64,000 nucleotides of DNA from an uncultured Verrucomicrobiae bacterium (GTDB lineage: Bacteria > Verrucomicrobiota > Verrucomicrobiia > Chthoniobacterales > Chthoniobacteraceae): contig CAWIKF010000002.1 of the NCBI GenBank assembly GCA_963836755.1, positions 1,216,001 through 1,280,000 of the forward strand. The letters are read 5' to 3'. Below, piece by piece: positions 1 through 64,000 of this stretch. Positions within the stretch are counted from its first letter, which is position 1, and each line of letters opens with the position of its first letter. The notes beneath the pieces were generated by a model, which worked only from the letters and a program-made list of their open reading frames with translations, was not told the DNA's origin and made no database searches. Position numbers and translations under genes: made by a program.

Positions 1-135
1 GCGAGATCAGTATCTTTTCCGCTCAATTGAAGTCAAAGGCCACAGGCTCATATACGCAGCATTCGGGCCAGTCGTCCAAGGAAAAAGCTGGCGCTGAGGC
101 TTTCAAACGAGCCGGGCGAGCGCCCACTGCTTTGG

Positions 136-178
136 AAAAAAAAGGAGAGGCGCTCCCGTCGCCGGAAGCGCCTCCTTT
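136..178 (-). terminator. Intrinsic terminator downstream of rnpB
   Basis: Minus strand GGAGGCGCTTCC-ggcgac-GGGAGCGCCTCTCC hairpin followed by a long T run. Confidence 0.7.
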
Positions 179-181
179 GTC

Positions 182-554
182 GAATGACGATAAGCCGAAT
201 TTTGTCGAGGATGATCATTTCTCTCGCGCGTCGCAGCTTGCGCCGGACGCGCGCCCGCGCGAGCGAGTGCGACTATTACCCGGGAGCGAAGGCCAGGCGG
301 GCCGCTCCCTGTTTTGTCTTGCACCGCATGGGGTTTTTCGTGCCCCGGAGCTTGCGCGCCGGGCGGTGGGCTTTTACTCCGCCTTTTCACCCGTTCCGCA
401 CCTGTTTGCACAAGCGCGATGGTTTGTTTTCTGTGACACTTTCCGTCGCACGCGATTTTCACCGCGCGCGCCCGCGTGTTCTCCGCGGCATGCTGCCTTT
501 TGGTGTTCGGACTTTCCTCTGCCGCATTTCTGCCGCAGCGATCATCTGTCATCC
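182..554 (-). ncRNA. rnpB: RNase P RNA (bacterial type A)
   Basis: Minus strand has GAGGAAAGTCCG near the 5' end, internal ACAGAAA and ACAAAATTCGGCTTAT near the 3' end; termini GGATGAC/GTCATTC can pair as P1. Confidence 0.93.
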
Positions 555-630
555 AGTTTTGAAATTAGCCACATTCGCGCACGGGCGCACGAAACATTTT
601 GCCGCTTGACCCCGCGGCGAGGCAGACGAA

Positions 631-3135
631 ATGGTGCCCCGCGTGAATGGAGCCGCCGCCAGCATTTCCCAGAAAGCCCGCCCCTCGTCCACGCGCTGGG
701 ATGAAATTTATGAAGCCGACGGCGCGCCGCGGCCGAGCTACGCGCCACTGCTCGCGCATTTAAAAAATCTGCGATCGGCCGAGCTGCGCATGCTCGACGA
801 GCGGATGGAGGCAACGTTGCGCGAGATGGGCGTGACCTTCGGGCACAACGCGCGGCAACCGTGGATTTGCGATTTGCTGCCGCACGTTTTTGACGCGCAG
901 GAGTGGAAAAAAATCGATGAGGGCGTGCGTCAACGCACCCGTGCGTTCGAGCTTTTTTTGCAGGATGTGTATGGGCCGCGGCAGATTTTGCGCGACGGCG
1001 TGGTGCCGATTCATCCGGTGCTCGGCAGCCCGTATTATCAAAATGCCGTCGTCGGAGTGCCGCGGCCGCTCCGCGCTTTTTTGCATTTGAGCGGCACCTG
1101 CCTCGCGCGCGACGGCCGCGGCGCGATCATGGTGAAGCACCATTATTTCAGCCGCGCGCCCGGCACCGCTTACATGATGCAAAATCGCCGCGCACTCGCG
1201 CGCGTGATTCCGGAGATTTTTGAAAACACGCCAGTCCGTTCTTTCGCGGAAGCGCCGCTCGCGATCATTGAGGCGCTGCGAAACGCCGACGCCGCCCGCG
1301 TGGCTGAGCCGTCGGTCGTGCTTTTGTGCTCCGGCGTTTCCAGTCCGCTTTATTCCGCCGACAGCTTCCTCGCGCGACGCATGGGCATTCCGCTGGTGCA
1401 AGGCGGCGACCTGCTCGTGCTCGAGGATCACGTTTATCTCAAAACCATCGAGGGCCTAAAAAAAGTCGACGTCATTTACAATCGCATGCCCGACGCGTGG
1501 CTCGACCAGCTCGTGCTGCGTCGCGATTCCCGCCTCGGCGTGCCCGGCCTCATTCATTGTCTGCGCAAGCAAACCGTCGCGCTCCTCAACGGCATCGGCA
1601 GCGATCTCGCCGACGACCGGAGCCTGCTTTGCTTCGCCCCGCAAATCATCCGTTATTATTTAGCGGAGGATCCGATCCTGCCGACCGTGCCGACTTTTTG
1701 GCTCGGGGATCTCGACCAATGCGAAATGGTCCTCGACAACCCCGAGCGCTATTGCATCCGCCAGATTTTCGGCAGCGACCTTGCCGGCAGCGATGTCACC
1801 GACCTCGCGCTCATTCGCAAACACGCCAGCCTTTACGTCGCGCAACCAGTCGAGCACGGCGCGCTCAGCGTGCGCGCACAAAACCCGAAACGGCTCGACC
1901 TCGCGCAGGATCATATCGTCTTTGCACTCCGGCGCGGCGAGGAATGCGAAGTTTTTCCCGGCGCACTCACGCGAGTTTTTTCACCGCAAAAACCCAATGC
2001 CTGGATCAGCAAGGACACATGGGTCCTCGGCGAAAATCCCGAGCCGATCTCGCGCGCGCCGCGCCTTCACACCGAGCCGCACGTCGCTTCGCGCCAGGTC
2101 ACCAGCCGCGTCGCCGACGCATTTTACTGGCTCGGTCGATATCTCGAGCGCGCCTATCATCAGGCCTACCTCATCCAGGTCATCGAGACTCTTGAAACCG
2201 AAGAGCTGAATTCCGCTGAGCGCAAACTTTACCGCCCGATGTGGAACCGCCTCCTCCCGCCGCTCGAGAAAAGCGCGGGCGAAAGCCGCCGCAGCATTAC
2301 GAACCGGCTCGACCGCTACCGTCTCGTCCTTCTTCCCGAGCCCGGCACCGTCGTCTGCACTTTTGTCCGCGCCATGGCAAATGCCGAGTCGCTGCAGGAG
2401 TGCCTCAGCCCCGAAGCTTGGGCCACGCTTTCCAATCTCCACTCGCGTTTTCAGCGCACCCGCTACAAAGAAAAAATCGACGACGACGAATGCGCCCGCA
2501 CCGCGCGCCGCCTTAGCGATTTGGTCGCGCGCCTCATTCCTCAATTCTTCGCAGTCGCCGCCAACACCATGCTTGCCGACGACGGCTGGCGCTTCTGCGA
2601 AGTCGGCCAGCTGCTCGAGCGCGCCACCATCACCGCAAACTCCGTCGTCTCCATCAGCAAAAGTTTCGCGCACGCCAGCGAGATTGAGCTCTCAGCATTT
2701 CTGCGACTCCTCGGCACCCGCGACGCGTTCCGCCGCGTCTATCAAATGCGCGCCGAGCCGATCGCTGTCCTGGAATTTCTATGGCAAAATGCAAACGCCC
2801 CGCGATCCGTTCTCCGCTGCCTGCGCCGCTGCGCAGCACTGCTCGCCGAAAGTAGCTCCGACACGCCGGGCACCCGTCTCACGCTCGACGCCATCCGCGC
2901 GCTCACCGACAAAATTTCCCAAGTCGATTGGAGCAACTACCTCCGCGAGGGCAGCGAAAAAGCTCCCGAGCAATCCGCCGCCGCGCCCGTCGCCTCGGAC
3001 GCGGGCTCGCCAGCGACCGCGATTCTTCTCGAACTACTCAATGGCACTGGCGCCATCCACGCCGCCATTTCTGATGGCTTCCTCAGCCACCAGACATCGA
3101 TCGCGCGCACGCAGCTTCCAGCGCGCAGCGGATAA
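631..3135 (+). CDS. Circularly permuted type 2 ATP-grasp protein fused to an alpha-E domain
   Basis: Motifs VDVIYNR, SRLGVPGL, G-SKDTWV-like, then SRVADAFYWLGRYLERA and GQLLERA (alpha-E). Confidence 0.85.
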   Translation: MVPRVNGAAASISQKARPSSTRWDEIYEADGAPRPSYAPLLAHLKNLRSAELRMLDERMEATLREMGVTFGHNARQPWICDLLPHVFDAQEWKKIDEGVRQRTRAFELFLQDVYGPRQILRDGVVPIHPVLGSPYYQNAVVGVPRPLRAFLHLSGTCLARDGRGAIMVKHHYFSRAPGTAYMMQNRRALARVIPEIFENTPVRSFAEAPLAIIEALRNADAARVAEPSVVLLCSGVSSPLYSADSFLARRMGIPLVQGGDLLVLEDHVYLKTIEGLKKVDVIYNRMPDAWLDQLVLRRDSRLGVPGLIHCLRKQTVALLNGIGSDLADDRSLLCFAPQIIRYYLAEDPILPTVPTFWLGDLDQCEMVLDNPERYCIRQIFGSDLAGSDVTDLALIRKHASLYVAQPVEHGALSVRAQNPKRLDLAQDHIVFALRRGEECEVFPGALTRVFSPQKPNAWISKDTWVLGENPEPISRAPRLHTEPHVASRQVTSRVADAFYWLGRYLERAYHQAYLIQVIETLETEELNSAERKLYRPMWNRLLPPLEKSAGESRRSITNRLDRYRLVLLPEPGTVVCTFVRAMANAESLQECLSPEAWATLSNLHSRFQRTRYKEKIDDDECARTARRLSDLVARLIPQFFAVAANTMLADDGWRFCEVGQLLERATITANSVVSISKSFAHASEIELSAFLRLLGTRDAFRRVYQMRAEPIAVLEFLWQNANAPRSVLRCLRRCAALLAESSSDTPGTRLTLDAIRALTDKISQVDWSNYLREGSEKAPEQSAAAPVASDAGSPATAILLELLNGTGAIHAAISDGFLSHQTSIARTQLPARSG

Positions 3136-3151
3136 AAGTCCGAAATCTTTA

Positions 3152-3168
3152 TTTGGAATAATTCTTGA
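3152..3168 (+). promoter_or_regulatory. Putative Fur-family operator (ICE/Per-box-like)
   Basis: AT-rich imperfect palindrome TTTGGAA-TAA-TTCTTGA just upstream of the Fur-family gene and suf operon. Confidence 0.5.
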
Positions 3169-3202
3169 TAAGAAATCGGCAACCCCGGATATTCAGGAAC
3201 CG

Positions 3203-3655
3203 ATGCCGGCCAGAAGCGACAGCAAATATAATGAGACGATCTCGCAACGCGGGTTCCGTTTCACCATGCAGCGGCGCCACGTCTACGATGCGCTGATGGC
3301 AAAGCGCGATCACCCGACGGCCGTGGAGGTATTCATGCGCGCACAGAAGCGGATGCCATCAATCTCGCTCGCGACCGTCTATAATTGTCTCGAAACTTTG
3401 ACTCAATGCGGGCTGGTGCGCCACGTGAACCACGATCGCGCTCCGTCGCGCTACTGCCCGAACCTGGAGCCTCATGGACATTTTTTCTGCGAAGAGTGCA
3501 GCGCGGTTTTCGATGTGCCGCTGCAGCGCCCGGCGCGCCTCGCGCAGGCATGGGCACTGCCGGAGAACGCCGTCGTCTCGCATCACGAAGCGGGCTTCCG
3601 CGGCCTCTGCGCCGCGTGCGCGAAGAAAACCAAACGTAAAACGAAAGTAAAATGA
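3203..3655 (+). CDS. Fur family transcriptional regulator (PerR/Irr-like)
   Basis: [34 protein letters not shown] and final CAAC motifs; 3' part of ORF 2363..3655. Confidence 0.9.
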
Positions 3656-4419
3656 ACGCATTAGTTATCAAAGACCTTCATGCGAGCGTCGCGGGCGAGG
3701 AGATCGTGCGCGGGCTCAGTCTCGAGGTGAAGCCGGGCCATGTTCACGCGATCATGGGGCCGAACGGCTCGGGCAAAAGCACGCTCGCGAAAGTGCTCGG
3801 CGGCCATCCCGATTACACGGTCGAGTCGGGAGAAGTCACGATGGATGGCGTCAATATTTTGGAATTGGAGCCCGATGAACGCGCGCGCGCGGGACTTTTT
3901 CTCGCGTTCCAATATCCGATGGAAATTCCCGGCGTGAGCAACGCGAATTTTTTGCGCGCGGCTGTGCAGGCGCGGCTTGGCGAGGGCCAGGATCTCGATG
4001 CGACGGAGTATTACGGGCAGCTTTATGCGAAGATGGATTTGCTCGAGATGGATCGAAAATTTACCGCGCGCTCGGTGAACGAAGGCTTCTCAGGCGGCGA
4101 GAAAAAGCGAAACGAAATTTTGCAAATGGCGATGCTCGCGCCGAAATATGCAGTGCTCGATGAGACCGACAGTGGCCTCGATATTGACGCGCTCAAAATC
4201 GTGTCGCGCGGCGTGAATACATTGCGCGGGCCGCACGTTGGTATCTTGATGATCACGCATTATCAGCGGCTGCTGAATTACATCGTGCCCGATTTTGTGC
4301 ATGTGATGATGAATGGCCGCATCGTCCGCAACGGCGGCCGCGAGCTCGCGCTGGAGCTCGAAGAACGCGGCTACGACTGGATCAAGGACGAATTACAGGA
4401 ACCGGCGAACGCCCAATAA
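3652..4419 (+). CDS. sufC: Fe-S cluster assembly ATPase SufC
   Basis: [35 protein letters not shown]. Confidence 0.97.
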
Positions 4420-4433
4420 ACGAATCTCAAATT

Positions 4434-5843
4434 ATGCCCGCAGAAAACGCCACCATCGATATCGACCGCAGCATCGGCGATTTTTCTTATCCCGAGCGAC
4501 ACACTTTTGACGCCGGTTTCGGTCTCACGCGCGACACGGTCAACTACATCTCCGATGTAAAAAATGATCCGGATTGGGTGCGCGAATTTCGATTGAAGGC
4601 GCTCGAAGTTTTTGAAAGCAAGCCGCTGCCAACGCATTGGGCCAGCAAGGATCTGGAGGCGATTCATTTCGACAAAATCCGCTATTATTTGAGCTCCGGT
4701 CAAAAGGCGACGCGTTCGTGGGAGGACGTGCCGGAGGATATGAAGCGGACCTTCGAGCGACTGGGCATCCCCGAGCAGGAGCGGAAATTTCTGGCGGGCG
4801 TCGAGGCGCAATTCGACAGCGAAGCGGTTTATTCGAACATCAAAAAAGCCGTCGGCGAGCAGGGCGTGATTTTCGTCGGTTCGACCGAGGGTTTGAAGGA
4901 GCACCCGGAAATTTTTCGCAAATGGTTCGGCAAAGTCATTCCGACCGGCGACAACAAATTTAGCGCGCTGAACTCAGCGGTCTTCAGCGGCGGATCCTTT
5001 ATCTACGTGCCTCCGGGCGTCAAAGTGAAACATCCGTTGCAGGCGTATTTTCGCATCAACGCGGAGAATTTTGGACAGTTCGAGCGGACGCTCATCATCG
5101 CCGATGAAGGCAGCGAGGTGATGTATATGGAAGGTTGCACCGCGCCAAAATTCGAGACGGCGACGCTGCACTCCGCGGTGGTCGAACTGGTCGCGATGAA
5201 GGGTGCGAAAATCCAATACGTGACCGTGCAAAATTGGTCGGCAAACGTTTTCAACCTCGTCACCAAGCGCGGCCTCGCGCACGAGGAAGCCGAGGTGAAA
5301 TGGATCGATTGCAACATCGGCTCACGCCTCACGATGAAGTATCCGGGCGTGGTGATGAAGGGGCGCAAGGCGCGCGGCGAAGTGATCTCGATCGCGCTCG
5401 CGGGCGACGGCCAGCATCAGGACACCGGCGCGAAAATGATTCACGCGGCCGATGAAACAACGTCAAACATTATTTCAAAAAGTATCAGCGTCGGCAAAGG
5501 GCGCGCGACCTATCGCGGCCTCGTCCACGTGCCGAAGCATTTGAAAAATTGCAAGAACAACACCGAGTGCGATGCGCTGCTCATCAACTCGACGAGCCGC
5601 ACGGATACTTATCCCGCGATCACCGTGCGCGGCACCGGCAACGCAGTGCAGCATGAAGCGAGCGTGAGCCAGGTGAGCGCGGAGCAGATTTTTTACATGC
5701 AGCAGCGCGGGCTGACGAAAGGGCAGGCGATGTCGCTGAGCGTGAATGGTTTTGTCAACGATCTCGTGCGGCAGTTTCCGATGGAATATAGCGTCGAGCT
5801 GAAGCGGCTGATCGATCTCGAGATGGAAGGCTCGGTCGGCTAA
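4434..5843 (+). CDS. sufB: Fe-S cluster assembly protein SufB
   Basis: [29 protein letters not shown]-terminal LEMEGSVG. Confidence 0.97.
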
Positions 5844-5882
5844 ACCGCCGCGCCAGCTCGTTTTTTCACACATCGAAATTCG

Positions 5883-7250
5883 ATGAGCACCGGCATTGTC
5901 TCCATGGAAGAACGTGAACGCCTCAATCACGACGAGGCCGCTTTGATTTTGATGAGCGGGCCCGACGCGCTCGAAAATCACGCGTTCGCGGATTGGTTTC
6001 GTCAGCTGCATTTCGAGGGCTGGGAAAAGTTTCGGCAATTGCCGATGCCCGCGCGCGCGGACGAGGCGTGGCGCTTCGCGAGCATCAAATCGCTCGACAT
6101 TTCGCCTTTCACGAAACCGACGCCCGTCCCGGATGCGGTGCAGGCGGAATTGCTCGCGCGCTCAGTCGGCTTGCAGGAAAGCGCGGGGCGGATGGTTTTC
6201 GCGAACGATCAATTGCTCAAGCGCGAAGTTTTGTCCGAGGAGCTGCGGAGCAAAGGCGTGATCTTCGAGCCGATCGAGCGCGCTGTTTCGACGCACGCGG
6301 ATATTTTCCGCGAGCATTTCATGACGCAGGATGTCGTCCTCGGCTCGAAAAAGTTTGCCGCGCTGCACAAAGCTTGGGTCAAGTCCGGAACATTTCTTTA
6401 CGTGCCTCGCAATGTGGAAATCAATTTGCCGATCGAAGTTTTCCACTGGCAGCACGGCGAGGCCGGCTCGACTTTTCCGCACACGCTGCTCATCGCGGGT
6501 GAAAATAGCAGAGTCACGCTGATCGATTATTTCGAATCCGCGACGCCCGACACGACTGGGTTCGCGTGCGGCGTGAACGATTTGTTTCTCGAGTCCGGCG
6601 CGAAGCTTACTTACATCAACGCGCAAAACTGGAGCCGCAAAATGCTCGCGCTCCAGATCAATTCGACCGTGGTCGGGCGCGACGCGAGCGCGGTCAGCAT
6701 GAACCTCAACCTCGGCGCGAGCTACGCGCGAACCGAGTCGGTGAGCCGGCTCGCGGGCGCCGGCGGCCGCAGCGACATGCTCGCATTGTCCGTCGCGGAT
6801 GGCGGCCAGGAATTCGATCAGCGCACTTTGCAGGATCATCAGCAACCGAATACGGCAAGTGACCTGCTTTACAAAAATGCCCTCTTCGACAAGGCGCGGA
6901 CGATTTTTGCGGGACTCATTCGCGTGGAGCCGAACGCGCATAAAACCGATGCGTATCAAAAAGTGCGCAATCTTTTGCTGAGCGACGAGGCCGAAGCGAA
7001 CTCGATGCCGGGCCTGGAAATTCTCGCGGATGAAGTGCGCTGCTCGCACGGCGCGACGAGCGGGCAAATAGATTCCGAGGAACTTTTTTACATGCTTTCC
7101 CGCGGCCTGACGCGAGAGAAGGCGCAGCAACTGATTGTTGGCGGTTTTTTAAACGAAGTTGTGGAGCGGCTCGGTAACGACGCGATCAAGCAAAAGCTCG
7201 ATGAGATGATTCGCGCCAAATTTGCAAGCCGCGGTCAAGTCTCGGGCTGA
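5883..7250 (+). CDS. sufD: Fe-S cluster assembly protein SufD
   Basis: [30 protein letters not shown]; follows sufB. Confidence 0.95.
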
Positions 7251-7450
7251 TCGAGTTGCTCGCCTTCGATCTGCTCGTAATCCTCGAGATGATCGGGCGA
7301 GAGCGGCTCGGAAATCCGGTATTCCTCGCCGAGCCATTTGCCGAGATCGATCATCTGGCAGCGCCGTGAGCAGAACGGGCCGACCGGCTCGGAAAAAAAT
7401 TCCGTCTCGCCGCCGCACGTCGGACACTTCACTTTTGCTGACTCCGCCAT
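7235..7450 (-). CDS. yacG: DNA gyrase inhibitor YacG
   Basis: VKCPTCG...[22 protein letters not shown]. Confidence 0.92.
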
Positions 7451-7491
7451 CGGGTAAATTTGCTTCATTTCATGATCGAGAAAAATGAATT

Positions 7492-8547
7492 TTGCGCGCT
7501 GTGAATAATCTCACGGAACTGAGCGCTCACCTGCAAGATGGGCACGACCTTGACGCCATCGAAATCGAAACCGCGGTCAATGCGCTGACGGACGAAATGG
7601 TCGAGGATGAGTTGAAAGCCTCATTCCTGCAGGCTTTGCGGGCGAAGGGTGAAACCGCTGACGAGATCGCGGAGTTTGTAAATGCGCTTCTCAAGCGCGC
7701 AGTCGATCCGGAAATTCATGCGCTGAAACTCGACGGACCGTTGCTCGATGTGTGCGGCACGGGCGGCGATCGCATGGAATTATTCAACGTCTCGACCACC
7801 GCGATGTTCGTTCTTGCAGCGGGCGGAGCGATTGTCGTCAAACATGGAAACCGCGGCATCACGTCGAAATGCGGCGGTGCGGATGTGCTCGAAAATCTCG
7901 GGGTAAAAATTGATTTGCCGCCGGCCGATTGCCGGCGGTGTGTGGAAAAGAACGGCGTCGGATTTTTGTTCGCGCCGCAATATCATCCGGCGTTCAAGGC
8001 GATTGCGCCCGCGCGCAAAATGCTCGCGGCGCAAGGCGTGGCAACGATTTTCAACATGCTCGGGCCGCTGCTCAATCCGGCGCGGCCCAACTTTCAGCTC
8101 GTCGGAGTTTTTGCAAAATCGCTGCTGCAAAACTTCGCGGGAGCGTTTGCGCGGCTCCAGCGCTCGCACGCGTGGGCCGTGCACGGCGCGAGCGAAATCG
8201 GCGGCGGCGTCGATGAAATTTCGACGATGGGACCGACGGAAATTTGCAAAGTTTACGCGGGCGAACTCGAGACGGCGATCATCACGCCGGAGGAGTTTGG
8301 TTTTTCGCGCGCGAGCGCGGAGGAATTGCTTGGCGGAAATTGCGCGCAAAACGCGCGCGTTTTGCAGGGAATTTTGTCCGGGAAAATTCACGGCGCGAAA
8401 CGCGACGTTGTTTTATTGAATGCGGCGGCGGGCTTTGTGATCTGCCATCTCGCGCCGGACATGCACGTTGGCATTGAGCTCGCGCAGGCGCAGATCGACA
8501 CGGGTCGCGCACTAGCGAAACTGGAAGCGCTGCGAGATTTTCGCTAA
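7492..8547 (+). CDS. trpD: Anthranilate phosphoribosyltransferase
   Basis: [28 protein letters not shown]. Confidence 0.96.
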
Positions 8548-9332
8548 GCAGTGGCGCGCTTCGGCAGATGCTCCATGCAATAATCGCAGCCGTCTTTACC
8601 GACGCGAAAATCGAGCTGCGGATCGCTGATTTCTGTCCGATTGCAAACGACGCAGCGGTGCATCGGTTCCGTCTCCGGTTTTGCCGCGCGGTCGAATCTG
8701 CGGCGGCGCGTGGCGACAGTGCTCCGATGCCGCGCGGCGTTGTAAATATCCGCCCCGAAAAATAAAAAGTAGTTCGCGAGCGAAATGATAACGGCGGCGC
8801 GATAGCTATTGTCGAGAAACAGGAAACTGAAAACGATCTGCGCGGCGGAGATCCACGCGAGCCATTTTACTTTCACCGGCAGCACCCACAAAACGTAGAT
8901 GATCATGTCTGGAAAAAAGCGCGCGAACGCGAAAAACAGCGAGAGATTCACCATCGCTGCGGAATAGCCGCCGCCGAAAAAAAACGCGGCGATGGTCGTG
9001 CCGACCATGCCGACGAGATAAAAGACGTTGAGCTTGAAAGCGCCCATCGATTGCTCGAGCCCTTCGCCGATCATCCACAAAAAACCGAGGTAAAAAAAGA
9101 CGATGATCCAGTCGAGCATCGGCGAGCCGATCGACGGGATGAAAAGATAGGTCACGAGCCGCCAGACTTCGCCGGCCTTCACGCGCTCGGGGTCGAGATA
9201 AAGCGTGGTTAGAAACGACGGGTTGAGTTTGTAGAGGAGAAAAACGAGCGCATTGAATGCAACGATGATCCGGATCAATCCGGGAATCGCGAAGCGGCCC
9301 AGCTTGGTTTCGAGCTTGTAAAAAAAGCGCAT
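8544..9332 (-). CDS. Rhomboid-like membrane protein with C-terminal Cys/His metal-binding motif
   Basis: GEVWRLVTYLFIP, several hydrophobic segments, HRCVVC...YCMEHL. Confidence 0.75.
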   Translation of the reverse strand: MRFFYKLETKLGRFAIPGLIRIIVAFNALVFLLYKLNPSFLTTLYLDPERVKAGEVWRLVTYLFIPSIGSPMLDWIIVFFYLGFLWMIGEGLEQSMGAFKLNVFYLVGMVGTTIAAFFFGGGYSAAMVNLSLFFAFARFFPDMIIYVLWVLPVKVKWLAWISAAQIVFSFLFLDNSYRAAVIISLANYFLFFGADIYNAARHRSTVATRRRRFDRAAKPETEPMHRCVVCNRTEISDPQLDFRVGKDGCDYCMEHLPKRATA

Positions 9333-9424
9333 GCGGCGGGAGAGCTTTCGCGCCCGCGCGCCAAAATGCAAATCCCGAAAGCTCGGCAATTGCAAACGCG
9401 CGGAGCGTGCCGTAGCCTGCGCGC

Positions 9425-10531
9425 GTGTCCACCGCACCTTCGGCAAAAACAACCCCGCTTTTTCCCGAGCATGTGCGGCTCGGTGGGAAAATCGTCGAGT
9501 TCGGCGGCTGGCAGATGCCGGTGCAATACTCGAGCATCATGGAGGAGCATCACACGGTGCGGAACGACGTGGGCGTATTCGATATTTCGCACATGGGGCA
9601 GCTTTTGGTGCACGGGCCGAAGGCCGCGCCGTGGCTGAATCGGCTGCTGACGAACAACGTGGACCGGCTCGCGACGGGTGAATCGCAATACACTTTTTTG
9701 CTGAACGAGCAGGGCGGGGTGATCGATGACTTGATTGTCTATCGTTACACAGACGACAAATACCTGTTGGTGGTGAATGCGGCGAAAACCAGCGAGGATT
9801 TTGCGTGGATGCAGGCTCATTTGGAGGACGGCGTCATCTTTGAAAATCAAAGTGCGGATTACGCCGGCCTCGCGGTGCAAGGTCCGAAATCGGTGCAGCT
9901 TTACGATGTTTTTTTTGACGGCCGCCACTCGCGCCCCGCACGCAACGAGATCAAAAAAATCGAATGCGATTCGACGATGCTTTTGATCTCAAGCACTGGC
10001 TACACGGGCGAGGACGGCTTCGAAATTTTTTTCCCAGCGCAGGATGCGAAGCGGATCTGGAACTTGATCTTGGAAAAGGGCGCGCCGTTCGGCATCAAGC
10101 CGTGCGGCCTCGGCGCGCGCGATACGCTCCGCCTGGAAATGTGCTATCCGCTCAACGGCTCGGACCTCTCCCCGCAGCACACACCGCTCGAAGCCGGACT
10201 TTCGATTTTCGTCGACCTGCAAAAGGACGAATTTATCGGCCGCGATGCACTGCTGAAGCAGCGCGCGGACGGCGTGCCGCGCCGGCTCGTGCCGTTCAAG
10301 ATGAAGGAAAAATCGCCGCCGCCGCGGCCGCATTACCCGCTTTTTAAAAATGGCCGGCAGATTTCTGAGATAGCGAGCGGCACGCTTTCGCCGACGCTCA
10401 ATGCCGGCATCGGCATGGCGTATGTGCCGACGGAATTTGCGCGAATCAACGAGGAGATCGAGGTGGATATCCGCGGCCGGCGCTTCGTCGCGACGATCGA
10501 GAAAAAACCGCTGCACCGGAAAATGAGTTGA
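9425..10531 (+). CDS. gcvT: Glycine cleavage system T protein
   Basis: FGGWQMPVQY, FDISHMG, GYTGEDGFE, GLGARDTLRLE. Confidence 0.97.
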   Translation: MSTAPSAKTTPLFPEHVRLGGKIVEFGGWQMPVQYSSIMEEHHTVRNDVGVFDISHMGQLLVHGPKAAPWLNRLLTNNVDRLATGESQYTFLLNEQGGVIDDLIVYRYTDDKYLLVVNAAKTSEDFAWMQAHLEDGVIFENQSADYAGLAVQGPKSVQLYDVFFDGRHSRPARNEIKKIECDSTMLLISSTGYTGEDGFEIFFPAQDAKRIWNLILEKGAPFGIKPCGLGARDTLRLEMCYPLNGSDLSPQHTPLEAGLSIFVDLQKDEFIGRDALLKQRADGVPRRLVPFKMKEKSPPPRPHYPLFKNGRQISEIASGTLSPTLNAGIGMAYVPTEFARINEEIEVDIRGRRFVATIEKKPLHRKMS

Positions 10532-10567
10532 TCGCGCGCGCGGTTCCGTTTTTTCTCACGCCCTGAC

Positions 10568-10966
10568 ATGAATGTTCCCGACGATCTGCAATACACCGAA
10601 TCGCACGAGTGGCTCCGCATGGAGGGCGAAACGGCCACGGTCGGCATCACCGATCACGCGCAGGCGGAGTTGACCGACATCGTTTATGTGGAGCTGCCGA
10701 AAATTGGCGCGCTCGTCACCGCGAGGGAAGCGGTCGCAGTCGTCGAATCGGTGAAAGCCGCAAGCGACATTTACGCGCCGATCGGCGGCACGATCGTTGA
10801 GGTCAACACCGCGCTCGAAGGAAATCCCGCGCTCGTGAATACCGATCCGTTCGGCGACGGCTGGCTCTTTCGGCTGCGCATCGAAGCCGGTGAGCAGATT
10901 GAACTGCTGAAGGAGCCGGCGCAGTATCGCGAGATGATTTCCGCGACGGGAAAATACGAAGTCTGA
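10568..10966 (+). CDS. gcvH: Glycine cleavage system H protein
   Basis: [17 protein letters not shown] lipoyl motif. Confidence 0.97.
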
Positions 10967-11024
10967 GCGCGCCTTCGCGCAACGAAAACTTGCTTTGCGG
11001 CCGGTCGCCCGTAGCCTGCCCGCC

Positions 11025-13940
11025 ATGTCCGACCATTCCAGTTGCCAGACATCCGCGCGCGATTTAGGAAGAACGCCGCGCCATCCGCTGCTCTCGCCGT
11101 CGGACACTTTCCTCCGCCGCCATCTCGGGCCGGGTGAGGAAGAGATCGCGCAAATGCTCGCGCAGCTTGGCTTCAAATCAATGGACGCGCTGATCGACAG
11201 TGCGCTGCCGGCGGACATCCGACTGCGTGAACCGCTCGCGCTGCCGGAGGCGAAAGGCGAGCACGAAACCCTCACGGAGCTCCGCGAAATGGTCGCCGCG
11301 AACGACGTTTTCAAAAACTACATCGGCCTCGGCTATCACGATTGCATCACACCGCCGGTCATCCAACGCAACATCCTCGAAAATCCCGGCTGGTATACCG
11401 CTTACACGCCATATCAGGCTGAGATCGCGCAGGGCCGGCTCGAGGCGCTGCTGAATTTTCAAACGATGGTCACCGATTTGACCGGGCTCGACATTGCCAA
11501 CGCGTCGATGCTCGATGAGGCGACTGCTGCGGCCGAAGCGATGTCGATGTGTCACGCGTTGCGGAAAAATTCCGCCGCAAACACGATCTTCGTTTCGGAA
11601 AATTGTTTCCCGCAAACCATCGCGCTCATCCGGACGCGCGCGCAACCGCTCGAGATCAAAGTCGTCATCGGCGATGAAAAAACGTTCGACTTTGACTCCA
11701 ATGTTTTTGCCGCACTTTTCCCATATCCGTGCGCCAATGGCGCGATTCGCGACTATCGCGCGGTCATTGAAAAAGTGCACGAGACGGGAGGATTTGCCAT
11801 TTTCGCAGCCGACATTCTCGCGCTGACTTTGCTCACGCCGCCCGGAGAATTTGGCGCCGACATCGCAGTCGGCAGCACGCAACGTTTCGGCGTTCCGCTC
11901 GGATTCGGCGGCCCGCACGCGGCATATCTTGCCACGCGCGACGCATTCAAACGCCACATGCCCGGCCGGCTCGTCGGCATCTCGCACGATGCGGAAGGCC
12001 GCCCGGCGTATCGCCTCGCGCTGCAGACGCGCGAGCAGCACATCCGTCGCGAAAAAGCGACGAGCAACATCTGCACGGCGCAGGTGCTTCTCGCAGTAAT
12101 GGCGTCAATGTTCGCGGTTTATCACGGGCCGGATGGCTTGCGCCGCATCGCGCGGCGCGTGTATTTTTTCACGAGGATTTTGTCGGTCGGATTGAAGCGA
12201 CTCGGATTTGAAATCAGTGCCGAGCCATTTTTTGACACGGTGGAGATCGGCCTAGGCAAAGGGCTCGCGAGCGATCTTGTGAAAAGGGCTGCGCAGCAGC
12301 ACATCAATTTCCGCGTTTGCGGCGAGCATTCCGTTTGCGTCACGCTCGATGAAACGGTGGATGACCTGGCGGAACTTTTTCGCGTATTCAACGGCGGGAA
12401 GGATCCGGAATTCACGACCGAGGAATTGGCTGCGGGAATCAATACGGAAGTCGATGCAAACTTTGCTCGCACGAGTTCCTTTTTGACGCATCAGGTGTTC
12501 AATAAACATCACACAGAGACGGAAATGTTGCGCTACATCCGCCGGCTCGAGGCGAAGGATTTGTCGCTCACGACCTCGATGATCCCGCTTGGATCGTGCA
12601 CGATGAAATTGAACGCGACATCGGAGATGATGCCGGTGACGTGGCGGCACATCGGCACGCTGCATCCGTTCGCACCGGCGGAGCAGACGCGTGGCTACCA
12701 GCAATTGTTTAACGAGCTGGAAAGCTGGCTCGCTGAGATCACAGGCTTCGCGGCTGTCTCGCTGCAGCCAAACGCCGGCTCTCAAGGCGAATACGCCGGT
12801 CTGCTCGCGATCCGCGGCTTTCACCAAAGTCGCGGCGAAACGCATCGCAATATTTGCCTCATCCCGCAATCCGCTCACGGCACAAATCCCGCGAGCGCTG
12901 TGATGGCGGGCTTTCGCGTCGTTCCCGTGCGTTGCGTGGACGAGGGCGATATCGATCTTGCGGATCTGCGCGCGAAGGCGGAGCAATATCACAATGAGCT
13001 CGCGTGCCTGATGGTGACGTATCCCAGCACGCACGGCGTTTTTGAGGAAACGATTCGCGAAGTCTGCGCGATCGTCCACGCGCACGGCGGCCAGGTTTAC
13101 ATGGATGGCGCAAATATGAATGCGCAGGTCGGCTTGTGCCGGCCGGGCGACATTGGCGCGGATGTCTGCCATTTAAATCTGCACAAAACTTTTTGCATTC
13201 CGCACGGCGGTGGCGGCCCGGGAATGGGACCGATCGGCGTCGCGCAACATCTCGCGCCTTTTCTGCCTGGCCATTTTGTCTTGAACGCCGATGACGAAGG
13301 CGCTGCCGGCGCGGTATCGGCGGCGCCGTGGGGAAGCGCGTCGATTCTCGTAATCCCATGGGTTTACATCCGCATGATGGGCGGCGACGGGCTGACGCAG
13401 GCGACGAAAGTCGCGATCCTCAATGCGAATTACATTGCGCGGCGGCTGGAGCCGTTTTTTCCAGTTTTATACAAAGGTAAAACGGAGCTCGTGGCGCACG
13501 AATGCATCCTCGATTTGCGTCGCTGGAAAACGGCGGGCATCGAAGTCGAGGATGTGGCGAAGCGGCTGATGGATTACGGTTTTCACGCGCCGACCATTTC
13601 GTGGCCGGTGCCGGGCACGATGATGATCGAGCCGACCGAGAGTGAATCGAAAGAAGAGCTGGACCGTTTTTGCGACGCGATGATTTCCATTTACGCCGAA
13701 ATGCGTGCAATCGAAAATGGCACGGCGGACCGAGAGGATAATCTCCTCAAAAACGCTCCGCACACCGTTCACACGCTCGTTGGCGAAAACTGGACGCATC
13801 CTTACAGCCGCGAGAGCGCCGCTTTTCCGGCGCCATGGGTGCGCGAGCATAAATTCTGGCCGGCGGTCGCGCGTATCGACAGCGTTTTTGGCGATCGCAA
13901 TCTCGTTTGCACCTGCCCGCCGGTGGAATCCTACGCGTAG
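11025..13940 (+). CDS. gcvP: Glycine dehydrogenase (P protein)
   Basis: [44 protein letters not shown]. Confidence 0.97.
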
Positions 13941-14002
13941 GCGCAGGGGGCAGGCGCGAGATATTTCGAGGCAAGGTCTGCATCCTGCTTAAGGAGGGAC
14001 AA

Positions 14003-16159
14003 ATGTTTATGGATTGGCTAAGGAGCAACTTCGATTACGTCGTTTTTGCGGCGCTTTGGGTTGCGTTGTTTGCGCTGAATCAAAAGCAGGTGCCGCGCAT
14101 TGGGCGCAGCCGCCAGCTCGATCTCATGCAATGGATTGTCGCTGCCATCATCATCATTTTCGGCGGCCCGATGATTAATTTCAGCATGTTCACCGGCAAC
14201 CGAGTCGCGGCCATGGCGCTTGTCTCGGCTCTGCTGTTCAATCTCGCCACGATCCGCATGCTGCTCGCCTCCACGCGTGCCAAAACCATTGAGCGGCGGC
14301 AGTCAGAAATTGCGCTTGCCGAGTCGGAGCGCCGCTTGTCCGTGCACGTGCAACAAACGCCGCTCGCCGTGATCGAGTGCGACCTGGAGGCGCGGATCAC
14401 CGAATGGAATGCCGCTGCGGAAAAAATCTTCGGCTGGAGCAAATCCGAGGCGCTGGGACGCAAATCGGTGGAGCTTTTGCTTGCCGACAACGCACGGGCA
14501 GCGTTCATGTCGGAACTTGAAAAACTCCTCACCGGCACCGGCGGTTCGCGGCTGACCAACGAAAACATCACTAAAGATAGCCGCCGCATCATGTGCGATT
14601 GGTTCAACACGCCCATCGTCAACAATGACGGCAAAGTCATCGGCGTCTCGTCGCTTTGCGAAGACACGACGGAGCGGCAACTGGCAGCCGTGGAAATCGA
14701 AAATCTTGCCGCATTTCCGCGCTACAATCCGAATCCGGTGATGCAATTTTCCGCGCAGGGAGACTTGATTTATTTCAACGAATCGGCGCAGCAAATGGCG
14801 AAATCTCTCGGCAAGGAAACGATCGCGGAAATGCTGCCCGAGGATACTGCCACCATCGTCCGCGAGTGCATCGCTACGGGCGACGACAAGCTGAAGCGAG
14901 AAACAAAGATCGGCACGCGCACGATTTCGTGGTCGTTTTTCCCGATCGCCGCCCTTCGCTGCGTCCATTGTTACGCGTCGGATTTCACGGAGCGGCTAAA
15001 CCTCGAACAGCAGCTACGCCAATCGCAAAAAATGCAGTCGGTCGGGCAGCTCGCCGCCGGCGTTGCGCATGATTTCAACAACATCCTCACGATCATCCAG
15101 GGCCATTCGGAACTGATGACCGGCACTGAAAAGCTCACGCCGCCGGGAATCGAATCTCTCGACCAGATCCGGCTCGCAGCCGAGCGCGCGGCGAAGCTGA
15201 CTCAGCAATTGCTCACGTTTGGACGCAAGCAATTCATGCAGGTCGAACCGATTACGATTAACGACGTGATAAATCGCGTCACACAAATGTTGCGCCGCGT
15301 CCTCGGCGAAAATGTTTCGCTGCGATGCAATCTCGCTCCACGGCTGCCGGTCATCGAGGGCGACGTTACGATGATGGAACAAATCATCATGAACCTTTCC
15401 GTGAACGCCCGCGACGCGATGCCGAACGGTGGCTCGCTAATTATCGGCACGGTGCCTGTGATGGTCACGCGGGCTTATGTGACGCGGAATCCGGAGGCGC
15501 GCGAGGGCACGTTTGTTTGCCTAAGCGTCAGCGACAACGGCACGGGCATCGAGCACGACAAACTCACGAAACTTTTCGAGCCGTTTTTCACCACGAAAGA
15601 AGTGGGCAAGGGCACCGGCCTCGGACTTGCCACAGTGTATGGCATTGTAAAACAACACCACGGCTGGGTTGAGGTGGAAAGCGAAGTCGGCAAAGGCACT
15701 GTTTTCAAAGTTTTCCTGCCGAGCACCACGAAAACCGCCGCTGCGAAGGACGGGAAGGTCCCGCCGCAAAACATCCGGGGCGGCCGCGAAACGGTTCTTC
15801 TCGTTGAGGACGAAGCGGGCGTTCTCAGCCTCGCGCGCGGCGTGTTGCGCAGCTACGGCTACGATGTGCTCGAGGCGCGCTCCGGCGTGGAAGCGCTTCG
15901 CGTCTGGGCGCAGCACGACACGCGGATCGATCTGCTGTTAACCGATATCGTGATGCCAGAAGGCATGTCAGGCCTCGAGCTCGCGAAAAAGTTGCGGGTT
16001 GAAAAACACGACTTGAAGGTGCTTTACAGCTCCGGCTACTCGATCGAGGTCGCGGGCCATGATTTCGGGCTGCGCGAGGGGATGGCGTTTTTGAAAAAGC
16101 CGTATCAACCGCAAATGCTTGCGCAAAAAGTTCGCGAGTGTCTCGACCTGCGCGCCTAG
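14003..16159 (+). CDS. PAS-domain hybrid sensor histidine kinase/response regulator
   Basis: N-terminal hydrophobic segments, PAS, AHDFNN H-box, NARDAM, GTGLGL, C-terminal receiver; RBS AAGGAGG. Confidence 0.92.
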   Translation: MFMDWLRSNFDYVVFAALWVALFALNQKQVPRIGRSRQLDLMQWIVAAIIIIFGGPMINFSMFTGNRVAAMALVSALLFNLATIRMLLASTRAKTIERRQSEIALAESERRLSVHVQQTPLAVIECDLEARITEWNAAAEKIFGWSKSEALGRKSVELLLADNARAAFMSELEKLLTGTGGSRLTNENITKDSRRIMCDWFNTPIVNNDGKVIGVSSLCEDTTERQLAAVEIENLAAFPRYNPNPVMQFSAQGDLIYFNESAQQMAKSLGKETIAEMLPEDTATIVRECIATGDDKLKRETKIGTRTISWSFFPIAALRCVHCYASDFTERLNLEQQLRQSQKMQSVGQLAAGVAHDFNNILTIIQGHSELMTGTEKLTPPGIESLDQIRLAAERAAKLTQQLLTFGRKQFMQVEPITINDVINRVTQMLRRVLGENVSLRCNLAPRLPVIEGDVTMMEQIIMNLSVNARDAMPNGGSLIIGTVPVMVTRAYVTRNPEAREGTFVCLSVSDNGTGIEHDKLTKLFEPFFTTKEVGKGTGLGLATVYGIVKQHHGWVEVESEVGKGTVFKVFLPSTTKTAAAKDGKVPPQNIRGGRETVLLVEDEAGVLSLARGVLRSYGYDVLEARSGVEALRVWAQHDTRIDLLLTDIVMPEGMSGLELAKKLRVEKHDLKVLYSSGYSIEVAGHDFGLREGMAFLKKPYQPQMLAQKVRECLDLRA

Positions 16160-16276
16160 ACTTTTCTTTCGCCGCTCCGGCGTTAGTTTTCGCGCAGTGA
16201 ATTTAAAAACAGAACGAGGTTCCGGCGGTTTGGTCGCGAGCGCTCCACGCAAAATCTCTTCGCACTCGCCACTAAA

Positions 16277-17128
16277 ATGCGGCCAGCCGCTCTCGTCCTT
16301 TTCTTCATTTCGATTTGCGCGGCAAATGCGACTGATCCGGCAATAGCCGATCTCCTGCGGCAGGGCGACGCGGAAGTCAGTGCGGGTAATCTTCGCGGGG
16401 CGCTCACCTTTTTTAGCGAGGCGGAAAAAAAGGATCCGCAAGACGTCGACGTGCTCCTGCGCATTTCGCAGCAATACAGCGATCTTGTTCCCGCGGCGAA
16501 GACTCCAGCAGAGGCGCAATCTTTGGCAGAAACCTCTCTCGCTTATGCCAAACGTGCGCGCGCGCTCGCGCCGCAAAATGCGAAGGCGCACCTCGCACTC
16601 GCGATCGCATATGGGCGGCTGGCCGATTTTGAGGACAACAAAACGAAGCTCGTGTATTCGCGCAATGTCGAAGACGAGGCGAAAAAATCGATCGCGCTCG
16701 ATCCGCACGATGCGTATGCGTTCCATGTTCTCGGCGTTTGGAATTATCGCGTCGCAAATCTCAACACGCTGCTGAAGTTGATGGCGCGCTACATTTACGG
16801 CGGCATGCCACCGGCGTCGAATGAAGAGGCGGTGCGCGATTTTCAAAAAGCAATCGCGCTGGCGCCGCAGCGCATCCTGCATCACGAGGAGTTGGCGCGC
16901 GTTTACGTGGCGATGGGCAAACACGATCTCGCGCACAAGGAATGGAAAACCATCCTCGCGCTGCCGGCGGCGAATGCCGAAGACGAGAAGGTGCAAAGCG
17001 AGGCAAAAACTTTGCTCGGGACCGATCAGCCCTTGAGCACCAGCACGAGCCAGCCGGCCAGCAAGCTCAGTCCACCGAGCGGTGTGATCGCGCCGAGCCA
17101 GCGCACGCCGCTGAAAGCGAGCAAATAA
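16277..17128 (+). CDS. Secreted TPR-repeat protein
   Basis: Signal peptide and TPR-like helical repeats. Confidence 0.75.
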   Translation: MRPAALVLFFISICAANATDPAIADLLRQGDAEVSAGNLRGALTFFSEAEKKDPQDVDVLLRISQQYSDLVPAAKTPAEAQSLAETSLAYAKRARALAPQNAKAHLALAIAYGRLADFEDNKTKLVYSRNVEDEAKKSIALDPHDAYAFHVLGVWNYRVANLNTLLKLMARYIYGGMPPASNEEAVRDFQKAIALAPQRILHHEELARVYVAMGKHDLAHKEWKTILALPAANAEDEKVQSEAKTLLGTDQPLSTSTSQPASKLSPPSGVIAPSQRTPLKASK

Positions 17129-17391
17129 AGACTGCCGCTAAAAACGATCACACCCGCGAGGATTAGGCAATAGGCCAGCAGCGGAAGTGGATCACGCGGT
17201 GCTAGCACTAGTAAAACAACTGCGTGCACGAGATGATACAGCACCGCCTTTTCCCAAACGTCCGCGAAGCCGTTTTGCGCCAGCGTTTGCTTGAGCGCAT
17301 GCGCGCCGAACGCGCCCAGCGCTACGGCTAAAAAACCAAGCGCAGCAGCGATCCGGAAAGCAGAGTGGTTTGTCATGAAAATGAATTTCAT
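17026..17391 (-). CDS. DUF423 family membrane protein
   Basis: LGAFGAHAL, FSGSLY, LGAITPLGG. Confidence 0.88.
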   Translation of the reverse strand: MKFIFMTNHSAFRIAAALGFLAVALGAFGAHALKQTLAQNGFADVWEKAVLYHLVHAVVLLVLAPRDPLPLLAYCLILAGVIVFSGSLYLLAFSGVRWLGAITPLGGLSLLAGWLVLVLKG

Positions 17392-17424
17392 GATTCTCCG
17401 GAAACCTGTTCATTCTGTCAAAAC

Positions 17425-17922
17425 ATGGACTGGAAAAACTGGCAGCCGCGCGACCGCGCGAACCTTTGCTTCATTTTAAAAGACGAACAACTTTTGCTTA
17501 TTCGCAAAAAGCGCGGGCTCGGCGCGGGAAAAATCAACGCGCCTGGCGGCAAGATTGAGTCGGGCGAAACCGCGGAAGAAGCTGCGGTGCGCGAAACGCG
17601 CGAAGAAGTAGGCTTGATGCCAATCGCGCCGGAACTTCGCGGGGAATTGTCGTTTCAATTTGCCGATGGCTACAGCTTGCACTGCGCAGTTTTTCTCGCG
17701 TTCGATTACACCGGCGAGCTCATCGAAACTGATGAAGCCGCGCCATTTTGGAGCCGGCTCGATTCTCTTCCCTACCATGAAATGTGGGAGGATGACCGGC
17801 ACTGGCTGCCGCTGCTGCTTGAGGGCAAATCTTTTTCCGGCTATTTCGTTTTTGACGGCGAGGAAATGAAATCGCACGAAATTCAGATCGTAACTGAGCT
17901 TCTGGACCAGCGGCTCGTGTGA
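17425..17922 (+). CDS. NUDIX hydrolase (8-oxo-dGTP diphosphatase-like)
   Basis: Nudix box GGKIESGETAEEAAVRETREEVGL; MWEDDRHWLP. Confidence 0.9.
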   Translation: MDWKNWQPRDRANLCFILKDEQLLLIRKKRGLGAGKINAPGGKIESGETAEEAAVRETREEVGLMPIAPELRGELSFQFADGYSLHCAVFLAFDYTGELIETDEAAPFWSRLDSLPYHEMWEDDRHWLPLLLEGKSFSGYFVFDGEEMKSHEIQIVTELLDQRLV

Positions 17923-18758
17923 TGGGAAAAGTCGTCATCCTCGGCTGCGGTTTCGTCGGGGCAAGAGCAGCGCGATCGTTTGCTGAAGCGGGCTGGGAGG
18001 TGATTGGCGTCACGCACACTGAGGAATCAGCGCAAAAGTTGGCCGGGGAACCCTTCCGCGTTTTTGCATGCGATATCACTGTGCCGGAGGCTTTGCGTCG
18101 TCAGCCAGAATTGATGCGAGCCAACGTTTTGATCAGCGCCGTCAGCTCGGGTCGCGGCGATGCAGATGTTTATCGCAGCGTTTATTTGGAGGGATTACGG
18201 AACGCAACAAAGATTTTACAACCGCAAGCCATTCTTTTCGTCAGCAGCACGTCGGTTTACGCTCAATGTGATGGCGAATGGGTCAGTGAAGAAAATCCCG
18301 CGGATCCCCAGCGGGAGACAGGAAAAGTTTTGCGCGAGGCGGAGGAATTTGCGCTAAAGGAGAATGGCTCGGTGGCGCGGCTGGCAGGGATTTATGGGCC
18401 GGGGAGATGGATGCTGTTGCAAAAATTCTTGGAAGGCCGTGCGATGATCGAAGGCGATGGACAGCGGTTTTTGAATCAGATTCATGCCGACGATGCGGCA
18501 AGCGCATTGGTCCATCTCATTATGCGGAATGCGCCGCGCGGCATTTATAATGTGGCGGACGATGCTCCGATGACACAGCGGGATGTTTACACATTGCTGG
18601 CGGAGCATTTTCGAAAATCGCTTCCACCATCAGGTCCGATCGACCACAGCCGAAAACGCGGATGGACGAACAAGCGCGTCAGCAATCGCAAACTCCGCGC
18701 GACCGGCTGGGCGCCGCGGTTTCCATCGATCCGGGAAGCGTTGGAAGCGTTTCACTAG
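17919..18758 (+). CDS. NAD-dependent epimerase/dehydratase (SDR)
   Basis: GCGFVG, SSTSVY, RLAGIYGPGR. Confidence 0.88.
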   Translation: MMGKVVILGCGFVGARAARSFAEAGWEVIGVTHTEESAQKLAGEPFRVFACDITVPEALRRQPELMRANVLISAVSSGRGDADVYRSVYLEGLRNATKILQPQAILFVSSTSVYAQCDGEWVSEENPADPQRETGKVLREAEEFALKENGSVARLAGIYGPGRWMLLQKFLEGRAMIEGDGQRFLNQIHADDAASALVHLIMRNAPRGIYNVADDAPMTQRDVYTLLAEHFRKSLPPSGPIDHSRKRGWTNKRVSNRKLRATGWAPRFPSIREALEAFH

Positions 18759-18845
18759 AAAAAATTTGCGCCGGCTTCATGCGGCGGCGAAGCTGATCGC
18801 GCGTCGCGCGCATCCCCACCACCCGCGCCGGCGCGTTCATTCATC

Positions 18846-19805
18846 ATGCGCCCGATCCGTTTTTTCTTCGCCAGCATTGTCGCATTCGTCTGCTCCGTTG
18901 CTCCGGTCTTCGGCTACGGAACTGCCGGACACGAAGCGGTTGGAAACATTGCTGCGCATTATCTCGAGGGCAGCCGCACGGAAACCGAGGTTGCGAAGCT
19001 GCTGCGGCCGGGCGAGACGCTGGCAAAGGCCTGCACCTGGGCCGATCGCGCAAAGTTGCCGGATCAATATCTGACGCCCGAGATGAAGGAGTTCGTCGCG
19101 AACAATCCCGATCATCACAAATACCATTTTTGCGACGTTCCTTTTCAGGAGAAAATTTACCGCGACGGCGGGACCGGCACGAATAACGAAGACGTCGTGC
19201 ACATGATGAAGCTGTGCATCGAGGTCTTGAGCAATCCCGCAATCGCGGCGAACAACCCGCATCACCTGACTCCGCGCGTCGCGCTGCTCTTGCTCGCGCA
19301 TTACACCGGCGACGTCCATCAGCCGTTGCACGTCGGCTGCAGCTACGTGGACAGGGAGAATCATTTCGTCGATCCGGACAAAGGCGGGCAGGGACAGGAG
19401 GATGCGGGCGCGAACTTCTTCAAACTAAACAAGAGCATTTCGCTCCACGGTTACTGGGACACGACCGCGGTGAAACTGGCCAAAGACATGGCGCATGGAG
19501 AAAATTTCGCGCAGTTCCTGATCGAGAAAAATCCGCCGAAGCTTGAATGGAAAACGAAAGGGCTGATCGCATCATGGCCGGAAAAGTGGGTCAACGACAC
19601 CTTGCAGCTTTCGGAACAATGTTATGCAGGGATTAAACTGAGTGATCGCCATACTGTTCCCGGCGACGAGACGCATCCGGCGCATGATGAGTGGAAAGTC
19701 ACGCTTCCGCCCGGTTATGATCAGCGCGCGGCAAATATCGTGGAGCTGGAACTCGCGAAGGCTGGCTATCGGCTGGCTGAAGTGCTGAAAGCGATCTGGC
19801 CTTGA
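18846..19805 (+). CDS. S1/P1 nuclease
   Basis: Signal peptide, YGTAGH, WAD, HYTGDVHQPLH, LHGYWD, AGYRLA. Confidence 0.9.
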   Translation: MRPIRFFFASIVAFVCSVAPVFGYGTAGHEAVGNIAAHYLEGSRTETEVAKLLRPGETLAKACTWADRAKLPDQYLTPEMKEFVANNPDHHKYHFCDVPFQEKIYRDGGTGTNNEDVVHMMKLCIEVLSNPAIAANNPHHLTPRVALLLLAHYTGDVHQPLHVGCSYVDRENHFVDPDKGGQGQEDAGANFFKLNKSISLHGYWDTTAVKLAKDMAHGENFAQFLIEKNPPKLEWKTKGLIASWPEKWVNDTLQLSEQCYAGIKLSDRHTVPGDETHPAHDEWKVTLPPGYDQRAANIVELELAKAGYRLAEVLKAIWP

Positions 19806-19817
19806 TCCGACGGCGCG

Positions 19818-20369
19818 TCAAACGCTCTCTCGCTGCAATTTTTTCAAGCGCCCGCTGAGGGCAACTTTGGTCGCCGAGTTCATACGGTCGATGAAAAGAA
19901 TGCCATGCAGATGATCGTGCTCATGTTGCAGCGCGCGCGCGAGCAGACCGGTCGCCATGAACTCCATGTCGCTCCCGTCCAGCAGTTGCGCCCGCGCGGT
20001 GACGACAGCTGCGCGCGCGATGTCGCCATTGATGTCGGGAAAACTGAGGCAGCCCTCGGAGCTGACGACGCGCTCCTTGCCAAGCGTGAGCTGCGGATTC
20101 ACCAGCACGAGCGGCATCCATTTTTCGAGGTCGACGCTTTCGCCGCCAATGAACATTTCACTCGGCCGATCCTCGGACCCGGTCACGTCGATGACGGTGA
20201 GCTGAACCGCTTCGCCGACCTGCTGTGCGGCGAGTCCGACGCCATTCGCCGATCGCATCGTCTCGATCATGTCTTTGGCAAGCTCGCGGATTTCCTTCGT
20301 AATGTTTCCGATCGCCTTGCCCTTCGCGCGCAACACCGGCTCGCCGTATTTCACAATCTCGCGGATCAT
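19818..20369 (-). CDS. def: Peptide deformylase
   Basis: GVGLAAQQ, EGCLS, QHEHDHL. Confidence 0.96.
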   Translation of the reverse strand: MIREIVKYGEPVLRAKGKAIGNITKEIRELAKDMIETMRSANGVGLAAQQVGEAVQLTVIDVTGSEDRPSEMFIGGESVDLEKWMPLVLVNPQLTLGKERVVSSEGCLSFPDINGDIARAAVVTARAQLLDGSDMEFMATGLLARALQHEHDHLHGILFIDRMNSATKVALSGRLKKLQRESV

Positions 20370-20779
20370 TGTGCGGTCGTTTCGGTTAAAGCCGGCACGT
20401 TTTTGACGCCAGATTCTTTGAGCGCGTCGAGGACTTTGATGATGACGCCGAAGGGCGCGTTGGTGTCCGCGTTCAGCGCGACTGGCCGATCGGGCGAAGT
20501 GGCGAGCATTTGCTGCAACGCATCTTTCAGGTTTTCGAGCGCAACATTTTTTCCTTGGAGAAAAAGTTCACCGTCTTTCTTGATCGAGAGCAAAGCCGGA
20601 TCAGAAGAATTTGGCGCGGCGAGGGCTGTGGCGGATTTCGGAAGCTGAATGACAACAGCCGGTTGATCACGTTTAAACGTAGTCGTCACGATGACAAAGA
20701 TGAGCAGGATCGCAAGAATATCGATGAGCGATACGATGATGACCGCAGGCATGCGGCGCTTGCGCGCGTAAAACTTCAC
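20366..20779 (-). CDS. exbD: Biopolymer transporter ExbD/TolR
   Basis: SLIDILAILLIFVIV membrane segment with Asp; GTG start overlaps exbB stop. Confidence 0.88.
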   Translation of the reverse strand: MKFYARKRRMPAVIIVSLIDILAILLIFVIVTTTFKRDQPAVVIQLPKSATALAAPNSSDPALLSIKKDGELFLQGKNVALENLKDALQQMLATSPDRPVALNADTNAPFGVIIKVLDALKESGVKNVPALTETTAQ

Positions 20780-21480
20780 AGGATTTGATCGATTTCCGCC
20801 ACTGGCGCCGGACCTTTCACCGACTGACGCCGCTGCTTTTGGTAGTAGCATTTCGCGAGCAGCTCCGCGATGAGCGATTCCATTTCAGCCGCCATCGTCT
20901 CGATTTTTTTTGAGAAATAGGAATACGCGATCAGGCTCGGAATGGCGATCGCGAGGCCGACAATCGTTGTGCTGAGCGCCTCAGAAATTCCTTTCGCGAT
21001 TCCGCGCGGATCGCTCACTGTGGCGCTCGCGCCGAGATTCGCAAAGACGGAGACCAAGCCAGAGACGGCGCCGAGAAGGCCGAGCAGGGGAGCGATGCCG
21101 ACGACGACTTCGAGCACGACGAGCCCCGCCTCGAGCCGCACGATTTCGTGGCGTGCGCGTGTTTGGACCGCCTCGATGTTTTCCATTTTCGGCCACTGCA
21201 AATTGCGCAGCCCCGTTTTCACCACGCGTCCGAGCGGCGAATCATCGGCGCGCACGAGCCGCGCGAGTTTCACCACCGCTTCGGAGTCGTCGGCAGGCTC
21301 CAGTTCCTCCACGCCTTTCTCGATCTGGGGCGGCATCACAGTGTCTCGCCGCAGCGCAAAGCTGCGCCACAAGATCACCGCGAGCGACACGACCGAGCAG
21401 ATGACGAGCGTGCCCATGAAGAAGCCGCCCTGCAAAAAAAACTGGAGCGCGGAATTTACCGAGGCGAGGAGCGGGATCAT
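20776..21480 (-). CDS. exbB: MotA/TolQ/ExbB proton channel
   Basis: APLLGLLG, GISEALSTTIVGLAIAIP. Confidence 0.9.
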   Translation of the reverse strand: MIPLLASVNSALQFFLQGGFFMGTLVICSVVSLAVILWRSFALRRDTVMPPQIEKGVEELEPADDSEAVVKLARLVRADDSPLGRVVKTGLRNLQWPKMENIEAVQTRARHEIVRLEAGLVVLEVVVGIAPLLGLLGAVSGLVSVFANLGASATVSDPRGIAKGISEALSTTIVGLAIAIPSLIAYSYFSKKIETMAAEMESLIAELLAKCYYQKQRRQSVKGPAPVAEIDQIL

Positions 21481-22619
21481 GGGTTTAAGTCGTAGCAGTT
21501 AAAACGCGCCGCCGGTATCTCCAACCGGCCATTTCGCAACATCGGAGTCAACTCCTCCGGCACGGGCGGCAGCTTTGACTCCAGAATTGCGCGGATGGTG
21601 ATGTTTGCAAGTTCATCGTTCGCGGTGTTCGAGAGCACCTTCACATTCGAGGTCACGCCTTCCTGGCTGATCACGAAACTCACCGTCACTTCGCCGGCCG
21701 TGATGAGCCCGCCTTTCTGCCGCACATAATGATTCCACCGCGAGCCGACCATGTTGTGCATCACGGCCTCGTAACGTCCCCGCGGCGTCCCGACCGCGTC
21801 CACGCCGGCCTTGCCGCGCTGCGTGATGCCGCTTTCGATTTGGCCTTTTTCTTTGAAAGCCTGCGTGCCCGGCTCGCTGGACGGCGTGCTCTCCTCGGGC
21901 CGCGCGCGCAATGCCGGAGGCGGAATCAGCTTCGCCACCTGCTCCGGAGTCGGCGTCGGAGTCGCGGGCGCCGGCGAGTTCAGCGGGAGCGGCGTTGGCT
22001 TCCCGAGCGCGAACGTATCCTTCGGCGGCGCGGTCGTCGCGGGCACTGGCGTGGGATTAAAAAAAGGCGTCGCGCGCGGCACACTCGCGTCCGTCAATTC
22101 CTTCGGGATCGGCAGCTTCGGTTTCGGCGTCGGCTGCGCTTTTTCCGCGGTCGATGGTCGAGGCTTTTCTGGCGCGGAGTTCGATTGCTTGGCAATCGCC
22201 ACCGCCGGCTGCTGGCCTTTTCCCATCGAATAATCCTGTGTTTTAAATTCCGTGAACGGCAGTTTTCGCCCGGTCTGCCCCGGCAACGGCGCAGAGCCGG
22301 TCGCCGGCGTTTCACTGCCCGCGTGCGAATTTCTATCCGACTCGAAAACCGCATTCGACGGTGCCTTTTCATCCGGCGTCAAACCATCCGTATCGAGCAG
22401 CGTCCGCGTGTGCGTCGCGCTCTGGTTCGCCGCAATCAATGGCGCTGGCGTTGGCGTCGCAGCAGCCACCAGCTTGACTTCCAGCGGTTCAAAGTTCGGC
22501 GCAGCCTTTGCAAAGTCCATCGGATGCAGGCGCGTCCAAATCATGAGAAATGCGCACCCAAGGACATGCAGAAACAGGGACGCAATGATCGCGATGGTGA
22601 TTTTCTGCCGATCCGACAT
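21477..22619 (-). CDS. TonB/TolA-like energy transducer
   Basis: N-terminal SLFLH membrane anchor, Pro-rich linker, TonB-C-like domain; next to exbBD. Confidence 0.8.
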   Translation of the reverse strand: MSDRQKITIAIIASLFLHVLGCAFLMIWTRLHPMDFAKAAPNFEPLEVKLVAAATPTPAPLIAANQSATHTRTLLDTDGLTPDEKAPSNAVFESDRNSHAGSETPATGSAPLPGQTGRKLPFTEFKTQDYSMGKGQQPAVAIAKQSNSAPEKPRPSTAEKAQPTPKPKLPIPKELTDASVPRATPFFNPTPVPATTAPPKDTFALGKPTPLPLNSPAPATPTPTPEQVAKLIPPPALRARPEESTPSSEPGTQAFKEKGQIESGITQRGKAGVDAVGTPRGRYEAVMHNMVGSRWNHYVRQKGGLITAGEVTVSFVISQEGVTSNVKVLSNTANDELANITIRAILESKLPPVPEELTPMLRNGRLEIPAARFNCYDLNP

Positions 22620-22667
22620 GGAAGGTGGAAAGTAAATTCCTGCATGCATGGACGCAAATCTTTCGGG

Positions 22668-23381
22668 TTACGTTTCGAGCGCGCGGATGACGCCGGACGC
22701 GAGCGCGCCGATCACGTCAAACTTTGAAATTTGCACGCACCATTCCACTTCCTCGCCGCGAGATTTTGCGACGAGCGCGCGGCCGTTTCGCGCGCCGCGC
22801 ACCGCTTCCAAAATGTTGCCTCGATGCTCGCGATAAACAGCGGCAGCGACTTGCGCGGAATCGGTCGGTTCGCTCGCGAAGCCGCATGAACAAAGCATTC
22901 CCGCCGCAAGCACATCCTCCATTGCAACTTCACGAAAAGTTCCTGCGCAAATCAGCAGCACTTCCGGCGGCGACGACTGTTGTAAAAAATCGACCAGCGC
23001 GTTCATGTTCAAAAGTGCTCCGACGAGCACGAGCCGCGCATGTTCGCAAGCGCGCAGCGCGATCGTCCCATTCGTCGTCGTGGTGATGATTTGCGCACCG
23101 GTGACGTTGCGATATTCCAGCGGTGAATTTCCAATGTCGAAGCCGTCGATTTTGTCGCCGTTCCTTTCGCCACCGAGCTTCGCGCGTGGCAACCGAGTCT
23201 TCATTTCCAGCGCTTCCTCGATCGTTCGCGCGGGAAAAATCTCCGCAACGCCGTGCGCAAGCCCTGTGATCATCGATGAAGTCGCGCGCAACACGTCGAA
23301 AACGATCACCGTCGTCTCCCGCAAATCGCGCTGTGGAAGCAAATCAATTTCTGCGGGATTGAGGACGACATCGATTTTCAT
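22668..23381 (-). CDS. comB: 2-phosphosulfolactate phosphatase family protein
   Basis: DVLRATS, GER, GNSP, TTTNGT. Confidence 0.9.
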   Translation of the reverse strand: MKIDVVLNPAEIDLLPQRDLRETTVIVFDVLRATSSMITGLAHGVAEIFPARTIEEALEMKTRLPRAKLGGERNGDKIDGFDIGNSPLEYRNVTGAQIITTTTNGTIALRACEHARLVLVGALLNMNALVDFLQQSSPPEVLLICAGTFREVAMEDVLAAGMLCSCGFASEPTDSAQVAAAVYREHRGNILEAVRGARNGRALVAKSRGEEVEWCVQISKFDVIGALASGVIRALET

Positions 23382-24220
23382 CGCGCGCTTTTTTTACGCG
23401 TCGAGCGTGCGTGATGAAACAAGTATTGCTGCGCGTAGCCGCCAAACTCCCCGAAGTATGTTTGCGAAAATTCGCGCAACCGCGCGGCGGTTACTTTTCG
23501 TTTTCGCGGGAAATAAATCTCGCGCAAAACGCGTTCGATCCAGACGTCGATCGGAAAGGCCCGCACGCGCTCGAACGCGAAAAGGAGCACGCAGTTTGCA
23601 ACTTTTTCGCCGACGCCCGGAAGGCGACAAAGTTCTGCTCGCGCGGCTTCATCACTGAGCACACCAATTTTTTCCAAGTCGATTTCGCCGCTCGCGATCA
23701 TGTGCGCAGTCGCAAGCAAATTTTTCGCGCGATAGCCCAGCGCGCAACTGCGCAGTTCCTCTTCATTGCTCTTCGCAAGCCGCTTCGCGGGCGGATAGCT
23801 GAACAATTCTGCCCCGCGAAAACTGAGCCGCTTCCCAAATCGCCGCCGCAGCGTTTGCGAGATTTGCGCGATGTGCGCGACCTGTTTCATCGACGATGTG
23901 ATGAAAGTCGCGAGGCATTCCCACGCCGGCTGGCGGATAATTCGCAGGCCGCGACAAAACGCGAGCGCATCGCTCATCGTGGGATCAGAAGGGAACGTTT
24001 GGTAAATTTTCGTTAACGGATGATCGAGCGCGAAATAATGCGCGACAAAGTTTGGGTCGGCGTCGGTGAAAAGTTCCGCGCCGCGCTGTTCAACATAAAC
24101 CGGCACGTCGCCAATCGCGCCGACGAAGCCCGGGCCGAGCGGGTGCCAATTAAAAACCTGACCGCATTGGAGCGTGACCGCGAGGTTGAAATCGGGCGCG
24201 GCGACGCGCGCGTAGGTCAT
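23378..24220 (-). CDS. 8-oxoguanine DNA glycosylase (HhH-GPD)
   Basis: CGQVFNW, LGYRAK, LPGVGEKVANC, FPIDVW, GYAQQYLF. Confidence 0.9.
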   Translation of the reverse strand: MTYARVAAPDFNLAVTLQCGQVFNWHPLGPGFVGAIGDVPVYVEQRGAELFTDADPNFVAHYFALDHPLTKIYQTFPSDPTMSDALAFCRGLRIIRQPAWECLATFITSSMKQVAHIAQISQTLRRRFGKRLSFRGAELFSYPPAKRLAKSNEEELRSCALGYRAKNLLATAHMIASGEIDLEKIGVLSDEAARAELCRLPGVGEKVANCVLLFAFERVRAFPIDVWIERVLREIYFPRKRKVTAARLREFSQTYFGEFGGYAQQYLFHHARSTRKKSAR

Positions 24221-24837
24221 TGCACGAAGTAGCTCAAGTTTTCGAGCTCGAGAGCGAGATCCACGTTGTTCACGACGACACCGTCGGACACGTTTAGGAC
24301 CACTGGCGAAAAATTCAGGATGCCGGTAATGCCTGCGGCGATGAGTTCCTCGGCGACTTGTTGCGCGACCGGGCCGGGCACCGTGAGGATCGCGAGCTTG
24401 ACGCGCTTATCGCGCACGAAGCCGCGTAGTTTCGACATTGGCAGCAAACGCACCCGCATTTCACGCGCGCTTTTTTTCGGCGGCAAAATGTCGAACGCAG
24501 CGAGGATATCGAAGCCCTCTTTCGTGAAGCCGCCGTAGCGCAAAAGCGCCGCGCCGAGATTGCCCGCGCCGACGAGGATCACCGGTTGCAGCCGCGTGGC
24601 GCCGAGCGCTTCGTTGAGTTTTGCGCGGAGCGCGATGACGTTGTAGCCAAGTCCGCGCGTGCCGAATTGCCCGAAATGCGTGAGGTCTTTGCGCAGTTGC
24701 GTCGGCTTTACGCCGGCGGCTTTCGCGAGCGCGGCGGAGGAGACGGTGCGGATGTTCGCGGCGCTGAGCTGCTGGAGCGCGCGGTAGTAAAGCGATAGCC
24801 GGTAAACCGTTTTTCGGGGAATGAGCAGTCGCGACAC
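24217..24837 (-). CDS. rex: Redox-sensing transcriptional repressor Rex
   Basis: RLSLYYR, LRKDLTHFGQFGTRGLGY, GAGNLG, ILNFSP; start codon uncertain. Confidence 0.92.
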   Translation of the reverse strand: MSRLLIPRKTVYRLSLYYRALQQLSAANIRTVSSAALAKAAGVKPTQLRKDLTHFGQFGTRGLGYNVIALRAKLNEALGATRLQPVILVGAGNLGAALLRYGGFTKEGFDILAAFDILPPKKSAREMRVRLLPMSKLRGFVRDKRVKLAILTVPGPVAQQVAEELIAAGITGILNFSPVVLNVSDGVVVNNVDLALELENLSYFVQ

Positions 24838-24927
24838 GGCGAAAAAAAGCTCCGCGAAGGTGCGTGACTTTGCGTGCAAAGGCAAGTGCCGGTTGAATTA
24901 GCAGCACGAAACGGTCATCGTCGGCTC

Positions 24928-25683
24928 ATGCGACTCAATCGTTTTCTCGCCGCCGCTGGTTTCGGCTCGCGTCGCGGCTGCGAGGAATTGATCCGCGACG
25001 GGCGCGTCACCATCAATGGCCAGGTCTGCATAAAGATGGCAACGGAGGTCGCGGATGCCGATTTCGTCAAGGTCGATGGCAAACGCGCGGCTGGCGAGAA
25101 ACGGCTCCACGTCTTGCTTCACAAGCCACGCGGCTACATTTGCACCGCATCGGACGAGCACGACCGTCGCACGATTTTTGATCTGCTGCCGCGAAATTGG
25201 CCGCGCGTTTTTCATGTCGGCAGGCTCGACAAGGAAAGTTCCGGGCTGCTGATTTTGACGAACGACGGCGATCTTTCGCTGCGGCTCACGCATCCGCGTT
25301 TCAAAATCGAAAAGGAATACGCGGTGCTGCTCGATCGTGCGTTCGCGTCCGCAGACCGTGGCAAGTTGTTAAACGGTGTGCGGATCGAGGGCGGCCTCGC
25401 GCGCGCGGAGTCGGTGAGCTGGCTTTCGCCAAAGGCGCTGCGCGTGGTGCTGCGGCAGGGGCTGAAGCGGCAGATTCGCCTGATGTTTCGCGAGCTTGGC
25501 TATGAGGTCAAAGAATTGGTGCGCACCAGAATCGGTTTACTGCAGCTCGAGAATCTGCCCGCAGGAAAGTGGCGATTTTTGACGCCGGCCGAAGTGGCTG
25601 CGCTCACAGCGCAGGAGCCCGAAAAGCCAGTCCGTGCGCCGCGGCCACGGCGTGATTTGCCAGCACGCCATCCATCAAGTTGA
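24928..25683 (+). CDS. rRNA pseudouridine synthase (RsuA/RluB family)
   Basis: S4 domain MRLNRFLA..GSRR, GRLDKESSGL, RQIRLM. Confidence 0.92.
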   Translation: MRLNRFLAAAGFGSRRGCEELIRDGRVTINGQVCIKMATEVADADFVKVDGKRAAGEKRLHVLLHKPRGYICTASDEHDRRTIFDLLPRNWPRVFHVGRLDKESSGLLILTNDGDLSLRLTHPRFKIEKEYAVLLDRAFASADRGKLLNGVRIEGGLARAESVSWLSPKALRVVLRQGLKRQIRLMFRELGYEVKELVRTRIGLLQLENLPAGKWRFLTPAEVAALTAQEPEKPVRAPRPRRDLPARHPSS

Positions 25684-26704
25684 TTCCGGAGATCAGCTCC
25701 GGATGCCGTTCACAAGCGGTTTTGAGGCCAAAGTTCGCAAGCGCCTCGAGATACGGGAATGTGACGTTCGTTAACGCTTGTGTCGCAGTGCGCGCATACG
25801 CGGCAGGCATGTTCGCGACGCAGTAGTGCGTGATTTGTTCTTCCACGAAAACGGGAGCGTCGTGCGTGGTGGGATGCGAAGTTTCCGCGCAACCGCCTTG
25901 GTCGATCGCGATGTCGACAAAGACGCTGCCGGGCTTCATCGCGCGGAGCATGTCGCGCTTGATCAACTTTGGCGCCTTCGCACCGGGCAGCAGCACTGCG
26001 CCGACGAGGAGATCGACGCGCGGTAGCAATTCGATGAGATGCGCTTCGCTCGAATAAAGCGTGTGCGCGGTCTGCATCGTGATGTCGAGAAAACGCATCC
26101 GCTCGACATCGACCTCGAGGATCGTCACATCAGCGCCGAGGCCAGTGGCCATGCGGGCTGCGTTCACGCCGGCTGATCCACCGCCTAGCACGACCACGCG
26201 GCCCGGCAGCACGCCGGGCACGCCGCCGAGCAGCACGCCCGTGCCGCCGCAATGCTTCGCGAGAAAATATCCGCCGACGATGATCGACATGCGCCCCGCG
26301 ATTTCGCTCATCGGCTCGAGCAGCGGCAGGCGATGTTTGACTTCGACGGTTTCGTAGGCCAGCGCGGTGACGCCGGATGCGAGCAGCGCGTCGGTAAGCG
26401 TGCGATTCGCGGCGAGATGGAGATAGGTGAAAAGAATTTGCCCGCGCCGGAACAGATCATATTCCTGCGGCAGCGGTTCCTTCACTTTCACAATCAAATC
26501 CGCGCGCGCGAAAATCTCCTCGTGCCCCGAGACAAGCTGCGCTCCGGCACTTTCGTAATCCGAATCGGCGAAGCCGGAGCCGATGCCGGCGGACTTTTCG
26601 ACGATGACTTCGTGTCCGTTTTTGATGAGCTGATAAGCGGCCGAGGGGAGCAGTGCGACGCGGCTCTCCTGCTCCTTGATTTCCCGCGGAACGCCGATGA
26701 CCAT
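25604..26704 (-). CDS. ald: Alanine dehydrogenase
   Basis: MVIGVPREIK, FTYLHLAA, PMSEIAGR, DIAIDQGG, YCVANMP. Confidence 0.95.
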   Translation of the reverse strand: MVIGVPREIKEQESRVALLPSAAYQLIKNGHEVIVEKSAGIGSGFADSDYESAGAQLVSGHEEIFARADLIVKVKEPLPQEYDLFRRGQILFTYLHLAANRTLTDALLASGVTALAYETVEVKHRLPLLEPMSEIAGRMSIIVGGYFLAKHCGGTGVLLGGVPGVLPGRVVVLGGGSAGVNAARMATGLGADVTILEVDVERMRFLDITMQTAHTLYSSEAHLIELLPRVDLLVGAVLLPGAKAPKLIKRDMLRAMKPGSVFVDIAIDQGGCAETSHPTTHDAPVFVEEQITHYCVANMPAAYARTATQALTNVTFPYLEALANFGLKTACERHPELISGINLMDGVLANHAVAAAHGLAFRAPAL

Positions 26705-27255
26705 TAATTTCTCGACGGATCGTCGGGTGCGGCGGCGAGCAGCCGGAACCACGGCCCCTGCTCGCGCATGATGGTCGGCCAAAGTTCCTTGCACTTTTCC
26801 AAATCGAGCAAATCGCGGTCCGGCTTTTGCACGAGCCATGCCTTTTGAGCCAGCTCCGCTTCGAGCTGACCGCGGCTCCAGCCGGCGTAACCAATGAACG
26901 CACGCACCGCCTCGAAATGATTGGCGGCGAGCTCGCGTGCCTCGTCGATGAGCAAATGCGTGCGGCAGACAATGGCGTCGTCGCGCCACGTCAGCGAAGC
27001 GAACATGAGCTGATCGCCTGAAACTGGTCCGCCGAAAAAAACCGGCACGTCGCCCAGCATGTGCGTCTCCTGTTCCGGCAGAAAATCGCCGACACTCTTT
27101 TCCGTCGGGCGATTGAGAACAAAGCCGAACGAGCCTTCCTGAGTGTCATTCGCGGAAATGTAGAGCACCGTGCGGCGGAAATTCGGATCGAGCAAGTTCG
27201 GATGCGCGATCAGAAGCGAGTTCGCGAGGCCGAGCGATTTAGGAAATTCGCGCAC
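26704..27255 (-). CDS. YqgE/AlgH family protein
   Basis: DPNFRRTV, GFVLNRP, GGPV, GYAGWSRGQL. Confidence 0.9.
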   Translation of the reverse strand: MREFPKSLGLANSLLIAHPNLLDPNFRRTVLYISANDTQEGSFGFVLNRPTEKSVGDFLPEQETHMLGDVPVFFGGPVSGDQLMFASLTWRDDAIVCRTHLLIDEARELAANHFEAVRAFIGYAGWSRGQLEAELAQKAWLVQKPDRDLLDLEKCKELWPTIMREQGPWFRLLAAAPDDPSRN

Positions 27256-27373
27256 GGGAATAGGGTTTCATTGAGGCTGTATCTCGGCAAGCTTCCGCTC
27301 TGAAATAAACGCGCGCCATCGCGCAAACGCGCTTGCATGGCATGGCAAGCTTCGCCATGTTGTCGCGCTCTGC

Positions 27374-27445
27374 GGCGGGGTAGCCAAGTGGTAAGGCCGA
27401 GGTCTGCAAAACCTCTATTCGCGGGTTCGATTCCCGCCCCCGCCT
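27374..27445 (+). tRNA. tRNA-Cys (GCA)
   Basis: Cloverleaf GGCGGGG...CCCCGCC-T, anticodon loop CTGCAAA, GTTCGATT T-loop. Confidence 0.95.
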
Positions 27446-27536
27446 CTCTTTGAAATCTTTGTTCCGCGCGGAAAAAAAGGCTTTCACTTTTCCGATTGCG
27501 AGCGACCCGCCCGATGTTAAAAACGATCGGGCAAAA

Positions 27537-27621
27537 GCCGATGTGGCGGAATGGCAGACGCAACGGACTTAAAATCCGTTGACCTTAACGGGTCGTGCGG
27601 GTTCGAGTCCCGCCATCGGCA
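27537..27621 (+). tRNA. tRNA-Leu (TAA)
   Basis: GCCGATG...CATCGGC-A, anticodon loop CTTAAAA, long variable arm, GTTCGAGT. Confidence 0.95.
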
Positions 27622-27634
27622 GCTTGCGCGCCAG

Positions 27635-29098
27635 CTAAGGCTGCAGCAGTCGATTGAGCGTATACCAACCGGTCGAGTTCGTCAGTGATTCGCCGGTCTG
27701 ACTGCGCACTCCTTTGGCTGTGATTTGGTAAACCTCGCCTTTGATCAGTGGCATCTGGATGTCGACGGACTTTGCATCGGAGGAGACTGCCAGCTGCGTC
27801 GGAACTGTCGCAGCTTCTCCGAATTTATTCGAGCCATAAGCAGGATGGTAGTCGTAATGCCAGTGTTTGAGTTCATACGAAGCGGCGCTGGCGGCGGCTT
27901 CCGCATTGACCGGCTTTGTGAAGCTGACTTTGAAGCCAGTAGGTGTGAGATGGATGTTATCAATCTCAAAAGGGGTGGTATGTCCGTCCCACGATAGGCG
28001 TTCGAAGCCCCACGGTTTCCCGCTGGCGACGCCCCAGCCGTGATCGACCTCTCCCATCCAAAGGCTGCCGTCGGGGGCGAACGCGCCACGGATGTAACCG
28101 CTTTGCAATCCGTTGCCGAAGTTATACACAGTGCCTTGGTATTCTCCGCCGATCTTTTCAATGGTCGCGCGCATCATATTGCACTTCGTTTGATCGCCGA
28201 AGAAGATCTGGTTCTCGAAAGGACCAAACTTTCCATGGGTGTAGTCGAAAACCGGTTGCGCCGGACAATTCGCAAGCTCGCCATAAGGCACCCAAAGCAC
28301 AGGCGCCGTAGTCATCTTCTTGAAGTCGGCGATCGGCACTTTGTTGAGATCACGGCCGGCGAAATCTGCGCGATCGGCCAGCGATGATGGGTGCAGGTAA
28401 AAGCGGTCCTTTACCAGTTGGAAGAGAGGGGAAGTCGCAACCCAATCCCCTTGGCTATCCATGATGAAGATTTCGTTTTTGTCATTGACCGCAAGCCCGA
28501 CCGGCGACCGGAAACCCGAAGCATAGGGGACAAACTTTCCGTCGGGAGTGATCTGCACCACCCAGCCGCGCCATGGCGAGGGATGAGTCATCGTGCTGCC
28601 GCGCACTCCGCCGGGGCCGCCATGGCCGAGGTTAAGCGCGACGTATAAATTTCCTTCCGCATCTCGCACGGGCCCATGCGCAAACTCATGGTAGTTGCCG
28701 TCAAAGCCCCAGTCGCCATTGATGCGGCGGTAAAGGTCTGCCGTCCCGTCGCCGTCCTCATCGACGAGCTCGGTCAACTCGGGACGCTGGGAGACAAAGA
28801 TGTGGCCTGGCTTCTTATCGACAAGCACGCCAAGCGGCTCTTGTAGTCCGCGCGCGAAGATGTGCCATTCGGGCTTTGAGTTCTCGACCTTCCTGGTCCA
28901 TACATCGCCATCTCGTGTGCAAAGATAGAGTGTGCCGTTGGCGGCAAAGTCGAGACCGGTGACCTCGAATGGGATACCTTCCGGCACTGGAATGCTTTCG
29001 ATATGATAGCCGGGCGGAAACACAGCCGGCGGCATCGGCGCCGCTTGCAAGAGCGAAGTGCCACTTAGCAAGAGGAATAGAGTAAGTAGTTTCTTCAC
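27635..29098 (-). CDS. Secreted beta-propeller protein (glucose/sorbosone dehydrogenase-like, PVC-type)
   Basis: Signal peptide, DEDGDGTAD, NYHEFAHGP, SGFRSP, DSQGDW. Confidence 0.7.
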   Translation of the reverse strand: MKKLLTLFLLLSGTSLLQAAPMPPAVFPPGYHIESIPVPEGIPFEVTGLDFAANGTLYLCTRDGDVWTRKVENSKPEWHIFARGLQEPLGVLVDKKPGHIFVSQRPELTELVDEDGDGTADLYRRINGDWGFDGNYHEFAHGPVRDAEGNLYVALNLGHGGPGGVRGSTMTHPSPWRGWVVQITPDGKFVPYASGFRSPVGLAVNDKNEIFIMDSQGDWVATSPLFQLVKDRFYLHPSSLADRADFAGRDLNKVPIADFKKMTTAPVLWVPYGELANCPAQPVFDYTHGKFGPFENQIFFGDQTKCNMMRATIEKIGGEYQGTVYNFGNGLQSGYIRGAFAPDGSLWMGEVDHGWGVASGKPWGFERLSWDGHTTPFEIDNIHLTPTGFKVSFTKPVNAEAAASAASYELKHWHYDYHPAYGSNKFGEAATVPTQLAVSSDAKSVDIQMPLIKGEVYQITAKGVRSQTGESLTNSTGWYTLNRLLQP

Positions 29099-30615
29099 GG
29101 CTTTTCAGTAGGGTGGGTTGTAGCGGCGAGAGTTACCGAGAACTTTGACGCCTTGTCCGCAGGAACGGTTAATACGTTTCCGTCGAAGGAACCGGCACTC
29201 GATACAGCCTTGTTGGCACCGCTGGTGGTTACGAAGCGAACAGGTCCCGGCGGGTTATCCATCTGGAAGCTCAACGTCACGCGATGAGCCTCGAGAGGAG
29301 TTCCTGGAGCTGCAGCTACTGTCTCGGTAACTTTGGTTCCATCCACCGTGAACATGATTTGCGGCGAGGCTTGCATCCGATAGCCGAGGAACTTCACGAC
29401 CGGCTTGTCATTCGTCCCGATTCGCAACGGAAACCCGTCATAGCCCAAAGTAAAGGTCTCGCCAAGCGGGTTACAAGTCTTGCCGCCGCGCGCATCGCGA
29501 TTCGGGCCTACATCGAGAAACGAGCCAGTCCAAACATAGCGCACGGCGCACTGCCTGAGATCAAAGCAGTAGTTAAGACCTCCCACCAAACCTACTGCCA
29601 TCGAGACGGGCGAGGTATTAGGCAGCAGCACGCGCACGATCCTCGGTGCATCGGTTACCTCCACCACATCGGGCCTTGCAAGCCGCTCCGTGAGAACCTT
29701 GCGCCTGACGTCCGGCGCCGATACATATAAGGCGAGGTCGGGCTCGGAACTGGTTGAGTAAAAGCGAAGCCTCATCGCATGATCGCCCTTATTGAGTTTG
29801 ATCTTGCCGGTTTTCTCCGCGAGTGAGCTTGTGACGACAAGGTTGCCATCCATGGTCAGGTCGCCTTTTTGCACAGCCGTCAGGCCGAAAGTATATTCGG
29901 CTGTGACAGGCGCGACGAAAGTAGCGTCGAAGACGTAGTCAAAGATCCCGCGCGGATTGGCGACACCGATGCTGAAAAGGTTGTTCTTGATCGCACCTTC
30001 CTTGGTTGGCTTGATGGCGTCGGGATTAGGCAGGTCATCGAGCTTGGTATCATAGTAGCGAAACTTTACATCCTTGAGAGATGCAGTCTGCTGCGCGTCT
30101 CTGTGAGCTGTCACTTTCATGAAGCCCTTCATCGTCATCGCATGGCCGGGAACAGTGCAGACGAAAGGATACTCGCCCTCCGCTGCGGGAGCCTTGAAGT
30201 AGATCGTGTTGCTTTTGCCGGGATCGACCAGGTTTACATGGTCCAGCACATCGGGACTGTCCGGGATGAATTGCTTCTTGAGCGCGTCATCACCCATCGC
30301 CCAAGCCTTTTGCGCCACGCTAAGGCCAGCGTCATTCGATGGCTTACAGATGACGAGATTGTGCTGCATGATGTCAGGGTTCTTCAACGTCAGCTTCACG
30401 TTGCTATTAGGCTTCACGGAAAAAGACGGAGTATCGTAAGCCATCTTTCCGGGGACAACACCGACCGTCACCGATTCATCGATCTTGCCGAACCCCGCGG
30501 GCGCGTCTTGGGCGAAAGTTGGATAGCCAATAGCGAAAGCCATCAGCACGAACAGCCCGCGCGTCACGCGAAGAAGGAATGGGGAGTTAGCTTGTCGAGG
30601 ACTGATATGATCCAT
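29095..30615 (-). CDS. Azurin/plastocyanin-like copper-binding protein with PA14-like domain
   Basis: MQHNLV...YPFVCTVPGHAMTMKG type-1 Cu ligands, followed by a PA14-like region. Confidence 0.8.
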   Translation of the reverse strand: MDHISPRQANSPFLLRVTRGLFVLMAFAIGYPTFAQDAPAGFGKIDESVTVGVVPGKMAYDTPSFSVKPNSNVKLTLKNPDIMQHNLVICKPSNDAGLSVAQKAWAMGDDALKKQFIPDSPDVLDHVNLVDPGKSNTIYFKAPAAEGEYPFVCTVPGHAMTMKGFMKVTAHRDAQQTASLKDVKFRYYDTKLDDLPNPDAIKPTKEGAIKNNLFSIGVANPRGIFDYVFDATFVAPVTAEYTFGLTAVQKGDLTMDGNLVVTSSLAEKTGKIKLNKGDHAMRLRFYSTSSEPDLALYVSAPDVRRKVLTERLARPDVVEVTDAPRIVRVLLPNTSPVSMAVGLVGGLNYCFDLRQCAVRYVWTGSFLDVGPNRDARGGKTCNPLGETFTLGYDGFPLRIGTNDKPVVKFLGYRMQASPQIMFTVDGTKVTETVAAAPGTPLEAHRVTLSFQMDNPPGPVRFVTTSGANKAVSSAGSFDGNVLTVPADKASKFSVTLAATTHPTEKP

Positions 30616-30623
30616 GAGAAGCC

Positions 30624-31583
30624 CTAGCTCTTCTTTTCCACGATCCAGATATTCCGATAGACCACTGGATTGTTGTGAAGTTGCAGGTAGAGCGGTGCCG
30701 GTTCCGGTCCTTCTTTGTGACCGGCACTGCGCGTGGCGCGTGGAATCTCCGTGTGATCCTGCACCAGCACGCCGTTCTGCCGGACAGTCGCGAAAGCATT
30801 CGCAGTTTTCTTCCCAGCCGCATCATACTTTGCCGCAGTGAAATCGATGTCGTAGGTCTGCCATTGCAGCGCCGGGAGGCACATGTTCACCAGCGGCTTT
30901 GCGATTTCATAGATCGCGCCGCACTCATTCTCGGCGCCGCTCAGGCCAAAGGAATCGAGCACCTGCACTTCATAGCGATCCTGCAGATAGACGCCGCTGT
31001 TCCCGCGCTCCTGGCCTCGCGCGAATGGCTTGAAAGGAAGCAGGAATTCGACATGGAGCGTGAAGTCCTTGAAAGCTTTCTTCGTCTTCACCCCGCACTG
31101 GAGAACGTCGCCCGGCAGGATCTTGCCATTCTCCCACTCATCCACATTTTTGCCGTCGAAAAGCACCAGCGCCCCCGCGGGCGGCGGCGCCATCTCGGTC
31201 GGCGACTTCCGCATCGTATGCTTCGCCGTCACGGTCTTCCCGTCTTTATTGGTAGCTGTGATTTTGTCGCCGACGATCTCGCCCTTCCAATCGTCGTTTT
31301 TAAAAACAACCTTGTCGCCCTCACGCGCCGCATCCATTTCCGTCTTCCTTTCCGCCTGCGGAGAAGCGCCCGGCAAACCCGGCGCCCAGCCGACGATGTG
31401 GAATTTCCCATCGCCCAGAGCGATGACTTGAGCCCCGCCGTCATCGCCGACGTATTCGCCCTGCACGGAGTAATCGGGCCCCGCTTTTGCAGGATCGGTG
31501 TAGACAGGATGCTTATCCTCCGCGCGGAGAGACGAAGCGAGGGAAAGCGACAATAGTGACAGGATGACGAGGGGAGCACGCAT
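30624..31583 (-). CDS. DUF1080 (3-keto-disaccharide hydrolase) domain protein
   Basis: LFDGK, GNSGVYLQDRYEVQVLDS, LQLHNNPVVYRNIW. Confidence 0.88.
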   Translation of the reverse strand: MRAPLVILSLLSLSLASSLRAEDKHPVYTDPAKAGPDYSVQGEYVGDDGGAQVIALGDGKFHIVGWAPGLPGASPQAERKTEMDAAREGDKVVFKNDDWKGEIVGDKITATNKDGKTVTAKHTMRKSPTEMAPPPAGALVLFDGKNVDEWENGKILPGDVLQCGVKTKKAFKDFTLHVEFLLPFKPFARGQERGNSGVYLQDRYEVQVLDSFGLSGAENECGAIYEIAKPLVNMCLPALQWQTYDIDFTAAKYDAAGKKTANAFATVRQNGVLVQDHTEIPRATRSAGHKEGPEPAPLYLQLHNNPVVYRNIWIVEKKS

Positions 31584-31617
31584 GAGGCAGAGACTTAAAT
31601 GCGTGCGGAGGGAATCG

Positions 31618-32010
31618 TCAAGCAGTCCTCTCTTGGGACGGCATCTCGAAAACCCGCTGATCCCCGCTTGGCTCAGCCTTCGCCTTTTTATAGCCGGTGT
31701 CCGGCTGGTAATCGGGATGCTCCGCCCGTTGCGTCTTATTTAGCAGCCCTTCGATGGTCAGCAGTTGCAACCGCGGAACCTTCTTCCCTGTCTCGCTTTC
31801 GTAAAAACCAGCCGCCGCCGCTTCCGTCTGCATCGCTTTCGTCGGCGCGGCGAGCGTGATGAAAAGACCGATGTCCGCCTTGTCGCGGGCCAGCGTCGCG
31901 ATCAAATCCTTCACCATCGCCGGGCCGACATTCTCGCCGCCCTTCACGCTGATGAGGATGGTGTGGACTTCCTTCCGGTCCCAATCGCGGAAATACCGGA
32001 TGAGATCGCG
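31618..32010 (-). pseudogene. C-terminal fragment of a DNA methyltransferase-restriction endonuclease (Mrr-like) fusion
   Basis: ISVKGG..MVKDL..IGLFITL..PTKAM..AGFY..LQLLTIEGLL; no proper N-terminus; boundary approximate. Confidence 0.72.
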
Positions 32011-32068
32011 CGCGCTTTCGCGGTCTTTGGGCGTCCATCGCTCTCGTTTTGGATAAACACGATGTTCC

Positions 32069-32791
32069 TCAGCGACCGTGCCGCTCAATTAAACGTTTAG
32101 CGAGTTCAGCTACTTTCGCTGATCGCTTATCGATCACTTCTGCCAACGCGTGTTCCATGATTTCGAAGGCGTCCAAAAGATCATCTAGCTTAACTGTCCC
32201 CTCATGGCCACCTGTGTTGCCGAGCCATTTGAGAGCCATAAGTTGATTACCTGTGACAACATCGTTTTTGGCAAATTCTTCAATCCGTTTATGAAGTGTC
32301 ATTTCTTTGCCGTCTTCGCCGATTTTTTTAACCCCCAAATGATCCATCAGCCGCTCAAGTGCGACGCGAACGCGAGTAGCAGCGGCAGCCGCGTCGAGCC
32401 AAAATAGCTGAAATCCCTCGCGTAATTTGTCGCTTACTTCTTCCGGACATTTTGGTGGAATTCGGAAGATGTCCGGCATAGGCCAAAGTATCCGCGCAGC
32501 AAAATAATCACCCCAAGACATTCCGTCCTCGCCATATCCCGGTTCCACACCACCAGTTCCTGAAACGGCAACTTCCTTCTTACAGTGATTGCATTCGAGC
32601 CATGCCGTAAATGAATAAGTGATCCATTCCGGATCCCAATCGTCGTCGGATCGACAGCGCTTTGACTCTAAGGTTTCTTTTTCAACAAGTGATTTCGGGA
32701 CTATCTGAAGACTTCCTTTACGGCATGAAGGGCAAGGCCATGCCGGACAAGAGTGTGCGGTTAAAGTTTCTTTCCAAAGATTTCGATTCAT
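32069..32791 (-). CDS. DUF4145 (HEPN-like) domain protein with Zn ribbon
   Basis: CPSC and CNHC pairs, RVALERL, LHKRIE, WLGNTGGH; more AT-rich than flanks. Confidence 0.75.
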   Translation of the reverse strand: MNRNLWKETLTAHSCPAWPCPSCRKGSLQIVPKSLVEKETLESKRCRSDDDWDPEWITYSFTAWLECNHCKKEVAVSGTGGVEPGYGEDGMSWGDYFAARILWPMPDIFRIPPKCPEEVSDKLREGFQLFWLDAAAAATRVRVALERLMDHLGVKKIGEDGKEMTLHKRIEEFAKNDVVTGNQLMALKWLGNTGGHEGTVKLDDLLDAFEIMEHALAEVIDKRSAKVAELAKRLIERHGR

Positions 32792-33198
32792 AAGAAGGAC
32801 GAGGCGGTCGGGTCGCAGTGGAGATAGAGCGAGCCAGTCGGCTTGAGCACGCGATGCAGTTCCAACAGCCGGTTCGCCATCATCACCAGGTAAGCCGTCA
32901 TGTCATTGCGCCCGAGGAACTCCACGAGCGACTTCATCATCTTCCCCACGTCCGTATTCGCCTGCGTCAGCACCTCGTCGTATTCGCGCTCCGTCACATC
33001 CTGCGTCCAATGCCATGTATCCTCAAACGCCTCGATCTGCGCCTGGCTCTCCACACCCTTCGGCGACTTGAAAAGCAGGTTGTAGTCGCGCTTCGAGTTA
33101 AACGGCGGATCGAGATAGATCAAGTCCACGCACTCATCCGGGAAGTTCTTCCGGTCGCGTAACACCGCCAGATTATCGCCGTAGTAGAGTTGATTCAT
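32788..33198 (-). pseudogene. N-terminal fragment of an N6/N4 DNA methyltransferase
   Basis: LYYGDNL, DLIYLDPPFNS, LKPTGSLYLHCDPTAS then an abrupt stop; SAM-binding motif missing. Confidence 0.85.
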
Positions 33199-33652
33199 GA
33201 TTTCGGTTCTTGAGGAGATAGCTTCATGGGGATGAAATCTCCAACCGGTCATCTGGTCTCGAGCAATGTCACAAAAGCATTGTTGCATCCCAACACAACG
33301 CCGGTTTGAGGGTGCCGCACGAAGGTAATATAGTTGTCGTCATCCACAGGGGTAATTTCTCCGGTAAAGTTTTCCTCGATTTCTCCGTGCGCTCGCACCT
33401 GTGCGCGAGCCGTCGGAGCGCCAGTGAGGTCTTCAACACTAATCATTCTTCAATTAAGTTGCACTTGGCGATGAGCAAAGCATTTATGCGGCATCCAACG
33501 GCTTGGACGACTGACTTGCTGACCAAAGTGCTCATCCGGTGCGATGTTATCCTTTGAGCGACGGTCCTCAATGAAATCGTGCAATTCTCTCTTGTCAGGT
33601 TGAGCAGCGTTTGACGGGAGGGGGTGTGGATTGTTTGGAAACGGCTTTTGGC

Positions 33653-33955
33653 AGGTTGGGGATGATGACATTCTTATTGGGGAACGGCTTCGCCATATCG
33701 GGATGGTGGCAGTCTTGTTCGCGAAAGGCTTTGGCTATATCGGGATGGTGGCAGTCTTGTTCGCGAAACGCTTTTGCTATATCGGGATGATGGCAGTCTT
33801 GTTCGCGGAGCGCTTTCGCCATATCGGGATGGTGGCAGTCTTGTTCGCGAAACGCTTTTGCTATATCGCGATGGCGGCAGTCTTATTCGCGAAACGCTTT
33901 CGCTATATCGCGATGGCGGCAGTCTTGTTCGCGAAACGCTTTCGCTATATCGCGA
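33653..33955. repeat. 42-bp tandem repeat, 6 full copies plus degenerate and partial flanking copies
   Basis: Unit ATATCGGGATGGTGGCAGTCTTGTTCGCGAAACGCTTTCGCT (with variants) starts at 33695, 33737, 33779, 33821, 33863, 33905; partial at 33947. Confidence 0.95.
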
Positions 33956-34096
33956 AGAGGGTCCGCGGTGGCGGAAAACTCGATATCTTACCTTCTCGGC
34001 TCCTTTTTTCATTCGCTGGCCTTTGCTGGCATACCTTTAGCTATGTTTCCCCGCGCTGCCCAGTAAGGGCGGTTTTAAGAAAGGAGATTTAAAGAT

Positions 34097-34717
34097 ATGA
34101 TTAACAAAGTAGCAATTACATGGATCAATAAGTATGCGCAGGGACCTTTCGGCGACACTGTGACTATTATCCTAGAGAAGACGACGGGTAACCCGTCCTT
34201 TGCGAGCCTGGCCCCATTGGTGGCCACGACGCAGACGGCGTTTGATACCTATCAAACGGCCGCGGCGAAAGCCGCATCGGGAGATCGCGAAGCAATCGTG
34301 ATCCGCAACGAAAAGCGCGACGCCCTTGGTATGCTGCTCGTGCAGCTCGCCAATGGGATCAGCACGGCCGCCAATGGCAACATGGCGGTCCTGATCAGCA
34401 GCGGGTTCCCAGTGCAAAAGCAGCAGCGCACGCCGGTGGGGCCTTTGCCCACGCCGGACGCGCCGCTGGTAACACAGGGTCCGGTGAGCGGCACGCTCAT
34501 CGCCAGCGCGAAAGCAGTGAAAGGCGCATCCATCTATAACTGGAGTGTGGCGCTGGAAACCGCGCCCAATGAGGATGTGCAGGACGCACAAACGACCGCC
34601 GCGAGTGCGGAGTTCGACGGGTTAACGCCCGGCAAAGTCTACGTCATTTCGCTCAACGCAGTCGGCGCAGCCGGCGCGAGTAACTGGAGTGACTACGGCA
34701 GCCTAATGGCGATTTAA
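34097..34717 (+). CDS. Helical N-terminal domain plus fibronectin type III domain protein
   Basis: RBS AAGGAG; GNPSF, GLTPGKVY, AVGAAGASNWSD typical of FN3 C-termini. Confidence 0.8.
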   Translation: MINKVAITWINKYAQGPFGDTVTIILEKTTGNPSFASLAPLVATTQTAFDTYQTAAAKAASGDREAIVIRNEKRDALGMLLVQLANGISTAANGNMAVLISSGFPVQKQQRTPVGPLPTPDAPLVTQGPVSGTLIASAKAVKGASIYNWSVALETAPNEDVQDAQTTAASAEFDGLTPGKVYVISLNAVGAAGASNWSDYGSLMAI

Positions 34718-34747
34718 GGAAAGCCTTTTCGTCTGATATATCGATCG

Positions 34748-34788
34748 AAGGCGGCGCGTTCAGCAATGGGCGCGCCGCTTTTGTTTTG
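34748..34788 (+). terminator. Intrinsic terminator
   Basis: GCGGCGCGTTC-agcaat-GGGCGCGCCGC hairpin then TTTTGTTTT. Confidence 0.75.
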
Positions 34789-34883
34789 ACCCCTCCTTTA
34801 TCTGAGAAACTTCCGCCGCAGTGGATGAGTGTGTCACCCCCGACAGAGGAGACTGCCGCTTTATCCGCTCGTCTCTCTCCAAT

Positions 34884-35417
34884 TTATCCGTGAAAAATCC
34901 GATTGTCTCTTATGAAAGAGGCAGTTCGACTAACGTGGAATCTAAAATCCTTGCGAAATGAGTGGTAGTTGTTCAAAGCATTATGAATCACTTGAGTTTG
35001 TGTCTTAAGATGAATCTCATTCTCACGGCTGTGTATTCCAGAGAAAGCTAGATTTAATACCTTTCTGCTTGCCTGCCTTAAATTCTCAAAGGAGTCCATT
35101 AAGTCATTTGAAAAGTAGATGTCTATTACCATATTCATCTTATCTTCTATCGTATAGTAGTCGTCACTAGCTTTCATATGAGCGGGCTTCATTGCCTGCA
35201 TATTTTCAAATGTAAGAATGCCTTCAACTATTTGTTCCTGAAAATGAAAATAATTCGCAACCCAGCGTAATAACTCGGATTCAAGTAACATCAGTTCTTC
35301 CAGCTTGCGTAACCGATATTCTCTATCCGTCCGATGACTTGCCAGCACATGCGCCACAATAGCTGATGCGACGCTACCGAAGAATATTGCTAATAATGAC
35401 GATAACAGTGGTTGCAT
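34884..35417 (-). CDS. Hypothetical AT-rich protein with N-terminal membrane helix
   Basis: 177-aa ORF in AT-rich DNA. Confidence 0.6.
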   Translation of the reverse strand: MQPLLSSLLAIFFGSVASAIVAHVLASHRTDREYRLRKLEELMLLESELLRWVANYFHFQEQIVEGILTFENMQAMKPAHMKASDDYYTIEDKMNMVIDIYFSNDLMDSFENLRQASRKVLNLAFSGIHSRENEIHLKTQTQVIHNALNNYHSFRKDFRFHVSRTASFIRDNRIFHG

Positions 35418-35661
35418 GCGTTGTAGCTTCTTGCATACCTTTGTCGGTTTGCGATGTCCAATTCCTTTTGCGATGGTCTATAGCCTTGAATCCCTAGCTA
35501 TTTCGGACATCTGTTGGGTGCCTTCGAGCTTTGGCTAAAAGCTAGAGTAACAAGTATTGCTTGACGATGATGTGTCAGGCATTAATGAATAATCGCTATG
35601 AACTGTTGCGCCGTATCCTAAAAGGCGAAATTTACGAGATCTAGTGCGCCTCCCACAACAA

Positions 35662-36339
35662 ATGAAAACCTTTCCTCCTTTTACAACCTGCCTATGTGTA
35701 GCGCTGCTTTCGGCCTCGCCGGTTTATGCGGCGAAGCATCATAAGAGTCACAGCGCGCCACAACCTAGCGCGCTGCCATTACCATCGGCGTCGACCGCAG
35801 CACAGCCGCCTTCGGTTCAATTGTCGGTATTATTCCAGAACTCGCTGGATAAGGTGGTCGCTCCGCTCGACCAGAAGGTGGTGATGCCAAGGACTGAGGT
35901 AGCGTTGCTGCGGACGAATTTTGCGCAAAAGCTCGCGCTTGCGGAGCAAGGGCAAAAGGCACCGTATCAGGCTGGGATCGCGGTGTGCGATGCTTTCACG
36001 CAAGCGATGGATGAGCGGGAGAAAGCGCAACAGAACTATCAACAGGCTCAAGCCGTTCATGGTCCGGGCGATGTGGCCGATGTGCGGAAGAGCGCGCCGA
36101 AGCGCGGCCGCGGGAGTGGCAGCGCGGCGATTGCGGAGGCGCGCAAGGAGGGCCAGGAGGAAAATCGCGATACACAGGGAGCGAACCAGAAGGATGCATT
36201 TCTGAATGCGGGGCTGCTCAAATCGTAGTCGGATCGTGCGGCACAGTTGCGTCAAAACATTCAGCAGCTTTACACGCACGTGTTGGAGGCTGAGCAACAG
36301 GCTGCGCCTGCCGCATCTCCGGAAATCCCGGCGACCTAG
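35662..36339 (+). pseudogene. Secreted hypothetical protein with internal TAG at 36226-36228
   Basis: Signal peptide; frame continues 36 sense codons (SDRAAQLRQNIQQLY...) after the TAG. Confidence 0.55.
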
Positions 36340-36397
36340 CTCATCGCGCGGCTGACTTTATATAAGGTAGAGGAAATGGCTTTGCCGGGAGCCATCA

Positions 36398-39010
36398 ATG
36401 AAACCTTTGAAATTCAAGCTTCTCTTCCTATCGTCGTTGTTCGCCGTTACTGTTCTCGGGGAGGTGCCGGACACGCGCGGGCCCGTGCAGAACGCCGGCA
36501 TGCATGTCGTGGCAGACGCGGAGGGCGTGCAGGCTCCCGGATATACATGGAAGGAGCCAGAGGCGTTGCCTTCATGGACGGCAAAGTGGATTGGGCGATC
36601 TGCGGCTACGAAATCAGTCGCCACTTGCCTCCGAAAGGTCGTGCAGCTCAAGGCCGCCCCCAGCAAGGTCACGGCCTGGATCACCGGAGACGATTATCTT
36701 CTCTGGGTAAATGGCCACGCAGCCGCGCGCGGTCCGGCGGACCCGGGGCGCGATTTCTTTAAAGGCGTTCCGAGTCGTCCTGCGAAAGCCGGGGAAGATT
36801 TCAAAGACGATGTCTACGTTCAGCGGTTGAGCAATCACCGGTTCTACGACGTGCGGGACCTCACCCCCCTTTTTCAAGTCGGTTCGAATTCGCTGGCGGT
36901 AGAGGTAGCCGGCGATGGCGGCTTCCAGCTCCAGGCTCGGGTCGAATACCCGGATGGTTCTACCGAGGTGATCGGAACTGACGAGACGTGGCGTGGCATT
37001 CCGTGCCCTTACCTACTGCCGGGTGCATTGTTTGCGCGCCAGCAGCAAAGCCATGACGCCAAACCTTTGGATAGGCCGATTGTTTTCTTCGATGCCGCGG
37101 CGGAACCTGTTGGCTGGCAGTCGGCCGACTTTGATGATCGGAAATGGCCCAGCTGCCGAGCGGGCGATCCACCCGCCGAGACGCTAATGATGAGCGAACT
37201 TCCGCCGGTTATGGAGACGTTCTATCCCGAGTTTGAGGTGAAACCGGTATCGGGCGACGTAACTATCCCGAGCGAGCCTCTGACGCCGGGACGTCCAATC
37301 GTAGTAAAGGGCGACGGCGAGTTCGCCGTCCATTTTAGTAGAGTGATGTCTGGACGATGCGGTATCGCCGTAGACGGATGCGCCGGTGCGGAGGTTGAGC
37401 TCATCTCCAACGAGACACAGGGGACAACCGCGCGGGCATATGGGCTGAAGCTGCGTGATGGATTTCAGTATTTCGAGAGCCGCGACTACTACGCGCTTGG
37501 CACCGTGCGCGTCGTGGTGCGTCATGCAAGTAAGCCCATCCAGATCCGCGAGGTCACCGCCGATTTTCTTTCCCAGCCGGTGGAGTATCGAGGGTCGTTC
37601 ACGTGCAGCGACCCAATTCTCAATACGCTTTGGAAAAGCGGTCGCTGGTCCACACAAATCTGCATGGTCACGCATCATCTCGATTCTCCGCAGCACCAGG
37701 AGCCGATCAGCGACTATGGCGACTACGTCGTTGAGGATCTGGTCAATTTCAACAGCATGGGCAGCAATACGTGGCTCGCTCGGCAAGATCTGCGGAAATG
37801 GGCGTGGGTGATGGAGAACGCGCACTATCACACCTTCCACACCAGCTACATGCTCTACTGGCTCCAGGCCCTGCTCAACTACTACGACTACACGGGGGAC
37901 CGCACCGTGATTGATGAAGTGGCACCGCAGGTTCATGCCATGCTCGATCAATTCACCACCTATGTCGGCAAGAACGGGATCATCTCGGAGTCACCCAATT
38001 ACATGTTCATGGATTGGGTGACCGTCTACGATGACAAAAATTCGAAGATTGCCTTCCTATGCCATCATCCGCCTGCCGTCATCGGGCAGGGCTACATGAC
38101 GGCGCTCTTTTATCGCGCCTTGGCCGATGGTATGCGGGTCGCTGAGCTGACCGGAAACCAATCGCGAGTCAAAAAGTATTCCAAACTGCACGATCAGGTT
38201 GCGGCGGCGTATCAGGCAGAGCTTTGGAATGAAACGCGCGGACAATATCGCGATGGAAAACCATTCGTCACCTCCGTCAAGCCGAACAAGTGGTTGCCGG
38301 CCGACGTGCAGATGGAGAGTTTTAGCGTGCAGAACAATGCCTTTGCCGTCCTCTACGACCTCGCCCCCGCCGTGCGGCAGCAGGCGATTCTGAGCGGCAT
38401 GCTGCACAATCCGCATTGGGATGTTACCCCATGGTTCATGCATTTCGTCTTCGATTCCCTGGCTCACGGCGGCCTCTTTGACTCAGAGGGCGGGTCGAAG
38501 ATGCACGACTATGTCGTTGTCCCCGAGACTCAGACGGTGCGGGAAGCGGGCCCGAATAAAGGCGACTATAGCCACGGCTGGATCGCATCGCCCACCTATC
38601 AGATGTCCAGCAAGATCCTGGGCATTACGCCGGCTTCCCCGGGCTTCGATACCATCAACATCCATCCGACGTTATGCGGCCTAGCCTTTGCCCGCGGGGC
38701 CGTGCCGAGCCGCCATGGCCTTATCGGCGTAGACTGGACGAGGCAGCGTGATGAATTGTCCATCAGGTTCGATGTCCCGCCGGGAACTCACGCCAACGTC
38801 AACCTTCCAACGGGCCACGCCCTAAATCCGCGGCTGCTTCTCGATGGCAAGCCGCTTGCGCAGCCTGGCTCACCAGCCGCTGGGGCGGGCGTTCACTCGC
38901 TGCAACGCAACGCCGCCTCGATCGTATTTCGGCTGGATCCGGGCCGCTATCATTTCACCGTGCTGGGCCTTTGCATTTCGTTTGGGCGGACGCCCGCTTG
39001 CAGCAATTGA
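36398..39010 (+). CDS. Alpha-L-rhamnosidase-like glycoside hydrolase (GH78)
   Basis: Signal peptide, AKWI, GSFTCSDPILNTLW, SHGW, RGAVPSRHGLIGVDW. Confidence 0.8.
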   Translation: MKPLKFKLLFLSSLFAVTVLGEVPDTRGPVQNAGMHVVADAEGVQAPGYTWKEPEALPSWTAKWIGRSAATKSVATCLRKVVQLKAAPSKVTAWITGDDYLLWVNGHAAARGPADPGRDFFKGVPSRPAKAGEDFKDDVYVQRLSNHRFYDVRDLTPLFQVGSNSLAVEVAGDGGFQLQARVEYPDGSTEVIGTDETWRGIPCPYLLPGALFARQQQSHDAKPLDRPIVFFDAAAEPVGWQSADFDDRKWPSCRAGDPPAETLMMSELPPVMETFYPEFEVKPVSGDVTIPSEPLTPGRPIVVKGDGEFAVHFSRVMSGRCGIAVDGCAGAEVELISNETQGTTARAYGLKLRDGFQYFESRDYYALGTVRVVVRHASKPIQIREVTADFLSQPVEYRGSFTCSDPILNTLWKSGRWSTQICMVTHHLDSPQHQEPISDYGDYVVEDLVNFNSMGSNTWLARQDLRKWAWVMENAHYHTFHTSYMLYWLQALLNYYDYTGDRTVIDEVAPQVHAMLDQFTTYVGKNGIISESPNYMFMDWVTVYDDKNSKIAFLCHHPPAVIGQGYMTALFYRALADGMRVAELTGNQSRVKKYSKLHDQVAAAYQAELWNETRGQYRDGKPFVTSVKPNKWLPADVQMESFSVQNNAFAVLYDLAPAVRQQAILSGMLHNPHWDVTPWFMHFVFDSLAHGGLFDSEGGSKMHDYVVVPETQTVREAGPNKGDYSHGWIASPTYQMSSKILGITPASPGFDTINIHPTLCGLAFARGAVPSRHGLIGVDWTRQRDELSIRFDVPPGTHANVNLPTGHALNPRLLLDGKPLAQPGSPAAGAGVHSLQRNAASIVFRLDPGRYHFTVLGLCISFGRTPACSN

Positions 39011-39249
39011 TGCGTGGGGAAAATAATCCGGCACACGCCGACTTTGCGGGCGGACCTCATCCCGTCAAAAGATCCACGCTTCAGGTGGCAAGCAAGGAGT
39101 ATGACCCCAAATGAATGGACGAAAATCAAGTCAGATATTGCCTCCATGCCTGCCGACTACGATCAACTGTTTGCTCCGCATGCCGCATCGTGGCAATCAA
39201 GCCGCCGAGGTTCGCCGCTACGAACTTCCCTGAGTCTTTTAAACGAAAC

Positions 39250-39720
39250 CTAGGCTTGCAACTTTCTCACCAAGTCCCTGACTTGATCGGCTCCAGCAAT
39301 CCTCCAGAAGATGACATCGGCATCATCGGTGGCCGCTGAGGAGAACTCTACGTTGCCGATCCCGAGCAGGCCCGAGAATCCCTGGCGCTTCACATTGATG
39401 CTGCGGATGTCTTGAACACGAATTTCGTTGGAGCTTTTTGAGACGATCCCAAATTCTACGATCACCCGATTGTTGGTGACCTGGTAACGGCGAGTGGCGC
39501 GGGCAACAGAAATCCAGAGAATGAGAACCAGAGCAATTGCCAGAGGCAGAAAATGAACCACCATATCCCATGGCTTCCAGTCCTTGAGATCGAGCCAGAA
39601 TGAAGCAACCGATGCTGCTATCAATAGGACCAGAAGGAACCATCTGCCTGCGTAAAACCAGTTTGACGGCAGGCCAGACCAGAGCAGCTCGTCAGTGCGG
39701 GGGGAGTCTTTGGTTTCCAT
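39250..39720 (-). CDS. Bacterial PH domain membrane protein
   Basis: Two hydrophobic helices then RYQVTNNRV..GIV..IRSINVKRQ..LGIGNV. Confidence 0.8.
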   Translation of the reverse strand: METKDSPRTDELLWSGLPSNWFYAGRWFLLVLLIAASVASFWLDLKDWKPWDMVVHFLPLAIALVLILWISVARATRRYQVTNNRVIVEFGIVSKSSNEIRVQDIRSINVKRQGFSGLLGIGNVEFSSAATDDADVIFWRIAGADQVRDLVRKLQA

Positions 39721-39832
39721 GCGTATCTCTTACGTGAGTTGGAAATGACGCGGCGAGACATTTATCCTGATTCGCTTTAGCTGCGAGCAGGGGTTGGCGA
39801 AGATCTGGCACCGGAAACAGTTGTGGAATGGA

Positions 39833-40632
39833 TCAATGGCTGAGGTTCAGCTTTAGGATGCGCTCCACTTCGGCGATGGCTTGCGGGTTTTGATGCGCCC
39901 CGTGGCCCGAGGGGACGATGAGTTCGCTCTCGGCCGTTTCCATATGACTGCTCCAATACGGGACGACTCCATCAGTCATGACGGGTTTGGTTTTATCCTT
40001 GTGCCCGCCTTTGCCGCGGTCGCGGCAAATGACGTGGTGCGCAATGCCGGGCGTGACAGGGATTGTCTGGAGCGCGAGCACAAACGGATCATTCGGCGCG
40101 AGGGTGTCGATGCTGTTGGGCAGGCGTTTTAGTCGCATCTCGTGATGCGGAACTGATCGGCGGGAATGAATTCGTAGAGCACCGGGTCCTGCTGCCGATC
40201 GGCTCTTGGTTTGTGAGTGAGCACGAAATCACCGGCCGTCGAAGTTATGCGCAAAGGCCGCGACCACGGGTCAAATTTCGCCTGCTCAATCGTGCCGATG
40301 ACACGGGCAACGGCGAAGCTATAGGCATCGCGCGCAGAGACATTCGCGGGATTGTGAGCTAGCTGCTCCTGCGCGGTCTGGGCGACGGCGAGCAGTTTCC
40401 CGATTGCCGCCAGCGGCTCGCGCTTTTCTCGATGAATGGCATCGTCGATCTCCCATTCCGAACGCGCCAGCGCACCGATGGTCGAGCCGTGCGCGCGAAA
40501 ACGCGGATGCGCGGACGATACGCTCGCGTATGGCGCGCAATCGGTGACGACGAATACAGTCGCCAACGCAAGCACCGCGCAAAGGCGGCGACGCTTTTCG
40601 CGATGATGATCGCTCGAAGAAGCGGTGGCCAT
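39833..40632 (-). pseudogene. Alpha/beta hydrolase with large internal deletion
   Basis: N-terminal part joined out of frame near 40135 to the C-terminal DGVVPYWSSH...SGHGAHQNP part; no nucleophile motif visible. Confidence 0.65.
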
Positions 40633-40672
40633 GGCTAGTGCAATTCCGTGGCGATCATGATTCGCGCAAATG

Positions 40673-41017
40673 TCAGCACGCCGATGAGGAGACGAGAACA
40701 GCCATCCAGGCGGCGACGTCGGGAGGTTCGCGGCGCAGCGTCGGAATGCCGGCGACGTTTCGAAAGCCCTCACTCTCCAGGTATCTCACCGCGATGTGAT
40801 ACTCCCACGTTGCGACCGCGGTGGTAAGGCTGCCGACACCGATCAAGACAAGCCCGAGAATGCGCGCGATCCGCGCACTTTCATGGTCGTGAGTTCCACG
40901 ACCGCCGAAGTGTTCTAAAAACTGCACAATGGCAAATCCGAAACCGATGAGTGAAGTCGCCGTTCGGACACTCGATCGAGTCGTTGCGCACGAATGTCGC
41001 GGAGTTAAAGCGCTCAT
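40673..41017 (-). pseudogene. DUF202/YidH membrane protein remnant
   Basis: VRTATSLIGFGFAIVQF motif with degraded ends. Confidence 0.6.
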
Positions 41018-41516
41018 TGGTGAACTCTTTCCATCGGCCGGTCACCCGTGGCTGGAAAAATTCCTGATCGTAATCAACGATCCCGCGAGTGGAGCGTTTC
41101 ATCATGCGATGGCGGACGAGCGGGTGCATGTCCTCTACTGCCACGACAAGGAGATCGGCATGTGTGGCTCATCCCAGAAATCGGAAAAGGCCCTTTGCAA
41201 TCGGAACAACTGACGATCATGCGAGAATTGGTCGATGCGAGCTTCAGCCGGACCAAGATGCAATCTGCGACAGACGGATGAAAAGCCGGCTAATTACCGC
41301 AATGGCAGCGGTGTGGGCCTAGCAGGTCGGCGGTTCAGCCGCGCAAGCTCCCAGGCAATGTTTGTATAGGTCATCGCCGTTCAGACTCATCTTTTTGCGA
41401 AAGCCCGGTCAGCGGTGCGGCTCGTTCCGATCACTTGGGGCAAGTCAAGACTGCTCCCGGAACATCGAGCGAACGCAATTGCAGCCGACCTCCAATGCAT
41501 GCTGCGATTCTCAGAA

Positions 41517-41588
41517 TGCGCGATGCAGGGTTCGAACCTGCGACTTCTTGCGTGTGAAGCAAGCGCTCTACCACTGAGCTAATCGCGC
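41517..41588 (-). tRNA. tRNA-Val (CAC)
   Basis: Reverse complement GCGCGATTAGCTCAGTGGTAGAGCGCTTGCTTCACACGCAAGAAGTCGCAGGTTCGAACCCTGCATCGCGCA. Confidence 0.95.
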
Positions 41589-41678
41589 GAAATTACTTAT
41601 AATAAGCGACTTGTCGGTTAACAACTGTGATTAAAAAAGACTCTTGTAACCCATTTTTGTAACCTGTAGGTTGGGTGT

Positions 41679-42779
41679 GTGAAAACGTCAACGGGCGAGG
41701 TTGCAAAGCCGGAGTTCCAAAAAACTGATGTGCCATGTCTCTATCGGTACTCATCAAACGGCGTTTACTATGCCCTCGTCAAGATTGAGGGCAAACAGAA
41801 AAAACAATCCCTCGAAACCACGGACAAGCCTACGGCCAAGCGAAAGCTCGCTGATTTCAGGCGCAATCTCGGCATGGTGGACGCGTCACAGGGACGGATG
41901 ACTTTGCGTGAGCTCTGTAAACGCTATGTAGCCACGATCCAAAACCAAGCTACGACGACAATTTATCTTAAGGAGCATATCATCCAGCGGTTGTTGGCTG
42001 ATTTCGTCGAAGGGGCGGAATGTCAGGTGGCCAAAATTAAACCGTCCGCGCTGGAGGCGTGGCTTGCTCGATACGGCTTTGGCTATTCCTCGCATGCACA
42101 CTATGTGCAGGTGCTAAAAGCACTCTTTGCAATGGCCGTGACGGATAAGGTCGTTTTTGAATCGCCCGCTGCGGGGATTAAGAATAAGAAGGTCGTGAGG
42201 CCAATTCGCATCACCCCCACGTTCGATGAATTCCGCGCGATTATCGCGGATGTTCGTAAACAGGCATTGAATGCGGAGGCTCAAGACAGTGCGGATTTCT
42301 TGGAGTTCATGGGTCTGGTCGGCGTTGGTCAGGCCGAGGCGACGAGCGTTCAAAAGCAGCATGTTAATTTTGCGACTAAGCAAATCACATTTTTCCGCCA
42401 CAAAACGAAAACCCCCTATTACGTCCCCATTTTTCCCCAAGCGGAGGAATTGGTCAAAAAACTGATCAGACGGGATATGAAGCCCACTGACACGCTTTTT
42501 CCAGTGAACCTTGCCAAAAGTAAAAATGTGGATGCCCAGGGAAAAACGAGAGACGCCAAAAAGTCCCTTGCCGGCGCCTGTAAGCGTTTAGGGCTCCCCG
42601 CGTACAGCCAGCGTGCTTTGCGCCGAATGTTTATAACCAGATGCATCGAAAAAGGAATCGATGTTAAAGTCATTGCCCAGTGGCAAGGACACCAGGATGG
42701 CGGCAAGTTAATTTTGGGCACTTACAGCCATGTGCGCAATGTTCATTCTGATGAGATGGCCAAAAAACTGACGTTGTGA
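41679..42779 (+). CDS. Phage-type tyrosine recombinase/integrase
   Basis: Arm-binding-like N-terminus, KTK, RALRRMFIT, AQWQGHQDGGKLILGTYSH catalytic His/Tyr region. Confidence 0.9.
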   Translation: MKTSTGEVAKPEFQKTDVPCLYRYSSNGVYYALVKIEGKQKKQSLETTDKPTAKRKLADFRRNLGMVDASQGRMTLRELCKRYVATIQNQATTTIYLKEHIIQRLLADFVEGAECQVAKIKPSALEAWLARYGFGYSSHAHYVQVLKALFAMAVTDKVVFESPAAGIKNKKVVRPIRITPTFDEFRAIIADVRKQALNAEAQDSADFLEFMGLVGVGQAEATSVQKQHVNFATKQITFFRHKTKTPYYVPIFPQAEELVKKLIRRDMKPTDTLFPVNLAKSKNVDAQGKTRDAKKSLAGACKRLGLPAYSQRALRRMFITRCIEKGIDVKVIAQWQGHQDGGKLILGTYSHVRNVHSDEMAKKLTL

Positions 42780-43594
42780 GCAAGCGTTCCGATCCAATAA
42801 AACCAGGTGGGCCAGCGACATCAAATCACGATGAACTGGAAAACATTGTAAAACGCTTCAACCAGTATTTCCAGCAGGACCGGGCGTGGCCACCTCCGAA
42901 ACAGCTCCGTCAACTTTTCGAACTAATTCCGCTATTATACATCGAGACGGGACGCAAGACCATTTCTCACGTCAGGTTTTGGAACATGGTAAAAGCGGTG
43001 GATAAGCGTTGGGAAGGACTGCACCTGTGCGAATCGATTATTGGCCTGGTGGAGAGGTTCGTCAACGTCATCGCCCCTGGCCCATGTGTGCCTGCAGCGG
43101 TAGCATTGATAACACGCGGAAAAAGCCCGGTGAGGCAGAAGAAAACCGATCCGTTCACACTGCCTGATCTGCTTGCGATGACGACCGTAACGAAAAGTTT
43201 TCTGGCAAAAGAGAACATTCGGCTGACAGATTTCGTAGGCGAGCTTGACAAGCACACGTCGGCCGATTTCAAGAGCTGGATCAACCGCGCGGCAGGCGCA
43301 TTAGGAACGCCCGAGGATATTGCCTGGCTAAAGTTTGAAAACGTGCACGCAACGGTACTGAAATGGCGCGTTGACAACGAAGCTGGCTTCAGCGCGTTCG
43401 TAAGCTGGGTTTATCATCTCCGAAACGACGACCTGACGGAACTGCTGAAGAAGGTTAGTTACCCATCGGGGTGGCTTCCCACCGTGGCTGACTTGAAAAA
43501 AGCCGAGGCCAAAGCAAAGCAACGAGCAAAAACCAAAAAATTTCGGGCGAAGTCGCCAAAATCGGTTACGGCCGTCACAGAGGCGGGTGGGTAA
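42776..43594 (+). CDS. Hypothetical protein of the integrative element
   Basis: 272-aa ORF overlapping the integrase stop (GTGA); basic C-terminus. Confidence 0.7.
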   Translation: MSKRSDPIKPGGPATSNHDELENIVKRFNQYFQQDRAWPPPKQLRQLFELIPLLYIETGRKTISHVRFWNMVKAVDKRWEGLHLCESIIGLVERFVNVIAPGPCVPAAVALITRGKSPVRQKKTDPFTLPDLLAMTTVTKSFLAKENIRLTDFVGELDKHTSADFKSWINRAAGALGTPEDIAWLKFENVHATVLKWRVDNEAGFSAFVSWVYHLRNDDLTELLKKVSYPSGWLPTVADLKKAEAKAKQRAKTKKFRAKSPKSVTAVTEAGG

Positions 43595-43675
43595 ACTCTC
43601 TAAATTCGGTTACAAGTATCTGTTTACCAACAATTTACGTTTTACGTAGGGCGTTTTTCGTGCGAGTTTGCTCGC

Positions 43676-45703
43676 GTGAAAAACGAGAACAAACAGAACC
43701 ACGCGCGCGCAACCGCCGCCGAGTGGCCTGACCAAAAAATTGCGGCAAAAGATACGCATCTTGCGAACGAAGATACCCAGAACAACTTCAAAGACCCCGT
43801 CCGGGACGTCCGGGAATTAGTCGGTGAGCAGGCAGTGCTCATCCCAATTCCAGTCGGCCAAAAAGGTCCAAAAATTCCGGATTGGCAAAAGATAACCCTA
43901 AAACAGAGCAAAGAGCCTGAGCATGAGCAACAGCTTCGCGCCGGGAATAACATCGGCGTGCTTCTCGGTAAGCCCTCAGGGGGGCTTTGCGCCATTGATA
44001 TCGACGACGACGAAGCTCTCGCACCATTTCTTGATTTAAATCCAGATTTAAAGGGCACGCTCCGCACCCATGGTGCACGTGGTGCCCAGATCTGGATGAA
44101 GATCGGCGGAGATTTTCCAGCCTTGGGAAAAATTAAAACAAAAGCAGGTTCCGAATGGGGTGAATGGCGCGCAGATGGCGGCCAATCGGTCATCTACGGC
44201 ACTCATCCGACAGGAGTTCAGTACCAGATCGTGCAGAAGGCGATCCCTCTGGTAAAGGAATTCGGGGCAATCAAATGGCCCGATGATCTCAACTTGCCTT
44301 GGGTGAAAACCGAATACGATCTCTTGGTCGAAGAAGAAGGTGAGCCATTTTTGGAGTCGGAGAACGGCACCATCAAGGCGCTTAACCACATGTTTTTTGT
44401 GGAGAAATACGTGCGTGAGCACGTCGTGCTCTACGATTCCGCGTTGAAGGAATTCTTCAGCTACGATCCAGCCGATGGATTGTGGAAACGAACCACCACG
44501 GAGTCTGCCAAAAAACAGATTTTAAATGACTTCAAGAAAGCTTCAAAGGAGTTCGGCGCGCGCCAGTTGCTGGCAAAGCGCAACGACTCCTTCGGCAACG
44601 CTCTGGTCAACCTCCTCAAGGCCCACTGTGAGCGTTTCGAGGCGTTCGGGGCCAAGCATTCCTATATTCACGTGAAAAACGGAATACTACAGTTGAACTC
44701 CACGCCTCCACGCATGGAAGAGTTCAGCCCCGAGTTTTACTCCAGGAACCTCTGTCCGTTCAATTATGAACCTGATGCGAAGTGCGAGCAATTTCTCAAC
44801 GAATTGCTCAAGCCTGCCCTTGGCGACGAGGATATTGATTTGCTCCAGCGTTGGGCCGGGTCCGTGCTCATCGGGCAAAATCCCGCCCAACGGATCTTGC
44901 TCGTCGTCGGCACCGCCGGAGGCGGCAAAAGTACCGTCATGAGTGTGATCGAATTGGTCATTGGGCTCAACAATGTGGCCCAGCTGCGCACCGAGCATTT
45001 GGCGGATCGTTTCGAATTGTTCCGATTCGACGGCAAAACTTTGCTCACGGGCAAGGACGTGGCTCCCACGTTCCTCATGCGCAAGGGTGCCCATGTGTTG
45101 AAGTCACTGGTGGGCGACGACGTGTTCGATGCTGAAAAGAAGGGTGCCAATGAACGCATCCAGCTTCGCGGCAATTATAACGTAGCGATCACATGTAATA
45201 CCCAGCTGAAGGTGTTGTTGGAAGGTGACGCCGGAGCCTGGAAGCGCCGACTTCTCATCCTCCACTATGAAAAACCAAAACCAAAAATCCCTATCGCTGA
45301 TTTTGCACACAAGCTCATTCGTGAAGAGGGGGCTGGCATTTTGACGTGGATGGTCGCTGGTGCCCAACGATACATGGAAGAGATTGAAAATCATGGCGGC
45401 CTACAATTAACCAAGCAGCAGCAGGCCCGCATCGATGCGTTGCTCTCGGAGAGCGACAGCATCCGCAGCTTCGTGGAATTTATGGTGGTTCCGGCTGAAG
45501 GCGAAACAGTCACTTCCAAGGAGTTGTTAAATGGATACGTCAACTACTGCACCTCTCACGAATGGGAAGGTTATCCCGAAAAAGAGGTCGAGCGTAAGCT
45601 TCCAACTCTTATGTACGAGATTCATAAGGTGAAGCAGAGCCACGACGTAAATCGACTTGGAACAGCTCATCGTGGCTACAAGGGCTTTACCCTCGCGAAA
45701 TAA
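43676..45703 (+). CDS. Bifunctional primase-polymerase N-terminal domain plus D5/P4-family SF3 helicase
   Basis: KGPKIPDWQ, NIGVLLG, AIDID, GQSVIYGTHPTG; Walker A GTAGGGKST; AWKRRLLIL. Confidence 0.88.
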   Translation: MKNENKQNHARATAAEWPDQKIAAKDTHLANEDTQNNFKDPVRDVRELVGEQAVLIPIPVGQKGPKIPDWQKITLKQSKEPEHEQQLRAGNNIGVLLGKPSGGLCAIDIDDDEALAPFLDLNPDLKGTLRTHGARGAQIWMKIGGDFPALGKIKTKAGSEWGEWRADGGQSVIYGTHPTGVQYQIVQKAIPLVKEFGAIKWPDDLNLPWVKTEYDLLVEEEGEPFLESENGTIKALNHMFFVEKYVREHVVLYDSALKEFFSYDPADGLWKRTTTESAKKQILNDFKKASKEFGARQLLAKRNDSFGNALVNLLKAHCERFEAFGAKHSYIHVKNGILQLNSTPPRMEEFSPEFYSRNLCPFNYEPDAKCEQFLNELLKPALGDEDIDLLQRWAGSVLIGQNPAQRILLVVGTAGGGKSTVMSVIELVIGLNNVAQLRTEHLADRFELFRFDGKTLLTGKDVAPTFLMRKGAHVLKSLVGDDVFDAEKKGANERIQLRGNYNVAITCNTQLKVLLEGDAGAWKRRLLILHYEKPKPKIPIADFAHKLIREEGAGILTWMVAGAQRYMEEIENHGGLQLTKQQQARIDALLSESDSIRSFVEFMVVPAEGETVTSKELLNGYVNYCTSHEWEGYPEKEVERKLPTLMYEIHKVKQSHDVNRLGTAHRGYKGFTLAK

Positions 45704-45970
45704 ATGTGTCTCGATCAGACCAAGTTAAACCACGTGAGACCACGTGGAGATGGAAGTTTCACTGCACAGTGTCCCGCTTGTCGGGGCGCTGGCGGTGATT
45801 CCAAGGGCATGCACCTCATTGTGTTCGCAAATGGGGCGTATGGGTGCGTGGCAGCCCCTGAAGACGCGGAACACAGCAAAGAAATTTTTAAACTGGTCGG
45901 ACTGAAGAGCAAGCGCGGTGCGCAAACTCTTCGGGCGCCAAAACCAATCAAAATAAATCGAGTTCAATAG
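45704..45970 (+). CDS. Small Zn-finger protein (primase Zn-binding-like)
   Basis: AQCPAC...H...GC; starts directly after the primase stop. Confidence 0.7.
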   Translation: MCLDQTKLNHVRPRGDGSFTAQCPACRGAGGDSKGMHLIVFANGAYGCVAAPEDAEHSKEIFKLVGLKSKRGAQTLRAPKPIKINRVQ

Positions 45971-45984
45971 GGGAGGGGGATTAT

Positions 45985-46100
45985 CCGGACGGCCCGGACG
46001 GGGTCATCGGACTCAATTTGAAAGTTGAGATGAGTTTTATATAGCCTTTCAAGGATTCAGAATTTTCAAATGACTTTAAATGTGCCGTCCGGTGCGTCCG
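45985..46100. repeat. Inverted CGGACG repeat element, copy A (candidate origin)
   Basis: CGGACG-N3-CGGACG, ~85-bp AT-rich spacer, CGTCCG-N3-CGTCCG. Confidence 0.75.
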
Positions 46101-46374
46101 TAGCAGAGGGTAAATACTCGTAGAGTTTGCTATCGCCCCAATTTCATAAAATCCCAATGGAGGTCGGGTTTTATTCAAAAAATGCCTAAATTTCGCGCCC
46201 GGAGCGTTTTTATAAAACCTCTTTGCCTCTCTTGCTGGGCTAATTTGCCGATGATTACCACCGTGTGCGCTCCAACCTCGACAAACTGTGAATTCTTGGG
46301 ACAACCAGCCGTGCGGATGAATAAGCCTTTCTGCTGAGACAAACTGCACGTCTTGCGAGGATAGCCACCCATAA

Positions 46375-47454
46375 ATGTTCACCATTCAGCGCGACGCCCT
46401 TACATTTACCTTCCCGGAAATCGCCGGGCAGGTGCGCTCGCTTGTCGAGCGCAAGATTGAAGAATTCGCTTCTGCGCTCCCTCCTCGTTCCGAGCGAAAC
46501 AAGCTCATAGAGGAAATTGAATCCAACGAGCGATTCAGCAAACTAAGCCTTTCGCAAAGGGAACGCGCGAGCGCGATGTTGCGCACATGGACGCCTGAGG
46601 ACGTGGCAGCGGGTTTGCGGAGAACGATACTGGAACTCGGCGGCTTGAACACGGATGCGTTCACTGAGTTGACCGTCAAATTCCAGCGCACCATGCGAAT
46701 TCCAGACGGCGGCCAGACCTATTCCCTAGCGACGAATTTAGGCCAGCTTCCACTTCGCTCCGTGGATGCTTGTTCCAAGACCGCGCTGCCTTCGTGGATC
46801 AAGAAGGAGAGCGTTGTCCTGCCCTTGCACCGCAGCGAGGCACTCTGGCTTTGGTTCTCCTCGCGCTATCGCTTCGCGGTAAAAATCGGCGTCGGGAAGC
46901 TCGATGCGTTGACTGGCGAACCTTGGAACTCAACCCTGCACCGGCAACCGCAAAACTATCTCGTGGTTCCCGAGCCGTGGTGGAGTGAGAGCGATGAAGT
47001 CCTTTGGCACTATCTCGCGCTGCCGCTCGGCGTTGGCGACAGCGCGATTCGCTTGCAGGTCACTCCGATGTCCGCTGAATCCTATTATGACAACGAATTT
47101 TTGATCCGCACGCCGCGATCGATCCACGAGTTTTTCTCCAGCATTATCTTTGGAGGAATGATTCTCGCGCAGATGGAGCCGGGCCAACGCGAGCACGAGC
47201 GGTTCGAACTGGAATTCATGGAAGACAAGATACAGGCCGCGCTCTATCAATCCGTTCCTCAGAAAATTCCGGAGGACTCCTATGACTTCACGGCAAGGGG
47301 TCAAACGCAAAACGTCCACGGCATCGTTCACCCTTGCGATTCATCGGCTTGGAGACAAATCACCGGTACGAACCCGCCTCATCCGCCACTGACAGCCGAT
47401 GACTACCGGCAGGCAGGCATTCCGTGGGTTGAGAGCTACCGTGCAAGTGTGTGA
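46375..47454 (+). CDS. Conserved hypothetical protein
   Basis: 359 aa; FQRTMRIPDGG, SEALWLWF, TGTNPPHPPLTADDYRQAGIPW look family-like. Confidence 0.65.
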   Translation: MFTIQRDALTFTFPEIAGQVRSLVERKIEEFASALPPRSERNKLIEEIESNERFSKLSLSQRERASAMLRTWTPEDVAAGLRRTILELGGLNTDAFTELTVKFQRTMRIPDGGQTYSLATNLGQLPLRSVDACSKTALPSWIKKESVVLPLHRSEALWLWFSSRYRFAVKIGVGKLDALTGEPWNSTLHRQPQNYLVVPEPWWSESDEVLWHYLALPLGVGDSAIRLQVTPMSAESYYDNEFLIRTPRSIHEFFSSIIFGGMILAQMEPGQREHERFELEFMEDKIQAALYQSVPQKIPEDSYDFTARGQTQNVHGIVHPCDSSAWRQITGTNPPHPPLTADDYRQAGIPWVESYRASV

Positions 47455-47601
47455 ATAGAATGATTCGAACGACGAATCGCGTGCGTAAACGAAATGAATC
47501 GGATTCAAACAGACGTCGCCGAGGAAATTGTTGCAAGATGAAGCTTGGACAAAGCATCTCCCTCAACACGACGTTTTCGTGCGCAAAAAAGTAAGGCATT
47601 T

Positions 47602-48462
47602 ATGATTACACAAAACTCACAGACGAGAGATTTAACGAGCATGGATAACATTGACGCCAATAAAATTCAGCCGATGCCCAAGGAGATTCATGAGCGACTA
47701 AACGAACATGGGGTCTATTTCAAAAAACGTGTGCTTCACGAACTGCGAAGCTATCAAGGTCTATCTATCGCGGGCGAGGAGGTCGGCGAATCATTCGGTA
47801 AAACCCGCGTGGCTGACATCCTCGCGTTCGACAAACGGAGCGACAGCCACACCCTCTACTTTGTAATTGAGTGCAAACGTGTCGCGAGTGAAAAGGTTTG
47901 GATTTTCTTTCGCGATATCGACAATACTTACAGAGCTTCTCGCGTGTCTAACATCGCCGGTCCATCAAGCGTCGTGCAAACTAGCGATCGGCTGCAGCTA
48001 GAACCTCCTGTATGCTCCGAAGGATATGAGTATCCAGTTGGCAGAAACAAAGTTGCCGACCAAGATCCCATTTTTCAGGCTGCAAGTCAGTTGTCAGGAG
48101 CTTTCTTAGGCTTTATAGCGCGGAGACAACGGATATGGCAACCCAACGCAGTAGAGCGTTTCGTCCCTCTTTTGGTGACGACGGCCAAATTATTCGCGGT
48201 AAATCAATCCGATCTTTCCAAGACGGATCTTCTATCTGGAAAGCTGAACTCAAGACCGCATTGCCTTGAGACTCCATTTGTTATTCTTAAACATCCTTTC
48301 CCGACACCGGAAGGCTTGGCCAAGGATTTTCGCGACGAGATCCAAGGAGAATCGTGGACTGCCATGCATCGCGAGACCATTTATGTCATAGGTGCCAGTG
48401 GCCTAAGAGAGTTCTTTGAGATTAGTCACCGCGATTTCCTTCACGACGCACGTAATGAATAG
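47602..48462 (+). CDS. Putative PD-(D/E)XK nuclease-fold protein
   Basis: ADILAF...FVIECKR motif; start uncertain. Confidence 0.6.
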   Translation: MITQNSQTRDLTSMDNIDANKIQPMPKEIHERLNEHGVYFKKRVLHELRSYQGLSIAGEEVGESFGKTRVADILAFDKRSDSHTLYFVIECKRVASEKVWIFFRDIDNTYRASRVSNIAGPSSVVQTSDRLQLEPPVCSEGYEYPVGRNKVADQDPIFQAASQLSGAFLGFIARRQRIWQPNAVERFVPLLVTTAKLFAVNQSDLSKTDLLSGKLNSRPHCLETPFVILKHPFPTPEGLAKDFRDEIQGESWTAMHRETIYVIGASGLREFFEISHRDFLHDARNE

Positions 48463-48477
48463 ACTTCGATTGTTGCT

Positions 48478-49291
48478 ATGGAACCGGATCAAGAGCATTC
48501 TCTAGTTCTCAGACAGTCGCACGAGTTGATCGCGCTTGCATCTGCACCGAATCGTATCTTGTGCGAGATGGTAGCAAGTTCACTCGTGCTCGCAAAAGAG
48601 ACTGCCCCCCCTAATGTCGATCTCGACGCGCTTGTGCGTGAAGGAAAGCAAATCCAGGGAGGCAAAGGAATGACACCGGGAAATGTTCAGGCATTCAAGC
48701 TGTTTCACCAAGCTGCATGTGCCGGACACCCGGAGGCCCAGTTTCTTCTTTCCCAATACCATCTGTTCGAGATGGGGATTAAACTCGAAAAGGCTGAGTA
48801 TGAATACTGGTTGCAAAAATCTGCTGAGTCGGGCTTTGCACCAGCGCAAAACCGTTTTGGTTTTGAAACGAGCGCGCGAGACCATGTTGAAGCCGTTAAG
48901 TGGTATAGAATGGCTGCTGAACAGAATTATGCCAAAGGTCAACTCAATCTTGGTGACAGTTATCGTTATGGCTATGGAGTAGAGGAAGATTTGATCGAGG
49001 CTGTAAAGTGGTATCGAAAGGCAGCCGAACAGGGTAATGCTTGGTCACAATTCCTCTTGGGGGATTGCTATAAGGAAGGCGTAGGTGTTCCAAAAGATCA
49101 GGGTGAAGCCGTGAGGTGGTGGACAAAATCGGCGGAACAAGGTGAGGATAGGGCGCAAGCTGATCTTGGCGATTGTTATGCTTACGGTAACGGTGTGCCA
49201 CTAGACCTTGAGAAAGCTGTGAGTTGGTGGAGAAAGGCTGCGGAACAAGGAGCTAGTCAGGTTTATTACAAAGTCGGCAATTCATATTCTA
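48478..49291 (+). pseudogene. Sel1-repeat protein truncated at its 3' end
   Basis: Repeated AVKWYRKAAEQG..AQ..LG..Y..G.GV; character changes abruptly near 49291 and the frame runs on to 49656. Confidence 0.75.
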
Positions 49292-49819
49292 TCGGCTGCG
49301 GCGATGGCCGCGAAGAAGGCATTGACCGGCGAGGAAGAAGCCGAGCTGGCGGCGCTGTGGAAGCGGCTGGTGAAGCTGTATCATCCCGACCGTTTTGCGA
49401 ACGAGCCGGACAAGCTGGCGACCTACGGCAAGCTGACCGCCGCGATCAACCGGGCGAAGGACAGCGGCGACCTCGACACGTTGCGGCAGATTGCCAGCGA
49501 TCCGCACGGGTTCATTTTGCGGCAAGGCTGGGCGAGCCTCGATTTCCGCGACGAGGAGCAGGTGAGCCGGCTGCGGAAGCTGTGGGAGAGTTTGGAACTG
49601 GAAATCGTCATCGTGATCGAGGCGACGAGCCGGCTGCGCGAGAGCGCGGAGTTTGAATTGCACGCGCTGGTCGAGAAGAAGTCGGAGATGTTTGAAAGCG
49701 TGGTGGCGAAGCAGACCGAAAGACTGGACACAGAAATCGCGAAGCTGAGAGGCGAGGCGGCGGAACTGGCGAAGGAGATCGAGACGGTGGCCGGCCACCC
49801 AGCGGCGGACTTTCACTGA
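49292..49819 (+). pseudogene. J-domain (DnaJ-like) coiled-coil protein, 5'-truncated
   Basis: WKRLVKLYHPDRF, AINRAKD; GC-rich; abuts the Sel1 fragment. Confidence 0.65.
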
Positions 49820-49954
49820 CCACTACACGCACTCATATCATTCTCGGCTGGTTTTTCACCACGCTCTGGTTCAGCGCGATTTCAGGACTGATGAAGGGAT
49901 GAATAGACTGGCGCCACTCCTGCTGGCCCGGAGATGGAGATATGGATTCGCCTG

Positions 49955-50075
49955 CGGACGCCCCGGACGCCTGTTTTTGAGTCTGGTTGAAAAGTGGATC
50001 TAGCATAGACTTCTTTGAATGTCACTGGACTCCCAAGGAGTTGAATATAGCCGTCCGCAGCGTCCGTAACGTCCG
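49955..50075. repeat. Inverted CGGACG repeat element, copy B
   Basis: CGGACG-CCC-CGGACG, ~82-bp spacer, CGTCCG-CAG-CGTCCG-TAA-CGTCCG. Confidence 0.75.
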
Positions 50076-50140
50076 TGCACGGCCGATTGGAACGATCAAG
50101 CGATGGAGGAGGCGGCGATAGAATTTGTACTCAAGGTCGA

Positions 50141-50182
50141 CAAAACAAAGAAGGACGACGTGTGGCGTCGTCCTATCTTTTG
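50141..50182 (-). terminator. Intrinsic terminator downstream of vapD
   Basis: Minus strand AGGACGACG-ccaca-CGTCGTCCT then TCTTTGTTTT. Confidence 0.7.
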
Positions 50183-50220
50183 CTGCCCCTGAAATCATTA
50201 AGAGGGCAATTTTAGAAGTG

Positions 50221-50538
50221 TTAAGCTGCTTCTTTCAGCAAGTCGGTTACATTTCCCCAATCTTCGATTCGAACGACGAGGAAACGCTTTACATATCGAC
50301 AAAACCTGGGGGCAAGTTTAACCAGTTTGGCTGGTAACCGCATAATGGTCTCGAAGGAATGCTCGTTATCCTCGGTCGAATACATCGAGTGTTGAAGGTG
50401 CTTCTTCAACCCACAGGCTTCCAAAGCCTTTGGTAGCTCACGTTGATAAATGGAATTTCGCTGACTTTCATCAAGTCCTTCTCTTTCCATGAGCTTTGTA
50501 TCAAGATCAAAGCATATTGCATATTGTGGCATTTTCAT
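50221..50538 (-). CDS. vapD: VapD family (Cas2-like fold) nuclease
   Basis: YAICFDLDT, QHSMY, VVRIEDWGNVTDLL; RBS AAAGGAG. Confidence 0.8.
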   Translation of the reverse strand: MKMPQYAICFDLDTKLMEREGLDESQRNSIYQRELPKALEACGLKKHLQHSMYSTEDNEHSFETIMRLPAKLVKLAPRFCRYVKRFLVVRIEDWGNVTDLLKEAA

Positions 50539-51103
50539 TAGGTCTCCTTTCTAACTCCCGATTAATATCGGGATCTTAGAAGACTATCAAAAATGACGTG
50601 CAACTACAAGCTTAAACTTCATAAGTCTTAAGGTTTTTTTACTCGCAGTAGGAAATGAAGTTTCCTATACTAAGAGTTACGTGCAATGGGTAGGCTTCTC
50701 ACAATAGCGAAAACCGAAATCGTCGGTGCGATTTTAACGGAAACTCAATGTACTATGTCACAGTTCCAAATCTGCCGAGCTTTCAAAGTACCGACATTCA
50801 ATGCGCAACACTCCGGAGCAAAAGGCAAAGCGATGGAAAAGTCGGGAGAAATTACCGTTGCGCAATTTTTATAAAGTTGCTTGAAGTTCCGCGAGCCCCG
50901 ATTAAGAAAATCCGGCCTCCCCGAGCCTCGGCGCCACCCATTATAGAATCGCGAAAAAGTCCCATACCTCCGCCGGAATTTAGCTTGACCACCGCGGCCG
51001 CATTCCATAACACCGCGGCATGACGGCGTGGAAACTACCAGGTGCGGCAACCAAAATACAACCAGAAACAGGCGAAACTTTTTTCGCCTTATATTACGAA
51101 CTT

Positions 51104-51123
51104 TCGTCTAATTCTCGTTAGGT
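51104..51123 (+). other. attI-like integron recombination site
   Basis: GTCTAAT-TCTC-GTTAGGT simple site at the head of the array, without an upstream attC arm. Confidence 0.55.
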
Positions 51124-51131
51124 CTTTCTCC

Positions 51132-51461
51132 ATGTCGCGCTTAGAGGACACCATGAACTTTCTTACAGATCAAGAGTGGGGCTGGTGCCCGTTTCTCTTC
51201 CTCCGGCCGCGCAAGGATCAGGACATAGACAACGCCGTCCTTCTAAAGATGGCGTGTTGCTTCGGTCCTGTCGCAGGCTTGGTTGCGTTGTTGCCCCTGT
51301 TCCTGTTTCGCCATGGCGTCACTGCTCGCGAAGTGATCTTGTGTCTCGTCGGCGCTTCGATTCTATTCTTTTTAGCCTACAAGTGGACCTTCGCTATCTT
51401 CTGGAATCGCCGCGCCGAGCGGCTTCGCTCATCGAACGCGCAGCCCGCCTCGGAGACCTAA
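51132..51461 (+). CDS. Cassette 1: small membrane protein
   Basis: Two hydrophobic segments; TAA stop lies in the attC R'' site. Confidence 0.75.
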   Translation: MSRLEDTMNFLTDQEWGWCPFLFLRPRKDQDIDNAVLLKMACCFGPVAGLVALLPLFLFRHGVTAREVILCLVGASILFFLAYKWTFAIFWNRRAERLRSSNAQPASET

Positions 51462-51578
51462 CCAGGCGATGCAGCGAACCGCTGGCCGCTCCGCGTTTTA
51501 GCTTGCGATGACTTCCACATTCAACCTGCAGCCACACGCGGCCTCGCCAGCGGTCGCTGATCTTGTGTCTCGTTAGGC
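51456..51578 (+). repeat. attC site (long type)
   Basis: ACCTAACCAGGCGATGCAGCGAACCGCTGG...CCAGCGGTCGCTGATCTTGTGTCTCGTTAGGC. Confidence 0.9.
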
Positions 51579-51580
51579 GC

Positions 51581-52030
51581 ATGAGAACGCACCGCGTAAT
51601 TCACGGTTTGGCGATTCTGTCGCTCATAGTCGTCGCTGCCATGAGCGTCATCGGCAGCCTGCGTCAGTTTCCCGGAGCACCGCCCGAGATGAGATTCGCG
51701 CCACTCGTCGGCCTCGCTATTTGGTCGTTCCTGCTCTGGAAGATTTGGCGACGTCCTCGCAAATGGGGTCTCGGAGTCGGCATCTTCCTCTTTCTGATGA
51801 TCGCCTTCCAGAGCTACCTTTGGTGGCTTGGCGTCAACAATCCCAAGCTAGAGGCACAGATACCAGAAGCCAGCCGAAGCGTTGCCAACTTCATTCTGAT
51901 TTATGAGCTTCCGATCTTCGTTGCTGGTGTGTGCTGCATTTTGCTACGCTTTTCCAATCCACATGAGTCCTTTGACCACGCAGCGAAATGCGCCCGACCC
52001 TGCGATGCAGCTAACAGGCTCCGCCTGTAG
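51581..52030 (+). CDS. Cassette 2: four-helix membrane protein, reads into attC
   Basis: Hydrophobic ORF; in-frame CGA where the R'' TAA is expected. Confidence 0.75.
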   Translation: MRTHRVIHGLAILSLIVVAAMSVIGSLRQFPGAPPEMRFAPLVGLAIWSFLLWKIWRRPRKWGLGVGIFLFLMIAFQSYLWWLGVNNPKLEAQIPEASRSVANFILIYELPIFVAGVCCILLRFSNPHESFDHAAKCARPCDAANRLRL

Positions 52031-52051
52031 CTGATCTTGTTCTCGTTAGGG
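51992..52051 (+). repeat. attC site (60-bp type, R'' mutated)
   Basis: GCCCGACCCTGCGATGCAGCTAACAGGCTCCGCCTGTAGCTGATCTTGTTCTCGTTAGGG. Confidence 0.85.
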
Positions 52052-52059
52052 CCAAAACC

Positions 52060-52272
52060 ATGAAACCAAAAACGAAAGCAACAATATTACTGGCAATAGG
52101 ACTAGCTCTACAAAATGCAGGCATCATAACTGTTCCGCTGCATCTGTCGCAAAATGTGAAAACAGTTTTGATCTTGATAAGCATACCATTTTTTATATGG
52201 AGCATAGTGTTGTTTACCCGCAAGAAGCCCACGCCCGAGAACAAATCAATCCCACTAGAAATACCAAAATGA
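52060..52272 (+). CDS. Cassette 3: small two-helix membrane protein
   Basis: 70-aa hydrophobic ORF starting just after the core site. Confidence 0.7.
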   Translation: MKPKTKATILLAIGLALQNAGIITVPLHLSQNVKTVLILISIPFFIWSIVLFTRKKPTPENKSIPLEIPK

Positions 52273-52291
52273 AGCGATGTGATTTAAATAG

Positions 52292-52351
52292 CCCTAACCA
52301 AGCGATGCAGCTAACAGGCTCCGCCTGTAGCTGATCTTGTTCTCGTTAGAC
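52292..52351 (+). repeat. attC site (60-bp type)
   Basis: CCCTAACCAAGCGATGCAGCTAACAGGCTCCGCCTGTAGCTGATCTTGTTCTCGTTAGAC. Confidence 0.9.
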
Positions 52352-52355
52352 GAGT

Positions 52356-52595
52356 ATGCGACGCGAAGACGAAAGTCACATTGTAGCCGATGGCCAGTCG
52401 CGCATCGTCGCTGGTTATGCTGCTCGGCTCCGCGCCCGTTTGCTTCGGCGCGCGGCTCCGCTACTTGAGCGTGGCAATCCCCTGCAGCGGATGGCGATTC
52501 GCTATCGGATGTCTCGTTTTGTTCGCGCTCAGATTCGCCGCCGGCGTCGAAAGTTGGCTCCGTTCGAAGCACTGTATGCATTGCCTAGTCAGTAG
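52356..52595 (+). CDS. Cassette 4: small Arg-rich hypothetical protein
   Basis: ATG immediately after the core site; ends before the next attC. Confidence 0.55.
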   Translation: MRREDESHIVADGQSRIVAGYAARLRARLLRRAAPLLERGNPLQRMAIRYRMSRFVRAQIRRRRRKLAPFEALYALPSQ

Positions 52596-52634
52596 CCGCT
52601 TGTTTCGGGAGTTTCACGTGAGGCCACGCCAAAC

Positions 52635-52757
52635 GTCTAACCATGCGATGGAGCCAACCACTGGCCGGCGTACGCGCAAGTTTTCCGTGAGTCCAACCCC
52701 ACATCCCGCCGCCACGCGCGCTCTCGCCAGTGGTGGCTGATCTTGTTCTCGTTAGGC
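52635..52757 (+). repeat. attC site (long type)
   Basis: GTCTAACCATGCGATGGAGCCAACCACTGG...CCAGTGGTGGCTGATCTTGTTCTCGTTAGGC. Confidence 0.9.
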
Positions 52758-52774
52758 TCCTTCCGCGCACTTCG

Positions 52775-53311
52775 ATGAAAGGCATTCAAGAACTCACCCT
52801 GAGAGTGTGCGTGACCGCCCTTTTCCTGTTTCCGGCGTTGTCTTTCGCTTATGCCCGCCCCAGACCAATCGCTGCTCGAATCATCAATATCCGTGGAGAG
52901 ACTCAACCCGAAGATGCAGTCGGCAATGTTGAGGTTACGCTCTCAAACCACCGCAAAGAGATATGGACTCGTAGCTGGCATTGCGAGCTTGCTAAAGTCT
53001 CCAAGACTAGGCTGGTAGGTTGGACTTACGCATCGGGCCAGCATACACGCGGCCCGTGGATGAACGATGAGTTGTGCATCGCGAACAGCAGGCACGACGT
53101 AACCCACTTTTCTGTTGATCGTGCGTTTATTGACCTTTGGGATTTTACCGATCACGATACTTGCGTCGTAATACGTTCACGGAACATTCATGGTCCTTCG
53201 TGGCTCGAGAAGTTTCGGATCGACACCGGCCAGTTCATCGATGAGTGTTCGGGCAGCAACTATCCTGAGAAGACCCCAGAATGGGCAAGACCATATCTCG
53301 ATGAACAATAG
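52775..53311 (+). CDS. Cassette 5: secreted hypothetical protein
   Basis: Signal peptide-like N-terminus; bounded by complementary core sites. Confidence 0.75.
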   Translation: MKGIQELTLRVCVTALFLFPALSFAYARPRPIAARIINIRGETQPEDAVGNVEVTLSNHRKEIWTRSWHCELAKVSKTRLVGWTYASGQHTRGPWMNDELCIANSRHDVTHFSVDRAFIDLWDFTDHDTCVVIRSRNIHGPSWLEKFRIDTGQFIDECSGSNYPEKTPEWARPYLDEQ

Positions 53312-53317
53312 CCAGGA

Positions 53318-53377
53318 GCCTAACCATGTGATGCAGCTAACAGACTCCACCTGTAGCTAATCTTTTTCTTGTTAGAT
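53318..53377 (+). repeat. attC site (60-bp type, diverged)
   Basis: GCCTAACCATGTGATGCAGCTAACAGACTCCACCTGTAGCTAATCTTTTTCTTGTTAGAT. Confidence 0.85.
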
Positions 53378-53490
53378 GCAGAATACGAGTATGAACGAAG
53401 TTGCTAAACCACCGTCAGCGCACCGGTGCTGCTTTTGATTTACCGCGTTAATTCTTGACTTCGCACCGTCGTGATTTCAAAATCAACATT

Positions 53491-53850
53491 ATGAAACGCT
53501 CCCTCCTTACAACACTCGCTCTTCTTCCATGTTTTGCGTTAGCCGCGACAAGTCCCACCTCCATACCCCCTGATGTAGCTCATGAGCTTTCGGTGATGAC
53601 GACCAAGCTGAAGCTGAGTGAGAGTCAGCAAGACAGGATCAGGCCGATACTTGTGGCGGAATTTAACAAGAAGCAAGCGATAGAGAACAGCACGCTCAGC
53701 GACAGGCAGAAACATGATCAGGTTGGGTCGAATCACAGGGCGGCGTTGCAAAAGATTAAGGCATTGTTTACGCCCGAACAACTGGCGCTGATAGAAGAGG
53801 ATCAGAATCATCCATCTACAAGTTCGACAAGGCCGAAATCGAGAGATTAG
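53491..53850 (+). CDS. Secreted Spy/CpxP-like (LTXXQ-type) helical protein
   Basis: Signal peptide, LKLSESQQDRI, IKALFTPEQ; no attC follows. Confidence 0.65.
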   Translation: MKRSLLTTLALLPCFALAATSPTSIPPDVAHELSVMTTKLKLSESQQDRIRPILVAEFNKKQAIENSTLSDRQKHDQVGSNHRAALQKIKALFTPEQLALIEEDQNHPSTSSTRPKSRD

Positions 53851-54098
53851 TTAATGAAAACAAAACATATTGGGTGAGTTGTTGCGGCTGCCTATTGCGC
53901 TACGCGGCGGATGCGCTTGCATTCTATCATGTTTTCCAGAGCCAATCGACTGATCAATCATACCGGTTTATTCTTTCAAGGATTTGTCCTTTGCCTCAGT
54001 TTCCTGTCGCAATGCAATCGCTGCTAGTTGGGCTAAGTCTAGCGATAGGAGGCAGAGACTTTAGGGGAGGAGAGGGGCGATTGTCGCCGCTTTAAACA

Positions 54099-54211
54099 CG
54101 GACGCCACGTACACCATTTAGAGACTCACTTTGGGGATATCGAACGATGACGCGCTGCTCTTTCCTCTCAGAATCCTGAATTGAGTGCAACACTGCCGTC
54201 CGCAGCGTCCG
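54099..54211. repeat. Inverted CGGACG repeat element, copy C
   Basis: CGGACG-CCA-CGTACA (degenerate), spacer, CGTCCG-CAG-CGTCCG; spacer aligns by eye with copy D. Confidence 0.75.
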
Positions 54212-54239
54212 CGATTACCTTTCCTAGGGCATTGTCCTT

Positions 54240-54464
54240 GTGCTGGCACTTCTCGCGGGCGTGCTCGGCTCTTGGTCTTTCCAGAGTATTCGTCCCTTCG
54301 ACTTTTACCACGAAGCCGATGGTGGTATGCCGGGATGGGAGCCCGTTATGATGTATTCTAAAACTACGATCCAGTGTTGTATCATTGCACTTGTTTCGGT
54401 ATTCGGCAGCGCACTTGCGTGCTACTTTATTACTCGACATGCTGAACCCCGCACAACGGACTAA
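54240..54464 (+). pseudogene. 5'-truncated cassette membrane protein
   Basis: Hydrophobic ORF ending in attC R''; begins just after repeat copy C. Confidence 0.5.
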
Positions 54465-54520
54465 CCATGCTATGCAAGTAAATCGATCCCGCCTGTAGCT
54501 GAGCTTGTATCTCCTTAGGC
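54459..54520 (+). repeat. attC site (60-bp type, degenerate; CTTAGGC core)
   Basis: GACTAACCATGCTATGC...CGCCTGTAGCTGAGCTTGTATCTCCTTAGGC. Confidence 0.75.
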
Positions 54521-54534
54521 TGTTGCACTATACC

Positions 54535-54954
54535 ATGAAACCTATTTTTCTCTTCAGCCTGCTCCCACTCATTTGCGCTGCCGCGTTGCCGCAGCAGGAC
54601 TTTATTGGTTCACGCATCACTGAGTTTGAACGTGTCTCTTACGATTTCCAACTTACGAAAACGGCTCTGCAGAAAGCACCTGTATGGAGCCCGGAAGCTC
54701 CATTTCCTCCGCTATCGCCTAGGAAAGCGCAGGAGATCGCTACGGCGCAGCTCCAAGAGTTGCTTCCCGATCAGCATCGGTGGATGCGCATTTCTAGGAT
54801 CACGCTGGAGGAGCTTGACGGTTCGCATTGGATTTACCTAGTGACATTTGATTATGTTCCGCCGACTCCGTATTCAGGACCAGCTCGGTTGTTCACGATT
54901 CCAGTTTATCTCGACGGTTTCATCATAACACCGCACATTCGCAAGCAAACATAA
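54535..54954 (+). CDS. Cassette: secreted hypothetical protein
   Basis: Signal peptide; PVWSP..PPLSPRKA..WIYLVTF..VYLDG. Confidence 0.75.
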   Translation: MKPIFLFSLLPLICAAALPQQDFIGSRITEFERVSYDFQLTKTALQKAPVWSPEAPFPPLSPRKAQEIATAQLQELLPDQHRWMRISRITLEELDGSHWIYLVTFDYVPPTPYSGPARLFTIPVYLDGFIITPHIRKQT

Positions 54955-54957
54955 TGA

Positions 54958-55018
54958 GGCTAACCATGCGATGCAGCTAAGAGGCTCCGCCTGTAGCTGC
55001 ATCTTGTTCTCGTTAGCT
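54958..55018 (+). repeat. attC site (60-bp type)
   Basis: GGCTAACCATGCGATGCAGCTAAGAGGCTCCGCCTGTAGCTGCATCTTGTTCTCGTTAGCT. Confidence 0.88.
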
Positions 55019-55035
55019 ACCCTGCACATCCAACC

Positions 55036-55353
55036 ATGAAATTCAGCCTATTCTTACCATTTGCAGCGGTCACACTCCTATGCGCCGGCTGTAACCATTC
55101 GGATCGCGACGATGATGTGTTGTTTATTGGCTACCGTTATGCCAAAGACAGCCATGCCTACGTTTCTGCCAACGCAACGAAATATATGGGCGATGGTTAT
55201 GCCACGTCGCTGAACGCCAGTCCCCATGTGAGGATTTGGGGTTCCATGTGCAGCCTGACTTGGGTCGAAACCGAGAGTGACGGGAGCAAAAGGACAAAAC
55301 ATGTCAGCTTCCCTGTATCGAACATCGACGAGATTGTTTGGAAGGGCGACTAG
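55036..55353 (+). CDS. Cassette: putative lipoprotein
   Basis: Lipobox-like LCAGC. Confidence 0.72.
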   Translation: MKFSLFLPFAAVTLLCAGCNHSDRDDDVLFIGYRYAKDSHAYVSANATKYMGDGYATSLNASPHVRIWGSMCSLTWVETESDGSKRTKHVSFPVSNIDEIVWKGD

Positions 55354-55374
55354 TTCGCTCGGCCGTATCACCCA

Positions 55375-55476
55375 GCCTAAAAGGCGCTCCAGCGAACCGA
55401 GGCTGGCGATGGGCTTTTTCTTGTATTCCAAGTCTTCTCGCGCCAGCCTCTGTCGCTGAGCTTGAGTCCGTTAGGC
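55375..55476 (+). repeat. attC site (intermediate length)
   Basis: GCCTAAAAGGCGCTCCAGCGAACCGAGGCTGGCG...CGCCAGCCTCTGTCGCTGAGCTTGAGTCCGTTAGGC. Confidence 0.85.
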
Positions 55477-55479
55477 TCC

Positions 55480-55839
55480 ATGCGCTTTTTCATCGCCATT
55501 ATAGGTTTGTTTGTTTTGTGCGGTTGCCACAGTCAAATGGCATCCGAACCACAGCGAGAGGCTGGCGCACCGTTTGGCGATATGTGGCGTCCAGATGACA
55601 GTCGGTTCACGCAGCGTGAGCACGAGATTGTCGCTTCCGCTCGTAGTTATCTCGACAAGCAACAGAAGAAGCCAGTCGATGGATATTACAAACTTGAGCA
55701 CACAAAAGATCGCTACGAGGTCTTTGTTATGTTTGCCGCTGGCCGCGAGCATGGCCGCCCGTTATTTTATCCCGGCGGTCATTGCACTGTGTTGCTCCGA
55801 GAAGATGGGAGTGTGATTCGTGTATTACCTGGAGCCTAA
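55480..55839 (+). CDS. Cassette: putative lipoprotein
   Basis: Lipobox-like LCGC; stop in R''; flanks GTTAGGCTCCA/TGGAGCCTAAC are complementary. Confidence 0.78.
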   Translation: MRFFIAIIGLFVLCGCHSQMASEPQREAGAPFGDMWRPDDSRFTQREHEIVASARSYLDKQQKKPVDGYYKLEHTKDRYEVFVMFAAGREHGRPLFYPGGHCTVLLREDGSVIRVLPGA

Positions 55840-55901
55840 CAAGTCGCTGAAGCCAACCGCAGTTGGTACTTGCAGTTCCGCTGTCGCGGTTCACGTTAGG
55901 T
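55834..55901 (+). repeat. attC site, right arm missing
   Basis: GCCTAACAAGTCGCTGAAGCCAACCGC... with no matching right arm; GTTAGGT at 55895. Confidence 0.65.
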
Positions 55902-55982
55902 GTTGCCGGCCGCTCACCAATCGACAACAACCGAAGCAAACTAGCTGATCTTCAGCAGATGCGTCTCGACAATCGCACTTCC

Positions 55983-56284
55983 ATGAAAGGTCTATCTATC
56001 GTAATCCTCCTCGCTGCTCTGACCTCGGCGCTGTTTGCCCGAAACATACAGTGGCGAACGAAAGATAAGCCACCTGTTTCCATCATTGCGGCAGTGGAGG
56101 CCGCGACCAAGGAATTGGACAAAGGAGGTGCTGATTTTTACTGCCTGGGAGTAGCATCGGAAGGAACTTCTCAGAATGCGACTGGCTGCTTACATTCTCG
56201 AACGCTGCTGGTGAGGTCCGCTGGGTTTCCGTCGGTAGCGACGGTAAGATTAGAGTCAGCAAGGAAGCATTTGAATATGATTGA
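55983..56284 (+). pseudogene. Frameshifted secreted cassette protein
   Basis: MKGLSIVILLAAL...DFYCLG continues in another frame as CDWLLTFSNAAGEVRWVSVGSDGKIRV. Confidence 0.55.
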
Positions 56285-56425
56285 CACCCAATCCCACCTC
56301 TCCCGCGAACAGCGGCTCAGAGTCAGGTCTTTCCTGTTTGGAATCCTTGACCTGGCCTGCCTCTGTCGCTGGACTTCGGTCGGTGATGCGGCATTCGGAC
56401 CCTCCAAACAAATCTGATCCCGCCG

Positions 56426-57091
56426 ATGAAGACTACGCTCAGCGTGGCGTTATTACTTTTAGTCTGCACCGGAATTGGGCAGGCGAAACTGATCGAATCC
56501 TATCGGATGGATTCGCTGGTCTTGTTCTCTGATGTCATCGTTTATTGCGACGAGGAGGATGTGAAAAGAAAGGAGATCCCGCACGAGATCACCGATTCGC
56601 GAGGTCTGGTAAAATGGACCGATACGATCACCATCACGCGATGCAAGGTGCTGCAGAGTTTTAAGGGCGATCTTGCGCCAGGTGCGGAAATCACGGTCGA
56701 ATATTACAACGTATTCTGCCGCTACTTATTCGAGAACGGGCCATACACGGTGCTGAATGCTGCGAGAGAAGTCGTTTCCGTGCATAAGGCCGAGTATTTT
56801 CCTCCGGGAAAAGTTTTGCTGTTTCTACGCAAGGATTCCGCAGCAGGTTATGGAGTCGTGGATTCAAAATTGGTGCAGGATGGAAAGGTTTACCGCTACG
56901 TCCAGATGATGAATCCCGGCCCGCTTAATCTCTGCCGGCAAGGGCCTGAGAATTTCAAGCTAGCGAAAGGCAAGCCTTACGGCGAAGAGGAACTTCTCAG
57001 GGACATGACGCTGGCCCTGAAGAAATCCGTCATGCTCAAAAGGCCGGTCCCTGAAAGCATTGATGAAACGATGAAGGCTGCGGCAGAATGA
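56426..57091 (+). CDS. Secreted hypothetical protein
   Basis: Signal peptide, 221 aa. Confidence 0.72.
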   Translation: MKTTLSVALLLLVCTGIGQAKLIESYRMDSLVLFSDVIVYCDEEDVKRKEIPHEITDSRGLVKWTDTITITRCKVLQSFKGDLAPGAEITVEYYNVFCRYLFENGPYTVLNAAREVVSVHKAEYFPPGKVLLFLRKDSAAGYGVVDSKLVQDGKVYRYVQMMNPGPLNLCRQGPENFKLAKGKPYGEEELLRDMTLALKKSVMLKRPVPESIDETMKAAAE

Positions 57092-57711
57092 GCAAGCTGA
57101 TGCAGCAAACGGCGGCGGCCCTTTTGGTTCTTCTGGCCTTTTCATCCCGACCAAGTCTGGGTGCGGAGCTCAAACTTTTCCGAGTGCGCGATAAGCCAAT
57201 GATTTCGCCAGACAATCGGCTTGGTCTTGCTACAGAATATTCAGACGGAGACGAACCCGCCGGTGACGGGCTTTGGCTGGTTCGTCTGCCTTCGATGACG
57301 CCCATCGGCAAGCCCGTTAAAACTGGGCCGTTCTTGGGGAATCGGGGAGATGCGGTGTGGAACCTGCGCGCTCACCGTGTGGCAGTCAGCGCAGGTGGTC
57401 TTCCCCAACGGGAGACCAAGGTCTTTGAGTATTCCGCTGACTCATTTCGCGCTCTCGCTCCTCTGCCGGACATGCGACAACTCGTTTCACGATATTTCTC
57501 AGGGGTAACTCGATTCGGCTATAAATTCTACGTTGATGTCAAACGCTGGCAGGACAAGAACACGCTCGAAGTGACCGTAGATGCAGACGCGACCTTCAAG
57601 GGAGGAAGCAGCGACTGGATTAGCCTCAGAGTAGTCGTGAAGCTCAATAAGGAGAAACAATGGCGAATTGTTTCTGTGATTGATCTTGCGAGTCGAGCCA
57701 GCCATGACTAA
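57088..57711 (+). CDS. Secreted hypothetical protein
   Basis: Signal peptide; ATGA overlap with the previous gene; stop within GACTAAC. Confidence 0.72.
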   Translation: MSKLMQQTAAALLVLLAFSSRPSLGAELKLFRVRDKPMISPDNRLGLATEYSDGDEPAGDGLWLVRLPSMTPIGKPVKTGPFLGNRGDAVWNLRAHRVAVSAGGLPQRETKVFEYSADSFRALAPLPDMRQLVSRYFSGVTRFGYKFYVDVKRWQDKNTLEVTVDADATFKGGSSDWISLRVVVKLNKEKQWRIVSVIDLASRASHD

Positions 57712-57740
57712 CATGGTGCCCGCGCGTCACTCCGCACACT

Positions 57741-57799
57741 CGGGACCCGGCGATGCAGCTAACATCTTCCCCCGATAGCTGATCTTGTTCTCGTTAAGT
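57741..57799 (+). repeat. attC site (60-bp type, degenerate R'')
   Basis: GCGATGCAGCTAAC...TAGCTGATCTTGTTCTCGTTAAGT. Confidence 0.75.
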
Positions 57800-57817
57800 C
57801 ACCACTACCACACCATT

Positions 57818-58834
57818 GTGCGAGCCCAAATCTTTTTCTTCTTTACTATTCTATCACTCCGGCTGCAGGCCACTCCCATACAAGACAGGCTGTCGTTGAA
57901 AACCGTTTCTGGGCAGTATGAAGCAGTGGAAGGGGTCGACGGCTATGACGCCACAGAATTTCCTACACTTCGGCTCAAAGCGTTGGATGCTGGTGACGAG
58001 CCTTTCTTCAGCCGGGTGGAAATTAGTTTTACTTGCTACTGGATTAGCCACAAGGACGCTATTCGCTTTCAAGGCGCGGGAGTTGGTTCAATTGACGAAA
58101 ATGGCGTTCTGAACTTCGCATTTGTTGATGAGGATGGGCGCCACGGAACTGGAAAGTGGCGCCGTCAGGGAACCCAATATGAACTTTCGTTGGTATGTTC
58201 AGAACACATCGAAGGATCGCAACACGAAGACATGAAGATGTTATTTGTTTACGGCGAGCCACACTTGTATTCCAAGACAAATAATGATGCGCTGCAGCGA
58301 ACGTCGTCGGCGCCTCGTGGCAAAGCTTTGACTGCCGAGCCAACGGCGAAGAAGCGGAACCGAACACCACCAGCGGGAGGCGACGTTAGCAGGCTAATTT
58401 CGCTTATCGGCAAAGATAAACGAAGAAAGGAGGTGCAGGAGTTCTTAGATGGCTTCGGCTCAACTCCAGAAGTTGACAAATTCAAGGGAGATACAAGGCC
58501 AGATGGAAGCAAAGGTTCTCCATGTGAGTATTACAGTTACAAAGATAAGGGGATTTCGATCAGAATTGCCGGGGGAGTGATTACGTCTATTTTCTTATAT
58601 TACGAAGGTGCGGATGGATTCCATCAGTATCACGGGCTGTTGCCCTATGGCCTTCGTTTCATGATGAACCGAAAAGAAATTGAAAATAAGATCGGTATAG
58701 CTTCCGATTACCTAGGGACCGAATTGAATGTTTTCGCAAGTTATCCAAAGAAGAAGATGTATCTTACATACGACTCGCCGTCGAAGACGGACATGAGCGC
58801 CCACCTTTACGAGATATGCTTGGCTGACGAATGA
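57818..58834 (+). CDS. Cassette hypothetical protein, possibly a fusion of two cassette ORFs
   Basis: Signal peptide; internal attC-like remnant near 58280. Confidence 0.65.
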   Translation: MRAQIFFFFTILSLRLQATPIQDRLSLKTVSGQYEAVEGVDGYDATEFPTLRLKALDAGDEPFFSRVEISFTCYWISHKDAIRFQGAGVGSIDENGVLNFAFVDEDGRHGTGKWRRQGTQYELSLVCSEHIEGSQHEDMKMLFVYGEPHLYSKTNNDALQRTSSAPRGKALTAEPTAKKRNRTPPAGGDVSRLISLIGKDKRRKEVQEFLDGFGSTPEVDKFKGDTRPDGSKGSPCEYYSYKDKGISIRIAGGVITSIFLYYEGADGFHQYHGLLPYGLRFMMNRKEIENKIGIASDYLGTELNVFASYPKKKMYLTYDSPSKTDMSAHLYEICLADE

Positions 58835-58892
58835 CCCCTTGCCATTGCTCCGCTACGATTTAGATGACCGCCATGACATTTCGCACCTCGTC

Positions 58893-58940
58893 GTCTAACC
58901 CTGCGATGCAGCTAAATGGCTCGGTGCGTCACGCCATGCC
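58893..58940 (+). repeat. Final attC, left arm only
   Basis: GTCTAACCCTGCGATGCAGCTAA with no right arm before repeat copy D. Confidence 0.7.
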
Positions 58941-58975
58941 AAAAAGATGATTAACCGAGTGCTAAAAGGAGAGCC

Positions 58976-59089
58976 CGGACGCCACGGACGCCATTTAGCA
59001 ACTTACTTTGGAATGTTGAACTGGCGATCCGGCTGCTCTCTCCGCTCACACTTCTAAAAGGAGTGCAAAATTGCCGTCCGTAGCGTCCG
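58976..59089. repeat. Inverted CGGACG repeat element, copy D
   Basis: CGGACG-CCA-CGGACG, ~84-bp spacer, CGTCCG-TAG-CGTCCG. Confidence 0.8.
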
Positions 59090-59692
59090 TAGAGTGAAGT
59101 AAGTCGATGAAATTTCGGCATTCTCAAAAGTTCCTTTCGGGTTGTGTTCTCTCAGCTCATCCTTCAGCTCAAGCGTGGGGAGGATCCGTGCGCAGAGTAT
59201 TCCAACCGCATGAAGGACGAACTTGACGAACCCTTTGCACTTCATGAACACTCCTATCCTGGGTTGCTCACGCTGAAGGGCTACATCACCTTGTTCTCCA
59301 TTGGCGCTCACGCTTCCGTGCGGCGCGTGAAGGTTGAATCTGCCGTTCAACGCGCCAAGGAACTAAGCATCGATTACAAGTGTGCTCCTCCGGATTTGTA
59401 TCCCGAGCGAGGCGGATTCTCCTACATCGCGAATCACGGCTGATGTTTGCGAGCATGCTAGTATCGCTCCCTGAGCGAGAGCTGATAGGAACATGCATGT
59501 GTCGTGTCTACTCGAACTGCTCTCGGCTGAGTCTAATGAGACGGTGGCGAAATCTCGGGTTATTAGAAGACTGGCACGCGGAGCTCTGGCCAGAAGACTA
59601 ACAAAGGTTTAATTTTGCGGTTTGGCGCACCATCCCAGGCTAAGCCAGCTCACCAAAGCAACGTTCTCTCGAAATCAGTAGCGGTATTCAAA

Positions 59693-60622
59693 ATGAAGCT
59701 TCTTAAATCTGATAACCATTACTTCGCCTACCATTCCGAAGAAATCATGGGATACAAGTATGCTCCCAAAAAGAGCGAGGACTTTCGTTTTCTCACAGAC
59801 AAGCCACTTAGCTTTGTTGAAAAGGTAAGGAAGGGTATTGTCTGGGTTATTTGCGGTTCTGAGAATTCTTCCGGAGGTAAGTCGTATTATCTTCGAGCTG
59901 CTTTTCGTGCCACACGGATTGAGGAATACGAGTATGACTCTGAAGCATTCAATGGTGACTTTGAACCTTCTCTCTGCATTCTGGGTCGTGAAGGTGTTCT
60001 CCTTAGGCCAATAAAACTCAATGGGATTAAATGGTTTGAAGATTATTACGTAGCGAAACGAAGATATAGTCTTGGCATTCACGAGATAATGTCGAATCCC
60101 ATTGTTGATTCTTTGTTCGACCTTGTGAGATCTCACCCCGGTTTCGAGATGTTGGGGATACAAACCGACGTCCCGTCCAAGTTATTGCAATCAATGAAAC
60201 TGCACGACTTGACGCGATTTGTCGAAGCACAGCAGGATGTTTATGAATCCGCACTGTCTGAACTAAAGCGAGGCAGCAAGGAATCCCACTGGATGTGGTT
60301 CATATTTCCGCAGATCGGTGGGCTTGGCCACAGCACAATGGCAAAGAAATATGCCATCAAGTCACGGCAGGAGGCTGAAACTTATCTTCTACATCCAGTG
60401 CTCGGGCCGCGACTCGTTAAATGCTCAAGGGCTCTTCTACAAATCCAGAACAAGTCTGCCTCAGAAATCATGGGTTCTCCGGACGACTTAAAGCTCAGGT
60501 CGAGCATGACACTATTTGCCCGCGTCTCTGAAGCGAATTCAGTGTTTCATCAGGTGATCGACAAATATTTCCAAGGTCGAGCTGACCAACGTACCATTGA
60601 GATCCTCAATGCCGGCTTGTGA
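59693..60622 (+). CDS. Unknown N-terminal domain fused to DUF1810
   Basis: From 60194 DLTRFVEAQ..KESHWMWFIFPQIGGLG..PDDLKLRSSMTLF. Confidence 0.75.
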   Translation: MKLLKSDNHYFAYHSEEIMGYKYAPKKSEDFRFLTDKPLSFVEKVRKGIVWVICGSENSSGGKSYYLRAAFRATRIEEYEYDSEAFNGDFEPSLCILGREGVLLRPIKLNGIKWFEDYYVAKRRYSLGIHEIMSNPIVDSLFDLVRSHPGFEMLGIQTDVPSKLLQSMKLHDLTRFVEAQQDVYESALSELKRGSKESHWMWFIFPQIGGLGHSTMAKKYAIKSRQEAETYLLHPVLGPRLVKCSRALLQIQNKSASEIMGSPDDLKLRSSMTLFARVSEANSVFHQVIDKYFQGRADQRTIEILNAGL

Positions 60623-60960
60623 TGGCTGCGCGATCACGCGAGCCTTTGTCCTCAGCTCTTAGCTATAGCTGATCCATGAATCGCGAACAATGTGCCCGAT
60701 TCTCTTGGCCTCGAAGTCCACACGAATAGCCACGCCTATCAGCTTCTCCCAGCATGGCACATCCAGTTCATTCAAGATTGTAAAAACCTCCGGTGGTGCA
60801 AATCTGGCAATCAGCAATCTGTCCTGGGAGTGTCGAATATAGAGCGCAGCTTCTCCCTTGCACTTTTCGTTGTAGCCCAGCCGGGTGGAAATAATCGTCG
60901 CCGTGTCCATTTTCGTGATGGTAACTTAACCTGCTGCCGAACCAATCCAGAGTGGAAGAA

Positions 60961-61365
60961 TCAAGCATTTGGCGCTGGATTCCCAGTCGATCGGCTAGCA
61001 GCCCAGCGCGCTTTCATTGATGCAGCCAATCTTGCTCGACCTTCAGGAGTCAATTGGCGCTTCTTTCTTGATGTCGCGGTTGCTTTAGAAGCAGGAGACT
61101 GCGATGACTTTCCTTTCGCTTTTGCGGGCGTCGCTTTTCTAACCCGCGCCCATCTAGCTTTTTGAGCAGCACGCATCTTTTCAATGGATGCAGTTGAGAA
61201 TGTCCGCTTACCACCCCGCTTTGGCTTCACCGTTACTTCAACGACCGATTCGCCCTTGAAAATTTCGCCCAACCTGTTTTGGAGATATTCAATCTGCTTC
61301 CTGATATTAAGGGCTTCTTCGATGGTATGGATGGGATGATCCCAGAATGAACTTGAGTTAGGCAT
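60961..61365 (-). CDS. Basic histone-like putative DNA-binding protein
   Basis: Coiled N-terminus and two copies of a S/TxxxRxK/R..AAxKARWA motif with Lys/Ala-rich linker. Confidence 0.7.
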   Translation of the reverse strand: MPNSSSFWDHPIHTIEEALNIRKQIEYLQNRLGEIFKGESVVEVTVKPKRGGKRTFSTASIEKMRAAQKARWARVRKATPAKAKGKSSQSPASKATATSRKKRQLTPEGRARLAASMKARWAASRSTGNPAPNA

Positions 61366-61767
61366 GGCTGTTGATATAAGGGCATGCTACGAAACCGTCA
61401 ATGGCTAACGAAACCAATCAGGAGCAAATACTGACGAGCAGATGCGGCTGCGTGACAAAAGCCTTCATTTTAGGATAAAAGTCGATTGCGCAGATTGTAC
61501 TCTTGAAAACAACCTCTCCCGGATTAGACTCAATAAATGCGCATTATATTACGCATTACTTTGCCAATGGCCTAACTGTTTGATCCTCGACACGTTGTCC
61601 GCAGATTTGGGGAGTCTTGAGCTTGGAGGGAGGGAATTTAGGGAGAGTGAGAGCGGCGGAATTTATGGAGGCAAAGTTAAGCAGGGACGAAAGAGTTCCG
61701 GACGGTTTGAAAAATAACTCATTGCAAACTCCCATGACCGGGCAGAAAATTGCAATTCACCCCCACC

Positions 61768-64000
61768 ATGAATTTAAGTCCGCTCGGGAGAGCTCGATTC
61801 AGGGCGATCTCGAAAACAAAAAGTTTGTTACTTTGCCTGGCGCTTTTCGCACTGGCATCGAGCCCGGCATTTTCGCAGACGGCTTATTTCGTGGATGGCT
61901 GGCATGGCGGCATCTGGGGACATTATCCGCCGTGGGTCACGCAGTTCCTCGTGGATAAGTTAAACCAGAATCCGGATTGGAAAATCAATCTGGAGATCGA
62001 GCCGGAGAGCTGGGACTGGATAGAGGCGAATACCCCGGAGGCTTACAAGGAATTTCAGGCGCTCTTCGCGGATCAATCTGCCAAGGGCCGGATTGAGTAT
62101 ATCAACCCCGACTTCGCGCAAAGTTACCTGTGGAATGTCACCGGCGAAAGCATCATCCGCCAGTTCGAATACGGCATGCGAAAAGTCCGGCAGCATTTTC
62201 CCAATGCGAATCTCACCGTTTATTCTTCCGAGGAACCGCTCTTTACCAGCGCGCTGCCGGGTATTTTGAAATCCTTTGGTTTTAAGTATGCGGTTTTGAA
62301 AAATCCCAACACTTGCTGGGGCGGCTACACACGCGCTTTCGGCGGTGAGCTAGTCAATTGGATCGGGCCGGATGGGACCAAAATAACCACCGTGCCGCGG
62401 TATGCGGTTGAGTCGTTAAACATGAGCACGACATGGAAAACGATGGCATCGGATAATGCGCCAGCTTACATCGAGGCGGCATTGCAGGATGGGATCACTC
62501 ATCCAGTCGGGATGTGTTTGCAGGATGCCGGATGGAAAAGCGGCCCGCGATTGGGGAAGGGAGCTTATCAGCCGAGCGAGTATGTCACCTGGCGGGATTA
62601 TTTTGAAAACCATGCGAGCAAAGCTTCAGCGGAAGATTGGAAATTCAGCCAGGAAGACGTGTTGGTCAGTCTCGTCTGGGGATCGCAAGTGCTTCAGAAA
62701 ATAGCGCGGGAGGTGAGGGCGGCGGAAAATAAAATGGTCATGTCAGAAAAGCTAACGGGGATGGCCGCGAGCTATCGGGAATTTTCTTGGCCACAATCTA
62801 CTTTCGATGGTGCGTGGAGAACCTTGTTGCTGTCAGAACATCATGATTGCTGGATTACGCCCTACAACCGAAACGGAGCACTGGACCATTTGACGGCAGG
62901 GCCAACTTTTCTGACTCCGGCCAGCGTCGGTGCAACCAACAATACTTGGGCGGACAAAGTCGCCTTGTGGACGGATAACACCAGACAAACGAGCGACACG
63001 ATTACTCAGCAAGCTTTGTCGGCGCTCTCTTCTGGAACCAGAGATGACAGAACTTTTATCCGCGTGTTCAACACTCTGGGAGTTGAGCGGAACGAACTGA
63101 CGAGCGCCGCTTTGCCTGCTGTTTGGGACAAGAACCGGCTCCGCGTTTTGGATGGCGACAATCGGGAAGTTCCATCGCAAATTATTTCCCGTTCCGAATC
63201 AAACGAAGTGCTCTTCGCCGCGGACGTTCCTTCAATGGGCTACAACACTTATCGCTTGGAAAAAGTTCCCGCAGCGCCTTCGAAAGGTGCGCACGCTTCA
63301 ATTCAGCCGGATGGCACTTACAAGCTTGAAACCGATTTATATACTTTGGCGCTTGATCCCGCCCATGGCGGGACGATTACCAGCCTCCAGGCTAAAAAAT
63401 TAGATCATAAAGAATTTGTGGATGGCGCAAGTGCCCGGAGGTTCTCAGAAATGCGCGGCTACTTTTTTGATGAAGGAAAATATCGTTCCAGCGCAGATCA
63501 GCCCGCGAAGCTGACGATTTTGGAAAATGGCCCGTTGCGGTTGCGGGTGCGAATGGAAGGCCTGATCGGCATCCATCCCTTCACGCAGACCATCACGCTC
63601 GCTCAAGGCCAGGCGAGAATTGATTTCAACCTCAAGATCGACTGGCAGGAAAGTCCCGGCATCGGCGACGGTTACGCCCAGACTGCCTGGAAGCGAGAGG
63701 AAGATCGCAAAGCTTTTTACAACAACCGCGAGAAGCTGCTCGCGTTATTCCCGCTGAATTTGAAGGCCCAGAAAATCTATAAGAATGCCCCATTCGATGT
63801 CACCGAAAGCAAATTGAGCGACACGTTTTTCACCAACTGGAGTGGCATCAAGAATGACATCTTTCTCAACTGGGTGGACGCGACCGATGGTGCAAACCAA
63901 TATGGGCTGGCGTTATTGACCGACCACACCACGAGCTATGCCCACGGGGCGGATTTTCCGCTGGGACTGACTGTGCAATATTCGGGAATTGGATTATGGG
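61768..64000 (+). CDS. Secreted glycoside hydrolase family 38-like protein (runs off the window end)
   Basis: Manual translation: signal peptide, YFVDGWHGGIWGHY, NLEIEPESW, GESIIRQF, WIGPDGT, SEHHDCWI; absent from the ORF track, consistent with no stop in the window. Confidence 0.72.
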   Translation, partial: MNLSPLGRARFRAISKTKSLLLCLALFALASSPAFSQTAYFVDGWHGGIWGHYPPWVTQFLVDKLNQNPDWKINLEIEPESWDWIEANTPEAYKEFQALFADQSAKGRIEYINPDFAQSYLWNVTGESIIRQFEYGMRKVRQHFPNANLTVYSSEEPLFTSALPGILKSFGFKYAVLKNPNTCWGGYTRAFGGELVNWIGPDGTKITTVPRYAVESLNMSTTWKTMASDNAPAYIEAALQDGITHPVGMCLQDAGWKSGPRLGKGAYQPSEYVTWRDYFENHASKASAEDWKFSQEDVLVSLVWGSQVLQKIAREVRAAENKMVMSEKLTGMAASYREFSWPQSTFDGAWRTLLLSEHHDCWITPYNRNGALDHLTAGPTFLTPASVGATNNTWADKVALWTDNTRQTSDTITQQALSALSSGTRDDRTFIRVFNTLGVERNELTSAALPAVWDKNRLRVLDGDNREVPSQIISRSESNEVLFAADVPSMGYNTYRLEKVPAAPSKGAHASIQPDGTYKLETDLYTLALDPAHGGTITSLQAKKLDHKEFVDGASARRFSEMRGYFFDEGKYRSSADQPAKLTILENGPLRLRVRMEGLIGIHPFTQTITLAQGQARIDFNLKIDWQESPGIGDGYAQTAWKREEDRKAFYNNREKLLALFPLNLKAQKIYKNAPFDVTESKLSDTFFTNWSGIKNDIFLNWVDATDGANQYGLALLTDHTTSYAHGADFPLGLTVQYSGIGLW

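Follow-up and report, generated by a model that had tools for sequence, protein, structure and literature searches.

Why should a genomic island with a single replication gene carry several copies of a structure that resembles a replication origin? The question is raised by a 64,000-nucleotide stretch of DNA (the window) from an uncultured Verrucomicrobiae bacterium, in which sites of ~115 bp, built from paired CGGACG hexamers on the left and paired CGTCCG hexamers on the right of a spacer, occur both beside a primase-helicase gene and far from it. The reading favoured here, held with somewhat better than even confidence, is that the copy beside the primase-helicase (copy A) is an origin of the SaPI/PICI type, and that the others (B–F) belong with it to one family of origin-type sites and are mostly passengers in slow decay rather than parts of a dedicated cargo-capture machine.

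The island and its iteron sites

The island spans 43 kb at a tRNA-Val gene, between two att repeats of 42 bp that are 97.6% identical. Its relevant features are given below in window coordinates, and those outside the window with the prefix G000:C2.

41517..41588, minus strand: tRNA-Val(CAC), with the left att repeat formed by its 5' half (41551-41592)
41644..41664, plus strand: direct pair of TTGTAACC, likely integrase arm sites
41679..42779, plus strand: tyrosine integrase (Pfam PF00589, phrog_1)
42776..43594, plus strand: 272-aa protein, family unassigned, no Pfam or PHROG match
43676..45703, plus strand: PriRep, composed of Prim-Pol, D5_N, SF3 helicase and a C-terminal winged helix (~aa 595-673)
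43798-43812, minus strand: lone half-site (CGTCCG-N3-CGTCCG on the plus strand) within the primase 5' end
45704..45970, plus strand: small Zn-finger protein, found behind the primase in many relatives (tblastn, primase-linked loci)
45986-46100: copy A, spacer 85, 2+2 perfect hexamers, putative cognate iteron origin
49955-50066, third right hexamer to 50075: copy B, spacer 82, orphan
51459..58940, plus strand: attC cassette array without integrase; a true IntI is encoded outside it, at C2 ~765 kb
54099-54211: copy C, spacer 83, orphan, followed by a 5'-truncated cassette ORF
58895..59195, plus strand: block of attC stub, copy D and 106 bp, common to copy F in the second island
58976-59089: copy D, spacer 84
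G000:C2:1283707-1283818, 3.7 kb past the window end: copy E
G000:C2:1299826-1299840, outside the window: lone half-site close to the right end of the island
G000:C2:1300488-1300529, outside the window: right att repeat
G000:C2:390774-390883, minus strand: copy F, in a second tRNA island, one left hexamer deleted

All four copies originally described in the window (A–D) are present. The hexamer pattern ascribed to each of them holds exactly for A, B and D, but the second left hexamer of C reads CGTACA (two mismatches), so that the exact pattern matches only three copies; none of 100 dinucleotide shuffles contained any match. The contrast described between spacers is also borne out, with 74% identity for C/D against 51–55% for A/B, and identity between lineages is 48–59%. 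The spacers have an AT content of 52–66% (66% in copy A) versus ~42% for the genome. The tract described before A and C, AGGGGAGG, occurs twice in the window (45969 and 54063) versus 0.44 expected, and A indeed follows the primase-helicase/Zn-finger operon closely, 15 bp after the Zn-finger gene and 285 bp after the helicase gene. Copies B–F share one orientation among themselves; direct alignment weakly favours B and E being inverted relative to A, and an orientation classifier was right for 33 of 37 sites in leave-one-out but misclassified copy A itself. In the whole genome, 13 of 14 strong half-sites fall inside the two tRNA islands, and the only primase of this kind shares a single island with five full sites and two half-sites.

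Copy A as the putative origin

Copy A is very probably the replication origin of the island, as had been proposed from the DNA alone, and the proposal now draws strong support from comparative genomics and from the predicted structure of PriRep. Origins of SaPI and Gram-negative PICI are described as lying just 3' of rep, with opposed iteron sets around an AT-rich region (PMC9371898, PMC6092414), and at least two oppositely oriented iterons per side serve as a criterion for an origin in PMC9371898. Copy A has the same position 3' of rep, opposed 2+2 iterons and an AT-rich core, and PriRep has the make-up of the matching initiator, an SF3 helicase with a C-terminal winged helix. The PriRep domains were assigned by Pfam, TIGR01613 scored above cut-off, the AF2 model has a pLDDT of 87, and the nearest solved relative by sequence is 7OLA (SaPI5 PriRep5). 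Folding the C-terminal part from its single sequence gave no usable model (pLDDT 43).

In a scan of public genomes, 82 loci were analysed, of which 41 pass a half-site profile; high-scoring matches came mostly from PVC bacteria. A primase-helicase homolog is present in the fetched DNA of 27 of the 41 passing loci and of none of the 41 failing ones, and in 26 of the 27 primase-linked loci the site lies no more than ~600 bp downstream of the primase. That primase-linked sites pass the profile is circular, since the profile was trained on such sites. When loci were instead chosen by the primase protein alone, an inward hexamer dyad was found downstream in 10 of 29 (CGGACG in 5) and was absent, under the filter used, from the other 19, three of which had little downstream DNA. 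The wing of the winged helix also tracks the hexamer, reading H/N-D in 39 of 39 CGGACG rows and T-D in 3 of 3 CATACG rows, in an alignment whose rows were mostly retrieved via CGGACG and are mutually related; the corresponding residues of PriRep are H656-D657. The exact pattern had no match in 40 relatives, and with three mismatches allowed the counts in 150 genomes of the family were mostly at chance level. A metagenome search with the primase as query gave no confirmed match, and no description of the motif or of multi-origin islands was found in the literature searched.

The favoured reading is of a tRNA-integrated island with a replication module of the SaPI/PICI type. After excision, self-loading PriRep hexamers would use the C-terminal winged helix to bind the paired CGGACG iterons flanking A, open up the AT-richer spacer and prime replication. 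In this scheme, position, architecture and fold are seen, and binding, melting and priming are proposed by analogy.

The orphan copies

None of copies B–F sits immediately downstream of a rep gene, and orphan sites account for 11 of the 41 profile-passing loci. B–D had been predicted to be either origins of stacked, decayed relatives or small origins that mobilise cargo. For the former there is no direct trace here, because no remnant of a primase or of the Zn-finger emerged from either island in a sensitive profile search, but a related island in another genome (G529) does hold three such helicases and several sites. On the favoured reading, B–F either lost their own primase or had none from the start, and would have reached their places as related islands rearranged, with crossovers preferentially at or close to the iteron boxes; these are common to all sites and would be bound and opened by the helicase. 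B–F probably can still bind PriRep.

Evidence for such movement comes from pairs of sites that are homologous while their 400-bp flanks show no match. There are three of these: C versus D/F, L051 versus L082 (94% spacer identity) and L090 versus L048 (87%); in two further pairs, continuous homology runs no further than the primase-side box. The block shared by D and F differs by 26 substitutions in 277 aligned bases, and was absent from 150 genomes of the family except for one 44-bp match. Damage is visible in C, with its two mismatches, and in F, with its lost hexamer, and copies found through their spacer in related genomes are frequently partial or chimeric. Nevertheless, selection on the orphan hexamers, and not pure decay, is suggested by these comparisons, since B, D and E keep all hexamers perfectly intact at 56–58% spacer identity and the C/D hexamers differ at only 2 of 24 positions versus 26% in the spacer. 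Purifying selection on the D and F hexamers was considered separately and is not significant (0 of 18 changes at 9.4% background, p ~0.17, calculated by hand); F has also lost a whole unit.

A bolder alternative, which we regard as unlikely, makes the sites anchors of cargo cassettes. Co-oriented copies would recombine to yield a circle of cargo and one origin, which would be amplified in trans by PriRep and reinserted at another copy, giving site-gene-site arrays; origin copies in PVC islands would then drive cassettes by replication, without an integron integrase, and spread selfishly. Defective variants of SV40 carry reiterated origins, and such arrays would resemble them. Consistent with this, a DUF433-DUF5615 toxin-antitoxin block lies between two co-oriented sites in two genomes (86% identity over 1069 bp, in different surroundings), with homology stopping at the hexamer edge on one side; one locus (L216) has 11 half-sites within 6 kb, mainly intergenic; B–F are co-oriented; the half-site close to the right att runs, 23 bp in, into a truncated gene copy of recent date; and the right box is better conserved than the spacer in spacer-found copies. 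However, many copies are damaged, spacer identity among B, D and E is too low for efficient homologous recombination, and among 10 genomes in which an orphan is well flanked, the search found a primase homolog in only 3, although these assemblies are incomplete. As to the proposed link to cargo breakpoints, 10 of the 13 block ends mapped in the island, among them the Sel1/DnaJ junction at 662 bp, are over 400 bp away from the nearest site, which also counts against the favoured reading. In one low-depth DNA read run, possibly of the source sample, none of the sites had a joint and one contig carried the variants of copy F; the run is uninformative on circles.

Links to particular cargo were not general, a further point against the cargo-anchor model. 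Integron cassettes, expected to be among the cargo, do not follow the sites as a rule: 7 of 9 attC clusters in the genome have no site within 5 kb, and a full attC match was present at 1 of 100 other site-bearing loci, with a pattern tuned to this genome. Copies D, E and F each come just after a truncated attC, but elsewhere in the genome such truncated left ends of attC are found without a site. In the left attC stub of D, 10 bp are complementary to the beginning of the D spacer, a match not distinguishable from chance. The sites were rejected as integron attI or attC for want of a regular association with cassette arrays. A nuclease/WGR-ligase/clamp/DUF932 module lies near orphan sites in this genome, L219, L224, L288 and G529, all found site-first; its link to the sites was rejected as a rule, because no site was present at any of the 14 loci (262 kb) picked module-first.

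That B–E are auxiliary sites of one replicon (enhancers, copy-number titration sites, operators or decoys for an incoming helicase) seems improbable. The crr region of P4 is a comparable auxiliary binding region, and such a role would suit an island in which a single primase accompanies five full sites and two half-sites, as well as the extra half-sites that flank many cognate origins. It would also suit the half-site in the primase 5' end, which the closest homolog keeps, as TGTCCG, at the same codons and which possibly has an autoregulatory role. Against it, the island of F has no such primase, most relatives have a single full site within 6 kb, and number and spacing vary between islands. 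Less probable still is that the boxes serve a tyrosine recombinase as arm sites or form the ends of a MITE/REP family. Inverted pairs of direct repeats do look like arm sites, some sites appear to have moved alone, and one related genus has 8–9 dispersed copies of one subtype per assembly. Yet the att ends of the island carry a different repeat, TTGTAACC, whose pair recurs near the right att (G000:C2:1300338) and is unrelated to the CGGACG boxes, and integrase arm sites were rejected on this ground; a primase homolog is present at 27 of 82 loci versus a tblastn match to this integrase at 2. The spacers have no shared core, and a MITE/REP family was rejected given the spacer identity between lineages, the lack of an abutting target-site duplication and the confinement to two islands, which also disposes of a genome-wide scatter here. 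The sites are best read as origin-type, putative binding sites, mobile and recombining within islands.

Comparison with known systems

The closest parallel is SaPI5 PriRep5 with its ori, together with the pri-rep-ori module of Gram-negative PICI (PMC9371898; PMC6092414; bioRxiv 10.64898/2026.10.17.759575). Shared with the island are a primase fused to an SF3 helicase that ends in a C-terminal winged helix, an origin directly downstream with at least two opposed iterons per side and an AT-richer core, and a site-specific integrase. The differences are 2+2 iterons in ~115 bp here versus 6–12 in ~300 bp in SaPI, an extra Zn-finger gene between rep and ori, five further full sites without rep, and a size of 43 kb, outside the ~12–15 kb of Gram-negative PICI (PMC6092414). 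Gram-negative PICI carry integrase, replication module and master regulator in a conserved order; the island has the first two, with an HTH_17 ORF at its far end. Pfam and PHROG scans of a subset of its proteins gave no AlpA match, and neither a helper-phage gene nor a packaging gene was recognised in it.

The satellite phage P4 has an alpha protein with ori1 and crr. Both systems have a primase-helicase domain of the P4 family (TIGR01613) and more than one iteron-bearing region per element, but the extra sites here are complete dyads of several lineages instead of one fixed second region, and no psu/sid/delta-like match was found among 12 island proteins against PHROGs or in the Pfam-scanned subset of ORFs. 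SCCmec recombinases are serine recombinases, unlike the tyrosine integrase here. The origin of the SCCmec Cch2 operon (PMC7581432) is also intergenic, iteron-based and downstream of an island-borne self-loading helicase whose C-terminal domain binds it; it differs in its helicase and primase families and in being single. The architecture of Tycheposons of Prochlorococcus, with an inward tRNA-targeting tyrosine integrase, an adjoining small replication module, variable cargo and island remodelling, is found here in a different phylum; the accessible part of their description does not mention dispersed origin copies (bioRxiv 10.1101/2020.12.28.424599).

A likely origin sequence can now be defined for primase-helicase islands that form a widespread family in PVC bacteria, together with a candidate specificity residue in the PriRep winged helix; binding and replication are therefore directly testable. 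This could yield a replicon for a group with few genetic tools. Should the orphan copies turn out to be active, origins would be engines of cargo exchange within islands, through which genes could accrete independently of integrons and transposons.

The tRNA islands and their iteron sites

Island 1, 43 kb long, lies between two copies of a 42-bp repeat that corresponds to the 5' half of tRNA-Val(CAC), one at window position 41551 and one at C2:1300488 (C2 being a contig of the genome under study). Its left end carries, in this order, a tyrosine integrase, an ORF without known identity, the primase-helicase PriRep, a Zn-finger gene and copy A of the iteron sites. PriRep (675 aa; Prim-Pol, D5_N and DUF5906 domains) exceeds the TIGR01613 cut-off and is encoded by the only DUF5906 gene in the whole genome. 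Among solved structures, the closest by sequence is 7OLA, which PMC9371898 identifies as SaPI5 PriRep5; 7OLA also ranks second, after an animal-virus PrimPol, in a Foldseek search with the AlphaFold model of PriRep (pLDDT 87). The C-terminal end of this model, formed by three helices and a β-hairpin, has the predicted layout of a winged helix.

Features of the islands
43676..45703 (+), PriRep
45704..45970 (+), Zn-finger gene
45986-46100, copy A
49955-50075, copy B
54099-54211, copy C
58976-59089, copy D
C2:1283707-1283818, copy E, 3.7 kb past the window end
C2:390774-390883, copy F, one left hexamer missing
C2:1299826, lone half-site (two hexamers, one side of a full site), behind an excisionase-like HTH_17 ORF near the right att

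Checking the sequence confirmed the positions originally noted for copies A to D, and the shared architecture of (CGGACG-N3)x2, spacer and (CGTCCG-N3)x2 is exact in A, B and D, but C has two mismatches in the second left hexamer. None of 100 shuffles contained any match to the exact pattern. Two further full copies, E and F, occur in the genome as a whole (3.18 Mb). When strong half-sites are defined by a half-site profile score of at least 19 (the reversed-genome control reached 16.3 at most), 14 are found genome-wide. The tRNA-Val island has 12 of them, copy F contributes one, and the last lies elsewhere. By their spacers, C, D and F form a single lineage (74-87% identity) and A, B and E distinct ones (48-59%); decay is seen in C and F.

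The 5' half of tRNA-Leu(TAG) marks both ends of island 2, within which copy F lies. This island contains no PriRep-type primase; the D block (attC stub, copy D and 106 bp; 58895..59195), a stretch of cassettes and a PLD gene are common to it and island 1. Each island duplicates the 5' half of its own tRNA (window 41551-41592; C2:368524/419631), and therefore the element supplies the tRNA 5' end and promoter side. The host group is taken to be Verrucomicrobiota, the source of the closest named protein homolog. Copy E follows an attC stub, and a nuclease/WGR-ligase/clamp/DUF932 module lies about 400 bp further downstream. This module (L001:8213-14276, in island 1 outside the window) consists of an unknown ORF, a PD-(D/E)XK nuclease, a WGR-ATP ligase, an extended β-clamp and DUF932; the ligase occurs in 13 of 301 genomes of the class, often with the same neighbours. 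A link between orphan sites (sites with no primase nearby) and the module was rejected as a general rule, since none of 14 module-first loci has a site.

Several other features were recorded in the window. A Sel1-repeat gene (48478-49819) is fused out of frame, near 49293, to the tail of a widespread DnaJ-like gene. The ORF at 50221-50538, presumably VapD-like, has no match in Pfam, PHROG or NCBIfam. A 230-bp stretch preceding the first cassette (50891-51125) recurs at 83-86% identity within or before attC arrays (C2 ~1,471,400 and, on a second contig, C1 ~703,500), and is possibly a shared array leader or attI-side remnant. Tandem repeats (33631-33961) lie upstream of an fn3 gene, and the large secreted gene at 36398-39010, which we take to be glycoside-hydrolase-like, has a 77% identical paralog within island 2. 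A small basic protein (60961-61365) with a repeated 'KARWA' motif and no family match is assumed to be nucleoid-protein-like.

Copy A as the probable cognate origin

Scanning the genome collection for the exact pattern returned 83 stretches, and 82 loci were analysed, half of which (41) passed the half-site profile, 35 of these belonging to the PVC bacterial group by record title. A primase homolog (32-48% identity) is present in 27 of the 41 passing loci and in none of the 41 failing ones, a split that is partly circular because primase-linked sites served to train the profile. The site lies within about 600 bp downstream of the primase in 26 of these 27 loci, and at the 5' end in the other. 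When the search started from the protein, a homolog was recovered in 47 of 401 genomes of the phylum, and 10 of the 29 loci fetched carry an inward hexamer dyad downstream (five CGGACG, three CATACG, two other); in metagenomes, a narrower pattern gave 31 loci, 19 with a primase match. Given this co-occurrence of motif and primase-helicase, copy A is very likely the cognate origin of the island, in line with the original prediction. Residues of the wing are H/N-D in 39 of 39 CGGACG rows and T-D in 3 of 3 CATACG rows, a correspondence that is a lead only, because the rows are related.

Variants of this arrangement were also encountered. In tandem origins (L177, L179, L180, L183, L199; L110), two full sites stand behind one primase, with a period of 150 bp or a distance of 200 bp, and outward-facing CGTCCG and CGGACG pairs about 30 bp apart directly follow the helicase in L122, L123 and L126. 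In L192/L195, ORFs resembling small and large terminase subunits (translation read by eye) immediately follow the origin, which suggests that some members of the family are phage satellites.

SaPI and Gram-negative PICI origins are described as lying directly 3' of rep, with iterons in opposed orientation on either side of an AT-rich core and binding by the winged helix (PMC9371898, PMC6092414, PMC7581432, bioRxiv 10.64898/2026.10.17.759575), and by analogy the island's replicon is predicted to work like this pri-rep-ori module. However, the size of the island falls outside the PICI criterion, and no P4-type psu, sid or delta gene was detected among the island proteins compared with PHROGs (12) and Pfam; the island's layout matches that of tycheposons (bioRxiv 10.1101/2020.12.28.424599). 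The SaPI/PICI-type plan is known; for the CGGACG iteron and multi-origin islands, our literature search found no published description, and the accessible parts of PMC5862659 and PMC8628076 hold no origin data on the primase-helicase family.

The orphan sites and their proposed spread

Profiles from 77 primase and 26 Zn-finger homologs detected no remnant of either gene in islands 1 and 2. Orphans also occur beyond this genome. Of the 41 passing loci, 11 lack a primase with at least 2 kb available on both sides, and only 3 of 10 searched genomes with such orphans contain a homolog anywhere in their assemblies, which are incomplete. Sites may be clustered: L082 has three within 1.4 kb, L216 has 11 half-sites within 6 kb, and a tRNA-Lys island (G529) combines three D5-family helicases, the clamp/ligase module and several sites; spacer-found copies number 8 in G508 and 9 in G516, many of them partial. 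L048:6001-8371, on a phage-like contig that has ERF and lacks a D5 primase, contains a site with 87% identity to a primase-linked origin, followed by an unknown ORF and DnaB. In one genus (L082, L213, L289, L290), a separate 42-70-bp repeat, possibly an element end, recurs some 45 bp away from orphan sites and flanks blocks of cargo on both sides.

The suggested link to cargo breakpoints is supported in part. Three pairs of sites show homology over the site alone and none in the 400-bp flanks, in two further pairs continuous homology ends at the primase-side box, and a toxin-antitoxin block common to two genomes (86% identical) lies between two co-oriented sites. Close to the right att, a truncated PLD copy (98.8% identical) joins the lone half-site 23 bp in. 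However, more than 400 bp separates 10 of the 13 mapped block ends of island 1 from any site, and of the three that are closer, two are the D block's own. That the orphans are active origin-anchored cassettes appears unlikely to us. The suggested association with integron cassettes does not hold in general: in 7 of 9 attC clusters no site is present, and an attC match was found in 1 of 100 other site-bearing loci.

SV40 offers a parallel to origin-anchored cassettes, and P4 crr one to auxiliary sites; a role of the orphans as auxiliary or decoy sites is rated lower still, as rather improbable. Least credible, to the point of being very improbable, are the boxes as arm sites or MITEs: TTGTAACC pairs, likely the integrase arms, are present at both ends of island 1, so that the CGGACG boxes are not needed in that role. 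We favour, with some reserve, mostly passive orphans, probably spread via crossovers or template switches at shared boxes. PriRep would bind copy A and melt it, and the helicase would also bind and open the shared 15-bp boxes; boxes bound and opened in this manner may favour crossovers and template switches, and because of this the sites would travel alone or together with cargo.
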